In this document: positions 1 through 34,861 of the stretch, one piece after another
Layout of the letters: every line of letters begins with the position of its first letter
How positions within the stretch are numbered: the stretch's first letter is position 1
Origin: an uncultured Steroidobacteraceae bacterium
GTDB lineage: Bacteria > Pseudomonadota > Gammaproteobacteria > Steroidobacterales > Steroidobacteraceae
DNA length: 34,861 nt
Reading direction: 5' to 3'
Assembly (NCBI GenBank): GCA_964597495.1
Contig: CAZQYC010000039.1
Span: forward strand, 1 to 34,861
The notes under the pieces: generated by a model
What the model was told of the DNA's origin: nothing
Databases searched by the model: none
What the model saw: the letters and a program-made list of their open reading frames with translations, nothing else
Program-made: the position numbers and the translations under genes

Positions 1-9
1 GAAGCGGCG

Positions 10-2550
10 TTGAAGGGATATAAGACCGTGTACCTTGTATCCCATCGCGCACTTGCAGAAGAGAAATTCCGGTTATTCAAAAAGCAATATGCCACTCCTA
101 ATTCGGAGTGGTTTGATGTCTCAATCGCGACGGGTGATCATACAGAAGGCGTGTGGAACGCGGGGATTCTCGTGGCAACGTATGAGAAGTATCTCGCTTC
201 GCTTTGCGGCCGGGCCGATTTCAATCTTTCCGGAATCGTTGTTGTAGCAGATGAAATACAAATTCTCGGATCAGAGAGGAGGGGGCCTGAAATCGAACTG
301 CTTTGTACGCTTCTAAAGCGAGGCCATCCGAAGCAGCTTGTTGCGTTGTCGGCGACTATTTCCAATCCGCAAGACGTCGCGGCTTGGTTAGGATGCAAGG
401 TCATACACATCATCTCTAGGGATGTACCGTTACGGCAAGAAGTTTGGTTCAGGGGTAAGTCACTGCAGTGTCTAGCAGGTACAACTGAATTGTTCGATGG
501 GAAGTACGGAAGCGTTCTTCCCAGCCAGACTATCGAGGCAGTTGATCACCTGCTTCGCAGGAACCGCGGGCCGGTTCTTGTTTTCACGATGACGAAACCT
601 CGAGCATTAGAGCTTGCAGAAGAATTCTCCAATCGTAGGCAGCGAACTCCCGAAGGCATTGGGTACGCTGACCAACTCGAACTCTTTAGTGAACCATCTA
701 CGCTGATGAGGACTTTGACAGAGACCGCTCAAAGAAAAGTGGCGTTCCATACCGCCGATCTCAACCACGCAGAAAGAGAATTGATAGAACGCGGACTTAC
801 CGACAAACTTTTCGATGTTGTATTTGCAAGCCCGACACTTGCTGCTGGCGTGAATTTCCCTTTTCAAACGGTCCTTTTTGATTCCTTTTATCGAGCCTTC
901 GTTCCAAACGATCCGTGGCTTCCGCTCGCGGATTACTCGAACATGGCGGGCCGCGCTGGCCGCCTCGGACTTCATGACGAAGGATTTTCAATTCTTCTCG
1001 CTGAGTCGGATGTGCATTTTGAGAGAGCGCGCACGTTAATCTCGTCTCATGTCGATCCTCTGTATTCGAGGTTTTTTACTTGCAGCTTACGGAAAGTCAT
1101 CTTGACGATCATTGCGAGTCGTGTCGTTAGAAAACGTGATGATCTGATGCCATTTATTCAGGAAACCCTGTGGTGGAATCAGGCGATCGATCGAAATCCA
1201 AAGAAACTTGAAGAGATCCCGGCACATCTGGACCTGGCACTCGAGTACCTCCAGGCATCTGGACTAGTCTCAAACAAAGGGAATAACCTTTTTGCAACTC
1301 GTTTGGGTGTTGCGACAGCAGGAACCGGGCTATTGCCTTCAACAGTCGTTGACTTGCTGCAACTATTCAGAAACCACGAGGCTGCATTCGGCGGGAACGA
1401 AGACCAATGGATCCCTGGTGTTTTGCACGCATCCTGTGCAAGCGATGAGTATGGAAGCACTGGACAAAGAAATTTGCCCTATTCACGACGCGGACAGCCA
1501 GAGAATGGAGCTTATTCCTGGCTAAGCACAAGAAATCTTTTTCGCGATGGAGACGCCGTCGAAGCCATGGACAAGGTTACGAATGCGTGTTTTGGGTTAT
1601 CTGAATGGATCAAAGGCACTTCGGAACGAATGCTACGCAATATGCTTCCCTTAATTTCTTACGGTCAAATGCAACAGCTGGCAAATGAGAATGCCGCGAT
1701 TCTCGAAGGTATTAGCAAAGTAATGAGAGTACCGGATTCGAAATGTATACCTCTCCTTCCCAACCTTCTAATAACGCTAGCCGAGAGATTGCGATATGGA
1801 GCTCCGGCCGACGTTCTCGACCTTCTACGTGCAAGCGCTGCGTACCGAGTTCCAGGATTTGGCCGGCATCGAGCAATGACGCTGGGGAATGCGAAGCTGG
1901 CGACCCCAAATAGCGTGCTGCAGGCGGATCGAAAGTTAATTACCAGGTTGGTTGAGAGCGCTCAACGCGCGGTCGCGCTTGCCGATGCCCTGGTTAGTTA
2001 TTTCGATGTGCCTCTTGAAGTCTTCAAGACGAGGCATATTTCGCGTGCGAGTGAATTGCAATTGGATGCTGAACTTATTCAGCGTTCGTATGAGCTTACA
2101 GGCGATTCGTATGAAGATGCCATCGAAGCACTTCTGAAAAGTGTTCCTGAATGGGAAGTGATGAAAATAGACAAAGGAAAGCGTCAGGCGTTTCCAGATT
2201 TTCTGATTGAGTATCAGGGGAAAGCCGTTCTCGTGGAATGCAAGACAAAAGAAAGAAACTCGGCGACCATAAGCAAGGATGAGGCGTTTGCAGTGCTTAC
2301 AAAAGGTGTCGATTTTAAAAAGGATCACTGCCTAACAATCGGAAAACCCGACTTCGATGAAACATCAAAAGGGAAGGCAAACGGCGCAGTAGACGTCACA
2401 TTGATGCGCCATCATGACTTTGTAGAGGCGCTGTTGAGATATAAGTCTGGAAAAGTTAGCGCCGAACAATTGTTTTCTTGGATATTGACTCCAGGCTACG
2501 CGGTCATCGAACAACTCGAAGCTTTCGCAATTAATGCAGGAGATCAATAG
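10..2550 (+). CDS. SF2 DExH-box (Ski2/Hel308/Lhr-like) helicase, 5'-truncated by the window edge, with a C-terminal PD-(D/E)xK-like putative nuclease domain
   Basis: The ORF runs from the window start. Motif II is VVADEIQ (DExH), motif III LSAT. Motif V-like TPTLAAGVNFP and motif VI YSNMAGRAGRLG are typical of Ski2-like helicases. The C-terminal ~120 aa contain FPDFLIEY...AVLVECKTK, which fits a PD-x(n)-ExK nuclease signature. Walker A is missing and is presumably upstream. Confidence 0.6.
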   Translation: MKGYKTVYLVSHRALAEEKFRLFKKQYATPNSEWFDVSIATGDHTEGVWNAGILVATYEKYLASLCGRADFNLSGIVVVADEIQILGSERRGPEIELLCTLLKRGHPKQLVALSATISNPQDVAAWLGCKVIHIISRDVPLRQEVWFRGKSLQCLAGTTELFDGKYGSVLPSQTIEAVDHLLRRNRGPVLVFTMTKPRALELAEEFSNRRQRTPEGIGYADQLELFSEPSTLMRTLTETAQRKVAFHTADLNHAERELIERGLTDKLFDVVFASPTLAAGVNFPFQTVLFDSFYRAFVPNDPWLPLADYSNMAGRAGRLGLHDEGFSILLAESDVHFERARTLISSHVDPLYSRFFTCSLRKVILTIIASRVVRKRDDLMPFIQETLWWNQAIDRNPKKLEEIPAHLDLALEYLQASGLVSNKGNNLFATRLGVATAGTGLLPSTVVDLLQLFRNHEAAFGGNEDQWIPGVLHASCASDEYGSTGQRNLPYSRRGQPENGAYSWLSTRNLFRDGDAVEAMDKVTNACFGLSEWIKGTSERMLRNMLPLISYGQMQQLANENAAILEGISKVMRVPDSKCIPLLPNLLITLAERLRYGAPADVLDLLRASAAYRVPGFGRHRAMTLGNAKLATPNSVLQADRKLITRLVESAQRAVALADALVSYFDVPLEVFKTRHISRASELQLDAELIQRSYELTGDSYEDAIEALLKSVPEWEVMKIDKGKRQAFPDFLIEYQGKAVLVECKTKERNSATISKDEAFAVLTKGVDFKKDHCLTIGKPDFDETSKGKANGAVDVTLMRHHDFVEALLRYKSGKVSAEQLFSWILTPGYAVIEQLEAFAINAGDQ

Positions 2551-2648
2551 TTCGACCTAACATCCTGGTCACCCGCGTATCCGGCCGCCTACTAAAATTT
2601 ATAGTCATTATTTAGATTCACCGGTTGCTCTAGGCCTGCTTCCAGCGA

Positions 2649-4019
2649 CTACTCCATCAGCGCGCTATATACCAATGTCTGGAGTTTAGGTACCACCTCA
2701 AACGCGCGCAGTGCTCCTAAGTGCTGTGTCATCGCCAAGATGACCATGTCGGCCTTCGGGTCAATCCAGTACTGCGTGAGCGCTGCACCGCCCCAATAGA
2801 ACGTACCCTCGCTACTGACCGCACCCATCGCTGCTGCGTCTTTGACAATACCGAACCCCAATCCATAACCCATGCCTTTGGGGAATAATTTGGGCATCGA
2901 CATTTCGCTACCCATGTGATCGCGGGTCATATAGCGGACGACTTGAGGACTCAGGATGCGTACACCGTTTAACTCACCTCCGTTGAGCATCATTTGGGTG
3001 AAGCGCCAATAGTCCTCTGCGGTGGACACTAAGCCATAGCTGCCGCCTTTGCGTTGGTGATTGACTGTGTAGCTATTGGCGTTCTCCGGTCGAGCGAGAA
3101 ATCCCGCAAAGACAGGGTAGCCATGCGTTTTGTCCAGAGGGGCAAGCTTTCCGTCTTTCGTCCAATATATAGTCGCTAAACGCTCCGCCCTATCTGGCGG
3201 GACCCAAAAGGATGTATCCTTCATTCGCAGTGGGCCAAATAACCGCTTCTCCAAGAACACATCGAAAGGCAAACCGGAGAGAATTTCCACCAGACGCGCC
3301 TGTACATCCGGTGCCACGCTATAGATAAAACGTTTTCCAGGCTGCTCGAGCAATGGAATTTTTGAGAGCTTATCTATCATCTGCGCCAGCGATACGTCGA
3401 CGCCGAATACATCGGCGTTGAGGTAGGCAGCATCTACCGCATTTAGCTCGAGTCCATGGGAGAATCCGGCGGTATGCCTCATTAGGTCCTGGATCGTCGG
3501 GGGCCTTTCAAGTGGAACCGTATCCTCGATCGGAGACTGCGGCGTACGCAACACTTTCAGCTGGGCAAAGGCGGGAATGTATTTCGACACCGGATCGGTC
3601 AATTGGAAGCGACCTTCCTCGTAGAGCATCATCAGCGCCGTTGAGGCGATTGCTTTGGTCTGCGAGTACACGCGAAAGATCGTGTCTGTTCGCATCGTTT
3701 CCTTCTTCTCTCGGTCTGCGTAACCGAGAGCGCTGAAATGCACGACTTTGCCGTGGCGTGCGACAAGGGTAACGATGCCGGCGATGTCACCTTGCTCAAT
3801 CTTGTCGGCAAAAAATTGATCGATGTAGCGGAGACGCTCCGTGGAAAAGCCGGCATCCTCCGGTTTGGATCGAGGCAAATCCGCAGCCGACGCTTTCTCG
3901 ATTAGAAATGCAGCGAGGACAAGAACAATGCCTATCCATCCACTGGGTATTCCAATTTGTTTCCGAGCGTGCGACCGTGAAGTCATTTTTCCGTAAAAAT
4001 TCATCGCTTGCTTCTTCAT
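2649..4019 (-). CDS. Serine hydrolase of the beta-lactamase/PBP (class C-like) family, with an N-terminal signal/TM segment
   Basis: SxxK active-site motif (YSQTK), a hydrophobic N-terminus (IGIVLVLAAFLIEKASAA), and a length (456 aa) typical of EstB/AmpC-like esterases. Confidence 0.7.
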   Translation of the reverse strand: MKKQAMNFYGKMTSRSHARKQIGIPSGWIGIVLVLAAFLIEKASAADLPRSKPEDAGFSTERLRYIDQFFADKIEQGDIAGIVTLVARHGKVVHFSALGYADREKKETMRTDTIFRVYSQTKAIASTALMMLYEEGRFQLTDPVSKYIPAFAQLKVLRTPQSPIEDTVPLERPPTIQDLMRHTAGFSHGLELNAVDAAYLNADVFGVDVSLAQMIDKLSKIPLLEQPGKRFIYSVAPDVQARLVEILSGLPFDVFLEKRLFGPLRMKDTSFWVPPDRAERLATIYWTKDGKLAPLDKTHGYPVFAGFLARPENANSYTVNHQRKGGSYGLVSTAEDYWRFTQMMLNGGELNGVRILSPQVVRYMTRDHMGSEMSMPKLFPKGMGYGLGFGIVKDAAAMGAVSSEGTFYWGGAALTQYWIDPKADMVILAMTQHLGALRAFEVVPKLQTLVYSALME

Positions 4020-4083
4020 CGAACTTCTCCTTGCCGTCGCAATTGAACTTGGTCGGTATATAAACTTAGCATATGGTAATTAT

Positions 4084-5730
4084 TTAAAAACCATAGTGAA
4101 ACGAGAAATAATTCCAGGGATGCCAACTCGATGCAGCAAGTCCTTCTAGCCCCTGGGCTTCCCGTAATTTGAAGCGCTGGATTTTGCCGGTCGCAGTCTT
4201 GGGGAGTTCTTTGACGAACTTGATCCAGCGGGGGTATTTATAGGGAGCTAGTCTTTCTTTGACATGCTGCTGCAACTCCTTTTCTGAAACCGTCCGCTCT
4301 GGTTTCAGCACAACGTATGCGCATGGCTTGATGAGTCCGTCCACATCTTGTTTTGCGACTACAGCTGCCTCCAAGATAGCATCGTGTTGTATTAACGCGG
4401 ACTCAACTTCGATCGGAGAGACGTATAAGCCGCTCACTTTGAATAAGTCATCGCTGCGTCCTTCATATATATAATAGCCATCTTCGCGCTGGCGATATTT
4501 ATCGCCCGTACACATCCATTCGCCGACAAACGTGCTGCACGAACGGGACCTATTGTTCCAGTAGTGGGAGGCTTTGGTTGGCCCACGCACATGGAACTCT
4601 CCGATCTCTCCGACCGGAACTGGTTGACCGTTCTCATCGACGATGCGTATTTGGTAGCCTGGAACGGGGCGTCCGGTTGTTCCATAGCGAATGTCGTCAG
4701 CTCGATTGGAAAGGTAGATGTGCAGCATTTCCGTTGATCCGATGCCATCTAGGACGTGCGCTCCGAAGCGCATATACCAGCGTTTACCTATTTCCTCGGG
4801 TAGAGCCTCCCCGGCGGAAACGCAAATACGAAGCCTTAACTCCTCGCGTCGCGGCAGATCGGCATGCGCTAATAGTCCCGCGAAGACAGTCGGAACGGCA
4901 CAGAAAACAGTGGGGCGATGTTGTCGCAAGCGCGCACAGATAGCTGCAGGTGTCGGACGTTCACTCATTAAAATTGCCGTGGCCCCCACCGCAAGCGGAA
5001 ACGTCAATGAATTACCTAACCCATAGGCAAACGACAGCTTCGAAACGGAGAACACGGTGTCATCCGCTTGATACTTCGCAATCGGTTTGGCATAGAGCTC
5101 TGACGTTTGGATGAGACTGCTGTGCACGTGAACCGTGCCTTTTGGTGCTCCCGTGGAGCCTGAGGAGTACAACCAGAAACAGAAGTCGTCGCACGTGGTG
5201 GGTGCTGGCTCGTATTTATCGGCGGATTTTTCCAGCAGGTTCCGCATCGAGTGATGCGAATGCTCTCCAATATCTGACACGACAACGTGCTTCAAGAACC
5301 GCGCTTCACGGATTGCCGGTTCAAATGCTTTTAATAGCGATGCGGAAATCACGAGAGCGCAAGCTCGGCTATCGCCAAGAATGTAGCTCATGTCAGATAC
5401 AGTATTCAGCGTATTCATGGCGATCGGAACGACGCCAGCTTTGATGCAGCCAAGGAATGCGACTGGAAAGTCGATGCTGTCGTGGAGGGAGAGCAGTACG
5501 CGCTGCTCCATCTGCACGCCTAGGGCGCCCAATGCGTTTGCGAATCGATTAGCTCGCTTCGCGAGGTCGGAGTAGGTATAGCTTCCGGCATCATCAATAA
5601 ATGCAATCTTGTCTCCACGGCTTGCTTGTAGATTGCGCTCTAGTAAATCGTGAGCGGCGTTATAAATCCGCGGTATCGAGAGTAGCGGCGGGCTTTCGCT
5701 ATGGTCTGCCGAACTTAGCACCGGATTCAC
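4084..5730 (-). CDS. Aromatic acid-CoA ligase (benzoate-CoA ligase family) AMP-binding enzyme
   Basis: AMP-binding motif YSSGSTGAPKG, a C-terminal TATGKIQRFKLRE motif, and a length of 548 aa. It is divergent from a BzdR/BoxR-type regulator. The start is probably GTG at 5730. Confidence 0.7.
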   Translation of the reverse strand: MNPVLSSADHSESPPLLSIPRIYNAAHDLLERNLQASRGDKIAFIDDAGSYTYSDLAKRANRFANALGALGVQMEQRVLLSLHDSIDFPVAFLGCIKAGVVPIAMNTLNTVSDMSYILGDSRACALVISASLLKAFEPAIREARFLKHVVVSDIGEHSHHSMRNLLEKSADKYEPAPTTCDDFCFWLYSSGSTGAPKGTVHVHSSLIQTSELYAKPIAKYQADDTVFSVSKLSFAYGLGNSLTFPLAVGATAILMSERPTPAAICARLRQHRPTVFCAVPTVFAGLLAHADLPRREELRLRICVSAGEALPEEIGKRWYMRFGAHVLDGIGSTEMLHIYLSNRADDIRYGTTGRPVPGYQIRIVDENGQPVPVGEIGEFHVRGPTKASHYWNNRSRSCSTFVGEWMCTGDKYRQREDGYYIYEGRSDDLFKVSGLYVSPIEVESALIQHDAILEAAVVAKQDVDGLIKPCAYVVLKPERTVSEKELQQHVKERLAPYKYPRWIKFVKELPKTATGKIQRFKLREAQGLEGLAASSWHPWNYFSFHYGF

Positions 5731-5893
5731 CTCTCTATAGCGAACTCACCGTCCGGAAATAAATGGCGGCGTGATGAGGTTGATCTCGTCATGGGGTCAA
5801 TGGGATGTATGTCGCTTATTTCCATGACATCGGTGCTAATCGCCGTTAAGGCCGCGCGTTCGGAAGATACGGTCGGAGAGTTACGGTGTAAAT

Positions 5894-5981
5894 GCAATAT
5901 AGTACATATCACATAACTGAGAACACCGAGAAAAATGTGTGAAAGGATAGGGAAAAATCTAAGAGTAGCAATATAGTTCAT
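5894..5981. promoter_or_regulatory. Two copies of a GCAATATAGTNCAT direct repeat (5894-5907 and 5968-5981) in the divergent promoter region. They are candidate operator sites.
   Basis: The 14-bp repeat with 13/14 identity was seen directly. It lies between the ligase start and the regulator RBS (AGGAGG at 5999-6004). Confidence 0.3.
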
Positions 5982-6016
5982 TGAGTGAGTGTAATAGCAG
6001 GAGGTATAAAACCCAT

Positions 6017-6940
6017 ATGGCAACACCTGCAAAACTCGCTCACATCCGTACTCGTGCTGCAATGCGTTCGGCGATGGTTGAAAAAACAGCGTCAGAACGT
6101 CTTTCTGACTCTGCATTCCTTTCCGCGCTTGGCAGGAGAGTGCGCGATACGCGAGAGAGGCGCGGGCTGGCACGCAAAGTGTTGGCAGAAAATGCGGATG
6201 TTTCCGAACGTTACCTAGCACAGCTCGAATCAGGCAGCGGCAATGCTTCCATTACTCTCCTGCGCCGGGTGGCGACTGCATTAAATGTGCGCATGATGCA
6301 TCTCCTTGGCTGCGAAGCCAGTGAGGAGCGCACCCTCGTCAACAGCTTTGTCGATAGCTTGCCTGAACGCCGCTTATCCGAGGTAATGAATCGTTTAGTG
6401 AACGAGTTCGGCACGGACGAATCCGTACGACGTAAGCGAGTGGTACTGATCGGCCTACGCGGTGCCGGAAAATCAACTTTGGGGAATTTGCTTGCCAAAG
6501 ATATCTGCAGGCCTTTCGTGGAGCTTGATAGGGAAATAGAAAGAGAAGCAGGTATGGCGCTTACAGAAATCTTCATGCTTTATGGTCCACCCAGATATCG
6601 CGAATTAGAACGCAGATGCTTGGGAAACCTCATCGCTAGCCAAAACGACGTCATCGTGAGTGTCGGTGGCGGTGTCGTTTCAGAGCCCGACACCTATCAA
6701 TTTCTGCTCGGCAATTGTTTCACTGTCTGGATTAAGGCATCGCCCACTGAACACATGTCTCGCGTCGTCGCCCAGGGCGATCTTCGCCCCATGCGTGGCA
6801 ACGCCCAGGCCATGGACGACCTCAAAAGCATTCTCGCCGCGCGCGAGCAGCAGTATTCTCGGGCGGACGCCATCGTCAACACATCGGGCCAGAGCATAGC
6901 CAGAAGCTTAGCTGCGCTTCGTCTTGTCGTGACCGATTAG
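6017..6940 (+). CDS. BzdR/BoxR-type transcriptional regulator: N-terminal XRE-family HTH fused to a shikimate-kinase-like C-terminal domain
   Basis: HTH at LARKVLAENADVSERYLAQLESG. The C-terminal P-loop VVLIGLRGAGKSTLGNLLAKD plus LDREIE matches the shikimate-kinase fold. This architecture is known from BzdR and BoxR regulators of benzoate-CoA pathways. The ORF track starts at 5981, but the RBS fits ATG 6017 (MATPAKL). Confidence 0.7.
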   Translation: MATPAKLAHIRTRAAMRSAMVEKTASERLSDSAFLSALGRRVRDTRERRGLARKVLAENADVSERYLAQLESGSGNASITLLRRVATALNVRMMHLLGCEASEERTLVNSFVDSLPERRLSEVMNRLVNEFGTDESVRRKRVVLIGLRGAGKSTLGNLLAKDICRPFVELDREIEREAGMALTEIFMLYGPPRYRELERRCLGNLIASQNDVIVSVGGGVVSEPDTYQFLLGNCFTVWIKASPTEHMSRVVAQGDLRPMRGNAQAMDDLKSILAAREQQYSRADAIVNTSGQSIARSLAALRLVVTD

Positions 6941-6975
6941 AGAGCTTTGTTCACGTCTAGCAGCCGTTAGAGGTT

Positions 6976-7557
6976 TTAAAGAAGGTTGCGATCGACGCAG
7001 GTAATAATTTCGTGGATCGGCGTATGAGCCGTGTTATTTAAATCCGTTGTGTGCGCTTGATCGAGCAGTACGTCAGCATTGTCCCATGCGTCCAGAAAAC
7101 TATCTGGTACCCAGTCCAACCAGACTCCGCCTTTCTCAGAGAGAGAATCAAGCCATGCATTAAGGGCTTGCATTCGCCTTATCATTTCGTTGCCGAGAGT
7201 CGATTCAGAAGCTGATGTTGTGGCGATAGAGCGCACAACTGACGGTGTTTCCGCAAGCATGCGCGGCATGAAAGAAAGACCGATGAACGCACCGCTGAAT
7301 CCAGCTGATAGTGTATAGACGATACGTCCGTGCTCCTTCGCTCCGATCTCGCCAACATCACGCAGTGAAAATTTCTTCTTAAATGTATCCACAACAGCTT
7401 GCGGATCGGCGGCGGATTGCGTCCAAGGAATCGCGACTAGATCTAAATCATGAATGAGGCTGCCGTGTACCGCGAGTTCATAACCATGTTCCCGTGCAAC
7501 CTCAGCAAGCGTCGCATAAATTAAAATATAGATCAGCGCGTTGTTGTCGGGATTCAC
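6976..7557 (-). CDS. Hypothetical protein, possibly with a nucleotidyltransferase-like fold
   Basis: 193-aa ORF with coding-like composition. The N-terminal AVHGSLIHDLDLVAI weakly resembles a GS...DxD NTase motif, but the spacing is atypical. Confidence 0.35.
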   Translation of the reverse strand: MNPDNNALIYILIYATLAEVAREHGYELAVHGSLIHDLDLVAIPWTQSAADPQAVVDTFKKKFSLRDVGEIGAKEHGRIVYTLSAGFSGAFIGLSFMPRMLAETPSVVRSIATTSASESTLGNEMIRRMQALNAWLDSLSEKGGVWLDWVPDSFLDAWDNADVLLDQAHTTDLNNTAHTPIHEIITCVDRNLL

Positions 7558-7854
7558 GACTCCACCTCTCCCTTCATCACTGGAGCAGCCACGTAAGCGT
7601 TACGCAGCCATGGTTTTGTACGACGGTTACTGTGCTTTTTATGAATTTGAGTATCAATCATCAGGAAAGGGTGGAATATAGTCGATGAGATAAAGTGCAT
7701 GTAGTAAACAATGAGAAGCATGTCGACTTAAAAGAACAAGGACAATGAGCATGCACTATGCTGCATTTACACTTCGTAGAGCCTCCGAGTAAGTTTCCTC
7801 TCGACGATTCTTGATTACAGACGTGAAGAGTCTAGACATAAAGAGGGTCTTACT

Positions 7855-8784
7855 ATGCGTGGAATTAAAAAACTGGTTCAGTCCTTAGCAGTCGCAGGAC
7901 TGGTAGTGCTGAGCACTGCTCCCTTACCTGCTGCCGCAAGCTGTTTCAGCAGCGTGATAACGGCCGGTACGACGTACAACACGGGCATTTACTACGGCGG
8001 GCTTTATCGTACGTATATCTTGCAGGTCCCACCTGGATACAACGCTGCTAATAAACATTGGTTGGTCATCGACGCGCACGGACTAGGAGGTAACGCATCG
8101 GCGCAGAAAAATTTCTCCGGATGGGCGGCAAAAGCGTGGAGCGCCAACATGATCGCCGCATGGCCGGATGGCTATGGCGCCAGCTGGAATGGCTATGGAG
8201 GCATAGGCTCTGCCTACGCAGCCAACCTCGATGATGACGGACTGATGAGCGCCATTGCGTTGACGACGGCCGGTCAAGGCAACGTGGACATGGCCCGAAT
8301 CTACATGACTGGTCATTCGAACGGGGCGTTGCTGACCCACCGTGTGGGTTGCGAGCAGTCCTGGCTTTTCGCGGCAATCGCCACGGCCTCCGCCCCGCTG
8401 AATACCAGCTACTACGTGTGCAATACGACTAAACCGATCACCGTCGTGCAATTTCATGGCTATGAAGACAATGTCGTTCCCTACTACGGAGGATATCAAC
8501 CTCTTTTGTACATGACGTTCCAGTCGGCTTCAGACAGTGCGTGGACCTGGTACTACGAGTTGGGTTGCACAGGTTTTGCGGCTACGGAGTGCTACAACCA
8601 AGATTGCTCTAACCGGTGTGATCGGGCCATCAACTGTGCAGGGAATGCAACCAGTACGCTTTGTTCCGTGCATGGAGACCACTTGATATACGGATATGCA
8701 GACGTGCCCGGCTATTCCTCGAACCGGTTCTCCTCGTCGCCAAAAACGACACCGTACCTGCAGTCGGGATGCGGTCACACTTAA
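7855..8784 (+). CDS. Secreted alpha/beta-hydrolase esterase, PHB-depolymerase/LpqC-like family
   Basis: Signal peptide (LVVLSTAPLPAAAS). The RIYMTGHSNGALL nucleophile elbow is GxSxG. It is a paralogue of the esterase module inside the 1211-aa protein downstream. Confidence 0.6.
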   Translation: MRGIKKLVQSLAVAGLVVLSTAPLPAAASCFSSVITAGTTYNTGIYYGGLYRTYILQVPPGYNAANKHWLVIDAHGLGGNASAQKNFSGWAAKAWSANMIAAWPDGYGASWNGYGGIGSAYAANLDDDGLMSAIALTTAGQGNVDMARIYMTGHSNGALLTHRVGCEQSWLFAAIATASAPLNTSYYVCNTTKPITVVQFHGYEDNVVPYYGGYQPLLYMTFQSASDSAWTWYYELGCTGFAATECYNQDCSNRCDRAINCAGNATSTLCSVHGDHLIYGYADVPGYSSNRFSSSPKTTPYLQSGCGHT

Positions 8785-8802
8785 TCAGGCCAGGAGAAAC
8801 GC

Positions 8803-9846
8803 ATGGCAACTCTCAGAGTAACGACAGGAAGGAATATGACGGGGCTGGCTCTATTAGTAGCGGCGGTGATAGCGACGTGGCTAGTTGTATGGCGTCTGTC
8901 TACTCATGCTCCTTCGACCCCCACCTCAGTCTCTTCGGATCTTGGGGATGTCATGCACGAGCAGGCCCAGCCGAAGGCTGGGTCTGCTCCCCCAACGCAA
9001 CTTCAACCTTTGACGACGGCGCGAATCGACACCGGGTGGGCTAGGAGCTATCGCGATACCACTGACTACGTCACGTTTATGCGCCAAGCCGTAGTTGCCG
9101 CCCAGCAGGGGGACAGCGGTGCGCAGTTCTACGTCGGCAAACTGTTGCAGCTCTGTGGGGGCATGTCGGTCGAGATGACCGTGATGAAAGCCCTCGCGGA
9201 TGCCAAGTCCGTCAAGCTACCCGTGTCCTTGGCGAAGAAGCGCGAATCCCAAGCCGAGCAGTGCAGGCTCCTGCTCCAAGACACAGAGATCTTTGCAGCC
9301 TTGCCGCCGCGCGAGGGTGGCTATCCCGCTAGCTACTGGTTAAAACGTTCCGCCGAGCAAGGCAATCCTTCGGCCTCGGCCGACATTGCCCGGAGCACGG
9401 TCCGAGAGCGACAAATGAAAGGTATGGGTGAGGACCCAGTCGCAGCAAATCGCCCGTTGGAGGAAGCCGAACGCTCTCTGCAGCAGGCCATCGCCAACTC
9501 CGGGGGCGATGCCGAAGCGCTCTTTCTGGTCGGTGAGGCATTGTTTAACGCTCGTCGCAAAGACGCCGATGATCGGCAACTCCGCGGAGCCGCGTGGATG
9601 CTGGTGGCCTGTGAGCGGGGGTATGACTGCTCGCTAATGAACGACAAGAACGAGATGGCGCGTGCTTTGGCCCTCTGTCATGAGTGGAAAGACCCGAACT
9701 GCCCGGAAGGTAGCGATGTAACGCAGTACATCCGCAACCTCGGCCAGGAAAATTTCGACAAGGCCGTTGTCTTCGCCCAGAAATTCAGGCAAGCGCTCGA
9801 CAGCTCGGATAGCCATGCGCTGCTTCAGAGTGTGTCGATGAAGTGA
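8803..9846 (+). CDS. Membrane-anchored Sel1-like repeat protein
   Basis: N-terminal TM helix. Repeated segments such as AAQQGDSGAQFYVGKLL and SAEQGNPSASADIARS resemble Sel1/TPR-like repeats. Confidence 0.45.
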   Translation: MATLRVTTGRNMTGLALLVAAVIATWLVVWRLSTHAPSTPTSVSSDLGDVMHEQAQPKAGSAPPTQLQPLTTARIDTGWARSYRDTTDYVTFMRQAVVAAQQGDSGAQFYVGKLLQLCGGMSVEMTVMKALADAKSVKLPVSLAKKRESQAEQCRLLLQDTEIFAALPPREGGYPASYWLKRSAEQGNPSASADIARSTVRERQMKGMGEDPVAANRPLEEAERSLQQAIANSGGDAEALFLVGEALFNARRKDADDRQLRGAAWMLVACERGYDCSLMNDKNEMARALALCHEWKDPNCPEGSDVTQYIRNLGQENFDKAVVFAQKFRQALDSSDSHALLQSVSMK

Positions 9847-9867
9847 GGCTGATCTTTTTTCCTGAGT

Positions 9868-10725
9868 TTGATGACGTCGATGTCAACACAATTGATGGTG
9901 ATAACGGTGAAAGTACTAAAAGCAAATAAATTGAATGTCTTTCTGTTGGCGCTCGTCGTGGCGGTAGTGGCCGGCTGTTCACCATCCGCCAAGCAACTCA
10001 AGGAGGCGTTGGAATCCAATCCAGACATTCTGACCAACGCGATCGAGAAGAACCAAGTGGTGATCATGGACGCGTTGCAGAAGGCGGCTCAGGACGCTCA
10101 ACGTGCGTCCCGCGATCGAATGCTTAAAGAACAGCAAGCTCTTCGCGAAGATGAATTCAAAAACCCAAAAATTCCCGCACTCGCTGATGATCGGGCGTCC
10201 CGCGGGCCGAAAGAAGCCCCCATTGTATTGGTTGAGTACGCCGACTTTCAGTGTCCGTACTGCCGGCAGGGATATGACACCGTTCGAGAAGTGGAAAAGA
10301 AATACGGCGGCAGCGTGAGGTTCGTTTACAAACATCTTCCGTTGGACTTCCATCCGTTAGCGATGCCGGCGGCAAAGCGTTTTGAAGCCATTGCGTTGCA
10401 GAGCGAAGACAAAGCCATGAAGTTTCATGACGAAGTCTTTTCGAACCAAGATGAGTTAGCGCAGAAAAAAGAAGAATTCTTGGACGACGTTGCGGGAAAA
10501 GTCGGTGCTGACGTTGCCAGAATGAGGAAAGACATGGAAAGCCCTGCGGTTCAGAAGCGCATTAAGGAAGACATGGAAGAGGCCAAGAAATTTGGCTTTC
10601 AGGGAACGCCAAGCTTCTTAGTGTCGGGGATTTCTTTCAGAGGGGTTCGTCCTTTTCAGGAATTTGAAGAAATCATCGAGCGTGTTCTGAAAGAACATGG
10701 AGAAAAACAGAGTAAGAGACAGTGA
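9868..10725 (+). CDS. DsbA-family thiol:disulfide oxidoreductase lipoprotein
   Basis: CPYC active site (ADFQCPYCRQG) and a lipobox VVAGC after a hydrophobic leader. The true start may be an internal Met near 9895. Confidence 0.7.
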   Translation: MMTSMSTQLMVITVKVLKANKLNVFLLALVVAVVAGCSPSAKQLKEALESNPDILTNAIEKNQVVIMDALQKAAQDAQRASRDRMLKEQQALREDEFKNPKIPALADDRASRGPKEAPIVLVEYADFQCPYCRQGYDTVREVEKKYGGSVRFVYKHLPLDFHPLAMPAAKRFEAIALQSEDKAMKFHDEVFSNQDELAQKKEEFLDDVAGKVGADVARMRKDMESPAVQKRIKEDMEEAKKFGFQGTPSFLVSGISFRGVRPFQEFEEIIERVLKEHGEKQSKRQ

Positions 10726-10759
10726 GCAGCATCCAAAAAATTTGGAGGAGATAGATTCC

Positions 10760-13700
10760 ATGAATAGACTAAAATTTAAAATGACGATCGGCCTCTGTTT
10801 AACTGTCTTGAGTGGCATGTGTAGTAACGTTCTGGCGCAAACGGTCGTAACGCTTTCCTCGATCGGGGACACGTACACGCAGCAAGGCACGCCGACTACC
10901 AACTATGGCACGCAGACGACGACGCTCGTTCGTATCGACACAGCCAACTCGTTGACGCGCGGCGCGTACTACGAATTCGACCTCTCGAGCTTGCCGGCGG
11001 GAACGATTGCTTCGGCGAAACTGAGACTGTTCGGCTCACACGATACCGGTGGCACCGGCGTGACCATTAACGCGTTTGGCGGCACGGCGACGACCGCGTG
11101 GAGCGAAACAGCGTTGGTGTACAACAATGCCTTGACGTTATCGGCAACAGATTTCTCGGGCACGCCGATTGCGTCGGTGGCTGTCGCGCCTCCGCCTTCC
11201 ACGACGTACGAGTGGGATGTCACTACCTATATCAGCGGGCGCCGGAGCGCGGGCGTCAACCTGGCCACCTTTGGTTTGGGAGCGGCAGCTGCGAACACTT
11301 ATCGCGCGACGTTCAATTCCAAGGAAGCCGCATCCAATAAGCCACAGCTGGTCGTGACGGTCAATGCGCCGGGAACCTACAATCTCTCCTCGATTGGGGA
11401 TACATACACGCAGCAAGGCACGCCAACTACAAATTATGGCACGCAGACGACGACGCTCGTCCGTATCGACACCGCCAATTCATTGACGCGCGGCGCATAC
11501 TACGAATTCGATTTGTCGAGCTTGCCAGTAGGGACGATTACTTCGGCAAAATTGAAGTTGTTCGGCTCTCATGACACCGGCGGCACCGGCGTGACCATCA
11601 ACGCATTTGGTGGTACTGCGACAACCGCATGGAGCGAAACGGCGCTGGTCTACAACAATGCCTTGACGTTGTCGGCAACAGATTTCTCGGGCACGCCGAT
11701 TGCGTCAGTAGCCGTCGCACCTCCGCCTTCTACGACATACGAATGGGACGTCACTTCCTACGTCAGTGCACGTCGTAGCGCGGGCTCCAACCTGGCTACC
11801 TTTGGTTTGGGAGCGGCAGCAGCGAATACCTATCGCGCGACGTTCAATTCCAAGGAAGCGACCTCCAACAAGCCGGTGCTCTCGGTGACGGTCGGCGGCG
11901 CACCGCCGCCGCCGCCGAGCTGGACACCGACTTGTCCCAGCGGCTACGTGCCAACGCCCGGTGAGAACATTAATTTCCCGACACCTTCCGGCAATCGGTC
12001 GTTCTCGTTGAACCTACCCAGCAGCACGTCCACGCCGCGACCGGTATGGGTGCCGCTCACGGGCTCGGTGGAATCGACGACTGAAAACTTGGATGCGCGC
12101 GGTGGCAATCGTCTGCTAACAAATTACGGTTACATCGTGATCGGACCGGTGCGGAAGTGCGCTGGCAGTGGTGCCGGCAGCGTGAGCGCGGCAGGCACCA
12201 GCGTGAACGGCGGTACCTGCAATCAAGCCGGCACCGGCGGTTGGACTTGGAATCCCTGGAACGAAGGTCGTACCTTTGATGCAGCGGGCGATCCATGGAA
12301 AACTGATGAAGGTCCGGATTCGCAGTTCCTGGAATCGGTGGTGAAATGCGTGGCCACACAGTATCCCGTAGATCAGACTCGGGTGTTCATTGGCGGCATT
12401 TCGTCCGGCGGCACGATGACGAATCGCGCGTTGGCGTTCAACTCGGATTTTTGGGCCGGCGGCATGCCGATCTCCGGTGAATGGTACGTGACGCAGGACA
12501 ATGGCACGGCCTATACTGGGTCAGATGAGTTCTTAGCGCGTCGTGCTGCTGTAGCCGCTGATCCATATCGGATTTACCAAGGTCGTGTAGGTCCGTATCC
12601 GCTCAAGAGTACGTTGGCCGATACGACGTCGCTGTCGCCAATGATCGTGATCACGGTGTGGGGAGGCACTGACGACATATGGTATTGCGGCACCACGTTG
12701 TGCGCCGACTACCGCCCTACCACTCAAGTGGCCTCAAACTACTTCAGCTCGTTTAGCAACGTGTTGCACATTGCGTGTTCGAGCACGCATGGGCATCAAT
12801 GGCCGACCGTCAATCGCGATGCGTTCAATCAGTGGGCGCTGGCTACCTTGTCGTCGCATCCGAAAGGCACGCCAAAGGCCAGCTTCGGCAATAAGCTCAT
12901 CACCAATCCGCCACCGTTAGGTTATAGCTGCGTGCTGGGACCGTTTGCCGATCACTATACGGGTGCACCGCCGCCCTCGGCGGGATCGATGAACTGGGGT
13001 ATGTTCGGTCACGACTATAACAACAGTCGTAGCTCGCCGGACACCACGATCAGCGCTAGCAACGCCAGTTCGCTGCATGTGCTTTCACGCGTTACCGGCG
13101 GCGGCATTACCAGCACGCCGACGATCGTGGACGACGTGGCGTACGTGTCTGACTTCCGCGGCCATGTGAAGGCGATTCGGATTACGGATAACGTGACTCT
13201 GTGGGACGTGATGCCGTCCACCTCGATCACTATGCTGTCACCGTCGCCGTACGTGACGGGTGACACGGTGTACGTCGGTGGTGATCTCGGTTGGGTGTTT
13301 GCGCTCAATCGCGCCACCGGTGCAGTAAGATGGTCGCGACAAATCGAGACCACGCCGAACGCGCGCGTGTCTTCGTCGCCGATCGTGGTGGGCAACATTC
13401 TGATCGTCGGTTCCGGTTCGTACCAAGTGTTCGTGCCGGCAACGCCGATGTTCCGCGGCAAAGTGGCGTTCTTAGATGCAAGTACCGGCGTGCCCTTGAG
13501 CTACATCACCGACGTGTGCCCCACGGGCACGTGCGGTGGCGGTATCTCGGTGTGGTCGACGGCGGCGATCGATTCGCAGACGCGCACGGGCTACATCGGC
13601 GCGGGTCAGGCTTACGCGGCGCCGGCAGGTCCGTATTCGGACGCGCTGATCGCATTCAACCTCGACACGGGTGCGATCCGCTGGAGCTATCAATTCACGC

Positions 13701-14332
13701 CGAACGATGTTTACACCATTAATACCGGCACGCTCGATCATGATGTCGGCGCGGCGCCTAACTTGTTCACTGCGGTGGTTGGCGGCGTGACGCGTCAGTT
13801 GGTCGGCGTCGGCGATAAGGGCGGACGCTATGCGGCGTTCGATCGTGCGACCGGCGCGCAAGTCTGGATGACCACCATCGGCAACGCGAGCCCGATCGGC
13901 GGCATGATGCACTCGGCGGCCTACGACAATGGAGGCATCTTCGTCGTCAACAACAGCGCCACCGTCGGCAGCAGTCGCAATGATCCGGTTCCGTCATCAG
14001 GCGTCGCTCGTCGCCTGAATGCGGCGACAGGGGCAATCGAATGGAGCCTCGACTTGCCGGCCGGCGGTTTCGGAGGCGTCAGCATCGCCAATGGTTTGAT
14101 GTACTTCACTACTTGGGATGGAGTTCTGCGGGTACTTAACGCCAGCACGGGTGCTGTCGTGAAAACTGTGCAGATAGGTCCTGCAGTGGGTGCCTACGTT
14201 CCTGCGCCTACCGACGGGTTCCCGAACGGATCGGCCAGCGGTCCGATTGTGTATAACGGCAAAGTCTACGTGGGCTATGGCTGGACGTGGGTGCTCAATA
14301 TCGACGGCGGGTTAGCCGCCATCGGACTCTGA
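10760..14332 (+). CDS. Large secreted multidomain protein: two tandem ~177-aa beta-rich repeat domains, a Pro-rich linker, a PHB-depolymerase-family esterase module, and a C-terminal PQQ-like beta-propeller
   Basis: RBS GGAGGAG precedes ATG 10760 and a signal peptide (MNRLKFKMTIGLCLTVLSGMCSNVLAQ). A PPPPP linker separates the N-terminal repeats from the rest. Esterase motif RVFIGGISSGGTM. Multiple PQQ-type repeats, for example VYVGGDLGWVFALNRATGAVRW. Confidence 0.65.
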   Translation: MNRLKFKMTIGLCLTVLSGMCSNVLAQTVVTLSSIGDTYTQQGTPTTNYGTQTTTLVRIDTANSLTRGAYYEFDLSSLPAGTIASAKLRLFGSHDTGGTGVTINAFGGTATTAWSETALVYNNALTLSATDFSGTPIASVAVAPPPSTTYEWDVTTYISGRRSAGVNLATFGLGAAAANTYRATFNSKEAASNKPQLVVTVNAPGTYNLSSIGDTYTQQGTPTTNYGTQTTTLVRIDTANSLTRGAYYEFDLSSLPVGTITSAKLKLFGSHDTGGTGVTINAFGGTATTAWSETALVYNNALTLSATDFSGTPIASVAVAPPPSTTYEWDVTSYVSARRSAGSNLATFGLGAAAANTYRATFNSKEATSNKPVLSVTVGGAPPPPPSWTPTCPSGYVPTPGENINFPTPSGNRSFSLNLPSSTSTPRPVWVPLTGSVESTTENLDARGGNRLLTNYGYIVIGPVRKCAGSGAGSVSAAGTSVNGGTCNQAGTGGWTWNPWNEGRTFDAAGDPWKTDEGPDSQFLESVVKCVATQYPVDQTRVFIGGISSGGTMTNRALAFNSDFWAGGMPISGEWYVTQDNGTAYTGSDEFLARRAAVAADPYRIYQGRVGPYPLKSTLADTTSLSPMIVITVWGGTDDIWYCGTTLCADYRPTTQVASNYFSSFSNVLHIACSSTHGHQWPTVNRDAFNQWALATLSSHPKGTPKASFGNKLITNPPPLGYSCVLGPFADHYTGAPPPSAGSMNWGMFGHDYNNSRSSPDTTISASNASSLHVLSRVTGGGITSTPTIVDDVAYVSDFRGHVKAIRITDNVTLWDVMPSTSITMLSPSPYVTGDTVYVGGDLGWVFALNRATGAVRWSRQIETTPNARVSSSPIVVGNILIVGSGSYQVFVPATPMFRGKVAFLDASTGVPLSYITDVCPTGTCGGGISVWSTAAIDSQTRTGYIGAGQAYAAPAGPYSDALIAFNLDTGAIRWSYQFTPNDVYTINTGTLDHDVGAAPNLFTAVVGGVTRQLVGVGDKGGRYAAFDRATGAQVWMTTIGNASPIGGMMHSAAYDNGGIFVVNNSATVGSSRNDPVPSSGVARRLNAATGAIEWSLDLPAGGFGGVSIANGLMYFTTWDGVLRVLNASTGAVVKTVQIGPAVGAYVPAPTDGFPNGSASGPIVYNGKVYVGYGWTWVLNIDGGLAAIGL
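10856..11917 (+). repeat. Intragenic tandem duplication, 2 x 531 bp at ~93% identity, encoding two copies of a 177-aa domain
   Basis: Unit 1 begins at 10856 and unit 2 at 11387 (TCCTCGAT(C/T)GGGGA(C/T)AC(G/A)TACACGCAGCAAGGCACGCC). Period 531 bp. Confidence 0.85.
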
Positions 14333-14612
14333 TGTTTAGGACTTAATTGTTCGTCGGAGGTATTCATAACAATCCCCACGACTGAAACATTTGGTCGTGG
14401 GGATTCGATCTGGCTATCTACCATTGCAAGTCGTGAGGGATGATTGCCATGGTGTTCAGTGCCTAATATGTGATTAATATTTGTTCTAGACTGCGGTAGT
14501 GTGTCCAACAGATCATTAAATCAATAAGTTATCTTGCATCGTCAGAATGCGAGTTCGTTGGGTGTGACGTATTTGTGTCGTTGAAGCGGGCGGAGCCAAT
14601 TCGTCGCCCACG

Positions 14613-14759
14613 TTATCCAACCGCATGCAATCGCGAGGTCTCCGGAACACCAAGGAGCAGGAACTCCATTTGATCCGCGAGGACGAACGCTTCGTACCGG
14701 TTTGACGCGTACGGTAGGTAGTGCAGTTTTATGTCTGCATCCTTCGACGTACGATCGGC
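14613..14759 (-). pseudogene. Decayed 3' fragment of an HNH endonuclease gene, the last ~48 codons, paralogous to the intact gene at 31055-31627, plus its terminator hairpin remnant at 14585-14611
   Basis: The reverse-strand translation reads ADRTSKDADIKLHYLPYASNRYEAFVLADQMEFLLLGVPETSRLHAVG*. The intact gene ends ADRTPEAAGMKLHYVPYVPNRYEVFILANRKILADQMEFLLLGVPKTSRLHANG*. An in-frame stop lies upstream of the fragment. The downstream GGGCGGAG...CGCCC hairpin is also shared. Confidence 0.6.
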
Positions 14760-15091
14760 CTAGTTGAATTGCTGATTTCGAATTGCTTCAATGGCAATAT
14801 TATTTGTAATATTTAGTAAACGAGAATAATGCACTGAGCAGTGCAGTCTGACCTCGATCGAGGGCACGGGCGGAACGTACACGCAGTCGTTCAGGTACGC
14901 CAATGCAAACGTGAACATGGAAGGCCGCGGTAACTTGGGAGTCTGGGGGGCTCAGGTACCGGTGAGAACATTCCAACATTCGGCCCGATGAGAAGCGGTC
15001 GCGCATTCGTATGAATGTTCAACTGCTCTCATCGCCACCGGGAAATCTCCTCTTAATCTACTCAAGGCCTTTGGGTTCTAGGAGAAAAGCC

Positions 15092-15505
15092 ATGCAAACA
15101 AGATTCTCGAAAATCGGCGCCGACGGTGCAGTGCTTCCATCCGACGCTACCGAATGGGAAGCCGTACTCGACAGCAAAACCGGTCTCATGTGGTCGGTCG
15201 AGATAAAGAAGGTCGCCAACTGGAAAAAGGCCACCGCGACTGTGAAGAAGATTAAGGCCGCGGGCTTCGGCGATTGGCGCATGCCATCCGTCGAGGAGCT
15301 CTTCTTGCTCGCCGATCACACTCGCGTGGACCCAGCGATCGATATGGATTACTTCCCTAACACGCCAAGCGATTGGTTTTGGTCGAGCACGCCTTGGGCT
15401 CGTTCGCCTGACGATTGTGCGTGGCTTGTCTACTTCCTCGTCGGTTACGCGGGCTGGAACTACCAGTACTTCAGCGGTTTCGTTCGTGCCGTGCGTGTCG
15501 GTTAG
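15092..15505 (+). CDS. DUF1566 (Lcl C-terminal domain) protein
   Basis: GFGDWRMPSVEELFLL matches the DUF1566 hallmark. The RBS fits the internal ATG at 15092 (ORF track 15011). Confidence 0.55.
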   Translation: MQTRFSKIGADGAVLPSDATEWEAVLDSKTGLMWSVEIKKVANWKKATATVKKIKAAGFGDWRMPSVEELFLLADHTRVDPAIDMDYFPNTPSDWFWSSTPWARSPDDCAWLVYFLVGYAGWNYQYFSGFVRAVRVG

Positions 15506-15652
15506 TAATTTGAACTTGGTGATCTAGAAATGGATACCGGCGAATATCTAGCTATTTGATTGTTTGTTTTTATAATAAGTATTTGTTTTTATTGTTATAA
15601 AACTAGGCTACTATCTAGTCATTTAACTAGCCTTTCGTGATATGCTGGTCCT

Positions 15653-17041
15653 ATGCCCCAGCATCCAAGCGAATCCTTACTTCGACACTTGCAGGCGGGC
15701 GTTGCTTCATCCGTTGAGCTTGAAACCGTGCTTGGGCAGTCCCAATCCACTGTATCGCGCTACTTACGTCAGCTAACGGCAGCGGGTTTGATCATTCGCC
15801 TCGGCAACACTCGGGGTGCGCGCTATGGGTTGCTCAGACCGATCGAAGGCATCGGTGCAAAGTGGCCGCTTCGCCGCATCGATTCTGCTGGCCAACTTCA
15901 TCTACTAGGCACGCTCTGTTCGTTGTATGCCGAACAATTTTATTTCGAGCCAGAGTCTGATGGGTTTGCGTACGATGGAGTTACCCACGGATTACCGTAC
16001 TATCTCCAGGATCAGCGGCCAGCCGGATTTCTTGGGCGCGCCGTTCCGCGTCAGTATCCAGAACTTCAATTGCCGCAACGCGTAGTCGATTGGAACGAAG
16101 ATCACTACCTACGCTATCTCACCCAGCGTGGCTCGGACACGGTCGGCGACCTCATCCTAGGCGATCAGGCGTTCGATCAGTTCCTGATCATGCAAAGGCA
16201 GCGAACGATCGCGAGCGTCAAGGATCGCGAGATCCGATACCCGCAGTTTGTGGCTGAAGTCATGGAGGGTGGTTTGCCGGGATCTTCCGCGCATGGTGAG
16301 CATCCGAAATTCACGGCGTTAATTGAGAGTCCATCGGGGCCAATGCATGTGCTCGTGAAGTTCTCACCGCCTGACCGTACCGCGGTCGGACAGCGATGGT
16401 CAGATCTGCTGATCGCCGAACACATTGCACATGAAGTGCTCGCGGCGGCGGGTCTGCCCGCGACACGCTCGCGCATCGAACGCTATGGTGACCGCACCTA
16501 TCTCGAAGTGGAGCGTTTCGATCGCGCGGGACTCGAAGGGCGAGTAGGGGTCACGTCACTGTTCGCGATTGATGCCGAACAATACGGCAAGCTCGACAAT
16601 TGGGTCGACTCTGCGACGCGGCTTCGTGACGACCGCCGAATTGATCCGACGACCTGCGAGCTTGTTCGCCTGATATCGACCTTCGGCGCACTGATTGCAA
16701 ACACGGACCGGCACTTCGGCAACCTAGCGTTTTACGATGCCTATGATGGTCGTTACTCGTTAGCACCGGTATACGACATGCTGCCCATGCTTTTTGCGCC
16801 AGAACACGATCAGGTGATTGCACGCGTCTTTCAACCACCCGATCCAACCTCACAGACACTGCGAGCATACGGGCGCGCGCGCGCGCTTGCAGAGGAATAC
16901 TGGCGCCGATGCGCCCATGATTCTCGAATCAGCGAGGAGTTTCAAGCTATCTGTGAGAAGTGTGGCGAGACACTCGAGAAGTTGCCTCGCACGGGTGCCT
17001 ATGCCTATCACGAAACTGAGCCGTTTCCGAAGACACAGTAG
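15653..17041 (+). CDS. HipA-family Ser/Thr kinase toxin homologue with a fused N-terminal winged-HTH (YjjJ/HipH-like architecture)
   Basis: The N-terminus LETVLGQSQSTVSRYLRQLTAAGLIIRLGNTRGARYGL is a winged HTH. The C-terminus carries the HipA catalytic signature IANTDRHFGNLAF. An AT-rich upstream region has repeated CTAG and TTTGTTTTTAT motifs (15520-15640). Confidence 0.7.
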   Translation: MPQHPSESLLRHLQAGVASSVELETVLGQSQSTVSRYLRQLTAAGLIIRLGNTRGARYGLLRPIEGIGAKWPLRRIDSAGQLHLLGTLCSLYAEQFYFEPESDGFAYDGVTHGLPYYLQDQRPAGFLGRAVPRQYPELQLPQRVVDWNEDHYLRYLTQRGSDTVGDLILGDQAFDQFLIMQRQRTIASVKDREIRYPQFVAEVMEGGLPGSSAHGEHPKFTALIESPSGPMHVLVKFSPPDRTAVGQRWSDLLIAEHIAHEVLAAAGLPATRSRIERYGDRTYLEVERFDRAGLEGRVGVTSLFAIDAEQYGKLDNWVDSATRLRDDRRIDPTTCELVRLISTFGALIANTDRHFGNLAFYDAYDGRYSLAPVYDMLPMLFAPEHDQVIARVFQPPDPTSQTLRAYGRARALAEEYWRRCAHDSRISEEFQAICEKCGETLEKLPRTGAYAYHETEPFPKTQ

Positions 17042-17253
17042 TGCGAATAACATGCGACGTTTCAAGTCGTCCGACGTGCTATCAGATCAGTTCGTCATCC
17101 GGCGTGGAAAATACGCCTTCGCTAGTGTGATGTATTTGTGCCATATCAGCGGCAGGCGGAGAGATTTCCGCCTGCCTTTCATGTTGCCATACACGAGTTA
17201 TATAGCGGCGCCGTTTGTTCGAAGAGTGAATTCCAAAAGGCGAACTCGTCGCA

Positions 17254-17568
17254 GTGGACTGGTCGAACGAGAGCGGAAGTGCTACTGGCATGTCCTTTAT
17301 GAAGGACATGCCGTTCAAAACTCCTGAACAGCTAGGCTCGGCCCTTCGCATTCGACGAATGGAACGCGCGATGTCGCAGGTCGAGTTGGCCGAAAGATTG
17401 GGAGTGGAGCGCAAATGGATTATGAAGGTCGAAGCCGGGAATCCGAAGGCCGAGTTCGGCTTTATTTTGAAGACCTTTGCGGAGCTCCGCCTGGAAGGCA
17501 AAATTACTATTCGGGATGCGAGCAGATCGGTAAGCGTCTGGTCATCACTGCGGCGGGTTCGACCGTGA
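17254..17568 (+). CDS. XRE/y4mF-family HTH regulator (HipB-like partner). The 3' end reads into an IS66-family remnant.
   Basis: RIRRMERAMSQVELAERLGVERKWIMKVEAGNPKAEFGFILKTFAELRL matches the y4mF-type HTH that pairs with HipA-like kinases. The likely start is an internal Met (MKDMPF, ~17302). The native C-terminus is probably near ELRLEGK. The downstream sequence overlaps the tnpA-like frame. Confidence 0.55.
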   Translation: MDWSNESGSATGMSFMKDMPFKTPEQLGSALRIRRMERAMSQVELAERLGVERKWIMKVEAGNPKAEFGFILKTFAELRLEGKITIRDASRSVSVWSSLRRVRP

Positions 17569-17678
17569 GAGCGGTTGCCGCGCGGCATGGATTGCGCCCC
17601 AATCACTTGTCGGCGTGGCGCAGTGATCCGAAGAATCGAGCATCGCCCTCGGGGGGTGGGACGCTTTGCGGCGATTGA
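17529..17678 (+). pseudogene. IS66-family accessory gene (tnpA-like) fragment
   Basis: GKRLVITAAGSTVRAVAARHGLRPNHLSAWRSD resembles the conserved IS66 TnpA core (EEKxRIVAE...VARRHGL..QLFxWRR). There is no start codon or inverted repeat. The fragment is interrupted by the IS3-family insertion at 17705. Confidence 0.4.
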
Positions 17679-17758
17679 AGTGCTGAGCGGATCGATGGAA
17701 GAAGTGGCCCCACCAATTTGAACAACGGAATGCAGTTCGTTAAGTGTGGCCCCGCGGG

Positions 17759-18586
17759 TTAAGCGGCTCTGGCGAGCAGCTGTGAATCAAAGTACACGGC
17801 ATCGGGTGTGCATCGGTCAAGTGCTTTGTGGGGACGACGCGTGTTGTAGAAGGTGAAGTAGCGAGCCAGATGCACGCGGGCGTCGCTGACGGTGTTGTAG
17901 GCACGTAGATACACCTCCTCATACTTCACCGACTTCCACAAGCGCTCGACGAACACGTTGTCGCGCCAACGACCCTTGCCGTCCATGCTAATGCGAATGC
18001 CGTGAGCCTTGAGGACCGAAGTGAACTCAAGGCTCGTGAACTGGCAACCCTGGTCGGTGTTAAAGATTTCGGGTGTGCTGTACGTCGCTAGCGCCTCGTC
18101 CAACGCTTCGACACAAAAATCGGTGGTGAGCGTATTGGAGAGCCGCCAGGCGAGTACCTTTCGCGTGAACCAGTCGATCACGGCGACCAAGTACACAAAG
18201 CCGCGCGCCATCGGGATATAGGTGATATCGGCGGCCCAGACTTGGTTGGGTCGATCGATCTGAAGCTTCCGCAGCAGGTACGGATAAACGACATGATCGG
18301 GGTGCGGTCGGCTGGTGTTCTTCTTGCGATAAATCGCCTCGATGCCCATCCGTTTCATCAGTGTGGCCACGTGCTTACGGCCCACTGCATGACCCTCCGT
18401 ATTCAGTAAATCGCGCAGCATGCGGCTGCCGGCAAAGGGATAGTCCAAATGCAACTCGTCAATCCGGCGCATCAATTCCAAATCACGTTCCGGCAACGGC
18501 TTGGGTTCGTAGTAAATCGCACCGCGCGATAAACCCACCAATACCGCCTGCCGCACCAACGGCAGACGATGTCCACGATCAATCAT
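17759..18586 (-). CDS. IS3-family transposase OrfB (DDE integrase core), expressed as an OrfAB fusion by -1 frameshifting
   Basis: An rve-type catalytic core (ADITYIP...TDQGCQFTS...). Its frame stays open upstream through the slippery site. Confidence 0.8.
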   Translation of the reverse strand: MIDRGHRLPLVRQAVLVGLSRGAIYYEPKPLPERDLELMRRIDELHLDYPFAGSRMLRDLLNTEGHAVGRKHVATLMKRMGIEAIYRKKNTSRPHPDHVVYPYLLRKLQIDRPNQVWAADITYIPMARGFVYLVAVIDWFTRKVLAWRLSNTLTTDFCVEALDEALATYSTPEIFNTDQGCQFTSLEFTSVLKAHGIRISMDGKGRWRDNVFVERLWKSVKYEEVYLRAYNTVSDARVHLARYFTFYNTRRPHKALDRCTPDAVYFDSQLLARAA

Positions 18587-18885
18587 CGCTTTGCGCTCGG
18601 ATCGCCGATGCGACCGAGCGCGCCTGATAAAAAATCAATCTCCAATGCCTGCTGGCCGATCTTCGCATGAAGTTCTTTGATGTCCGGCTGTAAGGCTTTC
18701 GCACCTTCACCGCCAAACGCTTCCGCTGCTCCTTCCAGCAGTTGCGTCTTCCACTGCGTCACTTGCGTTGGATGGACATCAAAGCGTTCGGCAATCTCAA
18801 TCACTGTCTGTTGCCCTTTGATCGCTTCCAGGGCCACTTTGGCTTTGAACGTCGCTGAATGGTTACGTCTCGATCTCTTACTCAT
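18583..18885 (-). CDS. IS3-family transposase OrfA (HTH)
   Basis: MSKRSRRNHSATFKAKVALEAIKGQQTVIEIAERFDVHPTQVTQWK is typical of IS3 OrfA. Confidence 0.8.
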   Translation of the reverse strand: MSKRSRRNHSATFKAKVALEAIKGQQTVIEIAERFDVHPTQVTQWKTQLLEGAAEAFGGEGAKALQPDIKELHAKIGQQALEIDFLSGALGRIGDPSAKR

Positions 18886-19067
18886 TGCTGCTCCGAATAG
18901 AAGGCGATATCTTCGCCCACAAGAGCAGAGCCGTCACTTATCGTACTGTTCGATAGGTTGGGACCACCTCAGGACGGCGTGATCGAGACCGATCTGTTGA
19001 ATTCGTGCATTCGGATTCGCGGCGAAGTGTCGGGTTCGATGGTACGTGAGGTGGGGGGACTGATGCG

Positions 19068-19403
19068 ATGATGGGTTTTCCCGGTGGCAGTCGGATTTGG
19101 TTAGCGTGTGTGATAACGCGTCCGAAGTCGTTCACAGATCGCCCCATTGTCCGGCAGAAGGTTATCGAAATAGTGGCGCACGGCCGAGGAGGTGATCGTG
19201 GTGTTGGCTGTAATAGTAATTTCCAGATTCGAAGCGCCATACTAATGCATAAGAAAACATGCGTTTTGAATGGGCGTCCCTGGAATGTATTCGTGATAAA
19301 GACGGTACGGGCATATGCTAGATATGAGTGGGCCATAGACCGGGTGTTTACTGGTTGGTGTGACGAAATTGGTAAGGATCTAAGAGATGGGAGTCGAACC
19401 TGA
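19068..19403 (+). pseudogene. Degenerate IS66-family tnpB-like fragment
   Basis: FPGGSRIWLACVITRPKSF resembles the IS66 TnpB N-terminus (LPxGxRIWLAxGxTDMRKGF). The rest has decayed. Together with the 17529 fragment it defines an IS66 remnant split by the IS3 element. Confidence 0.4.
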
Positions 19404-20127
19404 TCCAGTAGCTTTTGAGGAGTTTAAGAAAAAGCAGACGGCAGCGTTTTCCAGGATCGCCTATCGGACGAGAGGAACGCATGGAGCTGACGATCTCATG
19501 TCGGAGGCGTGGCTAATCGCTCTCGAAATCGGTAAACGCAGAGGCTGTCAAATGGATGTCTCCAACTATGTGGAGCAGAATCTGATTCTTGCGTGGCTGT
19601 ACAAGAGGTTTGTCGACTTCGTTGACGGCAAGAATAGAGAAAGTATCGACGACGATGTCTCAGACGGTTTTACTCCTTTGCGTGATCGATTAGCGGCGCC
19701 GGAAGAATCGAATCCGTTGCATGCGTTATTGCTAGTCGACGAAGAGCGTCTCACGTCCCCGGCCAGGAAGGGATTTTCGCAATATTCGGCATACATGATT
19801 CTCCTTGAGCGATGTGAGCTGAGCCTCCTTACGCTTGCCGAATACCTTGCCATATCGTTCTCGACACTTCGAACGCGTATTCAAAGTTCTAATGAGCACG
19901 CTGACTGTCAACCTTCGCTTTTTGACGAGGTGGAGCGAATAGACTCCAATTTTCTCCCCCGATCCCAATGGCTGCGCACTCTCTGGCAACGGTGGCAAGC
20001 CAAATCAGCCATTACGGTCGCATGGACTAATATTCGGAAGCTCATCAGTCGAGAAAATAACGATGTTTCTTCAGCAACCATCATGGATCTCTTCGGCTGC
20101 AATGCGAATTCCGCGCAGAGATTGTGA
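19387..20127 (+). CDS. Hypothetical protein with weak sigma-70/ECF-like region 2 and region 4 similarity
   Basis: DDLMSEAWLIAL...ILAWLYKRFVDF is region-2-like. The C-terminal LSLLTLAEYLAISFSTLRTRI is an HTH (region-4-like). The gene is AT-richer than its surroundings. Confidence 0.3.
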   Translation: MGVEPDPVAFEEFKKKQTAAFSRIAYRTRGTHGADDLMSEAWLIALEIGKRRGCQMDVSNYVEQNLILAWLYKRFVDFVDGKNRESIDDDVSDGFTPLRDRLAAPEESNPLHALLLVDEERLTSPARKGFSQYSAYMILLERCELSLLTLAEYLAISFSTLRTRIQSSNEHADCQPSLFDEVERIDSNFLPRSQWLRTLWQRWQAKSAITVAWTNIRKLISRENNDVSSATIMDLFGCNANSAQRL

Positions 20128-20273
20128 CCAACTCAAATTGAGTATGCTGTAATTGTGCCGTGAATAGGCTGCTCTCGAAGTGGAAAGCACCACAAGTAGC
20201 TGATTTATAAAGATCATAGTGCCCAAGTCGTCCTTCGAACAAGAGTGGAGTTCGAATCTCTTCGGCGCGGCCA
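20125..20273 (+). repeat. Copy A of a ~150-bp imperfect direct repeat. It ends in a tRNA-like T-arm (GGAGTTCGAATCTCT) plus an acceptor 3' strand and CCA, and it lies upstream of jetA.
   Basis: About 80% identical to copy B at 28800-28955, including the conserved core CTGATTTATAAAGATC. No complementary 5' acceptor strand was found, so it is not an intact tRNA. Confidence 0.6.
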
Positions 20274-20563
20274 ATTTCTCAAATGGAGTTCTGGATCGAT
20301 AGCTCAATGCACACACGTAGCATGTACATGCCAAAATAATGTACATCAGTAAGTATTAAATCCGTGTATCTCACTAGCTCAACCATCCTCTGTTCGCGTG
20401 CCTCGTTCAGTGGTTCGCATAAACAGGAGCAAGGATGCTAGAGAAGCAGTCAAGTATCGGAGAGAATCAATGATTGTTAGCCGGTTTTCCAACTATAAGA
20501 TTTCAGACCTACTTTATCGAGCAACCTAGTTGGTTACCTGCGAACGCATAGCTGAACCTAAGC

Positions 20564-22114
20564 ATGGATCACACAAGAATCCAACCCAACGTCGTTGACT
20601 CTGCGGATTTGCTCCGCCATATCACGGCAGACAAAGCGCCGCTCTACCGTAGCATCATGGATGTATTCGCGGCGGCTAAGCGGCAATACCGGCTGCAACT
20701 TCGGCCCGATGAAGTGGCTAGCGAAGCCACCTGGCCAGGGGACACACCCCGCATTGAAGAGATCAATGCCATGCTCACGCAGCTGTCGCAATGGGGCAAC
20801 CTGGAGTCACAGCCAGACACAACACGTGTTTCGACACTCAGCGATTTCTATCGAGCGAGATATCTGTATCGGTTGTCCCATGGCGGTGAAGCGGTCGAAG
20901 CCGGCCTCGCCGTGCTATTGCAGACGTTGCGTCGTCGCGCCGAACTGCAGACCGTTGCGCTCGAGGACATCGCTGGCCGCTTGCTTGCGCTCAAGCAACT
21001 CATCGAAGCCGATACCGATGGCAAGGGGCCCGATGTAGCAAAGTCGCACGAAACTCTGCGCGACCTCGTACGCGTATTTGAGGACCTCGCCGAAAACGCG
21101 CAATCCTTCATGGCCAGTGTTGCTCGCAGCCTGGAACTCCAGCAAGCGGACGCGAACACAATCGTCAACTACAAGCGCCGCCTGATCGACTATCTGGAGC
21201 GATTCATCGGCGACCTGGTCCGCCGATCCGACAGCATCGCTCGATTGATCCAGTATCTGACGAGCTATGTCGATGGAATTTTTTTGCAGATCGCGGAGCG
21301 CGAAGCCAGGGATGCTGCGCCCGGCGATGCGAGCGATCAGCAGGATCAGAAGATCGAACGATGGAGTGTTTGGACAGAACGTTGGAAAGGGCTGCGCGGG
21401 TGGTTTCTTTCCACTGGTGCAGAGCCGCCTCAAGCGGAGCTGCTGAGAGCGCGGGCCCGAGCAGCAATTCCGCTGCTGCTTGGCGCGATAGCGACGTTGA
21501 ACGAGCGTCGCAGCGGTCGCAGCGATCGCTCGGCGGATTTCCGCGTTCTGGCGCAGTGGTTCGCCGCCTGTGGCACCGATGGAGAGGCGCATCGTATGGC
21601 GCGTGCTGCGTTCGCACTCCAACCAGCTCGGCATTTCTCGCTCAATCCGCATGCAGATGGCGATCTTCCCGCCAGCACACCGTGGGCTGAAGCACCGCCG
21701 CTGCAAATAAATCCTCGACTACGCGAGTATGGTGAGGCAGCACCTCGTGGTCCGTTACCACGCGTCAGGGATAGGAGCGCGGAACGTGAATTGATGGCGC
21801 AGCAATTAGCTGAAGAGTCTCGGCAAGTGCAAGCCGCGCGGCAGCGCCTTGCAACGGGGCGTCCAGCTCGTTTGTCAGAAATCGGCGAACTCGACAAGCA
21901 TGCATTTCAACTCTTTCTGGGCTTGTTAGGCGAAGCGCTTTCGGACCAGCTCAATCCCGATCAGCCGGTGGAGCTGCAAACGGGTGACGGACTCCTTCGA
22001 GTACGTCTGGAACCCTTGCCCGCTGAGAGCCGAGCCACCATTGAAACGCCCGCCGGCACGTTCTCGGGAAGAGATCACCTGCTGACCATCACCGAGATCC
22101 ACGCAACCGAATGA
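20564..22114 (+). CDS. jetA: Wadjet JetA (MksF/kleisin-like, DUF3375-type)
   Basis: First gene of a four-gene operon with the size pattern 516/411/1387/421 aa and ATGA-overlapped junctions. Identified mainly by operon context with JetC and JetD. Confidence 0.55.
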   Translation: MDHTRIQPNVVDSADLLRHITADKAPLYRSIMDVFAAAKRQYRLQLRPDEVASEATWPGDTPRIEEINAMLTQLSQWGNLESQPDTTRVSTLSDFYRARYLYRLSHGGEAVEAGLAVLLQTLRRRAELQTVALEDIAGRLLALKQLIEADTDGKGPDVAKSHETLRDLVRVFEDLAENAQSFMASVARSLELQQADANTIVNYKRRLIDYLERFIGDLVRRSDSIARLIQYLTSYVDGIFLQIAEREARDAAPGDASDQQDQKIERWSVWTERWKGLRGWFLSTGAEPPQAELLRARARAAIPLLLGAIATLNERRSGRSDRSADFRVLAQWFAACGTDGEAHRMARAAFALQPARHFSLNPHADGDLPASTPWAEAPPLQINPRLREYGEAAPRGPLPRVRDRSAERELMAQQLAEESRQVQAARQRLATGRPARLSEIGELDKHAFQLFLGLLGEALSDQLNPDQPVELQTGDGLLRVRLEPLPAESRATIETPAGTFSGRDHLLTITEIHATE

Positions 22115-23346
22115 GCACCCGGCGATCACTGCAGGACAGCCGACGGATCGGCGATCTCCAAAAGTCCATGCAACAGGATGAATTCCGTAAGGCGTTGCGC
22201 GCATTGCTGATGACGCCGCTGATGTCACCCGAGCATGAAGATTTTGCAGCAGTGCGCCGGCAGGCCGAGCGGGTGCGCGATTGGTTCGCACGCGAGACCG
22301 GCTGGCCCTTATACATCGATCGTGAAGGTGCGCGCTTGTTCAAGCGACCCGCCGACTTGACGGACGATACCCGCGGCCTGCCTGAATACAATCGCTATCG
22401 CTATGTGCTGCTTTGCCTGTGCTGCGCCGTGCTTGAACGCGCCGATCCTCAGATCACGTTGAGGGTGCTCGGTGAACGTGTGATGCAGCTGGCGGCTGAT
22501 CCTACGCTCGCCGCATACGGATACGAATTTACTTTCGGGACGGCTGTCGAACGGCGTGCTCTCGTAGCTGTGTGCAAGACGCTGCTGGAACAAGGAGTGT
22601 TGCAGCGAGTGGCGGGTGACGAGGAAAATTTCGTGCACGAGAGCGGGTGGACGCAGTCGGACGCGCTCTACGATGTGCAACGGCGATTATTGGCTGGCAT
22701 GCTCGCCGCCATTCGCGGACCCTCGACTTGGCGCGCTGAAGAAGCACCGGCAGATTTCGAATCTCGCTTGCGATCTCTGATTGCCGAACATATCACAGAC
22801 AGCGATCAGGGTCGTCGCGACGCCCTGCGCCACTATCTTGCGCGCCGCCTATTGGACGATCCCGTACTTTATACCTCTTCACTGAGCGAGGAAGCTCAAG
22901 CGTACTTCATCAATCAGCGCGGTCCGATGGCAAGCCGGCTCAGCGATGCGCTAGGACTCATCGCCGAGCAGCGCGCCGAGGGTTTGGCGCTCACCGACGA
23001 AGCGGGGCAACTCACTGATGTGACTATGCCGGCCGAAGGGACGGAGGCGCACGCCACATTGCTCGTCGCGGAATTTCTCGCGCAACGTTTGCGCTCGAGT
23101 TCATTGCCTACGGTAACGACAATGGACGCGATTGCGGGTCACTTGCGTAACGCAAGCGCGCAGTACGGCAAATACTGGCGCAAATCCGCACGCGCACCCG
23201 GTGCGGAGAAAGAGCTTGCCGGTATCGCCGTCGACAGGCTTCGCAAGTTGCGACTGGTTGCGCTCGAACAGAATCGCATCACACCGTTGCCCGCCATTGC
23301 GCGCTTCGCGGTGGGACAAACCGATATCCGTGCCACAGATTCATGA
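22111..23346 (+). CDS. jetB: Wadjet JetB (MksE-like, DUF4194-type)
   Basis: Start ATG overlaps the jetA stop (ATGA at 22111-22114). Position and size fit JetB. Confidence 0.55.
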   Translation: MSTRRSLQDSRRIGDLQKSMQQDEFRKALRALLMTPLMSPEHEDFAAVRRQAERVRDWFARETGWPLYIDREGARLFKRPADLTDDTRGLPEYNRYRYVLLCLCCAVLERADPQITLRVLGERVMQLAADPTLAAYGYEFTFGTAVERRALVAVCKTLLEQGVLQRVAGDEENFVHESGWTQSDALYDVQRRLLAGMLAAIRGPSTWRAEEAPADFESRLRSLIAEHITDSDQGRRDALRHYLARRLLDDPVLYTSSLSEEAQAYFINQRGPMASRLSDALGLIAEQRAEGLALTDEAGQLTDVTMPAEGTEAHATLLVAEFLAQRLRSSSLPTVTTMDAIAGHLRNASAQYGKYWRKSARAPGAEKELAGIAVDRLRKLRLVALEQNRITPLPAIARFAVGQTDIRATDS

Positions 23347-26300
23347 GCGACACTCCGCCAACTCCACCACCTGCGTTGCCCCGACCGACCCGAGAACGGT
23401 GGCAGCCATTGCGGCTAGGCGTGGTCGAAGTCTTCCACTACGACAGCGAGGAGTTTTGGTTTCACGATGGTCATTTGCTGTTACGCGGCAACAACGGCAC
23501 TGGCAAGTCCAAGGTGCTTTCGCTAACGCTGCCATTTTTGTTCGACGCGCAGTTGCGTCCTTCGCGCATCGAGCCCGACGGCGATGCCAGCAAGCGAATG
23601 TCGTGGAACCTGCTGATGAACAGTTATCCGCGCCGCATGGGCTACACCTGGATTGAATTCGGTCGGCGTCTCAGCGACGGCTCGGTGCGTTATTTGACGC
23701 TGGGTGCTGGTCTTTTGGCGGTGGATGGCAAGCCGCAAGTCGATAGCTGGTACTTCATTCTTGACGGAGGCGACCACCAGACCGGTGTGCGCATCGGCCA
23801 GGATTTATGGCTCACCGGTACGCAGCGCGTCGTGCTCACACGCGACCGCCTGCGGGAACGCATCGAAGATCCGGGCTGGGGCCAGGTATTCGAGTTCAGC
23901 GGCCAGTACCGTCGGGCCGTCGATGAGCGGCTGTTCCATTTGGGCAGCAAACGTTACGACGCGCTTATGGATACGCTGATCCAGTTGCGACAACCGCAGC
24001 TATCGAAAAAGCCGGACGAGGCCGGTTTGTCTCAGGCTCTGAGCGACGCACTGCCGCCCATTCCATCCGAGCTACTGACGGATGTGGCCCAAGCGCTCAA
24101 CCAACTGGAGGAGGATCGCAATCGCTTAGAAGAGCTGCGGCAGCTGGAGCGCGCTATCCGGCAGTTCGAGAGCCGCTATCGAGTGTACGCTGGCATGTTG
24201 ACCCGCCGACAAGCTCGCGAGCTGCGTCAAGCGCAGACGGGTTTCGACAACGCCAGCGAGGAGCGCAACAAGGCGCAGACCGAACTCGAGAGAACGCAGC
24301 AAGCCGAACAGGCCGGCATCGCCGCTCACGAGCAGGCTCGGCAAACGCTGGCCGCTGCGCGTGAGCATCTGGAGACTCTGCAGAGCGATCCCGCCAATCA
24401 AGACGCAAATCGCCTGAATCAGGCGGAACGAGACGCGTTGGAGGCAAACATCGCCGTCGCGTCCGTGGCCAAGCAGTGCGAAGAAGCGCGCCAGAAACTC
24501 ACAAGAGAAGAAGAACGCAGCCGGAAAGCGGCCGAGCGTGCCGACAACGCACAAGCGGAACTTCTATCCGTTCGGAAGCAATGCTGGAATGAAGCAGAAG
24601 CGGCGAGGGCGCTTGGCTCCTTCGAGTCCAATCGGCTCGCTGCGGCGACACCGGATGAGCTCGCGACGCTAGCGCGATCGGAGCTTGCAGCGGCGGCGGA
24701 AGAACTGCGTCTGGCTGGCGCGAAACGGCGCCAGGACATCAGGCACTTGGAACAGCGCCATGCCGCGGCGGACAAGAAATTGTCGGCGCTTGAATCGCTG
24801 CAAGTGACGCAGCGCGAGCGCCAGGCAGAGCTGGAGGACGCGCTGAGAAAGCGCACTGCCGCGGATGGCAATGCAGAGCTGGCCGCGAGTAGCCTTATCG
24901 AGGCATGGGTCGCACACATCGGTGCGCTGGGCCAGCTGCGCCTGGATGAGGTAGCGGTAATGCCGCAGCTCACAGCGTGGACCGCTCGCCCTGAGGGATT
25001 GAATCCGGCCAATTCGGCCCTTGGCGAAGCCTATCGGCAGGTCTCGCTTGATCATGCACGACGCGAGTCGTTGCTCAACGCAGAACAAACAGCGCAGGAG
25101 CATCGCCGCGCCGAGTTAATCGCCGAACGCGATCGGCTCGTTGCTGGTCATGATGCATTTCCACCGGCGAGGCCGACACGCTTGCCTGGTATTCGCGAGA
25201 AACGAGACGGCGCCCCATTCTGGCAACTGGTGGATTTCCAATCTCATCTCGAGCCAGCCGAACGCGCTGGCATTGAGGCTGCGCTAGAGGCGTGTGGCTT
25301 GCTGGACGCATGGCTCGCTCCGCATGGCACGTTGATCGCTCCCGACGGCACCGCATTACTGGATAGTCACTGGATTCGGCGTCCCGTCACGGCTACGACG
25401 AACCTGGCGAGCGCGTTGTGCCCAGCCGTGCCGGACGGCATCAGCATCGACGTTGCATTGATCACTGCACTACTGAGCAGCGTCGCGTATGGAGACGATG
25501 ACATGATGTCGGCCGAATCTTGGATCTCGAGAGACGGACGTTATCGACTTGGAGCCCTAGCCGGCGCGTGGCAAAAGAGCGAAGCGGTCTATGTCGGCCA
25601 CTCGGCTCGCGAGAAGGCGCGTAAGCGCCGCCTTGATGAGATTTCTCTACTAATCGAGGAGCTGAACGTCGCTGCCGCTGATATCGAGCGGCGCTTTGCC
25701 GAGCTGCACGCGGACCGCGAGCGCAGCAAGCAGGAGCTTGACGCTGCACCGTCTGATGTAACGCTTCGCGAAACAGTTCTCACAGCCGCAAGCGCCGGAC
25801 AGGAAGTCGCGAGGGCCTACCAGCGCTTCGAGCAAATCGAGACTCAATGCCGCGTTGCCGAGGATGAGCTGCAGGCGGCACGGGAAACAGTGCAGAAGGA
25901 TGCTGCAGATTTGCAACTCCCAAGCGAACCGTCGGCGCTGATATCGGTCAGCGATGCGGTCGATCGATTCAATGCCAGTTACCAGCATTTGCTATCAGCC
26001 GCACGTGAATGGCGCACCGCTCACCCCGAATATGTGGCGCAGCACGAGCGCGAAATCGAAGCTCGCCATGGGCTCTCGCAATTCGAGAGCACTAGAGCTG
26101 AGACAGTTGAGCGCGCGGAAAGAGCCCGCGTGCGCTTCGAAACGTTGCGCAACGCCGTCGGTCAGCAAGTGGAGCTGCTTCGGCAACAGCTGACAATTGC
26201 GCGGACGAAAGTGGATACAGCCGAGGATCACCTCGACAAGCAACAACTGTCCTTGAATGAGGCCCGCGAGCAACGTGTCATTGCTCATGCTCGGGCCGAA

Positions 26301-27506
26301 ACAGCCGAAGCAGCACTGACCGAGCGTGTCGAGGTTCGTGGCAGGGCGGTCGATAAATTGCAGCGCTTCACCGCCAGTGGCCTGCTTTCAGCCGCATTGC
26401 CTCAAATGGAGTTGCCGGATTTGGCAACGACCTGGACCATCGATCCAGCACTGACGCTGGCCCGCCGTACCGAGCAGGCGCTTACGCACATCAACGACGA
26501 CGAGGCTCATTGGAATCGCGTGCAACATCAGATCGGCGAAGATCTGACTGAGCTGCTTCGTTCGCTGAGCGCTCTGGGACATCACGCCAGCTCCGAGCCC
26601 AACGATTGGGGCTTTACTGTTCATATCCAGTATCAAAACCGCTCAGAACGTCCAGACACGTTAGCCAACGCTCTGGCGTACGATATCGCACAGCGGAGCG
26701 AGCTTCTTTCTGCCAAGGAGCGAGAGGTATTGGAGAACCACCTGCAGGCCGAGATAGCGGCTGAGATTCAGCGCTTGATGCGAGCTGCCGATCAGCAGGT
26801 CGGCACGATCAACGAGGAACTACATAAGCGCCCGACGACTACAGGTGTGCGCTATCGGTTGCTATGGCAGCCGCTATCTGCAGAGGACGGTGCTCCGGCG
26901 GGATTGGAGATCGCACGGGAGCGGTTGCTTCACACCAGCTCCGATCTGTGGTCGACAGAAGACCGCAGAGTGGTCGGTACGATGTTGCAACAACAGATCG
27001 TAGCGGAGCGTGCCCGAGCCGATGCGGAAACCAGTGGCACCGGCGGTAGTCTGCTCGATCAACTAGCCCGTGCTTTGGACTATCGTCGCTGGCACCGCTT
27101 TCGCGTGCAGCGACATCAGGATGGTCAATGGCGCAAACTGTCGGGACCAGCTTCCAGCGGTGAACGCGCGCTGGGCCTGACCGTGCCATTGTTCGCCGCC
27201 ATCGCGAGTTTCTACGGCCGAGGCGGCAGCCCACTCGCGCCAAGACTAATGCTGCTCGATGAAGCCTTCGCAGGCATCGACGATAAGGCCCGCGCCCACT
27301 GCATGGGGTTGATTCGTGAATTCGACCTTGACTTCGTGATCACGAGCGAACGCGAGTGGGCCTGCTATGCCGAGCTGCCTGGTGTATCAATCTGCCAATT
27401 GCAGCGCCGCGAGGGTGTGGACGCGGTGTTCGTTTCCCGCTGGACATGGGACGGGCGCGCCAAGCGACCAGAGCGAGATCCCGATCGAAGATTTCCGCCC
27501 ACATGA
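23343..27506 (+). CDS. jetC: Wadjet JetC (SMC-like ABC ATPase, MksB homologue)
   Basis: N-terminal LLLRGNNGTGKSKVLSLTLPFLFDAQLRP is Walker A with the conserved JetC N-terminus. It has very long Ala/Glu/Arg-rich coiled-coil arms, a C-terminal signature-like SGPASSGERALGLTV, and Walker B LMLLDEAF. Confidence 0.75.
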   Translation: MSDTPPTPPPALPRPTRERWQPLRLGVVEVFHYDSEEFWFHDGHLLLRGNNGTGKSKVLSLTLPFLFDAQLRPSRIEPDGDASKRMSWNLLMNSYPRRMGYTWIEFGRRLSDGSVRYLTLGAGLLAVDGKPQVDSWYFILDGGDHQTGVRIGQDLWLTGTQRVVLTRDRLRERIEDPGWGQVFEFSGQYRRAVDERLFHLGSKRYDALMDTLIQLRQPQLSKKPDEAGLSQALSDALPPIPSELLTDVAQALNQLEEDRNRLEELRQLERAIRQFESRYRVYAGMLTRRQARELRQAQTGFDNASEERNKAQTELERTQQAEQAGIAAHEQARQTLAAAREHLETLQSDPANQDANRLNQAERDALEANIAVASVAKQCEEARQKLTREEERSRKAAERADNAQAELLSVRKQCWNEAEAARALGSFESNRLAAATPDELATLARSELAAAAEELRLAGAKRRQDIRHLEQRHAAADKKLSALESLQVTQRERQAELEDALRKRTAADGNAELAASSLIEAWVAHIGALGQLRLDEVAVMPQLTAWTARPEGLNPANSALGEAYRQVSLDHARRESLLNAEQTAQEHRRAELIAERDRLVAGHDAFPPARPTRLPGIREKRDGAPFWQLVDFQSHLEPAERAGIEAALEACGLLDAWLAPHGTLIAPDGTALLDSHWIRRPVTATTNLASALCPAVPDGISIDVALITALLSSVAYGDDDMMSAESWISRDGRYRLGALAGAWQKSEAVYVGHSAREKARKRRLDEISLLIEELNVAAADIERRFAELHADRERSKQELDAAPSDVTLRETVLTAASAGQEVARAYQRFEQIETQCRVAEDELQAARETVQKDAADLQLPSEPSALISVSDAVDRFNASYQHLLSAAREWRTAHPEYVAQHEREIEARHGLSQFESTRAETVERAERARVRFETLRNAVGQQVELLRQQLTIARTKVDTAEDHLDKQQLSLNEAREQRVIAHARAETAEAALTERVEVRGRAVDKLQRFTASGLLSAALPQMELPDLATTWTIDPALTLARRTEQALTHINDDEAHWNRVQHQIGEDLTELLRSLSALGHHASSEPNDWGFTVHIQYQNRSERPDTLANALAYDIAQRSELLSAKEREVLENHLQAEIAAEIQRLMRAADQQVGTINEELHKRPTTTGVRYRLLWQPLSAEDGAPAGLEIARERLLHTSSDLWSTEDRRVVGTMLQQQIVAERARADAETSGTGGSLLDQLARALDYRRWHRFRVQRHQDGQWRKLSGPASSGERALGLTVPLFAAIASFYGRGGSPLAPRLMLLDEAFAGIDDKARAHCMGLIREFDLDFVITSEREWACYAELPGVSICQLQRREGVDAVFVSRWTWDGRAKRPERDPDRRFPPT

Positions 27507-28768
27507 CACGGGATTTACAGCAACCTGATGTTCGACTGGTGCGCCTCTTCGGCGGTAGTGATCTTGTACGGCTACGACGGCGACTAAGACGTCACTTCGA
27601 GCGACACGGCGGAGGCCTGAGCGGGTCGCTGCAGCTAAGTAATCTGATACCAATTGAGCAAGAAGTACTTGCTCAGTTGATGGGGCGCCCACCCCGTTCC
27701 GCGCGATCTATTCGTATACACCTTGATCAGCTGGACGCTTCACTGCGAGGTGCCGGAATCGCGGACTCGCTGCGCGCGGCATTGGAGATGTTGGATGGTC
27801 CTATCGAGGACCGTGCAGCTCTTCGGCAAGCTCGCCTGCTGCGATGGACGCAGGTGATCGATGCCGAGCGCTGGCATCCCATACTCCGTCTGTGGCTGCA
27901 AACGCCAACAACGGTCACGTCGCTCAAGCGCCTTGCTCGCGGTGACCCCTCCGCTGCTGAGCAATTACTTGAGCAAGCGAGTCGAGTGATGCGGCGACTT
28001 CCATCGGCGGGTATCACCAGAGCGCAGCTGGCTGCAGAAACGCTCGGCAATGCACATTCACTCGACAATGGATATCCGACATCAACGATTGTTCTCTCTG
28101 CACTGAGGCAGGAAAGCAGTCCAGACGATGCGCCTGCGACTGATGGACGGAACAGCGAGAGCGCGAAGGCTTCCGAGCGTGCTAGGGAAACCTGGGCCCG
28201 CGTAGGCGTACTTGTAAACGAGCTGGCGCGGCCCGCGCTGTGCTTGAATTTGCCAATGCCATTTCCAACGTTGATCGGTGGCTCATCGGGGGAACCACAA
28301 TATTTCTCACTGCGCTTTCTACTCCGCAAGAAACCTGTGTGGCAGTTTGATGGCATGCCGATTTACGTCTGCGAGAACCCCAACGTAATCGCGATTGCAG
28401 CGGATCAACTGGGCTCTCGCTGTGCGCCTCTGATCTGCACCGAAGGCATGCCTGCAGCCGCCCAGCGGGCATTGCTGACACAGTTGACTCGCGCCGGAGC
28501 CCGATTGCTCTACCACGGCGACTTTGACTGGCCAGGCGTACGCATAGCCAACTTTGTCATGCGCATTTGGCCCGCATTGCCTTGGCGCTTCACCACTGCT
28601 GATTACGAGGCGGCTGTTTCGCGCACAACACACAGCGTGCACGATTTGAGCGATATTCCTGTTAGCGCATCCTGGGATGATTCCTTGACGGAAGCGATGA
28701 AAATCCGTGGCTGCGCTATCGCTGAAGAAGCCGTTGTCTCTGAGTTGCTAAAAGACTTGGCACTCTAG
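27503..28768 (+). CDS. jetD: Wadjet JetD (MksG-like, Toprim/DUF2220-type nuclease subunit)
   Basis: Start ATG overlaps the jetC stop (ATGA at 27503-27506). The C-terminal Toprim-like acidic motifs are LICTEGMP and LLYHGDFDWPG. Confidence 0.65.
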   Translation: MTRDLQQPDVRLVRLFGGSDLVRLRRRLRRHFERHGGGLSGSLQLSNLIPIEQEVLAQLMGRPPRSARSIRIHLDQLDASLRGAGIADSLRAALEMLDGPIEDRAALRQARLLRWTQVIDAERWHPILRLWLQTPTTVTSLKRLARGDPSAAEQLLEQASRVMRRLPSAGITRAQLAAETLGNAHSLDNGYPTSTIVLSALRQESSPDDAPATDGRNSESAKASERARETWARVGVLVNELARPALCLNLPMPFPTLIGGSSGEPQYFSLRFLLRKKPVWQFDGMPIYVCENPNVIAIAADQLGSRCAPLICTEGMPAAAQRALLTQLTRAGARLLYHGDFDWPGVRIANFVMRIWPALPWRFTTADYEAAVSRTTHSVHDLSDIPVSASWDDSLTEAMKIRGCAIAEEAVVSELLKDLAL

Positions 28769-28799
28769 ACAGTAGTTATAGTAGTTAATGTCGTGATCT

Positions 28800-28955
28800 G
28801 TGCCGCGTTCAAATTGACTGTGACTAATTTGTGCCTTAGATAGGCTTTTTTAGGGGGTAGCAAGCGCCGCAAGTGACTGATTTATAAAGATCCGTAATAG
28901 CCAAATCGTCCTACGAACCATGAGGTCGGGAGTTCGAATCTCTCCGGGCGCGCCA
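28800..28955 (+). repeat. Copy B of the ~150-bp direct repeat, with a tRNA-like T-arm (GGGAGTTCGAATCTCTCC), acceptor 3' strand CGGGCGC, discriminator G and CCA. It lies immediately downstream of jetD.
   Basis: Aligned base-by-base to copy A. The T-stem is better preserved than in A. No matching 5' acceptor strand was found. Confidence 0.6.
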
Positions 28956-29237
28956 TTAAATCAACCAGTTAGCCCTAAGCAACCTACTGCTGATTGCCGG
29001 TTGTGACAGATTGAGCTGCTTCACCGGCTTACCTTGGTAACTGAACACGTGCGTCGGATGTCGTCCGAGTTGGGCACGAATGAGCTTCAAGGCTTCCTGC
29101 ATTGAGCGGAACAGGAATCGCCTTTCGAACCAGAGGGTCAGTGAAGCAAAGATCACCGCTCGTTTTATCCGCTCGCCAAAGTACTGAGCCCCACAGTTGC
29201 CTGCCGGGCTCAGGTTAGGTTGATGTTCATCGCGCGT

Positions 29238-30380
29238 TTAGGCTGGGACCTGAATTCGCACGACGTCCTTTAGCACGCCATCGAGGCCGCCGAAGACGGT
29301 TAATTTGTCGACCTTCTCCGTGACCTTTTCGAGCGTTTCGAGCTCCTTCAAACGAAGCAGCGTCGGGTTCTCGTCCATGAGTCGGGCCGTGTTGAGGAGC
29401 GAACGCGTTGCTGCGGTCTCTTCACGACGCTTGATTAGGTTTGCTTGCGCGACCTTTTCAGCTTCAACCACACGATTGAGAATTTCCTTCATCTCACCCG
29501 GTAGGATCACGTCCTTGATGCCCACGCTCGCCAACGCGATGCCGTGTTGCTCGATCTTGCCGCGCGCAGTCGTCTCAATCTCTCGATCGAGTGCGCCTTT
29601 CGCGCCGAGCATTTCATCGAGCGTGCGAGTACCGACCGCTTCGCGCAGCGCAAACTGCAGTTCCTTGTAGACGAACTCTACGAAGTTCTGTAGCTCTCCG
29701 CGCGCTTTGACTGCATCGACCACCCGCCAGAGAGCAGTGAGATTGACGCGCAGGCTAACCTTATCCTTGGTCAAGATGTCTTGGCCGGAGACCTCCATGG
29801 TTTGTACACGACGATCGACCAGCTCGGTCTTGAGCGTGCGCTGGAACCTCCAGAATGCATGCAGGCCCGGCTCGAGAATCTTCGTGAATTGACCGTCCAC
29901 GATCAGCATTGCCGCCGAGGTATCCGGCACCTCCACGGTAACGACGGCCTCGGCGATCTGCGATGCGAGTGGCGGTTTCGCCCGTGCAATTACACGCGCA
30001 ACTTCTGCCGGTACCTCAAGCTCCTTGGCAGTGTCGATCTTAACGACGCGCAGATCGATCGGTCCCTTCCAGTAGAGCTGACGCTTACCGGGCGCAAGCA
30101 CACCCGCAAGCTTGTCATTCTTGTAGACGAGGCCGACCTCGCGATCCGTGAGTTCGACGATGTCGAAATACTTCTCCATCGTGGCACGTGCCTCCTTCAC
30201 GAGAAAGTCGACGCGCGCATGCTCGAACTCGGGCGCAGTAAGGTCGTAAACTTGCAGTTCTACGCGGACGAATGGCGCGACGATCCAGCGCGTGCCCGGC
30301 TCGAGCACTCCGGTGAACTGCTTATTCCTCCAGACGAGCGCACGCTCGTGCTGGGCGATCGTCACTCGCTTAATGGTCAT
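29238..30380 (-). CDS. SPFH/band-7 (stomatin/prohibitin/HflK-like) domain protein
   Basis: ILTKDKVSLRVNLTALWRVVD and the following Ala/Glu-rich coiled-coil are typical of the band-7 family. The N-terminus carries three repeats of a xGxLxPGxxxxxPF-like strand motif. Confidence 0.65.
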   Translation of the reverse strand: MTIKRVTIAQHERALVWRNKQFTGVLEPGTRWIVAPFVRVELQVYDLTAPEFEHARVDFLVKEARATMEKYFDIVELTDREVGLVYKNDKLAGVLAPGKRQLYWKGPIDLRVVKIDTAKELEVPAEVARVIARAKPPLASQIAEAVVTVEVPDTSAAMLIVDGQFTKILEPGLHAFWRFQRTLKTELVDRRVQTMEVSGQDILTKDKVSLRVNLTALWRVVDAVKARGELQNFVEFVYKELQFALREAVGTRTLDEMLGAKGALDREIETTARGKIEQHGIALASVGIKDVILPGEMKEILNRVVEAEKVAQANLIKRREETAATRSLLNTARLMDENPTLLRLKELETLEKVTEKVDKLTVFGGLDGVLKDVVRIQVPA

Positions 30381-30728
30381 GATGACGTTCTCCTTATGTG
30401 GGTCGGGAGTGATTGAAAATTTGCATCACGCGCTCCCATCCCGTATTCGCGCGATACATTCAAGAAAAAAGTCCGAAGCACCCCGCGAATGTCGGGCGGG
30501 CATCGCGGTCGGCGCGGCAGGCGCGTAGAGCAAGTGACACTGGTGTCGTGTGCGATCATCCTTAATGCACGTCCTTTCCCAGTCTCGTTGCAGAACGGCT
30601 ATGCGCGCGTCGAGCATCGATGCACAGAGCGCGATACTCGCTGCTGTTTGCGCGAGCACTTGCATGCAAGCGAAGAACAGCTGGAGCGCTTCGGATGCGG
30701 AACTTGCGTTCCGCGGTGGAGATGCCGC

Positions 30729-30775
30729 TGGCATCGACAGGGGGAGTCGAACCCCGAGCTTTTTAGGCTCTACCC
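30729..30775 (-). pseudogene. Orphan tRNA 3' fragment (T-arm GGGGTTCGACTCCCC plus acceptor 3' strand plus CCA) with a D-arm remnant and no anticodon arm
   Basis: The reverse complement reads ...GGGTAGAGCCTAAAAAGCTCGGGGTTCGACTCCCCCTGTCGATGCCA. No complementary 5' acceptor strand was found. Confidence 0.35.
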
Positions 30776-30852
30776 TGGTCGCATTGGAGGGAATCGAACC
30801 CTCGACCTAGCAGTTGTTGGCTGCCTGCTCTATCCCACTGAGCTACATTGCG
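30776..30852 (-). tRNA. tRNA-like gene with the non-canonical anticodon loop CCAACAA (apparent anticodon AAC, C33), 77 nt including CCA
   Basis: Good cloverleaf: D-arm GCTCAGTGGGATAGAGC, T-arm GAGGGTTCGATTCCCTC, and an acceptor with 6 of 7 pairs. A34 and C33 are unusual, so it may be a pseudo-tRNA or an unusual tRNA. Confidence 0.4.
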
Positions 30853-31054
30853 TGGTGATTGAGGCACGACTCGCGCGGTACGCACAGCGACAGAGTCGCA
30901 GCGCGCCAGCGTGGCTTTGGAACCACGGCCGCTGACACGAAATCGCAAACCTCGATCTCGGTACCGATCGGCGCTCGTGCAATATGGACGAGCGCCGATC
31001 AGAATTCATAATCAAATTTGTACGCGGTGGGCGGAGCCTCTTCTCCGCCCACGT

Positions 31055-31627
31055 TCATCCATTTGCATGCAATCGCGAAGTCTTCGGCACGCCGAGAAGC
31101 AAGAACTCCATTTGATCGGCGAGAATTTTTCGATTCGCAAGAATGAAGACTTCATATCGATTCGGCACATACGGCACGTAGTGCAGCTTCATGCCGGCGG
31201 CTTCCGGCGTGCGGTCTGCCTTACCGTTATTGCATGCCTTGCAAGCCGCGACGAGATTCATCCACGAATCCGCGCCGCCCTTCGAGCGCGGTATCACATG
31301 TTCCATATCGAGTTCCTCGAATCGAAATCGCTGCGCGCAGTACGCGCAAATATATCGATCTCGAGCAAGCAGAATTTCCTTGGTGAGCGTCGGCACGTGA
31401 TCGAAGTGCCGGACGATGAAGTCCTTGCCCTTGATCGCGATGATCGAGCTTGCGCGGATGCACGACTGCAGGCCCGACGAACGCTGCGTGCCGCCGCGAA
31501 GCGTGAACTCGTGCGTACCCGCGGCCCACGCGATCATGTCGGTCGCGTAGTAGTGCGCAGCAGTGCGAACGTTAATCCACCGGTGCGGAGCGCCGGCGAC
31601 GTCGAGCGCGAGAATAGGCGGACTCAT
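31055..31627 (-). CDS. HNH endonuclease (His-Me finger), embedded in the tRNA array
   Basis: CAYCAQRF...EHVIPRSKGG...NLVAACKACNNGK is an HNH motif with a CxxC...CxxC zinc site. RBS GGAGAAG. Located 45 nt downstream of tRNA-Met on the same strand. Followed by a 10-bp-stem hairpin (31027-31052) plus a U-rich tract, and a 13-bp-stem hairpin (30966-31000). Confidence 0.8.
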   Translation of the reverse strand: MSPPILALDVAGAPHRWINVRTAAHYYATDMIAWAAGTHEFTLRGGTQRSSGLQSCIRASSIIAIKGKDFIVRHFDHVPTLTKEILLARDRYICAYCAQRFRFEELDMEHVIPRSKGGADSWMNLVAACKACNNGKADRTPEAAGMKLHYVPYVPNRYEVFILANRKILADQMEFLLLGVPKTSRLHANG

Positions 31628-31671
31628 CGAACTTCTCCTCTAGGTTGATCAACAGCGCTTGCTGCTGGTGG

Positions 31672-31748
31672 GTGGTCGTGCAGGATGGATTTGAACCATC
31701 GATAACCGGCTTATGAGGCCGGCGCGTTAGGCCGCTTCGCCACTGCAC
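31672..31748 (-). tRNA. tRNA-Met/CAT (elongator or Ile-lysidine type)
   Basis: Anticodon arm CCGGC-CTCATAA-GCCGG, T-arm GATGGTTCAAATCCATC, acceptor CGTGCAG/CTGCACG, discriminator A and CCA encoded. The 1-72 pair is formed, so it is not initiator-like. Confidence 0.8.
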
Positions 31749-31878
31749 GCATTCAAAGCGGAGGATCGGACTCCATGTCACGACCACCGCGTGCCGAACG
31801 AAAAGCGCGGTTTTCATTCGGCACCGACCACGATGCGAAGACGCATCGTGGCGAGCGTACATCCATGTACGCGGATTT

Positions 31879-31955
31879 TTGGTGGCCGCTGCTGGACTTG
31901 AACCAGCAGCCTCTCGATTATCGGTCGAGCGCTCTTGCCAAGTGAGCTAAGCGGC
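31879..31955 (-). tRNA. tRNA-Ile(GAT)
   Basis: Perfect acceptor GGCCGCT/AGCGGCC. Anticodon arm CTCGA-CCGATAA-TCGAG. T-arm GCTGGTTCAAGTCCAGC. CCA encoded. Confidence 0.85.
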
Positions 31956-32044
31956 CAAACGGTTAGTTGCGTGCAAGAACGTACACACGCCACGATGCGT
32001 CATCGCATCGTGGGCGGTGTCAAAAAAACACGCTTCTTGTTTGA

Positions 32045-32081
32045 CAAGCGGTCGTCGTGACACGGAGTCCGATCGACCGCT
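32045..32081 (-). other. Conserved-loop stem-loop motif, copy 1: 9-bp perfect stem AAGCGGTCG/CGACCGCTT around the loop TCGTGACACGGAGTCCGAT. It sits just 3' of the tRNA-Glu-like gene.
   Basis: Copy 2 at 32862-32894 has the same 19-nt loop with 1 substitution but a different, still complementary stem (compensatory changes). Confidence 0.55.
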
Positions 32082-32086
32082 TGAAT

Positions 32087-32162
32087 GTGGCGTTCCTGAG
32101 GGGATTCGAACTCCGGTTATCTCCGTGAGAAGAAGACGTCCTTTCCAACTAGACGATGAGAG
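32087..32162 (-). pseudogene. tRNA-Glu(CTC)-like pseudogene (acceptor stem does not pair)
   Basis: Glu-like D-arm TCGTCTAGTTGGAAAGGAC, anticodon arm TCTTC-TTCTCAC-GGAGA, and a T-arm with one mismatch. The 5' strand GCTCTCA cannot pair with the 3' strand CAGGAAC. Confidence 0.45.
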
Positions 32163-32172
32163 CAAGAAGCGA

Positions 32173-32259
32173 GTGGTGGAGGGTGCAGGATTCGAACCTG
32201 CGGAGATCGAGTCTCTCCCGGATTTAAGTCGAGTGCGTCAGATCACTCGTCCAACCCTC
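32173..32259 (-). tRNA. Class II tRNA-Leu(TAA)-like, 87 nt, with a weak D-arm and an A31-C39 mismatch. Possibly degenerate.
   Basis: Perfect acceptor GGAGGGT/ACCCTCC, T-arm GCAGGTTCGAATCCTGC, anticodon loop CTTAAAT, variable-arm hairpin GGAGA-GACTCGA-TCTCC. Confidence 0.5.
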
Positions 32260-32505
32260 CAGTAATCTAGATCTTTATGGCGGCGGGTGAAGGATGGCAC
32301 TTTATATGACAGTGCCGATGACACGTCCTTGTTACCGCGCCCGGCCAGCACATCCGTGTGCTGGCGTTCGCGCGGTTCAAATGCACGTTAAGTGCATTTG
32401 AAAATGCATCCGCGCTCACCCATCTGTTTTCGAAACAGCGCCACTTGGCCTCGATGGGAACCGACCATGGAAAGAAATTTGATCGCGCGGTGCGATCAAA
32501 CTGAA

Positions 32506-32582
32506 TTGGTGCGGCGTGCAGGATTTGAACCCGCGACCTCTCGGTTCGAAGCCGAGAACTCTGATCCACTGAGCTAATGCCG
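32506..32582 (-). tRNA. tRNA-Arg(TCG)
   Basis: Anticodon arm CTCGG-CTTCGAA-CCGAG, T-arm GCGGGTTCAAATCCTGC, acceptor with one mismatch. CCA encoded. Confidence 0.7.
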
Positions 32583-32604
32583 CGTGTTGTGCTCAAGCGA
32601 TGAA

Positions 32605-32682
32605 GTGGCGCGATGTGAAGGAGTTGAACCTTCGACCTCCGGCTTCGTAAACCGGCGCTCTAATCCAGCTGAGCTAACATCG
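32605..32682 (-). tRNA. tRNA-Arg(ACG)
   Basis: Perfect cloverleaf. Anticodon arm CCGGT-TTACGAA-GCCGG, T-arm GAAGGTTCAACTCCTTC. CCA encoded. Confidence 0.85.
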
Positions 32683-32687
32683 CATGA

Positions 32688-32762
32688 CTGGTGCACGCAG
32701 GAGGGCTCGAACCTCCGCCCCTTGCTTTGTAAGAGCGACGCTCGGCCGCTGAGCTATACGTG
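32688..32762 (-). tRNA. tRNA-Val(TAC)
   Basis: Anticodon loop CTTACAA, with one C-A mismatch in the anticodon stem. T-arm GGAGGTTCGAGCCCTCC. The acceptor has a G-U pair. It lies 5 nt from tRNA-Arg(ACG). Confidence 0.75.
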
Positions 32763-32861
32763 CATTGTGGATCACATCTGAACAAGACCCATGGATGGGT
32801 CTCGCCTGCGCTGTCTTCCGTGCAGGCGGCGATGAGCGAAAGTCACGTCTTTTGATCATCG

Positions 32862-32894
32862 CGCGGTTGTCGTGACAGGGAGTCCGATCAACTG
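32862..32894 (-). other. Conserved-loop stem-loop motif, copy 2: stem GCGGTTG/CAACTGC around the loop TCGTGACAGGGAGTCCGAT. It sits just 3' of tRNA-Asp.
   Basis: See copy 1. In both copies the motif ends ~6-8 nt before the encoded CCA (plus strand) of the upstream tRNA. Confidence 0.55.
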
Positions 32895-32901
32895 CATCAA
32901 T

Positions 32902-32977
32902 ATGGCGCCACGGATGGGGTTCGAACCCACGACGTCTCGCTAGACAGGCGAGCACTCTGGCCTCTGAGTTACCGCGG
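32902..32977 (-). tRNA. tRNA-Asp(GTC)
   Basis: Anticodon arm CTCGC-CTGTCTA-GCGAG, T-arm GTGGGTTCGAACCCCAT, discriminator G and CCA encoded. Confidence 0.85.
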
Positions 32978-33140
32978 CAAAATTCTTGTTGGATCACGCG
33001 TCAGGATCGCGCCTTGTCGTCCATGACCGGCGCGCAGTTGCGCCAGCTTTCGCTGTCCAAAATCGTTCCTACGATTTTGTCGAACCTAAATTCTTGCAGT
33101 CAAAGTGCGATGTCCTGCCAGTTAGACGGCGCGTGAACGA

Positions 33141-33215
33141 ATGGTGGGCGCGGAGGGGATCGAACCCTCGCCGTCCGATTAAAAGCCGGATGCTCTAACC
33201 CTTGAGCTACACGCC
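33141..33215 (-). tRNA. tRNA-Lys(TTT)
   Basis: Anticodon arm TCCGG-CTTTTAA-TCGGA, T-arm GAGGGTTCGATCCCCTC, acceptor GGGCGTG/CGCGCCC. CCA encoded. Confidence 0.85.
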
Positions 33216-33231
33216 CTCAACGAATGAAGAA

Positions 33232-33316
33232 TTGGTGCGCCTCGTCGGATTCGAACCGACATGTCGAAAGACACTGCGTCTTGAGCGCAGCGCGGCTGCC
33301 AATTTCGCCAGAGGCG
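33232..33316 (-). tRNA. tRNA-Leu(CAA), class II, 85 nt
   Basis: Anticodon arm CTGCG-CTCAAGA-CGCAG, long variable-arm hairpin TGTC-TTTCG-GACA, T-arm GTCGGTTCGAATCCGAC, perfect acceptor GCGCCTC/GAGGCGC. Confidence 0.85.
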
Positions 33317-33340
33317 CACAGTAGTAACGAAATGGTTCTT

Positions 33341-33549
33341 GGTGCGGGCGGCAGGAGTCGAACCTGCAATGGACGGAACTCCGATCATTACTCGGAGACA
33401 GCTTCGGCTTGGAAACGCGCTTCCCTAGCGACCCACTGAAGTAGCCGTTCGGTGCATCCGCAACCGTGGGCCTTGGCTGATTGCCCGTTTAGCCTTTCGG
33501 CTTCCCAGTTTCATCGTTTTTGGGCGCGGTTACCGTTTCGCCACACCCG
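33341..33549 (-). ncRNA. Unclassified ~209-nt element with tRNA-like termini: 5' acceptor plus D-arm (GCGGGTG-TG-GCG...CGC) and 3' T-arm plus acceptor plus CCA (GCAGGTTCGACTCCTGC-CGCCCGC-A-CCA), separated by ~135 nt
   Basis: The 3' module is a clean T-arm/acceptor. The only complementary 5' strand (GCGGGTG) lies ~200 nt upstream. The element is too long for a tRNA, and no tmRNA-like tag ORF was found. Confidence 0.3.
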
Positions 33550-33643
33550 CACAGTTCAAGAAATGACGTTGACACTACAGTTGGCTGCTTCGCATCATGT
33601 TTAATCTCGTTTGTTGGATTTCAAATAAATCCAACAAACGAGA

Positions 33644-33730
33644 TTGGTCCGTTCCCCCGGATTTGAACCGGGATGACATTGAAGTCACTGCGGTCTGAGC
33701 GCAGCGCGTCTGCCAATTCCGCCAGGAACG
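33644..33730 (-). tRNA. tRNA-Leu(CAG), class II, 87 nt, C1-G72
   Basis: Anticodon arm CTGCG-CTCAGAC-CGCAG, variable hairpin TGAC-TTCAA-GTCA, T-arm CCCGGTTCAAATCCGGG, perfect acceptor CCGTTCC/GGAACGG. Its 3' end abuts a 19-bp perfect hairpin (33602-33643). Confidence 0.8.
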
Positions 33731-33744
33731 GATCAAGAAAAAAA

Positions 33745-33821
33745 ATGGCACACCGGGAGGGACTCGAACCCCCAACTTGCCGTTTTGGAGACAGCTACTC
33801 TGGCCAATTGAGTTACCGGTG
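33745..33821 (-). tRNA. tRNA-Trp(CCA)
   Basis: Anticodon arm GCTGT-CTCCAAA-ACGGC, T-arm GGGGGTTCGAGTCCCTC, G1-U72 wobble. CCA encoded. Confidence 0.8.
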
Positions 33822-34029
33822 CAGATTGAGAGTCGGGCGCTTCCACGCGCCGTTAAAAAAATTGGTACCGACGGGTGAGTTCGGATGACTCTTCGAAGAC
33901 ACTTAACGTGTTTTCGAACCGAGCGAACGCAAATACATGGACATATTGGCCGGGCGCGATAACAGGGATGTGGATGTTGCGACAGCCTTGGCTGGCGTGT
34001 CTGCCTGTTTCACCACGTCGGCATTTCGA

Positions 34030-34103
34030 TTGGGGCCCTCAGTCGGAATTGAACCGACAACCTGCTGCTTACAAGGCAAGCTCTGCCAGTTGAGCTACAA
34101 GGG
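34030..34103 (-). tRNA. tRNA-Thr(TGT)-like, 74 nt, with a 4-bp anticodon stem and no nt 26
   Basis: Perfect T-arm GTCGGTTCAATTCCGAC, D-arm GCTCAACTGGCAGAGC, best anticodon loop CTTGTAA. The anticodon-arm geometry is unusual. Confidence 0.5.
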
Positions 34104-34115
34104 CATGGAAAAATG

Positions 34116-34204
34116 TTGGTGGGTAACCAGGGAGTCGAACCCCGTGTGTCCATTTAGGACGCCTGATTTACAGTCAAGTGCAGTCGCCAGTGCTGCTCGT
34201 TACC
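34116..34204 (-). tRNA. tRNA-Tyr(GTA), class II, 89 nt
   Basis: Acceptor GGGTAAC/GTTACCC, D-arm GCAG-CACTGGCGA-CTGC, anticodon arm CTTGA-CTGTAAA-TCAGG, variable hairpin GTCC-TAAAT-GGAC, T-arm CGGGGTTCGACTCCCTG. Confidence 0.85.
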
Positions 34205-34213
34205 CGAAGTAAA

Positions 34214-34313
34214 GTGGCGCGGACGAAGGGGTTCGAACCCTTGGCCTCGACGTTGGCAACGTCGCGTTCCGACCGAAGGAAGTGGCGCGTCCATACCATC
34301 TGGAATACATCCG
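34214..34313 (-). tRNA. Aberrant 100-nt tRNA-Gly(GCC)-like gene, with a canonical 3' two-thirds and a ~24-nt insertion/degeneration in the D-arm region. Possible pseudogene.
   Basis: Anticodon arm CGACG-TTGCCAA-CGTCG, T-arm AAGGGTTCGAACCCCTT, 3' acceptor CGTCCGC-G-CCA. The only pairing 5' strand (GCGGATG, G-U at position 6) lies 100 nt upstream. It is followed by a degenerate D-arm and an extra TTCC-TTCGGTC-GGAA hairpin. Confidence 0.5.
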
Positions 34314-34376
34314 CAATTAAGCAAGGTGCCTGTCTGTTCGACGTTCTTGCGAGTCGCGCGAAACATGCATCGGAAT

Positions 34377-34452
34377 ATGGAGCGGAGGACGGGGCTCGAA
34401 CCCGTGACATCGAGTTTGGAAGACTCGCGCTCTACCCACTGAGCTACATCCG
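34377..34452 (-). tRNA. tRNA-Gly(TCC), first gene of the array
   Basis: Anticodon arm CGAGT-CTTCCAA-ACTCG, D-arm GCTCAGTGGGTAGAGC, T-arm ACGGGTTCGAGCCCCGT, acceptor with one mismatch. CCA encoded. Confidence 0.8.
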
Positions 34453-34459
34453 CAAAATT

Positions 34460-34500
34460 TTGAGTGAATAAAACCCTCACGCTTTCACGTGCTTCAAAAA
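34460..34500 (-). promoter_or_regulatory. Candidate sigma-70-type promoter for the tRNA array: -35 TTGAAG and an AT-rich -10 (TTTTAT/TATTCA) 18-21 nt downstream
   Basis: Read on the minus strand, immediately upstream of the tRNA-Gly(TCC) 5' end. Sequence inspection only. Confidence 0.25.
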
Positions 34501-34861
34501 ATTCTTACTAGCTCGGGACTCTCACCCTCAACATCGCCTACGACACACATCGCGTGTTGTTCTGAACACGGAAGTGCGAATGCGGCGGAGCGCATGGACG
34601 CGCAGAAGCCGCAAGCGAAGACGGCAGTTAAGTGACGTCGGCGCGTGTGTGCGACACAAGGGTGAGAGCCCTTGATCTATTTCAAGTTGTTAAACAGCGT
34701 CCTGTCCGAACGTGCGGAGCAGGGGACCGTGCGCGCGAACGCACGAATCCGTTCGAGGGCTTAACCTCGCGGACTGGACACTTTGGGGTGGTTTTTGCCG
34801 ACTCTGAGTTGATTCTCAGGTGGCTGGCTCCCTTTAGGTGCCCCGTCCGGCTTATGCCTTC

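What the first reader, a model, noticed from the sequence alone, without database searches (positions are those of the whole stretch)
15653..19403. HTH-fused HipA-like kinase followed, not preceded, by a y4mF-type HTH gene, with nested IS insertions at the junction
The kinase carries its own winged HTH, as in YjjJ/HipH. A separate y4mF-family HTH gene of the kind that normally precedes HipA lies 210 bp downstream. Its 3' end runs into an IS66-family remnant, which is itself split by a complete IS3-family element. The canonical order, HTH then kinase, would predict a second HipA-like gene downstream of the y4mF gene. That gene may have been destroyed by the insertions. If so, this locus originally held two HipA-type modules. 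If not, this is an unusual kinase-then-antitoxin arrangement.
Basis: partly seen in the sequence, partly recalled or inferred. Interest (0 to 1): 0.55.

Follow-up and report, generated by a model that had tools for sequence, protein, structure and literature searches.

The report
Intact HipH kinase beside decayed hipBA remnants
An intact stand-alone HipH (YjjJ-type) toxin kinase gene sits next to a scrapyard of broken pieces, namely a truncated hipB antitoxin gene, an insertion-sequence stub with a whole IS3 inside it and an inverted scrap of a hipA gene; this is ordinary decay of toxin-antitoxin modules, not a new kinase-then-antitoxin system.

Summary
15653-17041 encodes a full-length HipH/YjjJ kinase with an N-terminal winged HTH. 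A y4mF/HipB-type HTH gene follows it. That gene runs into an IS66-family tnpA remnant, which is split by an intact IS3-family element.

The HTH gene is not the kinase's partner.
- Its homology to relatives stops at 17524-17528 (about codon 79 of roughly 105-111). The conserved C-terminal motif and the upstream operator are missing.
- In 55 of 59 related loci, this HipB type is followed by a canonical hipA that overlaps it by 4 bp.
- None of about 85 HipH loci has a conserved neighbour. A strong terminator-like hairpin separates hipH from hipB'.
- The cognate hipA is gone.

A frameshifted hipA 5' fragment lies on the minus strand at 19314-19107. It resembles E. coli HipA, not the cognate partner of hipB', so at least two different hipBA modules probably decayed here.

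The IS66 stub lacks both ends, so deletions destroyed the modules, not simple insertions.

Verdict: this is an ordinary, monocistronic HipH plus toxin-antitoxin and IS debris at the edge of an ORF246/Wadjet type II island. Interest is low. Residual possibility: the HipB' stub still acts on HipH in trans.

The parts
15653..17041 (+). hipH (yjjJ-type) gene. It is intact and encodes 462 aa: an N-terminal winged HTH (about residues 9-58) followed by a HipA-like Ser/Thr kinase core. The core motifs are the Gly-rich loop GLPGSSAHGEHPKF (206-220), VLVKF (K236), the catalytic NTDRHFGN (350-357) and the Mg-binding PVYDMLP (372-378).
   Evidence: NCBIfam NF007297: 449 bits against a cutoff of 401. Pfam HipA_C and HTH_5. 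The motifs are invariant in a 21-sequence alignment. 36% full-length identity to E. coli K-12 HipH, E=3e-78, with the motifs aligned.
17151..17176 (+). Terminator-like hairpin downstream of hipH. The stem has 11 bp (8 G-C pairs) with a 4-nt loop, followed by TTTCATGTTG. It separates hipH from hipB'.
   Evidence: Terminator scan. The RNA fold of 17140-17195 gives -25.4 kcal/mol.
17290..17528 (+). hipB', the 5' ~71% (codons 1-79) of a y4mF/HipB-type antitoxin gene. The HTH is intact, but the conserved C-terminal motif (SRLDxVFxRLxRR) is missing. The open frame runs on to 17568 through IS66 DNA. Of the two ATGTCC-N8-GGACAT operator palindromes seen in relatives, only the one overlapping the start codon (17290-17309) is kept.
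   Evidence: Protein alignment A1. DNA homology to L008/L009/L010 ends at 17524-17528. Operator search. Four unique substitutions at positions that are otherwise invariant.
17529..17699 (+). Left part of the IS66-family tnpA remnant. It starts at about codon 25 of tnpA, with no left inverted repeat and no start codon, and contains an internal frameshift.
   Evidence: NCBIfam IS66 TnpA: E=1e-4 and 5e-6, model positions 19-69. tblastn match to a Gemmobacter tnpA that lies upstream of an annotated IS66 tnpB.
17700..18971 (-). Complete IS3-family element (ISKpn11/IS407-like) inserted in the IS66 tnpA. orfA is 18885-18583 and orfB is 18586-17759. The -1 slippery site T TTT TTA lies at 18634-18628. 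The terminal inverted repeats are imperfect. The flanking 3-bp direct repeat GGA lies at 17697-17699 and 18972-18974.
   Evidence: Pfam rve and HTH_Tnp_1. NCBIfam transpos_IS3: 268 bits against a cutoff of 160. Inverted repeats and direct repeat. 375-aa OrfAB fusion. Similar IS3 elements on plasmids.
18975..19106 (+). Right part of the IS66 remnant: the tnpA C-terminus (stop codon at 19069-19071) and at most a ~13-codon stub that could be the start of tnpB. That stub is unsupported. There is no tnpC and no right inverted repeat.
   Evidence: After the IS3 is removed, tnpA reads continuously across the junction, and one alignment to the Gemmobacter TnpA spans it. The tnpB stub is not supported.
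19107..19314 (-). hipA', a 5' pseudogene fragment (about 70 codons of the HipA N-terminal Couple_hipA domain) in inverted orientation. Its ATG is at 19314, and there is a 1-nt frameshift near 19224. The best-conserved core is 19205-19107 (SSAVRHYFDNLLPDNGAICERLRTRYHTR). It is E. coli-HipA-like and not the cognate of hipB'.
   Evidence: HipA profile: E=0.014. E. coli HipA against the six-frame window: phmmer E=2.3e-6, tblastn 48% over 29 aa. In the PDB only HipA chains are hit, E=1.8e-4, residues 22-81. Pfam Couple_hipA: E=4.5e-4, 21.1 bits against a gathering cutoff of 22.5. tblastn against plasmids finds 1193 records, and the matches with annotation under them are all HipA family toxin.
19387..20127 (+). 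ORF246, shown for context. It is a conserved gene of unknown function that marks the left edge of the Wadjet type II island (jetA2-D2, 20564-28768). Homology to relatives starts exactly at its start codon.
   Evidence: Homologues at 50-57% identity. They lie next to Wadjet II in L091/L092 and L093/L094. PADLOC JetA2-D2.

Best explanation
The locus holds one working gene, and the 2.35 kb that follow it (17042-19386) are wreckage apart from one intact IS3.

hipH is an intact, monocistronic YjjJ/HipH-type Ser/Thr kinase gene. By analogy with E. coli HipH, its product arrests growth when active. It is presumably controlled in cis, through its own winged HTH and through autophosphorylation of the serines in the Gly-rich loop, and not by a neighbouring antitoxin. 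This step is inferred from the family.

Downstream of a terminator-like hairpin lies a patchwork:
(i) The first 79 codons of a hipB gene from a canonical hipBA operon. Its 3' end and its hipA have been deleted.
(ii) An IS66-family tnpA fragment lacking both ends, fused directly to hipB codon ~79.
(iii) An intact, probably still mobile IS3-family element that later inserted into that tnpA, leaving a 3-bp target duplication.
(iv) The first ~70 codons of a different, E. coli-type hipA gene. It is frameshifted, points towards the IS stub and is truncated at it.

The pieces are shown directly. The order of events is inferred. At least one, and probably two, canonical hipBA modules sat between hipH and the ORF246/Wadjet island and were eroded by deletions or rearrangements associated with IS66. 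The IS3 insertion came last. The adjacency of hipH and hipB' is a by-product of this decay, not a functional operon.
For: HipH identity and integrity.

hipB' is truncated.
- Relatives are 102-119 aa and share a conserved C-terminal motif that the window copy lacks.
- DNA homology stops at 17524-17528.
- The tail of the ORF is read from IS66 DNA.

Cognate partner of this HipB type.
- In 55 of 59 unique loci with enough downstream sequence, a canonical hipA starts 4 bp before the hipB stop.
- That HipA matches E. coli HipA at E=1e-45 but shares only 25% identity over 200 aa with the window HipH.

hipH has no conserved partner.
- The closest relatives (82%, 70% and 69% identity) have unrelated genes downstream.
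- None of 80 species-level loci has an adjacent HipB-like ORF.
- Pfam on 71 co-directional downstream ORFs shows no recurrent family.
- No neighbouring ORF family is shared by more than 5 of 82 loci.
- Only 1 of the 80 loci has a hipBA within 4 kb.
- E. coli hipH is flanked by deoD and lplA, and the literature describes the whole clade as monocistronic (PMC8262856).

Signs of decay in hipB'.
- The upstream operator palindrome present in relatives is missing.
- The window copy is the sole deviant at 4 of the 5 columns where a single sequence differs, although it nests among close relatives.

Hairpin between the genes.
Nested IS structure.
hipA' fragment and its non-cognate nature.
Against: - No closely related genome with an orthologous, IS-free locus was found. 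The nearest HipH is 82% identical and lies in a different context. The ancestral order is therefore inferred, not observed.
- The hipB' reading frame is still open (92 codons) and its HTH is intact, so expression and residual function cannot be excluded.
- E. coli HipB can rescue HipH toxicity in trans (PMC9948734).
- The hipA' evidence rests on about 60 alignable residues. Its Pfam score is just below the gathering cutoff (21.1 against 22.5 bits).
- The contig comes from a metagenome-type assembly, and the junctions could not be checked against reads.
Confidence: 0.85

Rival explanations
1. hipH and hipB' form a genuine reversed-order toxin-antitoxin pair (kinase first, HTH antitoxin second), like the hipAB subclades and the hipEB modules.
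For: - The genes are co-directional and adjacent.
- Reversed hipAB/hipEB orders exist in other Hip clades (PMC8262856).
- E. coli HipB rescues YjjJ toxicity (PMC9948734).
- The hipB' ORF is open and its HTH domain is intact.
Against: - The order is not conserved in any of about 85 HipH loci.
- The gap is 248 bp and contains a -25 kcal/mol terminator-like hairpin.
- hipB' is a truncated copy of a gene that is coupled to canonical hipA in 55 of 59 relatives.
- Its tail is IS66 DNA.
- Its upstream operator is lost, and it carries unique substitutions at invariant sites.
Confidence: 0.04
2. hipB' is a retained orphan: a truncated but still expressed HTH protein. It would be kept either as an anti-addiction factor or repressor against incoming hipBA modules, or as a trans-acting damper of HipH.
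For: - The 92-codon frame is open, and the HTH and one operator half-site pair (17290-17309) are intact.
- Antitoxin-only remnants also occur in other loci of this subfamily: L125, L143 and L153/L154.
- HipB-HipH cross-talk is documented in E. coli (PMC9948734).
Against: - The native upstream operator and promoter region is lost.
- The conserved C-terminal motif is lost.
- There is an excess of unique substitutions at conserved positions.
- The other solo-hipB loci look like decay products as well.
Confidence: 0.08
3. hipB' and hipA' are the two halves of one hipBA operon that was split and partly inverted by an IS66-mediated inversion.
For: - Both are 5' fragments of hipBA-type genes.
- They flank the same IS66 stub in convergent orientation (parts list).
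- IS elements can cause inversions and deletions (general knowledge).
Against: - hipB' is about 80% identical to HipB of L008/L009. Their HipA N-termini share only a 20-residue patch at 45% identity with hipA', whereas hipA' is 35% identical over 63 aa to E. coli HipA.
- Across 55 loci the partner HipA stays L009-like.
- The 72 bp upstream of hipA' show no hipB 3' end (translations, by inspection).
Confidence: 0.05
4. The patchwork is an assembly artefact, with chimeric joins at repeated IS sequence in a metagenome-assembled contig.
For: - The contig comes from an environmental assembly.
- IS elements are classic sites of misassembly (general knowledge).
Against: - The IS3 has matching inverted repeats and a target duplication, and its removal restores the tnpA frame exactly.
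- The hipB'/tnpA and tnpA/hipA' junctions lie in unique sequence, not repeated sequence.
Confidence: 0.03

Closest known systems
E. coli K-12 HipH (YjjJ), clade X of the Hip kinase tree (Gerdes et al. 2021, PMC8262856; Gratani et al. 2022, PMC9948734)
   Same: - Same architecture: an N-terminal HTH of about 100 aa followed by a HipA-like kinase core, with all four kinase motifs and two serines in the Gly-rich loop.
- 36% identity over the full length, and the score is above the NCBIfam equivalog cutoff.
- No conserved adjacent antitoxin.
   Different: - The host is different: the closest named relatives are Steroidobacteraceae.
- The gene lies in a variable, defence- and TA-rich region instead of between deoD and lplA.
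- A non-cognate hipB fragment happens to lie downstream.
Canonical hipBA of E. coli K-12 and its soil-metagenome relatives (L008-L010, L097-L156)
   Same: - hipB' belongs to a HipB subfamily with paired ATGTCC-N8-GGACAT palindromes at its start. They are shown only in L008-L010 and are read as operators by analogy with E. coli.
- That subfamily is followed by a translationally coupled Couple_hipA + HipA_C kinase.
- hipA' aligns to E. coli HipA residues 22-81.
   Different: - Neither gene is complete: hipB' lacks its last ~30 codons and hipA' keeps only ~70 codons.
- The two fragments are convergent, belong to different sub-lineages and are separated by IS debris.
- No kinase core of a second HipA exists anywhere in the window.
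Reversed-order Hip modules: hipEB (clade IX) and the hipAB subclades of clades VI/VII (PMC8262856)
   Same: The superficial gene order is the same: kinase first, then an HTH gene on the same strand.
   Different: - In those families the order is conserved and the HTH protein is full length.
- Here the order is unique to this contig.
- The kinase belongs to clade X (HipH), not to HipE.
- The HTH gene is a truncated fragment of a normal-order module.
Nested insertion sequences (an IS3-family element inside an IS66-family element)
   Same: - The IS3 shows its hallmarks: orfA/orfB with a -1 slippery site, a DDE rve domain, terminal inverted repeats and a 3-bp target duplication.
- The IS66 tnpA reading frame is restored when the IS3 is removed.
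   Different: - The IS66 host element is only a ~300-bp internal stub.
- It has no inverted repeats, no tnpC and no supported tnpB, so it records deletions and not a simple insertion.

Membership tests
HipH / YjjJ kinases (Hip clade X) | HipA-like kinase core with a Gly-rich loop, an ATP-binding Lys, the catalytic D-x-H-x-x-N motif and a Mg-binding Asp. | tested here: met
   Pfam HipA_C: E=1e-23. The motifs GSSAHGEHPKF, VLVKF, NTDRHFGN and PVYDMLP are invariant among 21 relatives and align with GSSAGGEQPKF, VLVKF, NSDMHAGN and PVYDMLP of E. coli HipH.
HipH / YjjJ kinases (Hip clade X) | An N-terminal HTH extension of about 100 aa in place of HipA N-subdomain 1. | tested here: met
   HTH_5, MarR_2 and HTH_20 hits at residues 9-58. 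The alignment to E. coli HipH starts at residue 13 of the window protein and residue 8 of E. coli HipH. No Couple_hipA hit.
HipH / YjjJ kinases (Hip clade X) | Scores as a YjjJ equivalog. | tested here: met
   NF007297: 449 bits against a cutoff of 401, over 434 of 446 model positions.
HipH / YjjJ kinases (Hip clade X) | Monocistronic, with no conserved adjacent antitoxin gene. | tested here: met
   Relatives have no shared neighbour. The window has a terminator-like hairpin after hipH. The neighbouring hipB' is a non-cognate fragment.
HipH / YjjJ kinases (Hip clade X) | Ser/Thr kinase activity and growth inhibition on overexpression. | not testable with these tools
   Known for E. coli YjjJ only (PMC9948734).
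HipB / Y4mF-type antitoxin | XRE-type HTH domain. | tested here: met
   Pfam HTH_31: 30.8 bits against a cutoff of 27. E. coli HipB aligns at E=3e-5 against the six-frame window.
HipB / Y4mF-type antitoxin | Reaches the TIGR03070 (Y4mF) cutoff. | tested here: not met
   44.4 bits against a cutoff of 71.65.
HipB / Y4mF-type antitoxin | Full-length protein with the subfamily's C-terminal motif SRLDxVFxRLxRR. | tested here: not met
   Homology ends at residue ~79, and the tail is IS66-derived.
HipB / Y4mF-type antitoxin | Immediately followed by, and overlapping, a hipA toxin gene. | tested here: not met
   True in 55 of 59 related loci. In the window the next sequence is IS66 tnpA, and no cognate hipA exists anywhere.
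Canonical HipA (Couple_hipA + HipA_C) | N-terminal Couple_hipA domain. | tested here: inconclusive
   The minus-strand fragment 19314-19107 scores 21.1 bits against a gathering cutoff of 22.5, E=4.5e-4. It matches only HipA chains in the PDB, E=1.8e-4. It is a partial, frameshifted domain.
Canonical HipA (Couple_hipA + HipA_C) | C-terminal kinase core. | tested here: not met
   Apart from hipH itself, nothing in the window gives a significant match to the kinase core: the next best HipA-profile hit is E=3.3, and tblastn finds none.
Reversed-order Hip TA module (hipAB / hipEB) | The kinase-then-HTH order is conserved among relatives of the kinase. | tested here: not met
   None of about 85 HipH loci shows it.
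IS3 family | orfA/orfB with a -1 frameshift, a DDE integrase core, terminal inverted repeats and a 3-4 bp target duplication. | tested here: met
   transpos_IS3 scores 268 bits against a cutoff of 160. The slippery site T TTT TTA gives a 375-aa OrfAB. The GGA repeat flanks the element.
IS66 family | tnpA-tnpB-tnpC gene set bounded by inverted repeats with an 8-bp target duplication. | tested here: not met
   Only an internal tnpA piece is recognisable (27 bits, below the cutoff of 74). There is no tnpB or tnpC and no inverted repeats. It is a remnant, not an element.

The most novel reading that the evidence does not exclude
The truncated HipB' (HTH intact, new 13-residue tail, one operator kept) has been co-opted as a trans-acting partner of the neighbouring HipH. 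That would turn a normally monocistronic HipH into a de novo two-gene toxin-antitoxin pair. It would also give a natural example of the HipB-HipH cross-talk so far seen only with overexpression in E. coli.
Probability: 0.05. Interest if true: 0.5.

Novelty: new member of a known kind. Interest (0 to 1): 0.18.

Why it matters
It matters mainly as a caution. A HipH kinase next to a y4mF-type HTH gene looks like a new gene order for the Hip family. Here it is an accident of decay: the HTH gene is a stump of an ordinary hipBA operon.

The locus adds one more environmental HipH that fits the monocistronic rule. It also shows hipBA modules eroding at the edge of a Wadjet-carrying island.

If the low-probability alternative were true and the stump regulates HipH, it would bear on the open question of how HipH activity is controlled.

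Tried and rejected
1. Search for the cognate hipA. Three searches of the whole window found nothing except the distant kinase core of hipH: tblastn with the HipA of L008/L009/L010, a 28-sequence HipA profile and nhmmer with the hipA DNA alignment.

2. The weak minus-strand hit at 19002-19172. I first dismissed it as spurious because it overlapped my provisional IS66 tnpB assignment. I revised this after the profile, E. coli HipA, PDB and Pfam searches all agreed. The tnpB assignment was dropped because no HMM or BLAST result supports it.

3. 'GTAAGCG' at 17530 as a possible IS66 left inverted repeat. Rejected, because tnpA homology runs right up to the junction at about codon 25.

4. Synteny with the closest HipH loci. 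None exists beyond the gene itself, so no IS-free orthologous locus could be recovered.

5. A conserved small partner of any kind next to HipH. A HipB HMM, Pfam on downstream ORFs and all-against-all clustering of flanking ORFs were all negative.

6. A hipB 3' end upstream of hipA' (19315-19386). Nothing was recognisable by inspection of the three frames.

7. Palindromes upstream of hipH as a possible autoregulatory site. Only AT-rich repeats appeared, with no motif shared across loci. Not pursued.

8. tRNA or Rfam features in 17000-20600 that might mark an attachment site. None were found.

Full report
**Observation.**
- ORF 15653-17041 (+, 462 aa) matches the NCBIfam YjjJ equivalog over its whole length: 449 bits against a cutoff of 401.
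- It has a Pfam HipA_C core at residues 211-438 and winged-HTH hits at residues 9-58. HTH_5 scores above its gathering cutoff.
- It is 36% identical, end to end, to E. coli K-12 HipH (E=3e-78). The Gly-rich loop with two serines, the VLVKF lysine, the catalytic NTDRHFGN and the PVYDMLP motif are all aligned. These residues are invariant in a 21-member alignment of relatives. The kinase is therefore an intact HipH.
- Downstream, an ORF with an XRE-type HTH (HTH_31, 30.8 bits) scores best against TIGR03070/Y4mF, though below that model's cutoff.
- An IS3-family element and IS66 tnpA-like sequence follow.

**The HTH gene is a truncated hipB.**
- Its ten homologues in the large protein database are 102-119 aa long. 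They share a conserved C-terminal motif, SRLDxVFxRLxRR, which the window copy lacks. The alignment breaks down after about residue 79.
- At the DNA level, homology to three related loci runs from 17289/17290 to 17524-17528 and stops there.
- The remaining 13 codons of the open frame are IS66 tnpA sequence read in another frame.
- Homologues start at MSFMKD, so the gene starts at ATG 17290, not GTG 17254.

**What normally follows this HipB.**
- In all four contexts retrieved by exact-protein look-up, hipB is followed by a 432-439-aa Couple_hipA + HipA_C gene that overlaps its stop codon by 4 bp.
- A metagenome scan added 60 loci. Taken together, 55 of 59 unique loci with enough downstream sequence have hipA starting 4 bp before the hipB stop.
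- The four exceptions (L125, L143, L153/L154) look like decayed modules themselves.
- This partner is a canonical HipA: E=1e-45 to E. coli HipA structures. It shares only 25% identity over 200 residues with the window HipH.
- No locus of this HipB subfamily has a HipH next to it.

**What normally surrounds HipH.**
- The three closest relatives (82%, 70% and 69% identity) have unrelated genes downstream, a redoxin-like gene and a DUF5990 gene, and different genes upstream.
- In 80 species-representative loci carrying HipH relatives (36-69% identity), a HipB profile found no adjacent HTH gene.
- Pfam scanning of 71 co-directional downstream ORFs showed no recurrent family.
- Clustering all flanking ORFs found no family shared by more than 5 of 82 loci, and those five are all Myxococcaceae.
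- Only one locus (L050) has a hipBA anywhere within 4 kb.
- E. coli hipH lies between deoD and lplA.
- This agrees with the published description of clade X as entirely monocistronic (PMC8262856).
- In the window, a strong terminator-like hairpin sits 110 nt after the hipH stop. It spans 17151-17176 with an 11-bp stem, and the surrounding 56 nt fold at -25.4 kcal/mol.

**Signs that hipB' is decaying.**
- Relatives carry two ATGTCC-N8-GGACAT palindromes 28 bp apart. The second overlaps the start codon. By analogy with the TATCC-N8-GGATA operators of E. coli hipBA, these are presumably HipB operators. That is an inference from my own knowledge of E. coli hipBA.
- The window keeps only the second palindrome (17290-17309). 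The upstream one and the surrounding promoter region are not recognisable.
- Within the 79 retained residues, the window protein is the sole deviant at four of the five columns where exactly one of the eleven sequences differs: I19L, L47V, L58F and L63F. This is despite its nesting inside the closest clade at 73-81% identity. The pattern suggests relaxed constraint. The sample is small, so this is only suggestive.

**The IS nest.**
- The IS3-family element spans 17700-18971 (1272 bp, minus strand). orfA encodes 100 aa and orfB 275 aa. Together they cover the NCBIfam IS3 transposase model.
- A T TTT TTA heptamer at 18634-18628 would give a 375-aa OrfAB by -1 slippage.
- The ends form imperfect inverted repeats, and GGA flanks both sides.
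- Deleting the element and one GGA restores a continuous IS66 tnpA C-terminus. A single tblastn alignment to a Gemmobacter tnpA, which directly precedes an annotated IS66 tnpB, spans the healed junction. The IS3 is therefore complete, and it inserted into pre-existing IS66 sequence.
- The IS66 piece is only an internal stub. It begins at about codon 25 of tnpA, abutting hipB codon ~79. It has an internal frameshift and ends a few codons after the tnpA stop.
- The 'GTAAGCG' at 17530 is coding sequence (G-K-R), not an inverted repeat.
- Because neither IS66 end is present, hipB was truncated by deletion or rearrangement, not by a simple insertion.

**A HipA-like fragment does exist, on the other strand.**
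- A profile built from 28 partner HipAs gave a borderline hit (E=0.014) at 19104-19241 on the minus strand.
- E. coli HipA finds the same place as its best match in the whole window: phmmer E=2.3e-6 against the six-frame pieces, and tblastn 48% over 29 residues, SSAVRHYFDNLLPDNGAICERLRTRYHTR against SDAVFNFFDNLLPDSPIVRDRIVKRYHAK.
- Joining the ORF that starts at ATG 19314 to this frame across a 1-nt shift near 19224 gives a ~70-residue peptide.
  - Against the whole PDB it hits only HipA chains: E=1.8e-4, HipA residues 22-81.
  - Pfam Couple_hipA scores E=4.5e-4, just under the gathering cutoff.
  - tblastn against plasmids finds 1193 records, and every listed match with annotation under it is a HipA family toxin.
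- Similarity ends at ~19107, where the IS66 stub ends.
- This hipA' is not the missing partner of hipB'. It is 35% identical over 63 residues to E. coli HipA, but shares only a 20-residue patch with the HipA of L009/L010. Their HipB is about 80% identical to hipB'.
- The two fragments are convergent. Each keeps its 5' end, and each is cut off at the IS66 stub. The simplest reading is that two different hipBA modules decayed here. A single module with shuffled partners cannot be strictly excluded.

**Context.**
- From 19387 onward the sequence belongs to a conserved ORF (246 aa, no family assignment) followed by a complete Wadjet type II system, JetA2-JetD2.
- Homologues of this ORF lie next to Wadjet II in other contigs. 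One has two integrases and AlpA (L091/L092). Another (L093/L094) has Phd/PIN and ParD genes and a fragmented hipA on the minus strand. Just upstream of the ORF in L093/L094 there is sequence that I read by eye as a frameshifted HipB-like HTH; the HipB profile does not hit it.
- The hipH-to-ORF246 interval is therefore the ragged edge of a TA-rich, probably mobile defence island.

**Mechanism.**
- Shown: an intact HipH gene with all catalytic motifs, a separate terminator-like hairpin, and non-functional fragments downstream.
[quoted passage not shown] In E. coli it phosphorylates RpmE and CsrA, among other targets (PMC9948734). It has no dedicated antitoxin. Its HTH and Gly-rich-loop serines are the proposed means of self-control (PMC8262856).
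- hipB' most likely does nothing for HipH.
- E. coli HipB can rescue YjjJ toxicity in trans (PMC9948734), and the HipB' HTH is intact. I therefore keep a small probability (about 5-8%) that the stump still acts as a regulator or antitoxin.

**Comparison and verdict.** The kinase is a new member of the known HipH family. The neighbouring pieces are ordinary pseudogene and IS debris. The kinase-then-HTH order is not a new Hip module architecture. Interest is low.

**Limits.**
- No IS-free orthologous locus was available.
- The junctions could not be checked against reads.
- The hipA' call rests on about 60 residues.

Noticed in passing
window 30776-34453 (minus strand): A dense array of 16 tRNA genes in 3.7 kb (ARAGORN). 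Rfam confirms 14 of them. Two have unusual predicted anticodon loops: 'gtaa' at 34031-34104 and 'cctt' at 34215-34314, the latter 100 nt long. tRNA arrays of this size are often linked to mobile elements.
   Followed up: no
window 19387-28768: A complete Wadjet type II system: JetA2 20564-22114, JetB2 22111-23346, JetC2 23343-27506 and JetD2 27356-28768. It is preceded by a conserved 246-aa ORF of unknown function. Homologues of that ORF accompany Wadjet II in at least two other island contexts (L091/L092 with integrases and AlpA; L093/L094). It may be an unrecognised accessory or regulatory gene of these islands.
   Followed up: partly
L008 2615-2662; L009 229-276; L010 1296-1343; window 17290-17309: This HipB subfamily carries two perfect ATGTCC-N8-GGACAT palindromes 28 bp apart. 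The second overlaps the hipB start codon, which explains the invariant M-K-D near the protein's N-terminus. They are presumably HipB operators. The window keeps only the second.
   Followed up: partly
L093/L094 880-3050 (minus strand): A hipA fragmented into several frames sits immediately upstream of the ORF246 homologue. Beside it is sequence that I read by eye as a frameshifted HipB-like HTH; the HipB profile does not hit it. This mirrors the position and orientation of hipA' in the window, although the HipA type differs.
   Followed up: partly
L125, L143, L153/L154: These are other members of the same HipB subfamily in which hipA is missing or reduced to a ~30-codon stub. In L125 the HipB itself is shortened. 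Toxin loss with antitoxin retention therefore recurs in this subfamily.
   Followed up: partly
L050 484-2097 and 3986-5356: This is the only HipH-family locus of 80 with a canonical hipB-hipA pair nearby, about 1.9 kb upstream on the same strand. It would be a useful comparison if HipH-HipBA cross-talk is studied.
   Followed up: no
window 5981-6940 (+): A fusion of an XRE-type HTH with a shikimate kinase domain (319 aa). The hipB' query gave a weak hit to the NCBIfam model for the anaerobic benzoate catabolism transcriptional regulator, which is annotated with this architecture; this ORF itself was scanned only against Pfam. It also gave a weak hit with the HipB profile.
   Followed up: no
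window 10697-14332 (+): A 1211-aa predicted secreted protein with an almost exact internal duplication of about 170 residues near its N-terminus (SSIGDTYTQQGTPTTNYGTQTTTLVRIDTANSLTRGAYYEFDLSSLP... occurs twice). It is followed by a small Lcl_C (DUF1566) gene at 15011-15505, just upstream of hipH.
   Followed up: no

Follow-up and report, generated by a model that had tools for sequence, protein, structure and literature searches.

An intact type II Wadjet operon in a probable CIME-like relic of tandem integration at tRNA-Arg

Introduction

[quoted passage not shown] Its JetB subunit, nvJetB, is a 388-aa tandem KITE protein, and JetD of one Wadjet type fails with JetABC of the other (bioRxiv 10.1101/2025.03.10.642339). 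Cis-mobilizable elements (CIMEs) and the tandem accretion of integrative elements have been described (Pavlovic et al. 2004; Bellanger et al. 2011; reviewed in PMC5704250), and the tycheposon islands of Prochlorococcus contain tandem elements separated by partial tRNAs alone (bioRxiv 10.1101/2020.12.28.424599). Here we compare these systems with a jetABCD locus from an uncultured Steroidobacteraceae bacterium. The window, that is, the whole stretch of DNA analyzed, comprises 34,861 nt (plus-strand positions 1-34,861 of contig CAZQYC010000039.1, assembly GCA_964597495.1). The best named relative of the host is a Steroidobacteraceae MAG (~70%), and no close relative of the contig was found in the collections searched.

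Results

The operon consists of four plus-strand genes, jetA (20564-22114, 516 aa), jetB (22111-23346, 411 aa), jetC (23343-27506, 1387 aa) and jetD (27503-28768, 421 aa from its ATG). A preliminary description had reported that they are co-directional, joined by ATGA start/stop overlaps and equipped with JetC and JetD motifs, and direct reading confirmed this, with overlaps at 22111, 23343 and 27503 that translationally couple the genes in the order jetA-jetB-jetC-jetD. The jetD reading frame called mechanically opens at a GTG at position 27356; we place the start at the ATG at 27503 because 97-100% of the 421-aa protein is covered by its homologues, which are 409-431 aa long. JetC has a Walker A motif (GNNGTGKS) at residue 49, a signature-like SGPASSGE at residue 1267 and a Walker B motif (LMLLDE) at residue 1302, together with long coiled coils, and JetD contains the acidic motifs CENP at residue 290 and YHGDFDWPG at residue 337. 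Judged from the sequence, the operon and the catalytic motifs of jetABCD are intact. The GC content of the operon is 0.600, compared with 0.533 in the left flank and 0.562 in the right flank. The AT-rich spacer upstream of jetA (20283-20563, plus strand, GC 0.438) presumably holds the operon promoter; its conservation is limited to the last ~50 nt and to a single related locus (L012), and a plus-strand scan found no consensus sigma-70 promoter.

All four proteins exceed the curated cut-offs of the Wadjet models in Pfam, PADLOC and NCBIfam by far, which bears out the jetABCD organization put forward earlier. The kleisin-like subunit JetA (DUF2397/TIGR02677) scores 484 bits in Pfam, 667 bits against PADLOC JetA2 and 554 bits in NCBIfam (cut-off 166), and it matches the JetA chain 9qe0_E with E = 1e-27. 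The corresponding scores for the KITE subunit JetB (DUF2398/TIGR02678) are 325 bits, 459 bits against JetB2 and 389 bits (cut-off 125), and its 411 aa are the size of the tandem-KITE JetB in type II. The SMC-like ATPase JetC (TIGR02680) reaches 1434 bits against PADLOC JetC2, covering positions 3-1357 of 1361, and 1328 bits in NCBIfam; it matches the 1371-aa JetC chain 9qe0_A with E = 2e-68. JetD is the Toprim nuclease subunit (DUF3323 + DUF2399/TIGR02679). A phmmer comparison of JetB and JetD with PDB chains returned no match. The preliminary description had proposed a check against type I families. Its Wadjet assignment stood, but the type I models DUF3375, DUF4194 and DUF2220 matched none of the four proteins, and the type II families DUF2397, DUF2398, TIGR02680 and DUF3323 + DUF2399 matched instead. 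Resemblance to type I is weak and concerns the C-terminal head of JetC (JetC1, E = 4e-13) and the Toprim region of JetD (JetD1, E = 4e-5). By these model matches, jetABCD encodes a type II Wadjet system (JetA2/B2/C2/D2; TIGR02677/78/80/79) that is ordinary for the type. JetC, which had been regarded as unusually long, is of normal type II length at 1387 aa (PADLOC model, 1361 positions; 9QE0 chain, 1371 aa).

Imperfect plus-strand direct repeats flank the operon at 20125-20290 and 28802-28971. They had been noted before at ~150 bp; we find about 165-170 bp each. The two copies share 73.6% identity over 144 nt in blastn (E = 1e-15), 123 identical positions of 168/171 nt in a strict global alignment, and a mean column identity of 79% in a MAFFT alignment. 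The longest stretches that they share without a mismatch are CTGATTTATAAAGATC (16 nt) and GGAGTTCGAATCTCT (15 nt); with three mismatches allowed, the 16-mer occurs at two sites in the window, both within the repeats, where 0.11 would be expected. Each repeat opens with an arm of ~100 nt, the non-coding X1 on the left (20125-20231, plus strand) and X2 on the right (28802-28909, plus strand), the latter beginning ~35 nt past the jetD stop. Alignment with tRNA-Arg genes identifies the remainder as tRNA 3' halves. The right one (28910-28955, plus strand), from a tRNA-Arg(ACG), comprises the anticodon loop CTACGAA, the variable loop GAGGTCG, the T-arm, the acceptor 3' strand and CCA and has no 5' half. 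The left one (20232-20273, plus strand) is degenerate, with an anticodon-loop-like CTTCGAA, a 4-nt deletion, the T-arm GGAGTTCGAATCTCT and a terminal ...GGCCA. These tRNA-Arg halves had escaped the preliminary description. Plasmid and phage blastn matches to the right repeat all begin at position 28911, and those with an annotation are tRNA-Arg genes. The arms belong to no Rfam family, X2 has no plasmid or phage match, and neither ARAGORN nor Rfam called an intact tRNA at either repeat.

The whole window contains four IHF-consensus matches, three of them inside the repeats. One lies in the left arm (20193-20205, minus strand, AATCAGCTACTTG), one in the right arm (28870-28882, minus strand, AATCAGTCACTTG) and one directly after the CCA of the right tRNA half (28959-28971, plus strand, AATCAACCAGTTA). 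Equivalent sites are present in L005, L006 and L008; L008 has a site equal to 28959-28971 in position and sequence type directly after its tRNA-Arg, and L006 has one after its tRNA-Arg fragment. These are putative IHF sites, called by pattern matching alone, and we infer that the arm served as an att arm.

The DNA to the left contains ORF246 (19387-20127, plus strand), which abuts the left repeat and lies outside the repeat-bounded segment. It has 17 homologues in 5.8 billion proteins and gives a weak ECF-sigma-like signal, nothing stronger. Its homologues adjoin type II Wadjet operons in L010/L011 and L012-L015 and phage structural genes in L016; ORF246 is a member of a rare mobile-element backbone gene family. 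Upstream lie a HipA-like kinase gene and an IS3-family element of ~1.2 kb, which had been taken for IS debris but is apparently complete, with both transposase ORFs open. On the other side, a 16-gene tRNA array is located 1.8 kb to the right, on the strand opposite to the repeats.

Related operons are 77-85% identical at the nucleotide level, and homology of the window with all of them is confined to the stretch between about the jetA start (≤50 nt upstream) and the jetD stop. In L008 (84.5% identity), an intact tRNA-Arg(TCG) is followed by an island of ~10 kb containing an unannotated 97-aa ORF, jetABCD and a PIN toxin gene, and then by a direct repeat of 52 nt that matches the tRNA 3' half at 51 positions and starts at the same anticodon-loop position as the tRNA halves in our window. 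In L006, a tRNA-Arg fragment precedes another copy of the left end of the island (84% over 590 nt), an arrangement of tandem islands. L013/L014 carry the operon (76-82%) beside P4-type integrases (Arm-DNA-bind_3 + Phage_integrase) and AlpA at tRNA-Thr. Outside the window, jetABCD is found in several unrelated mobile-element contexts. The relatives lack the repeats seen here, but their surroundings are variable mobile elements and not the conserved core context that the preliminary description had named as the contrary finding. Together with the tRNA-derived att-type repeats, these contexts support the horizontal acquisition suggested earlier.

Discussion

Our results indicate that an intact type II Wadjet system probably resides in an integrase-less, CIME-like relic of tandem integration at tRNA-Arg and subsequent decay. 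The repeats appear to be tRNA-derived, att-type junctions, worn scars of integration sites, each composed of a ~100-nt arm with an IHF-like site and, from the anticodon loop onward, a tRNA-Arg 3' half. In the best reading of the sequence, the operon would be the cargo of a tRNA-targeting genomic island now without its own integrase, and jetABCD would be the sole cargo of an 8.7-kb segment between two diverged junctions. The most likely origin would be accretion, by tandem site-specific integration, of related tRNA-Arg-targeting islands, whose later decay would have left a unit that kept its att sites and lost the recombinase. ORF246, the IS3 element and the HipA-like kinase gene on the left may then be the remnant of a neighboring or formerly fused island. 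Scans of the 34.9-kb window detected neither an integrase domain nor a remnant of one, in keeping with such a relic. Several observations count against the att reading. With no integrase and no intact plus-strand tRNA-Arg on the contig, both the enzyme and its target gene are out of sight. The repeats are ~70-79% identical, unlike a fresh integration (98% in L008), and the left tRNA half carries the 4-nt deletion. The sole outside relative of the arm, in L005, is weak (arm-only nhmmer E = 0.055), and the arm is unlike those of L008 and L006. From family membership (N. vireti type II, E. coli type I), we infer that the kleisin JetA, the tandem-KITE protein JetB and the SMC-like ATPase JetC would form a dimeric loop-extruding motor, which would sense the topology of small DNA circles before licensing cutting by the JetD Toprim nuclease, resulting in plasmid restriction (mechanism from bioRxiv 10.1101/2025.03.10.642339).

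It is possible, although we consider it the lesser prospect, that the ancestral or mobile unit exceeded 8.7 kb and was a composite island with at least ORF246 and jetABCD, the left repeat being an att site left over in its interior or a fragment brought in by recombination from another element. ORF246 lies outside the repeats here and inside single Wadjet islands elsewhere, which counts against the left repeat as a true boundary; the repeat could therefore be an internal relic. Homologues of ORF246 are rare (17), yet they are found <~1 kb from type II Wadjet operons in two other independent island types. L010/L011 preserve the order and orientation seen here, a PIN-Phd toxin-antitoxin pair taking the place of the left repeat, and in L012-L015 the gene lies within an integrase-bearing island. 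A HipA_C fragment is present upstream in L010, as is the HipA-like gene in the window. In L016, however, the homologue adjoins phage structural genes, and the 11 kb retrieved yielded no Wadjet call, which makes ORF246 a general mobile-element gene; moreover, L001, L008 and L009 carry the operon without it. Accretion also predicts that adjacent islands fuse once the att site between them has decayed, which makes a larger island a variant of tandem integration followed by decay. Of the 8.8-kb cassette proposed originally, the repeat bounds hold, but its movement as a discrete unit is hypothetical, as the island from which it descends may have extended further.

We regard it as unlikely that the repeats are paralogous decayed tRNA-Arg pseudogenes with their upstream region, produced by local duplication or turnover of the tRNA array, between which the operon arrived otherwise, for example by homologous recombination, with site-specific integration uninvolved. 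The array 1.8 kb to the right, a weak nhmmer link between the 3' part of the repeat and the array tRNAs, and the divergence of the copies, one of them degenerate, are consistent with such an origin. Yet both copies lack the tRNA 5' half and their similarity starts at the anticodon loop, exactly as in attL/attR of L008. Moreover, the repeats are opposite in strand to the array, their acceptor and T-arm differ from those of its tRNA-Arg genes, and they closely bracket the operon and its GC shift, at a distance of about 290 nt to the left and 35 nt to the right. It is highly improbable that the repeats are two copies of a functional gene for a small RNA or of a tRNA-like regulatory element, unrelated to mobility. 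A cloverleaf-like fold with a GCGCC/GGCGC closing stem and a CCA end can be drawn for the right copy, and the arm has a weak -35/-10-like pair when read from the sequence, but the closing stem is lost in the left copy, the plus-strand folds gain nothing in energy over shuffled controls (z = +0.92 and -0.54), an Rfam match is absent, ARAGORN gives inconsistent calls at very relaxed thresholds only, and the promoter-like hexamers fail promoter-scan criteria.

The closest described system, N. vireti JET-II (Roisne-Hamelin, Liu & Gruber), shares the gene order jetA-jetB-jetC-jetD and the families TIGR02677/78/80/79 with our operon, and its subunits are of similar size (JetC, 1371 versus 1387 aa here; JetB, 388 versus 411 aa here). 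Its sequences are distant, and its host belongs to the Bacillota, whereas the host of our operon is an uncultured gammaproteobacterium. Type I Wadjet/MksBEFG systems (E. coli GF4-3 JET, P. aeruginosa JetABCD, C. glutamicum MksBEFG) are machines of like composition, in which an SMC-like ATPase, a kleisin, a KITE subunit and a Toprim nuclease restrict circular DNA, as by analogy they would in our case. They differ in that JetA and JetB of the window miss DUF3375 and DUF4194 and in that its JetC coiled coil is longer. As a putative mobile unit, the segment differs from CIMEs, whose classic examples come from streptococci, in its diverged repeats (~70-79%), in having an intact tRNA at neither end and in the lack of a partner ICE/IME on the contig. 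It resembles them in att-type direct repeats that derive from a target gene's 3' end, in its lack of integrase and transfer genes, and in adjoining other mobile-element remnants, and the tandem arrangement is seen directly in L006. Compared with tycheposons and P4-type islands, the window is without integrase, excisionase and replication module. In those island arrays, as here, partial tRNAs part neighbors at one hotspot, and degenerate remnants pile up.

The jet operon encodes a type II Wadjet system

The ORF map places four co-directional genes on the plus strand, jetA at 20564-22114, jetB at 22111-23346, jetC at 23343-27506 and jetD at 27503-28768, which are joined by three ATGA start/stop overlaps read directly from the sequence. 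The same jetA-jetB-jetC-jetD order and co-orientation is found in eight related loci. All four proteins score far above the curated Pfam, PADLOC and NCBIfam thresholds, in agreement with the jetABCD Wadjet organisation recognised in the preliminary description. JetA matches Pfam DUF2397 (484 bits, cut-off 28.5), NCBIfam TIGR02677 (554 bits, cut-off 166) and PADLOC JetA2 (667 bits). The corresponding models for JetB (411 aa) are DUF2398 (325 bits), TIGR02678 (389 bits, cut-off 125) and JetB2 (459 bits), and its length fits the ~390-410 aa of the type II (tandem KITE) criterion. JetC (1387 aa) is covered almost end to end by TIGR02680 (1328 bits, cut-off 463; model positions 1-1356) and JetC2 (1434 bits; positions 3-1357 of 1361), its Pfam match being SbcC_Walker_B, and JetD matches TIGR02679 (408 bits, cut-off 196), JetD2 (435 bits) and both DUF3323 and DUF2399 in Pfam. 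The JetC and JetA chains of the N. vireti type II complex in the PDB (9QE0/9QE1) are matched with E = 2e-68 (1371 aa; 9qe0_A) and E = 1e-27, respectively.

Type I models (DUF3375, DUF4194, DUF2220) had been suggested for checking these assignments. In Pfam and PADLOC scans, the window proteins match none of the type I families DUF3375, DUF4194 and DUF2220/DUF3322, nor JetA1 or JetB1; the type II models match instead. Similarity to type I is weak and confined to the C-terminal head of JetC (JetC1, E = 4e-13) and the Toprim region of JetD (JetD1, E = 4e-5). We regard it as practically certain that the operon is a type II Wadjet (JetABCD-II), an already defined and structurally characterised system. 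The JetC, which had been thought unusually long, is of normal size for this type (1361 positions in the PADLOC model, 1371 aa in the PDB chain). A 1387-aa JetC and a 411-aa JetB are the type II norm and therefore no peculiarity of this copy, and the novelty attached to JetC length falls away.

JetC contains a Walker A motif (GNNGTGKS, residue 49), a signature-like SGPASSGE (1267) and a Walker B motif (LMLLDE, 1302), and JetD contains CENP (290) and YHGDFDWPG (337). By analogy, CENP and HGDFDWPG would provide the Toprim acidic residues with their catalytic roles. Family membership and intact motifs predict anti-plasmid activity for this copy: the JetABCD complex would sense circular DNA by loop extrusion, and JetD would then cleave it.

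The flanking direct repeats carry tRNA-Arg 3' halves

The imperfect direct repeats noted earlier on both sides of the cassette are real and lie on the plus strand at 20125-20290 and 28802-28971. They are 73.6% identical over 144 nt (blastn, E = 1e-15), share 123 identical positions in a strict global alignment and reach a MAFFT column identity of 79%. A 16-nt core, CTGATTTATAAAGATC, occurs just twice in the window, once per repeat, and a 15-nt T-loop block is identical between the two copies, which have otherwise diverged (about 70-79%). In the alignment, a tRNA-Arg 3' half, from the anticodon loop onwards, makes up the final 42-46 nt of each repeat. On the right (28910-28955, +), this half comprises the anticodon loop CTACGAA, the variable loop GAGGTCG, the T-arm GGGAG-TTCGAAT-CTCTC, the acceptor 3' strand and CCA; on the left (20232-20273, +), it starts with CTTCGAA and carries a 4-nt deletion. 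Independently of this alignment, every blastn match of the right repeat to PLSDB plasmids and INPHARED phages begins at window position 28911 and ends at CCA or slightly past it, and the annotated matches are tRNA-Arg genes. The ~115 nt upstream of 28911 have no blastn match in PLSDB or INPHARED. Together, the alignment and the blastn start point thus define each repeat as a ~100-nt arm (20125-20231 and 28802-28909) without database match, followed by a tRNA-Arg 3' half without its 5' half. Judged by sequence, this is the form that the distal junction (P arm, core, flank) would take after integration of an element in the 3' part of a tRNA gene.

Matches to the IHF-type consensus WATCARNNNNTTR number just four across the window; two of them occupy equivalent positions in the two arms, and a third directly follows the right CCA. 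These are candidate sites defined by pattern matching only, and the two arm sites are not independent of each other. Further copies of the arm were found neither in viral contigs, plasmids and phages nor in 15 related loci. The one metagenome match is a 1.4-kb contig (L005), in which an arm is followed by the 3' half of a tRNA-Lys and by a terminator. It shares several in-register conserved blocks with the window arm, including the IHF-like site; the homology is weak (arm-only E = 0.055). An operon promoter within the arm was considered and rejected, the hexamers falling below the criteria of our promoter scan.

Related operons reside in tRNA-associated islands

The operons closest to that of the window are metagenomic, and related Wadjet operons sit in tRNA-associated islands, including tandem arrays and integrase-less islands. 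Nucleotide identity to the window operon is 85% for L006 and L008, 76-83% for L012-L015, 78% for L009 and 77% for both L010 and Peristeroidobacter soli (L001). In all relatives, DNA homology to the window is confined to the operon: it sets in at the start of jetA, or no more than 50 nt before it (in L012), and ends with the jetD stop codon. Beyond these limits the flanks are unrelated, and none of these loci has the window's repeats. Exact look-ups of JetA, JetC, JetD, the SPFH protein and the ORF246 product returned no near-identical relative; the best flank homologues are 57-74% identical, and the best named match for a housekeeping-type gene comes from a Steroidobacteraceae MAG (about 70% identity).

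L008 shows the classical arrangement: an intact tRNA-Arg(TCG) at 2077-2153 is followed by an unannotated 97-aa ORF, jetABCD and a PIN toxin gene, and the island closes with a second copy of the tRNA 3' half, a direct repeat of 52 nt (51/52 identical) that begins at the same point of the anticodon loop as the window's copies do. The DNA between this tRNA-Arg and the repeat contains no integrase. L006 has a tRNA-Arg fragment downstream of its operon, and the next 590 nt align at 84% identity with the sequence that comes after the tRNA of L008. This ~590-nt module is also present upstream of the L006 jetA, and L006 is, as judged by its sequence, made up of tandem islands of one family. The left-end module (L008 2154-2760; L006 1-383 and 11660-12183) is 84% identical between two metagenomes. 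Its 97-aa ORF has no Pfam match, and the module may represent an att arm, or else a recombination-directionality or regulatory gene that has escaped recognition.

In L013 and L014, the island that holds the operon is found at tRNA-Thr(TGT) and also carries two P4-type integrase genes, AlpA and an ORF246 homologue. The tandem integrase genes (L013 5956-8473, L014 1099-3616) are 57% identical and adjoin the tRNA-Thr; the first is split into 122 + 264 aa. Inside this gene, ARAGORN calls a tRNA-Tyr on the opposite strand (L013 7006-7080), probably in error. Split calls are also found in L006 (685-2235 and 3551-7637) and L012 (4097-8268), with JetA as 426 + 80 aa and JetC as 738 + 639 or 445 + 952 aa, which suggests frameshifts in decaying copies or assembly errors. 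The window's own operon is uninterrupted.

PIN-domain toxin genes recur downstream of jetD in L006, L007, L008 and the P0017 contig; the window has none. In L010/L011, the PIN toxin gene lies between the ORF246 homologue and jetA. An antitoxin partner (PhdYeFM, FitA-like RHH) accompanies the PIN toxins of this Wadjet clade in several loci, and such modules may act as island stabilisers.

Genomic surroundings and ORF246

The operon has a GC content of 0.60, the left flank 0.53, the right flank 0.56 and the spacer upstream of jetA 0.44. On the left of the operon, a gene for a HipA-like kinase with a fused HTH domain and an IS3-family element precede ORF246. The 462-aa HTH-HipA protein (15653-17041, +) combines an N-terminal winged HTH (ArsR/MarR-like) with a HipA_C kinase domain and is possibly a single-chain HipBA-like toxin module. 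A HipA_C fragment occupies a comparable position upstream of the ORF246 homologue in L010. The sequence described as IS debris is instead an apparently complete IS3-family element of ~1.2 kb (~17740-18940, minus; orfA 18583-18885, orfB 17759-18586). Completeness is judged from the two open ORFs and from ~1.2 kb of similarity to annotated IS3 and ISKpn11-like elements. Further left, a 193-aa ORF (6976-7557, minus) has no Pfam domain and matches phrog_35913 (unknown function, E = 3e-33), which hints that this part of the contig also holds phage-derived DNA. To the right of the operon, an SPFH protein gene is followed by a tRNA array on the opposite strand (30776-34453, minus), with 16 genes called by ARAGORN and 14 by Rfam at gathering score. 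Two of the ARAGORN calls have 4-base 'anticodons' (34031-34104, gtaa; 34215-34314, cctt, 100 nt), and a tRNA-Glu(CTC)-like sequence at about 32089-32164 appears at a relaxed threshold only. These odd members may be functional, resemble frameshift suppressors or be decayed.

ORF246 (19387-20127, +) abuts the left repeat and has no Pfam domain; members of its family are rare (17 among 5.8 billion proteins). Homologues adjoin type II Wadjet in two other island types, L010/L011 (L010 3053-3700) and L012-L015 (L013 10001-10687). A homologue in L016 (465-1274) adjoins phage structural genes, with no Wadjet called there, and because of this context we do not consider ORF246 a fifth Wadjet gene. Fold searches are not significant (best Foldseek match M. 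tuberculosis SigL, E = 0.25), and NCBIfam gives a weak SigW match (E = 0.003). ORF246 may thus be a mobile-element backbone gene, possibly encoding a divergent ECF-sigma-like regulator.

Origin of the repeat-bounded segment

We favour as the probable origin a tandem integration (accretion) of related tRNA-Arg-targeting islands, the junctions of which would have decayed into the present repeats, leaving a CIME-like remnant that holds jetABCD. The CIME definition and the accretion concept have been laid out previously (PMC5704250), and tandem elements with only partial tRNAs between them are a documented parallel (bioRxiv 10.1101/2020.12.28.424599). As in a CIME, target-derived direct repeats are present at both ends, each with a tRNA-Arg 3' half and a homologous arm, and no integrase, excisionase or transfer genes lie between them, jetABCD being the sole content. 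No tblastn match to a P4-type integrase or AlpA was obtained anywhere in the window, and the whole contig holds no integrase domain or remnant and no intact plus-strand tRNA-Arg. The left repeat is shaped like the right end of another element, whose recombinase is absent from the contig. Adjacency to a target gene or to a neighbouring att site is present in relatives, as an intact tRNA-Arg in L008 and as a tandem in L006. In a search for a hidden recombinase, neither the small ORFs in the L006 and L008 islands nor the ORF that overlaps the left repeat had a Pfam match.

The main alternative, possible but considerably less likely, is that the true island is larger and includes ORF246, with the left repeat as an internal relic. 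It overlaps with the accretion scenario; ORF246 homologues do accompany Wadjet in other islands, and the one in L016 lies beside phage genes. We consider a local duplication of a tRNA pseudogene rather improbable. That the repeats are a functional small RNA is very improbable indeed: ARAGORN at default settings and Rfam (gathering and E <= 10) report no intact or unusual tRNA, tmRNA or known RNA family in them, the sole nearby matches being a 5.6-bit tmRNA T-arm and an 18-bit GP20-b on the opposite strand, relaxed ARAGORN gives contradictory calls only, shuffled sequences fold just as well as either strand and the closing stem lacks conservation. We also rejected a plasmid origin of the cassette, for which PLSDB megablast returned only short ~77% matches inside jetC of Ralstonia megaplasmids, and a composite transposon, the IS3-family element being single and outside the repeats, with no IS to the right.

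Implications for the spread of type II Wadjet

The circles that type II Wadjet cleaves in vitro reach a size of at least 26.7 kb, and a chromosome excision assay shows its restriction weakening only from 50 kb upwards (bioRxiv 10.1101/2025.03.10.642339). An excised island circle of 8-10 kb would be within this substrate range, which might favour integrase loss from Wadjet islands. One may speculate, with little expectation of being right, that the operons of this clade are minimal integrase-less, att-flanked cassettes at tRNA hotspots, moved only in cis or trans by neighbouring islands, and that loss of the recombinase was selected since the excised circle would be a substrate of its own Wadjet. 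If true, a topology-sensing anti-plasmid system would be in inherent conflict with the circular intermediate of the very vehicle that carries it. The recurrent absence of integrases from three loci (the window, L006 and L008) is suggestive and compatible with such a conflict, but is not evidence for it. The wider question is whether an island that excises as a small circle can coexist with a defence system that destroys such circles.

The main value of our analysis is a correction: this is a standard type II Wadjet, with the long JetC and large JetB typical of the type, and the flanking repeats can be accounted for as tRNA-Arg-derived integration scars. It also outlines a concrete route for the spread of Wadjet-II: island hotspots at tRNA-Arg and tRNA-Thr genes carry the operons as small cargo units, often beside toxin-antitoxin modules, in soil Gammaproteobacteria and lineages related to them. 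Defence systems on tRNA-associated islands, integrase-less att-flanked remnants and tandem accretion are each already known. Compared with CIME-like islands, the segment shares both the target-derived repeats and the absence of an integrase, and differs in that its own repeats have diverged to about 70-79% identity.

Follow-up and report, generated by a model that had tools for sequence, protein, structure and literature searches.

The window, i.e., the whole analyzed stretch of 34,861 nucleotides, which comprises an entire contig from an uncultured Steroidobacteraceae bacterium, carries a type II Wadjet operon that is flanked by two direct repeats, designated copy 1 and copy 2. Each copy consists of an upstream part of approximately 110 nt and a tRNA-like 3' end. 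A remnant of a tyrosine integrase and a slipin/SPFH gene were located to the right of copy 2. The coordinates of these features are summarized in Table 1.

Table 1. Positions of the two repeats, their parts, the Wadjet operon, and the right-hand neighbors in the window.
Feature	Position	Strand	Basis or detail
Copy 1, predicted P arm with decayed tRNA-Arg 3' fragment	20121-20273	+	alignment to copy 2, blastn
Copy 1, arm-type hexamers	TGTGAC 20123-20128; degenerate TATGCT ~20143-20148; TGTGCC 20154-20159	+	
Copy 1, IHF-like site	20193-20213	-	direct reading; A/T tract, then AATCAG-CTAC-TTG, fits WATCARNNNNTTR
Copy 1, tRNA-Arg(TCG) fragment, anticodon loop to CCA	20233-20273	+	direct reading, alignment
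Type II Wadjet operon jetA2-jetB2-jetC2-jetD2	20564-28768	+	Pfam, PADLOC JetA2-JetD2
jetA	20564-22114	+	
jetB	22111-23346	+	
jetC	23343-27506	+	
jetD	~27520-28768	+	
Copy 2, predicted P arm with intact-looking tRNA-Arg(ACG) 3' fragment	28796-28955	+	
Copy 2, arm-type hexamers	TGTGCC 28799-28804; TGTGAC 28819-28824; TGTGCC 28830-28835	+	
Copy 2, IHF-like site	28870-28890	-	AATCAG-TCAC-TTG; CAAGTGACTGATT then TATAAAGA on + strand
Copy 2, tRNA-Arg(ACG) 3' part	28911-28955	+	direct reading, blastn to tRNA-Arg genes
Tyrosine integrase remnant, ~40 codons	28971-29093	-	tblastn with L182 tRNA-Arg island integrase
Slipin/SPFH gene, first conserved chromosomal gene	29238-30380	-	synteny

In the MAFFT alignment, the mean column identity of copies 1 and 2 was 80%, and the blastn comparison of the two copies within the window gave 73.6% identity over 144 nt (E = 8e-16). 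The first-pass annotation had described a pair at 20125-20273 and 28800-28955 with approximately 80% identity and a shared CCA end, placed exactly at the borders of the Wadjet operon. The pair is real, although its limits were placed slightly wider. Moreover, the likeness of the two copies breaks off exactly after the terminal CCA in the MAFFT alignment, and a complete type II operon does lie between them. The annotation had also proposed a genome-wide search for further copies, which was run on the contig. The 16-mer CTGATTTATAAAGATC occurred exactly two times, even when three mismatches were allowed (0.11 occurrences expected), and no third copy of the repeat was found anywhere in the contig by blastn and pattern search.

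The end of copy 1 is separated from the start of jetA by 290 nt, and the jetD stop is followed by the start of copy 2 after 28 nt. Between these two junctions, jetABCD are the sole content, and genes for integration or transfer are absent. The Pfam domains of the operon are DUF2397, DUF2398, SbcC_Walker_B, and DUF3323 with DUF2399. The GC content of the Wadjet block was approximately 0.60, compared with approximately 0.50 for the left flank. A plasmid origin was considered and rejected, as a megablast of 25 kb against PLSDB returned only weak matches to jetC. In the 290-nt gap, the palindrome ATGTACAT occurs twice at 20318-20345, with the two occurrences 12 nt apart; the closest Wadjet operons show no conservation of this gap on their upstream side, and the palindromes could be an operator or promoter element. 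The closest Wadjet operon, in locus L156 (JetA 92% identical), directly abuts a P arm and a tRNA-Arg(TCG) 3' half at L156 9928-10182. This P arm is of a different repeat type, namely, GCGTGAC/GCGGGAC, like that of the tRNA-Pro subfamily. No junction was found upstream of jetA in L156, and the next closest operon, in L155 (90%), showed no junction.

The tRNA-like end of each copy comprises its last 41-45 nt, which extend from the anticodon loop to the CCA of a tRNA-Arg. In the case of copy 2, the anticodon loop CTACGAA (28911-28917, anticodon ACG) is followed by the stem CCATG, the variable loop AGGTC, the T arm GGGAG-TTCGAAT-CTCTC, the acceptor strand CGGGCGC, the discriminator G, and CCA. When copy 2 was compared with phage and plasmid records by blastn, the matches were confined to its last 45-50 nt or so, and all the annotated ones were tRNA-Arg genes. 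The tRNA part of copy 2 shares 40 of 45 positions with the equivalent stretch of the intact tRNA-Arg(ACG) gene in locus L182, and the T-stem difference, as read from the sequences, is compensatory. In the case of copy 1, the anticodon loop is CTTCGAA (20233-20239, anticodon TCG), and the overlaps of the two copies in this loop thus differ by one base. In addition, 4 nt of the anticodon-stem/variable region are deleted from copy 1, its T stem contains a mismatch, and its acceptor strand is shifted. Because of this deletion and the T-stem mismatch, it was regarded as decayed and non-functional.

The module had been described in the first-pass annotation as a T arm plus acceptor plus CCA that lacks a 5' acceptor strand and does not form an intact tRNA. 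All the named parts are present, but the description was too short, as the module starts at the anticodon loop and belongs specifically to tRNA-Arg. The statement on the 5' acceptor strand was correct for both copies on inspection by eye. A hidden 5' strand was sought in the same manner upstream and, for a permuted arrangement, downstream; the candidates were only partial pairings of 5-7 bp that were inconsistent between the copies, and they were rejected in view of the blast and family results. ARAGORN, which covers permuted tmRNA, found no intact tRNA or tmRNA overlapping either copy, in agreement with the view that these are not intact tRNAs. Rfam at the gathering score reported nothing at either copy, and in E-value mode the sole match at copy 2 was a 9.1-bit T-arm piece of the tmRNA model, for which the gathering score is 47. 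Consequently, none of the tRNA, tmRNA, and two-piece tmRNA models that had been suggested for checking was supported by ARAGORN and Rfam.

The upstream 110 nt or so of each copy has the layout of a lambda-type attachment-site arm. The hexamer TGTGMC is found two to three times per arm, in columns that are conserved across the seven arms of an alignment. The last two hexamers of copy 2 are in 11-nt phase, and the columns of the copy 1 hexamers hold TGTGCC/TGTGAC in six related arms. Arm repeats located further upstream are specific to a subfamily. The consensus of IHF is WATCARNNNNTTR with an A/T-rich flank. Both window copies match this consensus exactly when read on the minus strand, and the IHF-like motif ends 19 nt (copy 1) and 20 nt (copy 2) before the anticodon loop.

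The seven-sequence alignment also showed block-by-block colinearity between the window arms and those of four betaproteobacterial or metagenomic loci (L004, L026, L173, and L188). The blocks common to these arms are TTGTGCC, ATTGACTGTGMC, ATTGTGCC, and GGCAAGC-N3-GCAAGTGA-TGATTTATAAAGA. The tRNA partner of the arm in these four loci is a tRNA-Lys(CTT) fragment. From this difference in partners, the arm was concluded to be a module of a mobile element and not of the tRNA. Judging from their sequence, the 110-nt arms are predicted to be P arms that would be bound by an integrase and by IHF.

The same layout was sought in other genomes with the pattern GATTTATAAAGA-N(28-58)-GTTCGAATC, i.e., the shared core and the T loop, which was scanned in collections of viral contigs, one genome per species, and metagenomes. 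A tRNA 3' end with CCA terminated 43 of the 50 distinct matches, and the tRNA fragments were of Arg-ACG, Arg-TCG, Arg-CCG, Lys, Pro, and Ser. The spacer from the motif to the anticodon loop was 19-22 nt in 30 of these 43, with a mode of 20. Positions that were left free in the pattern were nevertheless conserved, namely, Y at -8 (88%), A at -7 (93%), A at -6 (79%), and T at -1 (88%). The family consensus is YAANNNNTTGATW with an A/T tract after it, which corresponds to the IHF consensus and its A/T-rich flank in reverse complement, and the YAANNNNYTGATW motif and the 19-22-nt spacer are conserved across the family. A literature search on the core motif returned only irrelevant papers.

As a separate matter, AAGNNNYTGATTTATAAAGA alone was rejected as a marker of the family because it is very common in viral contigs, usually away from tRNA halves. 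Among the matches listed, more than 120 were from IMG/VR loci L035-L154, and they were mostly not beside tRNA fragments. Many of the listed AAGNNNYTGATTTATAAAGA sites were located just upstream of strong -35/-10 promoters or formed inverted pairs. This sequence resembles a generic site of the IHF type, one that abounds in the intergenic regions of phages.

Several loci of the family retain the intact tRNA gene. L018, L025, and L029 each have an intact cognate tRNA gene in the same orientation, 1.4-4.6 kb upstream, and the arm is followed by an exact repeat of the last 45-49 nt of this gene; the tRNA is tRNA-Arg-CCG in L025 and L029 and tRNA-Pro-TGG in L018. In L182 (tRNA-Arg-ACG), L184 and L190 (tRNA-Pro), and L193 (tRNA-Ser), the cognate tRNA lies 5-10 kb upstream, and the same 45-nt tRNA repeat was read from the sequences of L182. 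Taken together, an intact cognate tRNA is present upstream in seven loci at 1.4-10 kb, and the repeat was exact where the sequences were compared. A PF00589 tyrosine integrase is encoded beside the intact tRNA, on the opposite strand, in L182 (E = 6e-33) and L190 (E = 5e-24). Moreover, the attP order is uninterrupted in L002/L192 and L194, i.e., P arm, core, tRNA half, and integrase on the opposite strand. The proteins encoded beside the junctions of 18 loci were compared by all-against-all BLAST, and no conserved protein was found except for unrelated transporter genes, which fits junctions that represent the far end of islands.

In the case of L018, a 1.9-kb islet (4576-6571, minus strand) lies between the intact tRNA-Pro(TGG) and an exact 45-nt repeat with a P arm and an IHF-like motif. 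It contains a single gene, which encodes a 575-aa defense reverse transcriptase of the DRT6/DRT4 type, and no integrase. L025, L029, L184, and L193 are likewise without an integrase. Integrase-less islets bounded by this att family thus recur and may merit a separate look.

On the right side of copy 2, the integrase remnant was recovered by tblastn with the L182 integrase as one short alignment, in which 24 of 41 residues were identical (E = 2e-8). Clear homology covers approximately 29010-29093, corresponding to residues 230-260 or so of the 341-aa integrase. A small HMM built from five integrase sequences (E = 0.0045) and the integrase remnant of L026 both match it weakly. It begins 16-55 nt to the right of the copy 2 CCA, and its orientation is as in L182. 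Searches of the remnant against Pfam, a plasmid collection (tblastn), and a large protein database gave no match. A lone TGTGAC at 29002-29007, also to the right of copy 2, may be a P' arm site. An HMM search detected no second integrase remnant elsewhere in the window, and neither a remnant nor a P' arm site was found after copy 1. A complete integrase was found nowhere in the contig. ARAGORN detected no intact tRNA-Arg on the plus strand of the 34.9-kb contig, which ends 20 kb to the left of copy 1.

Synteny with Steroidobacter and its relatives spans 29240-34861 and stops approximately 280 nt to the right of copy 2. As the slipin gene is the first conserved chromosomal gene, it was taken as the right limit of the variable island region. 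Everything to the left of 29240 is variable and holds an IS3 element, a HipA-like gene, and Wadjet. Neither an empty site nor a tRNA-Arg was present beside slipin in the relatives.

Both flanks showed other features of their own. All 16 tRNAs that ARAGORN found in the window are on the minus strand at 30776-34453. This array has repeated spacers (direct repeat D3 and inverted repeats I1-I4) and includes an HNH endonuclease ORF at 31055-31627. The order of slipin, HNH, and tRNA array is syntenic in Steroidobacter-like genomes, with differing tRNA content, and ARAGORN assigned odd anticodon loops to two of the array tRNAs, at 34031-34104 and 34215-34314. In the variable region, an isolated copy of part of the tRNA-array HNH gene, 70-84% identical, was located at 14615-14761; it forms repeat D5 with 31057-31123, and further matches are the HNH genes in L160 and L162. 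Both the HipA-like kinase (15653-17041), which carries an HTH domain at its N terminus, and the IS3-family transposase (17759-18885, minus strand) are to the left of copy 1. Additionally, a 300-nt internal direct repeat (87% identical) was noted at 10853-11683 within an ORF of 1211 aa of the CBM96/PQQ-propeller type.

Considering these results, the two copies are very probably the junctions of a decayed tandem array of tRNA-Arg islands, the middle one of which lacks an integrase and retains Wadjet as its cargo. The first-pass annotation had raised att-site remnants of tRNA- or tmRNA-targeted integration as one option. The tRNA part of this option was upheld and narrowed to tRNA-Arg by blastn and the family loci, while the tmRNA part was set aside by the ARAGORN and Rfam results. 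Each element would be a recombination junction of an island whose tyrosine integrase targets the tRNA-Arg anticodon loop. The upstream 110 nt or so would represent the P arm of the island, with the hexamers TGTGCC/TGTGAC for the integrase and, ending 19-20 nt ahead of the crossover, a site for bending by IHF. The downstream 41-45 nt would be the tRNA 3' portion displaced or brought in at each integration.

We infer that related islands entered one tRNA-Arg gene successively and that this gene, still intact, would lie beyond the left end of the contig. The internal junctions of such an array would each read P arm, core, and tRNA 3' half, and each newcomer would displace the previous 3' half, so that the oldest island would be furthest to the right. 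Accounting for the parts in this order, copy 2 would combine the P arm of the Wadjet island with the tRNA half and the integrase stub of an older island, which would be almost wholly deleted and would abut slipin. In copy 1, a newer island to the left would contribute the P arm, and the Wadjet island the tRNA half. After copy 1, the integrase and the P' arm of the Wadjet island itself would have been deleted, while Wadjet and the P arm would have been kept. The newer island or islands on the left would include the IS3 element, the HipA-like gene, and unknown ORFs, and the Wadjet block would now be an att-bounded, integrase-less cassette like the CIMEs (cis-mobilizable elements) that decay and accretion have produced in other bacteria (PMC5704250). 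The copies would lie at the Wadjet borders because, of the cargo of one island in the tandem array, Wadjet alone would remain. The P arm and tRNA-Arg half beside the closest Wadjet operon (L156) and the GC difference between the Wadjet block and the left flank are consistent with this arrangement. The left end of the array is unseen because the contig holds neither a plus-strand tRNA-Arg nor a complete integrase. Counting against the tandem arrangement are the relatives without a tRNA-Arg beside slipin and the lack of an integrase remnant or P' site after copy 1. Furthermore, the anticodon difference, TCG versus ACG, can be reconciled with a single gene of origin only if the decayed copy 1 subsequently acquired a point mutation.

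A Wadjet cassette that is still active, with junctions used in trans by an integrase from elsewhere in the genome or from an incoming island, would be compatible with copy 2, in which the full hexamer set and the IHF-like site are kept and the core and the tRNA half look intact. Integrase-less islets with the same kind of site recur (L018 with its single DRT gene, L025, L029, L184, and L193), and CIME-ICE tandem transfer has been observed in other systems (PMC5704250). However, the middle hexamer of copy 1 is degenerate, in addition to its 4-nt deletion and changed anticodon-loop overlap, and the overlaps of the two junctions, CTTCGAA and CTACGAA, differ. Moreover, copy 1 is followed by no P' arm, and the contig contains no cognate integrase. 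Continued mobility was therefore judged improbable on account of the decay of copy 1. A broader proposal is that integrase-less, single-defense cassettes at these att junctions form a recurrent class, shuffled in trans by a modular integrase family with a fixed arm and IHF site and switching Arg/Lys/Pro/Ser cores. Wadjet in this window and the lone DRT-type reverse transcriptase in L018 would be examples, and the proposal is best regarded as a doubtful but conceivable one.

The T arm, the acceptor 3' strand, and the encoded CCA of each copy, together with the 9-bit partial T-arm match to the Rfam tmRNA model at copy 2, could also be read as signs of small-RNA genes with a tRNA-like 3' end, an option listed in the first-pass annotation. 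Such an RNA might supply the acceptor half of a two-piece tmRNA, mimic a tRNA as a processing signal within the Wadjet transcript, or resemble a Y RNA. Nevertheless, ARAGORN and Rfam found no tRNA or tmRNA at the copies, and folding was no better than that of shuffled sequences (z = -0.3, +1.1, -0.6, and +1.5). Promoter and terminator signals were searched for, and none was found. The alignment of copies for compensatory changes that had been suggested was carried out with the seven sequences; the T arm does covary, but no other helix does, and the consensus energy was -10.6 kcal/mol over 160 nt. The upstream arm, in addition, is joined to different tRNA fragments and, in other loci, lies at the distal border of islands whose other end is an intact tRNA. 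The small-RNA option is thus unsupported and very improbable. A simple duplication of a segment, or a genome-specific repeat in dispersed copies, with a tRNA pseudogene in it and no relation to site-specific recombination, is even harder to credit. Only two copies are visible, and they are approximately 20-26% diverged, as such a repeat might be. However, the likeness ends precisely at the CCA, the integrase remnant adjoins copy 2, and the right junction is located at the synteny break. The genome-specific repeat of the first-pass annotation was moreover refuted by the layout itself, which is common to dozens of unrelated genomes and is combined there with different tRNA fragments.

The two repeats are accordingly an ordinary, well-known kind of feature, i.e., displaced tRNA-Arg fragments with att P arms, and the current understanding of integration is unchanged by these junctions. 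The favored explanation of a decayed tandem array would account for the arrival of Wadjet as cargo of a tRNA-Arg-integrating island, and the right border of a variable defense region is fixed in an uncultured Steroidobacteraceae-like genome. More generally, an encoded T arm with an acceptor strand and CCA but without a 5' strand should be read first as a displaced tDNA fragment. Arm repeats and an IHF site at a set distance, if present in the 100 nt upstream, can be used to diagnose such a fragment. The IHF-like motif approximately 20 nt before the anticodon loop and the arms that are colinear across tRNA targets could help in annotating island ends in metagenome fragments that lack an integrase.

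Similar junctions have been reported for integrated islands. The Islander article (PMC4383910) presents a catalog of the displaced tRNA-gene fragments (attR and tandem junctions) of tyrosine-integrase islands and prophages; Williams 2002 is cited there and in PMC10121019. In that work, a regenerated tDNA and a displaced fragment mark the island ends, many crossovers are centered on the anticodon, and tandem arrays occur (PMC4383910). The junctions in the window share the direct-orientation 3' tRNA fragment at an island end and the anticodon-loop crossover (class "A") with these islands. Tandem arrays at one tDNA and, at the homologous loci L182 and L190, an integrase beside the regenerated tRNA are further common points. 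In contrast to the Islander combination of tDNA, fragment, and integrase, the intact tRNA and a working integrase would lie outside the contig here, so that Islander would not call these islands, and the two fragments have diverged, one of them being decayed.

In the case of the lambda-type attP, the likeness comprises repeated hexamers partly in 11-nt phase and a WATCARNNNNTTR match with an A/T tract approximately 20 nt from the core. An integrase just beyond the P' side, as seen in L002/L192 and L194, also corresponds to this type. However, the arm sequence TGTGCC and the anticodon-loop core of the window are unrelated to those of lambda, and the sites described here are predicted ones. Neither Xis nor Fis sites were identified in the window arms.

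CIMEs and the tandem accretion of ICEs and IMEs have been documented (PMC5704250, which cites Pavlovic 2004 and Bellanger 2011 on these subjects). Like a CIME, the Wadjet block is att-bounded cargo without integration genes, and at the 3' end of a tRNA it is arrayed in tandem with related elements. The definition of a CIME requires attL and attR to be kept, whereas both borders here are P-arm-type junctions, one of which is degenerate. Moreover, the host of the window is a gammaproteobacterial MAG and not a streptococcus.

Finally, Wadjet on tRNA-integrated mobile elements has been documented (PMC10121019). As in the defense hotspots of that report, Wadjet would be the cargo of an element integrated at a tRNA gene, and the variable region around it also contains toxin-antitoxin-like and IS genes. 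Those hotspots are in E. coli and hold largely intact elements, whereas in the window the carrier has been cut down to the defense operon and its junctions.

Follow-up and report, generated by a model that had tools for sequence, protein, structure and literature searches.

Long tRNA arrays (L-arrays) have been described as supernumerary, horizontally transferred sets of tRNA genes, in whose neighbourhood rtcB and a conserved HNH gene occur; translational stress induces the L-array of Anabaena, which counts three pseudogenes among 26 genes (PMC8421152). In mycobacterial arrays, no coding sequence is more widespread than HNH (PMC5966550). The window analysed here, a stretch of 34,861 nucleotides from an uncultured Steroidobacteraceae bacterium (contig CAZQYC010000039.1), contains a tRNA-dense locus whose sequence matches this published class. 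It is best explained, with a probability of about 0.8, as an accessory, horizontally spread and partly decayed L-array in a Steroidobacteraceae chromosome; homology, synteny, patchy presence, HNH linkage and conservation with covariation were all observed.

tRNA genes were called by using ARAGORN on the whole window, which placed 16 genes between 30776 and 34453, without exception on the minus strand, and found no other in the rest of the 34.9 kb. The identical 16 genes exceeded the 29-bit gathering score of Rfam RF00005 in a scan run with permissive filters, and a Glu-like gene (32091–32163; 24.5 bits, sub-threshold) is the 17th member. The original prediction, which was made from the letters of this DNA, had described an array of about 17 minus-strand genes; this was recovered together with the listed anticodons (in agreement with the ARAGORN and Rfam calls), the encoded 3′ CCA (17 of 17 members), the spacers of down to 5 nt (32684–32688, between Val(TAC) and Arg(ACG)) and the co-oriented HNH open reading frame (31055–31627, minus strand) 45 nt after tRNA-Met. 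Five members had been singled out as aberrant (Gly(GCC), Thr, Glu, Leu(TAA) and a gene with anticodon loop CCAACAA), and each proved real by ARAGORN, Rfam and cloverleaf inspection; ARAGORN read the Thr gene with an 8-nt loop, 'gtaa'. Of the array tRNAs, twelve are intact or almost so; damage affects four full-length genes, and fragments are all that is left of three others.

The intact or nearly intact genes were all called by ARAGORN and lie, like every feature below unless stated otherwise, on the minus strand; scores are Rfam bits and L numbers denote related loci. They are Gly(TCC) (34378–34453; 67.1 bits; ortholog in L003/L008; essentially intact, with a U6·C67 mismatch), the class II Tyr(GTA) (34117–34205; 37.7 bits; 77/88 identical to L011 Tyr), Trp(CCA) (33746–33822; 58.1 bits; 71/76 identical to L016), Leu(CAG) (33645–33731; 48.6 bits; 75/85 identical to L003), Leu(CAA) (33233–33317; 50.7 bits), Lys(TTT) (33142–33216; 69.3 bits; 74/75 identical to L008), Asp(GTC) (32903–32978; 56.7 bits), Val(TAC) (32689–32763; C·A mismatch in the anticodon stem; 56.3 bits versus 61.9–64.8 for orthologs), Arg(ACG) (32606–32683; 64.7 bits; 75/78 identical to L026), Arg(TCG) (32507–32583; A·C mismatch in the acceptor stem; 63.0 bits), Ile(GAT) (31880–31956; 66.6 bits) and Met(CAT), the final tRNA ahead of the HNH gene (31673–31749; 65.5 bits; 75/77 identical to L003). 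Tabulation of the anticodon loops gave conserved non-canonical positions: U37 in Asp (loop CTGTCTA; 12 of 14 Asp genes from the window and its relatives) and C33 in Ile(GAT) (loop CCGATAA; 11 of 11 genes compared), Gly(GCC), Leu(GAG) and Val(GAC).

The locus represents one copy of a Steroidobacteraceae module. The conserved order in the family is leader, Gly/Gly/Tyr/Thr/Leu tRNAs, RtcB, Trp, Leu(CAG), Element 1, about 15–20 more tRNAs, Met, HNH, Element 2 and an SPFH protein, and the window is colinear with related loci in its leader, Element 1 and the Met–HNH–cloverleaf–Band_7 block. Arrays of 13–26 tRNAs occur in most related MAGs and in Povalibacter uvarum, and 12 distinct related loci carry RtcB inside the array. 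The cultured relatives S. flavus, P. soli, P. agariperforans and S. agaridevorans possess the HNH gene and no array, which marks the array as accessory; in cultured Steroidobacteraceae the HNH–RNA–SPFH core is chromosomal and array-free. Judged from these array-free relatives, the isoacceptors are presumably redundant in the source genome. That the genes are co-oriented, tightly spaced and all CCA-bearing, in an HNH–SPFH neighbourhood kept across the family, would also suit a housekeeping tRNA operon in a core location. This reading is nevertheless close to refuted and highly improbable, because the array holds no usable Ala, Asn, Cys, Gln, Glu, His, Phe, Pro or Ser gene, roughly one third of its members are damaged, and relatives have array contents of 0 to 26 genes, with different flanking genes at different loci.

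The non-coding elements of the module are 82–90 % identical among related loci. A conserved structured leader (34454–34861) lies upstream of the first tRNA and is truncated by the window edge; two of its blocks are 78–87 % identical to the array-upstream region of about 20 related loci, and RNAalifold predicted 101 pairs, 14 with compensatory changes. The homologous L003 leader had no Rfam match (best E 0.49). Element 1 (33339–33549) is a 211-nt RNA derived from tRNA-Leu, with acceptor stem, D arm, T arm, CCA and a structured insert of ∼130 nt. It is 83–89 % identical in eight genome loci and present in 25 metagenome loci; 60 pairs were predicted, of which 10 show compensatory changes (reached by 0/500 shuffles; 0–3 in slid controls). 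The window copy fits the model over its full extent (236.9 bits), and Rfam contained no match.

Element 2 (30721–31050), a conserved structured RNA of ∼330 nt, occupies the HNH–SPFH interval in alignments of up to 21 loci. Covariation in a 20-sequence alignment (A3) comprised 76 pairs, 26 of them compensatory (0/500 shuffles; ≤8 in slid controls). The tRNA-like cloverleaf with loop CCAACAA (30776–30852) is part of it; its body is nearly invariant, whereas the anticodon loop varies (CAT, CAG, CAC, GTT, AAT, AAC or 5–6-nt loops), and the majority of copies have no encoded CCA. In an Rfam search, the cloverleaf alone matched, as tRNA, and the remainder of Element 2 had no match. The SPFH/Band_7 protein that follows (380 aa, 29238–30380; Pfam PF01145) is the conserved partner 3′ of HNH and Element 2; almost every Steroidobacteraceae locus has it in synteny, at ∼80 % identity, and PADLOC gave no match. 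Orphan 3′ tRNA halves had been proposed at two places here and do not stand as such: the one up to 33339 forms the terminal part of Element 1, and the one at 30729–30776, within Element 2, was rejected as a set of hairpins that includes the stem-loop GATGC-CAGCG-GCATC, which makes its 'CCA' coincidental. Elements 1 and 2 are probably new RNA families; both are tRNA-derived and backed by covariation, and they seem not to be decoding tRNAs.

The true tRNA fragments of the array lie elsewhere. A Leu(GAG) 5′ fragment (33991–34022) matches the 5′ end of L104 Leu(GAG) at 32/32 positions and is colinear with L003 2577–2610, a Gln(TTG) pseudogene (33080–33136) is truncated to its 5′ 57 nt (93 % identical to L104 Gln(TTG) 1–57), and a Ser(CGA) gene (32278–32466; blastn matches to L014 Ser(CGA) 5–47 and 72–89) is interrupted by an insertion that separates its 5′ part (32462–32420) from its 3′ end (32295–32278). 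Among the full-length genes, Gly(GCC) (34215–34314) is 100 nt long owing to an insertion or duplication of ∼24 nt in the D arm; its 3′ two-thirds align with orthologous 75–77-nt genes, and it scores 42.8 bits versus 64.8–66.3. Thr(TGT) (34031–34104; 48.9 bits versus 62.5–70.2 for orthologs) has lost nucleotides 26–27, as placed by alignment to L026/L010 Thr(TGT), which leaves a 4-bp anticodon stem. Glu(CTC) (32088–32163; 24.5 bits) has a mutated 3′ acceptor strand and an unpaired acceptor; its L003 ortholog is paired and scores 51.4 bits. The nominal Leu(TAA) (32174–32260; 35.1 bits) is a degenerate class II tRNA, poorly formed in the D arm and mismatched in the anticodon stem, and is a chimera: it combines a Ser-like acceptor with an Arg-like 3′ part, it aligns best, at low score, with Ser genes, its 3′ end aligns with the L003 Arg(GCG) 3′ end, and related loci contain no ortholog.

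No RtcB was found in the window by tblastn, and the gene has been deleted from this copy. A remnant of the post-rtcB segment (33867–33972) is 79–83 % identical to L009 3580–3679 and L011 8879–8961, both of which start at the RtcB stop, and the Leu(GAG) fragment borders the deletion on its upstream side. An inverted copy of this segment (32322–32427; inverted repeat I1, 106 nt, 76 % complementary to 33867–33972) lies within the split Ser(CGA) and overlaps its 5′ part by 8 nt. The long spacers are filled with repeats. Leu(CAG) and Element 1 are separated by 93 nt versus 16 nt in L003 (a spacer ∼80 nt longer than in relatives), and the repeat search gave a perfect 19-bp hairpin in the spacer at 33603–33645 (inverted repeat I6). 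Copies of a ∼60–99-nt spacer repeat (families D2, D6 and I2–I4; blastn) occupy 31750–32111 without assigned strand (32013–32111 and, inverted, 31750–31826, with paired hairpins CCACGATGCG..CGCATCGTGG); a third copy lies outside at 32828–32926.

Some members of the array had also been suggested to be tRNA-derived regulatory or decoy RNAs. As applied to the Gly, Thr-like, Leu(TAA)-like and Glu-like genes, functional tRNA-derived RNAs rather than pseudogenes are an unlikely explanation, although the T arm and encoded CCA are retained in all aberrant members, four of the five pass the Rfam tRNA threshold, a different tRNA of L015 carries a comparable D-loop insertion of ∼24 nt, and the family does hold conserved non-decoding tRNA derivatives in Elements 1 and 2. 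Each defect is private to the window, relatives having canonical orthologs with far higher scores, so these four genes are likely pseudogenes; for two items, the gene with loop CCAACAA and one of the orphan halves, the idea holds in spirit. Truncations, rtcB deletion, inverted duplication and spacer repeats in the same array are together a signature of relaxed selection. The window copy is eroding, with rtcB gone, tRNAs damaged and spacers invaded by short repeats, and Element 1, HNH, Element 2 and the SPFH gene still intact. The low dN/dS of HNH and the high identity of the non-coding elements point to selection on what has been retained.

The HNH endonuclease (190 aa; Pfam PF14279, PF01844 and PF13395) is assigned by sequence to a family associated with tRNA arrays. 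The protein collection contained 814 homologs, the 120 matches listed being 76–89 % identical; across Steroidobacteraceae genomes identity is 82–88 %, with dN/dS of 0.08–0.24 at dS of 0.4–0.9. Relatives adjoin arrays of 23 tRNAs on Nostoc pNPM8, 29 on Mycolicibacterium pCBMA213_1 and 27 on Methylibium RPME01, the last tRNA of which precedes an HNH gene by 70 nt (48 % identity over the full length); the association of this family with tRNA arrays extends over plasmids from three phyla and over viral contigs. The link is not obligatory, since none of 60 Burkholderiales and other gamma- and betaproteobacterial loci with HNH relatives of ∼50 % identity had an adjoining array. Strong purifying selection and persistence without arrays speak more for an enzyme of use to the host than for a homing endonuclease that is purely selfish.

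Among 26 homolog-bearing viral contigs (IMG/VR), 19 have the full-length HNH homolog (42–55 % identity) beside a co-oriented tRNA array, others occur full length in the jumbo phages RsoM2USA and SCTP-2, and one viral contig encodes RtcB at 50 % identity. The locus might accordingly be a prophage or phage-derived island whose tRNAs resist host anticodon nucleases and serve phage translation or counter-defence; the C33 and U37 loops resemble anticodon-loop changes proposed to let phage tRNAs evade such nucleases (PMC10264068). We consider this improbable: the 30 kb on one side contain no detected phage structural or replication genes (they are occupied by Wadjet, an IS3 transposase, a HipA-like kinase and metabolic genes), a phage collection gave no megablast match to the array region, Element 1 is missing from the viral contigs, and the family core is chromosomal and array-free in cultured strains. 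The window showed neither an integrase nor a clear island border; its end lies 408 nt upstream of the first array tRNA. Of the proposal that the array is horizontally acquired or phage-derived rather than housekeeping, the accessory, horizontally spread part is borne out by the patchy content and the HNH genes on plasmids and viruses; the phage part is not, as the 30 kb beside this copy yielded no phage structural genes.

In an accessory L-array of this kind, the leader would drive, presumably upon stress, a single precursor transcript of the whole array, which the normal tRNA-processing enzymes would cut into CCA-bearing tRNAs, several of them with altered anticodon loops. The HNH nuclease, linked to arrays on plasmids and phages as well, probably aids maintenance, reshuffling or spread of the array. 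RtcB, where relatives retain it, would re-ligate cleaved tRNAs, and the array would provide spare tRNAs upon damage to the housekeeping pool or to translation.

Sixteen tRNA genes were predicted with ARAGORN in a search of the whole window, all on the minus strand within 30776-34453, and none in the remaining 31 kb. The Rfam tRNA model recovered 14 of the 16 at the gathering threshold with default filters and 16 of 16 with permissive filters. With permissive filters the Glu-like gene (32091-32163) scored 24.5 bits, under the 29-bit Rfam cut-off. Inspection of the cloverleaves and the sequence placed an encoded CCA at the end of every array member and gave a minimum spacer of 5 nt. Spacers range from 5 to 246 nt, the long ones contain fragments or repeats, and the 16-17 genes, which fill 3.7 kb on one strand, show no periodicity. 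The ORF of the HNH endonuclease (31055-31627, minus strand; Pfam PF14279, PF01844 and PF13395) starts 45 nt after tRNA-Met. The dense one-strand array with encoded CCA, a 5-nt spacer and the HNH gene at this distance, as described in the original prediction, was confirmed by ARAGORN, Rfam and Pfam, and cloverleaves and sequence showed that its five odd members exist as described.

A genome scan located the HNH gene at 82-88% identity in Steroidobacteraceae, both in metagenome-assembled genomes (MAGs) and in the isolates Steroidobacter flavus, S. agaridevorans, S. gossypii, Peristeroidobacter soli, P. agariperforans and Povalibacter uvarum. Most of these Steroidobacteraceae loci carry, in this order, 13-26 co-oriented tRNA genes, the HNH gene, one tRNA-like gene and an SPFH/Band_7 gene (ca. 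80% identical; 29238-30380, minus strand, in the window). The comparison of synteny proposed earlier was carried out, and the window was found to be colinear with the arrays of three homologous loci (L003, L004 and L005) from the leader, a structured non-coding region 5' of the first tRNA gene, through the SPFH gene. At 12 distinct related loci the array contains, behind its first few tRNA genes, a gene for an RtcB RNA ligase; RtcB was not found in the window. The RtcB of locus L003 (2703-3920) gave its top NCBIfam scores, well under the cut-offs, with RtcB-family relatives including 'release_rtcB', a model of RtcB genes coupled to release factor H. The MAG MFD04850.bin.2.287 holds two different copies of the module (L011 and L012, with 13 and 22 tRNA genes), which points either to several arrays per genome or to a mixed bin; the RtcB gene of L012 is seemingly frameshifted.

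Beside orthologous HNH genes the array ranges from 0 to 26 tRNA genes across the Steroidobacteraceae; S. flavus, P. soli, P. agariperforans and S. agaridevorans have the HNH gene without an array, and the flanking genes vary from locus to locus. This range, together with the HNH-linked arrays found on plasmids and viral contigs, supports an accessory, horizontally spread array. The earlier view of the array as acquired or phage-derived is therefore supported as regards horizontal spread. A prophage location finds no support on the downstream side of the array, the side within the window, where no phage structural, replication or integration genes were found. Phage and plasmid collections searched by megablast contained no DNA near-identical to the array. 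A complete type II Wadjet system (JetA2, JetB2, JetC2 and JetD2; 20564-28768, plus strand) directly adjoins the SPFH gene, so the array neighbours a defence system. The other neighbours in the window are an IS3 transposase, a HipA-like kinase and metabolic genes, of which the first two suggest a variable, island-like region. The gene of the IS3-family transposase (17759-18885, minus strand) has a candidate upstream orfA (18583-18885), and the HipA-like kinase (15653-17041, plus strand) is fused to an HTH domain.

The array members were sorted into three groups by comparison with orthologues and by their Rfam scores. Twelve (Gly(TCC), Tyr, Trp, Leu(CAG), Leu(CAA), Lys, Asp, Val(TAC), Arg(ACG), Arg(TCG), Ile and Met) have close orthologues and similar Rfam scores; a stem mismatch is present in three of them. 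Four full-length genes are damaged, and every defect is private to the window. Gly(GCC) (34215-34314, minus strand) carries ca. 24 additional nt within its D arm (42.8 bits versus about 65 bits in orthologues); Thr(TGT) has lost nucleotides 26-27 and hence has a 4-bp anticodon stem (48.9 bits versus 62-70 bits in orthologues); Glu(CTC) has a mutated 3' acceptor strand, which leaves the acceptor unpaired (24.5 bits versus 51.4 bits in its orthologue); and the nominal Leu(TAA), for which there is no orthologue, has a Ser-like acceptor, an Arg-like 3' end, a poor D arm and a mismatched anticodon stem (35.1 bits). Fragments are present of Leu(GAG) (5' end, 34022-33991), of Gln(TTG) (5' 57 nt, 33136-33080) and of a split Ser(CGA) (32462-32420 and 32295-32278). 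A canonical elongator tRNA was defined by a 7-bp acceptor stem, a 3-4-bp D stem, a 5-bp anticodon stem, a 7-nt loop with U33 and a score above the gathering threshold; the five aberrant members (Gly(GCC), Thr, 'Leu(TAA)', Glu and the gene that follows HNH) depart from this definition, the last of them by C33 and A34.

The rtcB site is represented by a 208-nt gap, in which the sole remnant is the segment (33972-33867) located 3' of the rtcB stop codon in relatives; the Ser gene is split by a second, inverted copy of this segment (32322-32427). A perfect 19-bp hairpin lies 3' of Leu(CAG). Three array spacers share a repeat of ca. 60-99 nt (32013-32111, 32828-32926 and, inverted, 31750-31826), which is accompanied at 31828-31851 and 31990-32013 by paired hairpins CCACGATGCG..CGCATCGTGG; the repeat was not found in the related loci compared and may be a genome-specific miniature mobile element. 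The ca. 24-nt insertion in Gly(GCC) occupies the same D-loop position, after GGTA, as an insertion in a different, Lys-like tRNA gene of the related locus L015 (194-292), and the two inserts are partly alike (TGGnC...TTCC...GGTC); a recurrent event or a small insertion element could account for this.

Interrupted genes occur now and then in related arrays (Lys in L003, the Lys-like gene in L015 and Phe in L026), so erosion of single members is typical of the family, and the window copy is further along in this process than related arrays. Judged from sequence, this copy is decaying, and most of its aberrant members are pseudogenes. The suggestion that aberrant members serve as regulatory or decoy RNAs thus fails for most of them, which are apparent pseudogenes with intact orthologues elsewhere, but the cloverleaf that follows HNH and one orphan half did prove to be parts of conserved structured RNAs. 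The window copy shows which parts are retained once selection on single tRNAs relaxes: the HNH gene, two structured RNAs and the SPFH gene.

What had been taken for an orphan 3' half between the Leu(CAG) and Leu(CAA) genes is the end of a conserved RNA of 211 nt, designated Element 1 (33549-33339, minus strand). Element 1 is 83-89% identical in eight genome loci (4158-4371 in L003), and a covariance model recovered it in 25 metagenome loci from a single pattern scan. Besides the window, L003 and 33 further loci carry it. Its 5' end consists of a 7-bp acceptor strand followed by a class-II-type D arm, and its 3' end of a T arm, the acceptor 3' strand, A73 and CCA. The middle is made up of two hairpins, the first with a loop of 11-16 nt and the second small, and of a domain of ca. 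115 nt, which is closed by a 5-bp helix exactly 5 nt ahead of the T arm. Compensatory changes were found in 10 of 60 pairs, a value as high as this being reached in 0 of 500 shuffles, with 0-3 in slid controls; the core helices are invariant and so are beyond test by covariation. On the grounds that the best matches of the model after Element 1 itself are tRNA-Leu genes, and that the 5' hairpin is like the anticodon arm of Leu(UAA), Element 1 is read as a putative tRNA-Leu derivative that would no longer decode. It is kept directly 3' of rtcB at loci where the array is one or two tRNA genes (L091, L095, L101 and L107), and stands alone amid metabolic genes at two others (L097 and L112). Element 1 has no match in Rfam, was absent from viral contigs (pattern and covariance model) and was absent from the Nostoc, Mycolicibacterium and Methylibium arrays (covariance model).

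Known RNA classes were compared with Element 1. Only relaxed ARAGORN called Element 1 a tRNA(AAT) with a 128-nt intron, together with many clearly false hits; a decoding tRNA of this kind and a group I intron were both rejected on size, position and the absence of an Rfam match. A group I intron would have the core modelled by Rfam RF00028, measure at least ca. 200 nt and interrupt an anticodon loop; the insert of Element 1 is ca. 130 nt long, begins after the D arm, lies outside any recognisable anticodon loop and has no Rfam match. Like tmRNA, Element 1 joins the acceptor/T/D frame of a tRNA to a large structured insert, and its UAAUGA loop could be read as stop codons, but the variation upstream of this loop is helix covariation. 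A tmRNA was further expected to carry a tag reading frame, to show G3.U70 in its tRNA-Ala-like ends and to be detected by ARAGORN or Rfam; Element 1 has G3-C70, no tmRNA was found by ARAGORN in the window or related loci, and none was found in Rfam at E<=1-10. A tmRNA-like reading of Element 1 was rejected. For a Y RNA of the YrlA type, the two ends of the molecule were expected to pair in a Ro60-binding stem, with the tRNA-like domain in its interior and an rsr (TROVE) gene next to it. The location of Element 1 near rtcB, directly 3' of it in reduced arrays, is like that of yrlA, which lies near rtcB in Salmonella (PMC4201824). Unlike those of YrlA, the tRNA-like ends of Element 1 are its own 5' and 3' termini, so that the topology is the opposite one; no Ro60 (TROVE) gene was seen among the called neighbours and no match in Rfam, and a Y RNA was likewise rejected.

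The aberrant gene that follows HNH, a cloverleaf with the anticodon loop CCAACAA, belongs to a second structured RNA of ca. 330 nt, Element 2 (30721-31050, minus strand), which lies between the HNH and SPFH genes. A homologue of the cloverleaf is found ca. 190-220 nt past the HNH stop codon in most relatives, and its acceptor, D and T arms are near-invariant. The anticodon differs in nearly every copy (CAT, CAG, CAC, GTT, AAT, TTT, TCA, or a 5-6-nt loop, by ARAGORN), and the encoded CCA, present in every true array tRNA, is missing in most copies of the cloverleaf; these two features argue for a structural or processing module. The entire interval from the HNH stop codon to about 30721 is conserved and structured. 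It comprises, in order, a hairpin that follows the stop codon, another of 9 bp whose loop varies, a multi-helix domain of ca. 110 nt that ends in CCNCCA two nucleotides 5' of the cloverleaf, the cloverleaf itself, an optional hairpin that is absent in the window, and three more hairpins; these last three had been taken for another orphan 3' half. In the 20-sequence alignment of Element 2 (A3), 26 of 76 pairs have compensatory changes, whereas 0 of 500 shuffles scored as high and slid controls gave at most 8. An RNase P cut would free the domain upstream of the cloverleaf with a CCA-like end. A tmRNA-like fold of Element 2, with a long-range acceptor formed by CATCG..ACC and the 3' segment ..GATGCCA, was rejected because both segments pair in local hairpins instead: the 5' hairpin on the CATCG..ACC side is backed by covariation, and the 3' hairpin GATGC..GCATC pairs in 18 of 20 sequences. 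A possible hairpin with a six-T run (CCCGC..GCGGG..TTTTTT; ca. 30455-30500, minus strand) lies between Element 2 and the start of the SPFH gene and might be the end of the array-HNH transcript; a terminator scan made no call there.

The leader occupies the 408 nt 5' of the first tRNA gene (34454-34861, minus strand) and is 78-87% identical to the equivalent region in about 20 loci (ca. 1600-2357 in L003). Its fold has 101 predicted pairs, 14 of them compensatory, and contains an invariant long-range helix (GGGCUCUCACCC/GGGUGAGAGCCC); the leader is cut off by the end of the window, and its length is at least 400 nt. The homologous L003 leader matched no Rfam family at E<0.1, and matches to promoter and terminator consensus sequences were no commoner than in shuffles.

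The HNH protein has 814 homologues in the protein collection, with 76-89% identity among the 120 listed. Its dN/dS of 0.08-0.24 (dS 0.4-0.9) indicates strong purifying selection and so points to a useful enzyme rather than a selfish gene in decay. HNH genes that adjoin tRNA arrays on plasmids were matched by tblastn with the window HNH, and in IMG/VR co-oriented arrays of up to 31 tRNA genes, mostly 5' of the HNH gene, were present in 19 of 26 contigs with a 42-55% identical HNH; full-length homologues occur in two jumbo phages. At a further 60 loci (L028-L087, from Burkholderiales, Thiotrichaceae, Polaromonas and others) an HNH of the same length and ca. 50% identity is a single gene with no adjacent tRNA array and no SPFH gene; such single genes are common among beta- and gammaproteobacteria. 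The HNH family therefore lives outside arrays too, and its link to them is not absolute. Assignment as a known defence effector was rejected, as PADLOC and NCBIfam gave only domain-level matches to PtuB, Cas9 and IscB, far under family cut-offs.

L-arrays are long, non-periodic, horizontally spreading arrays of supernumerary tRNA genes, co-oriented and spaced tightly enough for a single operon, and they far exceed accretive arrays in length; a conserved HNH gene adjoins them, and rtcB is found in their vicinity (Santamaria-Gomez et al. 2021, PMC8421152). The array of Anabaena sp. PCC 7120, the trn operon, is silent until translation is impaired, and three of its 26 genes are pseudogenes (PMC8421152). 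The window array is likewise long, non-periodic and co-oriented, with many isoacceptors, short spacers, some pseudogenes and a conserved neighbouring HNH gene, and its occurrence among related Steroidobacteraceae is patchy. Since relatives live without the array, we infer by analogy that its genes would be supernumerary in the host. Unlike Anabaena-type L-arrays, the window has its HNH gene 3' of the array, its relatives have rtcB within the array, the locus is chromosomal and lies beside a Wadjet system, and the module includes three conserved structured non-coding regions and an SPFH gene. The 23-tRNA plasmid array of Nostoc pNPM8 has its HNH gene (core 47% identical to the window HNH) 5' of the array and encodes CCA in 5 of 23 genes, whereas all window genes encode it. 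On megaplasmid RPME01 of Methylibium petroleiphilum PM1, 27 co-oriented tRNA genes, all with CCA, end 70 nt before a same-strand HNH gene whose product is 48% identical to the window HNH over its full length; this array differs from the window in being plasmid-borne and in its isoacceptor order, and no RtcB, Band_7 or Element 1 was detected in it. Mycobacterial arrays, in which HNH is the most widespread coding sequence, are also found on plasmids, phages and chromosomes, with translation or ribosome-rescue genes nearby (Morgado & Vicente 2018, PMC5966550). They belong to another phylum, and the array of Mycolicibacterium pCBMA213_1 (29 tRNA genes; HNH core 40% identical to the window HNH) differs from the window in a mid-array HNH gene, CCA in 9 of 29 genes and the lack of an Element 1 homologue. 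Phage tRNA clusters resemble the window in having a nuclease gene among the tRNA genes (in T4, the homing endonuclease gene segB) and non-canonical anticodon-loop positions (van den Berg et al. 2023, PMC10264068). A repair ligase occurs in both contexts, T4 Rnl in the phage and RtcB in the window family; unlike the phage clusters, the window was seen to contain no phage genes. The SegB nuclease is of the GIY-YIG and not of the HNH type. The array thus belongs to the known L-array class, and novelty is most likely to lie in the structured RNAs attached to it; literature searches gave no description of these RNAs or of any Steroidobacteraceae array.

Of the 369 array tRNAs in the family (loci L003-L027), 43 have C33 in place of the near-universal U33. 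The replacement is systematic in Ile(GAT) (11/11), Gly(GCC) (6/7), Leu(GAG) (4/4) and Val(GAC) (2/3), mostly ahead of G34, and U37 is present in 12 of 14 Asp genes of the family. The corresponding loops in the window are CCGATAA in Ile (31917-31923) and CTGTCTA in Asp (32939-32945). Outside the family, C33 was found in 4 of 29 genes of the Mycolicibacterium array, 2 of 27 of the Methylibium array and 0 of 23 of the Nostoc array. Accessory tRNAs have been proposed to be shaped so as to evade anticodon nucleases (PMC10264068), a hypothesis that the C33 and U37 loops, taken with RtcB, would fit.

In a joint reading, to which we give a probability of roughly 0.4, the leader, Element 1 and Element 2 would be three undescribed RNA families that form, with RtcB, HNH and the SPFH protein, a dedicated system that senses or repairs tRNA damage, and the C33/U37 loops would confer resistance to anticodon nucleases. 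The tRNA mimics would then not decode but serve as sensors, decoys, scaffolds or processing signals. To our knowledge, L-arrays, as a class of spare tRNA operons, are poorly understood, and experimental work is limited to Anabaena and Acidithiobacillus.

The locus reveals a large, well-conserved gammaproteobacterial lineage of L-arrays in soil Steroidobacteraceae, for which cultured species with the array (Povalibacter uvarum) and without it (Steroidobacter flavus and others) offer a natural test bed. The presence of RtcB within the arrays of relatives ties these arrays physically to tRNA repair, and the repeated violations of U33 give a testable handle on the idea of anticodon-nuclease-resistant accessory tRNAs. 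The conserved structured RNAs derived from tRNA provide candidate new RNA families.

Follow-up and report, generated by a model that had tools for sequence, protein, structure and literature searches.

Three copies of a dispersed four-hairpin intergenic repeat in a tRNA gene array of a Steroidobacteraceae bacterium

The stem-loops that lie beside tRNA genes in a 34,861-nt stretch of DNA from an uncultured Steroidobacteraceae bacterium (the window) belong to a module that recurs between genes in many copies, dispersed over the genomes of Steroidobacter-like soil Gammaproteobacteria. Each stem-loop forms the end (H4) of a four-hairpin repeat of about 115 bases that is scattered in genomes, and we therefore infer that it has no tRNA-specific role and is not an HNH-specific signal. 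In annotating the window, the stem-loops are accordingly best read as marking three sites where a dispersed repeat inserted or left remnants, and not as tRNA-processing, terminator or HNH signals. The family appears to be undescribed: there is no Rfam model for it, and none of the papers searched contains the repeat sequence or its complement. The kind of intergenic repeat is familiar, but the family is new and falls within none described so far. On balance, and with some reserve, we take the module to be a structured DNA repeat of a REP/BIME- or MITE-like kind, whose conserved tip is a putative protein recognition site.

Four-hairpin modules in the tRNA array

A 19-nt core, TCGTGACA(C/G)GGAGTCCGAT, occurs twice on the forward strand of the window with inverted repeats on both sides. 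With up to 3 mismatches allowed, the window contains 3 matches against 0.02 expected, and none of 100 shuffles reached 3. The third match, TCGTGACATGGAGTCCGAT, is inverted relative to the other two and was overlooked by an earlier note on this DNA, which had described two copies of a stem-loop with a conserved 19-nt loop. The sequence is real and non-random, but the 19 nt are not a loop, as they pair internally: folding with ViennaRNA gives TCG/CGA and GAC/GTC pairs, two single bulged U/T and a 5-nt A-N-GGA loop, the N of which is the single variable base of the 19-mer (C/G/T). In H4 of module B, an outer stem of 9-10 bp is followed by TCG-T-GAC-ACGGA-GTC-CGA-T.

All three window copies have hairpins H1 to H4, H4 being the quarter at the 3' end of a longer conserved module that measures 117-121 nt in the window and approximately 108 nt in its commonest form (Table 1). 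Since each copy is the H4 of such a module, the motif is part of a longer repeat, an outcome that the earlier note had itself set against its proposal. The three modules are mutually 59-78% identical, with 78% between B and A, and belong to the same subfamily as copies from soil metagenomes.

Module A fills the spacer between tRNA-Ile and tRNA-Met, is co-directional with the tRNAs and folds as single-stranded DNA into four hairpins (-43.7 kcal/mol, z -8.4). Modules B and C are antisense to the tRNAs, which are on the minus strand. H1 of module B is degenerate, with GAA in place of GGA; its H4 end is directed towards the 3' end of a degenerate tRNA-like sequence, at a distance of 9 nt if the stem is counted as 9 bp and of 7 nt if it is counted as 10 bp. 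Module C ends 3 nt from the CCA end of tRNA-Asp, with its H4 stem 7 nt away. The copies had been placed just 3' of two tRNAs, and these distances bear this out; however, the 'Glu-like' partner of B falls short of the Rfam cut-off (24.5 bits, with 29 required), is not called by ARAGORN and has a disrupted acceptor stem, and most modules of the family lie elsewhere (see below). A match to CANGGATG at 32351-32358(-) marks a solitary H1-type hairpin at which our covariance model, R1, does not call a module; this hairpin probably derives from the same mosaic family, as a remnant or as a single unit.

Table 1. Coordinates of modules, hairpins, cores and neighboring genes in the window.
Feature	Coordinates	Strand	Remarks
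Module A, complete four-hairpin repeat	31754-31874	-	R1 92.6 bits, E 2.6e-15
Module A hairpins (plus-strand coordinates)	H1 31855-31872, H2 31825-31853, H3 31791-31824, H4 31758-31790	-	
19-nt core of module A	31765-31783	-	third core
Module B	31967-32084	+	R1 64.1 bits, E 5.8e-10; also folded
Module B hairpins	H1 31972-31985, H2 31990-32013, H3 32018-32046, H4 32045-32083	+	
H4 of module B	32045-32083	+	first copy of the earlier note; RNA fold -25.4 kcal/mol, z -5.2
19-nt core of module B	32055-32073	+	
Module C	32783-32899	+	R1 90.6 bits, E 6.2e-15; fold -35.3 kcal/mol, z -6.7
Module C hairpins	H1 32785-32802 (GACCCA-TGGA-TGGGTC), H2 32803-32828, H3 32829-32862, H4 32863-32895	+	
H4 of module C	32863-32895	+	second copy of the earlier note; stem GCGGTTG/CAACTGC, one G-T pair
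19-nt core of module C	32870-32888	+	
Solitary H1-type hairpin GCCAGCACA-CGGA-TGTGCTGGC	32344-32365	-	tRNA-Leu/tRNA-Arg spacer; without H2-H4
HNH endonuclease gene	31055-31627	-	Pfam HNH_5, E 6.6e-16
tRNA-Met	31673-31749	-	
tRNA-Ile	31880-31956	-	
Degenerate tRNA-like sequence	32091-32163	-	
tRNA-Asp	32903-32978	-	

Distribution of the family and its conserved fold

The earlier note had suggested a database search and a covariance-model scan, and both were run. In the full set of 139 public loci, R1 identified 161 non-overlapping modules, in Steroidobacter flavus, S. agaridevorans, two Steroidobacter MAGs, other Gammaproteobacteria MAGs and soil and rhizosphere metagenomes. The exact 19-mer was found in 28 stretches of a species-representative genome set, 25 of which are true modules; L006, L008 and L022 have neither stems nor modules and were therefore taken as chance matches. 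A metagenome scan with the 19-mer returned at least 120 stretches. One MAG, JAIBJL01, has at least 17 modules with an exact core, several of them at contig ends; the MAG repeat unit spans 180-240 bp, has no ORF and is 80-95% identical between copies. Subfamilies are genome-specific, with stems alike within one genome and unlike between genomes. The plasmid records searched gave no match to the repeat. A phage origin was considered and rejected: blastn against phage records matched tRNAs only, and two viral-contig matches to the 19-mer lack stems and fall within a coding region of a phage with low GC content.

Modules occur in same-orientation tandem arrays of up to three, as inverted pairs, as nested insertions and as loop-insertion variants. 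Most arrays are of the same-orientation kind (L031, L063, L111); inverted pairs are seen in A and B of the window, which flank tRNA-Ile, and in L135, and there are also reverse-complement H1 doublets. The tandem array of three modules in L031 is directly adjoined by an IS110-family transposase gene. An SPFH gene has a module upstream in L075, and its orthologue in the window has none at the homologous place. S. flavus retains H1 and H4 alone where S. agaridevorans has H1 to H4. At least two species keep the same module between nrdJa and nrdJb while H1, H2 and H3 have undergone compensatory changes, and the GGA loops of H1 and H4 are both retained while their closing stems covary; a role at the level of the host, possibly through RNA, would be compatible with these observations as well.

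In an alignment of 29 copies, 98.1% of cells are paired, compared with 33-51% when the partners are slid, and 26 of 37 pairs have compensatory change on both sides, a figure that 0 of 500 shuffles equal. The conserved tip and the compensatory stems are in agreement with the earlier suggestion of a selected structure. Within the window this signal is small. The inverted repeats do flank both copies first described, but their stems, reported as differing in sequence, are not very different: the H4 outer stems of the window read GCGGT(G/C/T)G with CC(T)CCGC, CGACCGC or CAACTGC, and true covariation is limited to one pair (G-C, C-G, T-A). Extensive covariation appears only on adding copies from other genomes.

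That the selected structure is specifically one of RNA, as had been proposed, is not borne out by the mismatches, which pick out no RNA strand. In the unique stems G-T and A-C mismatches number 47 and 45, a balance that gives no sign of selection on one RNA strand and fits a DNA palindrome better than one-strand RNA. Individual hairpins depart from the balance in opposite directions, A-C exceeding G-T in the H4 outer stem in motif orientation (18 to 6) and G-T exceeding A-C in H3 (37 to 21). That 135 of 155 distinct sequences have an invariant 19-mer is partly built in, because loci were fetched with that exact pattern; all 12 H4 tops that depart from the search pattern nevertheless retain GGA, with a covarying closing stem (GAC/GTC to GGC/GCC or GGCA/TGCC). 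A long-range closing helix in the long subfamily, CATGAAAC/GTTTCAT, lacks convincing covariation. A small ORF on the reverse strand (ATGAAAC...) was rejected because the stems covary without keeping any coding.

Placement at gene boundaries

Nineteen of the 161 modules (12%) lie within 150 nt of a tRNA, and the other 88% are not near any tRNA. The tRNA-linked modules belong to the subfamily of the window, and the closeness to tRNA ends noticed there thus recurs in other genomes. The H4 end faces the tRNA 3' end in 17 of the 19, approximately 5-16 bases away across an A/U-rich linker; module A of the window and the module at 827-950 of L135 have the opposite orientation. Most tRNA genes in the module-bearing loci and the window have no module, and in several loci separate classical terminator hairpins stand between tRNA and module.

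No module lies inside a supported ORF, stop-codon overlap excepted, and only 4 of the 34 with genes called on both sides sit between divergent genes. Of the convergent ORFs on the H4 side, 28 of 40 stop between -4 and +8 nt from the module end; 18 of these 28 use TAG (in 14 cases within the terminal CTAG of the element), compared with 2 of the 12 distant ORFs. Modules of the sister (long) subfamily directly adjoin TAG stop codons and are in many loci bounded by CTAG at either end, a flank that is not seen in the subfamily of the window. Between co-directional genes, 13 modules against 5 are oriented such that the host transcript holds the reverse complement. On the motif strand, the GC skew of the flanks averages 0.0001, with 41 loci above zero and 41 below (short windows of limited power), which argues against a strictly lagging-strand mechanism of the IS200/IS605 type.

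From this distribution we infer that the module may spread as DNA and settle at outer gene boundaries, the subfamily of the window a few bases from tRNA gene ends and the sister subfamily with its CTAG flanks on TAG stop codons. Compensatory change would maintain the stems, and the H4 tip, with its two bulged T, GAC/GTC closing pairs and A-N-GGA loop, would stay near-constant because a mobilizing or binding protein recognizes the hairpin in its folded state, whether in single-stranded or in cruciform DNA. The window would then hold three old, diverged copies in three spacers of the tRNA array, two read antisense and one sense. As they fill these spacers, they would be co-transcribed with the tRNA precursor, and the most likely fate of these spacer hairpins is to be discarded.

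The attributes that define MITEs and classical REPs were sought and are lacking, as the modules have neither terminal inverted repeats nor a GT(A/G)G head. The left end (TTGTCCATCG...) does not match the reverse complement of the right end (TATGAAACG...), and neither GTAG nor GTGG precedes H1 to H4 on either strand in the window copies and the consensus. The analysis linked no transposase to the element. No ORF with the HUH...Y..NP (RAYT-like Y1) motif was found in the roughly 700 kb of module-bearing loci and the window. A longer element with the same ends was not found either: wherever two long-subfamily end motifs form a pair in the retrieved loci, they are at most 300 bp apart.

Competing readings and known repeat systems

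The reverse complement of the module could instead act as a functional RNA, a trailer directly after the tRNA or stop codon in which very stable hairpins, beginning with H4, stop 3'-5' exonucleases or guide processing by RNase E or RNase III. Such exonuclease blocking and RNase processing by hairpins are described for REP and Correia elements. The orientation of the 17 tRNA-linked and 13 co-directional modules would place this strand in the host transcript, with H4 starting some 5-16 bases past the tRNA end or stop codon behind an A/U-rich linker; the excess of A-C over G-T in the H4 outer stem corresponds to G-U pairs in the reverse-complement RNA, and the conserved nrdJa/nrdJb position with its compensatory changes points the same way. 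However, the wobble bias is reversed in H3 and balanced overall, module A and the L135 module face the other way, most tRNA genes do without a module, and the high copy number, mosaic forms and contig-end positions would be superfluous for such a role. We consider this reading rather unlikely.

The motif strand itself might be an RNA that binds CsrA/RsmA, with transcribed modules, above all tandem arrays, titrating or recruiting the CsrA dimer in the manner of CsrB or RsmY/Z. The loops of H1 (..ACA-NGGA-UGU..) and H4 (GAC-ANGGA-GUC) both show GGA, H1 agreeing in 11-12 of 12 positions (for example GUACAGGGAUGU) with the CsrA SELEX consensus RUACARGGAUGU (PMC7652899). At least 68 of the 139 full-length modules have CA-NGGA-UG as H1, the lone variable base of both loops is the N of the consensus, the 12 variant H4 tops all keep GGA above a covarying closing stem, S. 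flavus retains exactly H1 and H4, and the tandem array of L031 amounts to six GGA hairpins. Against this, Rfam at E<=1 gave no match, to Csr/Rsm models or even to tRNA-like sequence, for the window modules or six representative loci, and a promoter and terminator scan of the window detected no sigma-70 promoter-like site before H1 and no terminator-like site after H4. The GGA strand is antisense in most contexts of known transcription direction, there are only 2 GGA sites per ~110 nt, the wobble pairs show no asymmetry in favor of the motif strand, and very stable stems are said to disfavor CsrA binding. To our knowledge, no Csr antagonist RNA has been described in Steroidobacterales. We regard a CsrA-binding role as improbable, and a little more so the combined model of a mobile cassette with two protein-recognition hairpins acting at the RNA level, whose transcribed copies would each show two loops that fit the CsrA/RsmE consensus and whose arrays, such as the three modules of L031 and the three of the tRNA array in the window, would be multicopy, gene-boundary-seeking decoys or recruiters of the Csr/Rsm network.

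Two further roles had been put forward for the stem-loops in the window. As a G+C-rich hairpin directly 3' of tRNAs, H4 resembles an intrinsic terminator of the tRNA genes, but no T/U tract follows it on either strand (the tails are TTTGAATG, TTGAATG and ATCAATA), and it is therefore not an intrinsic terminator; in addition, the scan calls no site at H4, further tRNAs of the same array follow immediately downstream, and other loci interpose the separate terminator hairpins noted above, leaving this function highly improbable. The HNH endonuclease gene in the same array, approximately 45 nt downstream of tRNA-Met, had suggested that the module is the recognition site of this enzyme; it or another array-specific recombination site is a barely credible reading, as most modules lie at places without a tRNA array, and tblastn finds no HNH homologue in any module-bearing locus, its sole other match being a fragment elsewhere in the window. 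The proposal of an HNH target is close to refuted. An integron attC site, an imperfect hairpin with extrahelical bases and RYYYAAC and GTTRRRY boxes at its foot, was also considered and rejected: the extrahelical T is present, but the feet are GCGGTNG/CNNCCGC, with no GTTRRRY at the boundary.

The structured DNA repeat that we favor has its closest parallels in REP, BIME and REPIN elements, the RAYT-associated repeats of Escherichia, Pseudomonas, Stenotrophomonas and Xanthomonas, among which a conserved GT(A/G)G head immediately 5' of the palindrome marks the classical REPs (Nunvar et al., 2010; PMC2817692). Like them, the modules are imperfect, G+C-rich palindromes of small size that lie outside genes in many copies (one MAG has at least 17), occur as mosaics, clusters and inverted pairs, keep their palindromy by compensatory change, concentrate at gene 3' ends, are rare between divergent genes and may adjoin IS110-type elements. 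They differ in the missing head and in having four distinct hairpins (~110 nt) in place of a 20-35-nt palindrome or symmetric doublet; their arrays are mostly same-orientation, whereas REPs alternate, their tip is conserved across genera, and neither the window nor the ~700 kb of module-bearing loci yielded a RAYT gene.

Other families share single traits with the modules. The Correia/NEMIS elements of Neisseria and the enterobacterial ERIC/IRU are non-coding, dispersed repeats of 100-200 bp with terminal inverted repeats and a TA duplication. They too form long hairpins once transcribed, often together with neighboring genes, but the modules lack terminal inverted repeats and have a repeated flank (CTAG) in one subfamily only. 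Non-autonomous elements derived from IS200/IS605 (palindrome-associated transposable elements, related to IS608 and ISDra2) have asymmetric ends, subterminal imperfect hairpins with an extrahelical T and a fixed short insertion flank. The modules likewise show ends without inverted repeats and a bulged T, and the flank would be CTAG in one subfamily; in contrast, they have no replication-strand bias (41:41), no TnpA was found, and 0-8 nt, instead of 10-19 nt, separate the junction from the foot of the hairpin. With CsrB, RsmX, RsmY and RsmZ the modules share tandem copies and repeated A-N-GGA-loop hairpins that fit the CsrA/RsmE consensus, but they have no Rfam match or terminator, carry GGA in only half of their hairpins, occur in both orientations, mostly antisense to known transcription, and behave as a dispersed repeat.

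Taken together, the multi-hairpin architecture kept across genera, the near-constant tip and the very precise gene-boundary placement (TAG stop codons in one subfamily, tRNA ends in the other) set the modules apart from ordinary REPs. If this placement reflects targeting, it would indicate an uncharacterized insertion mechanism; if the GGA loops serve as RNA, the repeat would be a mobile one tied to the Csr/Rsm network. The family is widespread across metagenomes of soil and rhizosphere and causes breaks in the assemblies of Steroidobacter-like MAGs.

The four-hairpin module and its copies in the window

The 19-mer TCGTGACA-N-GGAGTCCGAT reported in the earlier note is present at both of its claimed sites and recurs as a third, inverted copy, giving three matches in the window against 0.02 expected by chance. 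The 19 nucleotides had been described as a loop; on folding, TCG pairs with CGA and GAC with GTC, leaving unpaired two single bulged U/T residues and a 5-nt loop, A-N-GGA, whose N is the sole variable base of the 19-mer. Alignment of the flanks of all exact 19-mer matches in a species-representative genome collection revealed that conservation extends for ~90 further bases on the left, and the stem-loop is not self-standing, being the last hairpin (H4) of a dispersed repeat, a conserved unit of four consecutive hairpins. H1 has the form (G/C)(C/T)ACA-NGGA-TGT.., H2 is G+C-rich and H3 has a long stem with the top AAAAA-CCACGC-TTTTT. Whichever strand is taken, each of the three window modules folds into four hairpins, with z from -3.9 to -8.4 (-6.7 to -8.4 on the motif strand); they are old copies, sharing 59-78% identity. 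Covariation between the stems in the window is limited to one pair, the H4 outer stems being otherwise near-identical (GCGGT-N-G).

Coordinates of the modules and associated features (L numbers denote public loci, from genomes, MAGs and metagenomes, retrieved by exact 19-mer match)
Feature	Source	Position	Strand	Remarks
Module A	window	31754-31874	-	complete unit; 19-mer 31765-31783 (-)
Module B	window	31967-32084	+	complete unit; 19-mer 32055-32073 (+)
Module C	window	32783-32899	+	complete unit; 19-mer 32870-32888 (+)
tRNA array	window	30776-34453	-	16 ARAGORN genes
HNH gene	window	31055-31627	-	inside tRNA array
tRNA-like sequence	window	32091-32163	-	beside module B
tRNA, anticodon gtaa	window	34031-34104		Rfam 48.9 bits
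tRNA, anticodon cctt	window	34215-34314		100 nt; Rfam 42.8 bits
Low-GC hairpin	window	33603-33645
Low-GC hairpin	L063	714-770; 1312-1360
Low-GC hairpin	L144	about 1700-1765
Low-GC hairpin	L031	2550-2600
Low-GC hairpin	L081; L057
HNH-like fragment	window	14616-14795	-
HipA-like kinase	window	15653-17041	+	N-terminal HTH domain
Four-gene set	window	20564-28768	+	DUF2397; DUF2398; SbcC/RAD50-like Walker B domain; DUF3323+DUF2399
SPFH/Band 7 protein gene	window	29238-30380	-
Module, nrdJa-nrdJb	L011	1806-1913
Module, nrdJa-nrdJb	L029	3947-4054
Module, nrdJa-nrdJb	L044	7582-7689
Module, nrdJa-nrdJb	L094	3050-3157
mltD-like gene, upstream	L013 (S. flavus)	2074-2134		H1 and H4 only
mltD-like gene, upstream	L021 (S. 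agaridevorans)	7880-7987		H1-H4
Transposase ORF	L031	1162-2118	+	318 aa
Three tandem modules	L031	2164-2541
H1-like doublet	L045, L048, L098, L083, L037, L073			mosaic piece
H1-like doublet	L003, L007, L016, L023, L025, L030			mosaic piece; MAG loci

Because all array tRNAs are on the minus strand, copies B and C lie 3' of a tRNA, as had been noted, and antisense to it, with the reservation that the partner of B is only a degenerate tRNA-like sequence. This sequence scores 24.5 bits against an Rfam cut-off of 29, is not called by ARAGORN, and combines a good T arm with five non-standard pairs, mostly in a broken acceptor stem; it probably represents a tRNA gene in decay. Copy A is placed between tRNA-Ile and tRNA-Met and runs in the same direction as both.

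Distribution and conservation of the fold

A covariance model of the module (R1; 109 positions, 37 pairs) found modules A-C and nothing else over the 34.9-kb window, and at least 161 non-overlapping modules in at least 139 public loci. These derive from Steroidobacter flavus, S. agaridevorans, Steroidobacter MAGs and other gammaproteobacterial MAGs and, among the matches listed, from soil and rhizosphere metagenomes. None of the module types has a match in Rfam. Invariance of the 19-mer is partly by construction, as loci were retrieved with its exact sequence; the copies that are informative here are 12 neighbouring ones with a differing H4 top, all of which keep GGA in the loop, and their closing stem covaries from GAC/GTC to GGC/GCC or GGCA/TGCC.

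The suggestion that the structure is selected is borne out across 29 copies, in which 98.1% of paired cells are complementary, compared with 33-51% when the partners are slid by 1-3 columns; both sides have changed in 26 of 37 pairs, and none of 500 shuffles reached these pairing and double-change values. A module also occupies an identical position and orientation between nrdJa- and nrdJb-like genes (split class II ribonucleotide reductase; names assigned by eye) in four loci, starting 2-4 nt after the nrdJa stop, and between these orthologous copies H1, H2 and H3 each show compensatory double changes that set L011 apart from L029, L044 and L094. RNA usually shows itself by tolerating G-U but not A-C, and this signature is missing here: a count over unique stems, made independently of any model-fitted alignment, gives 47 G-T and 45 A-C mismatches (H4, 6 vs 18; H3, 37 vs 21; H1, 4 vs 6). 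The substitution pattern thus points to selection on the structure of the module and singles out neither strand as RNA.

Placement at gene boundaries and dispersal

Where a GC3-supported convergent ORF lies on the H4 side (n=40), its stop codon is close to the end of the module (-4 to +8 nt) in 28 cases. The stop is TAG in 18 of these 28, lying within the terminal CTAG in 14 of them, whereas just 2 of the 12 more distant ORFs use TAG (counts that include two pairs of near-identical contigs). By crude gene calling, modules between divergent genes are rare (4/34 with genes called on both sides), and orientation bears no relation to GC skew (41:41).

Proximity to tRNAs is a trait of few modules: no tRNA turned up in the 25 genome loci with a module, and 19 of 161 modules (12%) among the matches listed lie within 150 nt of one. 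Most of the 19 belong to the window's own subfamily (H4 outer stem CGCG..., longer H2, length 111-135 nt); the other main, long subfamily (H4 stem CACGACCC, tail TTTCATA, left arm ~65 nt, CTAG flanks) never adjoins a tRNA. Of the 19, 17 have their H4 end directed towards the 3' end of the tRNA, and two (window A and L135) have it directed towards the 5' end. Closeness to a tRNA, which had been described as a fixed short distance, recurs within the tRNA-linked subfamily, with the H4 stem ending about 5-16 bases from the annotated tRNA end in ten cases, and does not extend to the module at large; other tRNA-linked cases have a separate long terminator-like hairpin in between. Also recurrent in these tRNA regions is a long low-GC hairpin with almost perfect pairing that begins at the tRNA CCA end (CCA-ATCT...), finishes ...AGATTGG and in several loci lies between tRNA and module; this hairpin may be a terminator, or it may form a repeat family of its own.

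Copies within one genome have stems in common, and these differ from genome to genome. One MAG (JAIBJL01) contains the exact core at least 17 times, in several instances where a contig ends, within a repeat unit of 180-240 bp that contains no ORF and is 80-95% identical between copies. Modules also form same-orientation tandem arrays (three modules each in L031 and L063) and inverted pairs; a related double hairpin occurs as a nested insertion, and one variant has an insertion in the H3 loop. At the orthologous mltD-like locus, S. flavus has only the two GGA-loop hairpins of the S. agaridevorans module. Upstream of the SPFH-gene orthologue in L075 a module is present that the window lacks, and the sequence right after its H4 stem is homologous in the window. 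A related mosaic piece, a doublet of reverse-complemented H1-like hairpins (GCGCATCC-N-TGCGC ... GCACATCC-N-TGTGC), is inserted within modules or to their left, and can finish with the long-subfamily tail GTTTCATACTAG. The L031 array begins ~45 nt beyond an IS110-family-like transposase ORF, an assignment made by eye on the C-terminal part of the protein. REP-like palindromes are targets of IS110-type elements, so these modules may be the insertion target of the adjoining transposase.

Nature of the module and its genomic setting

The anatomy, distribution, conserved fold and placement of the module are observed; its mobility at the DNA level is inferred from the number of copies, the division into subfamilies, the mosaics and a single site that is filled in one sequence and empty in another. 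On balance, and with moderate confidence, we regard the module as a structured DNA repeat resembling REP/BIME elements or MITEs. Such an element would multiply within genomes and be retained where genes end or begin, and putative protein recognition of the folded DNA would preserve both its palindromy and the almost invariant tip of H4 (two bulged T, A-N-GGA loop); the three window copies would be passengers of tRNA-array spacers. It is not a classical REP, which is defined by a GT(A/G)G head (PMC2817692) that the module lacks, and the module-bearing DNA examined holds no ORF with a RAYT motif. The absence of terminal inverted repeats sets it apart from classical MITEs, and an integron attC site was likewise rejected.

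A 3'-trailer RNA, with the module read as its reverse complement, is an unlikely alternative: it is favoured by the way modules are oriented relative to tRNAs and operons and by the surplus of A-C mismatches in H4, and weakened by the opposite mismatch bias of H3. More doubtful still is a CsrA-binding RNA. H1 almost perfectly matches the SELEX consensus RUACARGGAUGU (PMC7652899) and H4 offers an A-N-GGA loop; where transcription is known, however, the GGA strand is mostly the antisense one, and the module has neither a terminator nor Rfam similarity. The two remaining roles, both raised in the earlier note, are close to excluded: no module-bearing locus contains a homologue of the HNH enzyme whose target the hairpin might have been, and a termination signal is contradicted by the lack of a T tract and of any terminator-scan site at H4.

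The module sequence was not found in the literature searched, and the family is a new and seemingly undescribed one, although elements of this type are known. It is unusual in two respects: different genera keep the same four-hairpin unit, and its copies sit exactly at stop codons and at the ends of tRNAs. It corrects annotation and offers a lead to specialists in bacterial repeats, with no new principle on present evidence.

The four consecutive genes at 20564-28768 carry the domain set of a Wadjet (JetABCD) anti-plasmid system, which identifies the window as DNA of a bacterial chromosome or island and not of a phage. The tRNA array includes two genes to which ARAGORN assigns 4-base anticodons, both scoring above the Rfam threshold. 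Elsewhere, the window encodes a HipA-like kinase and a second HNH-like fragment with 59% identity over 66 aa to the tRNA-array HNH protein.
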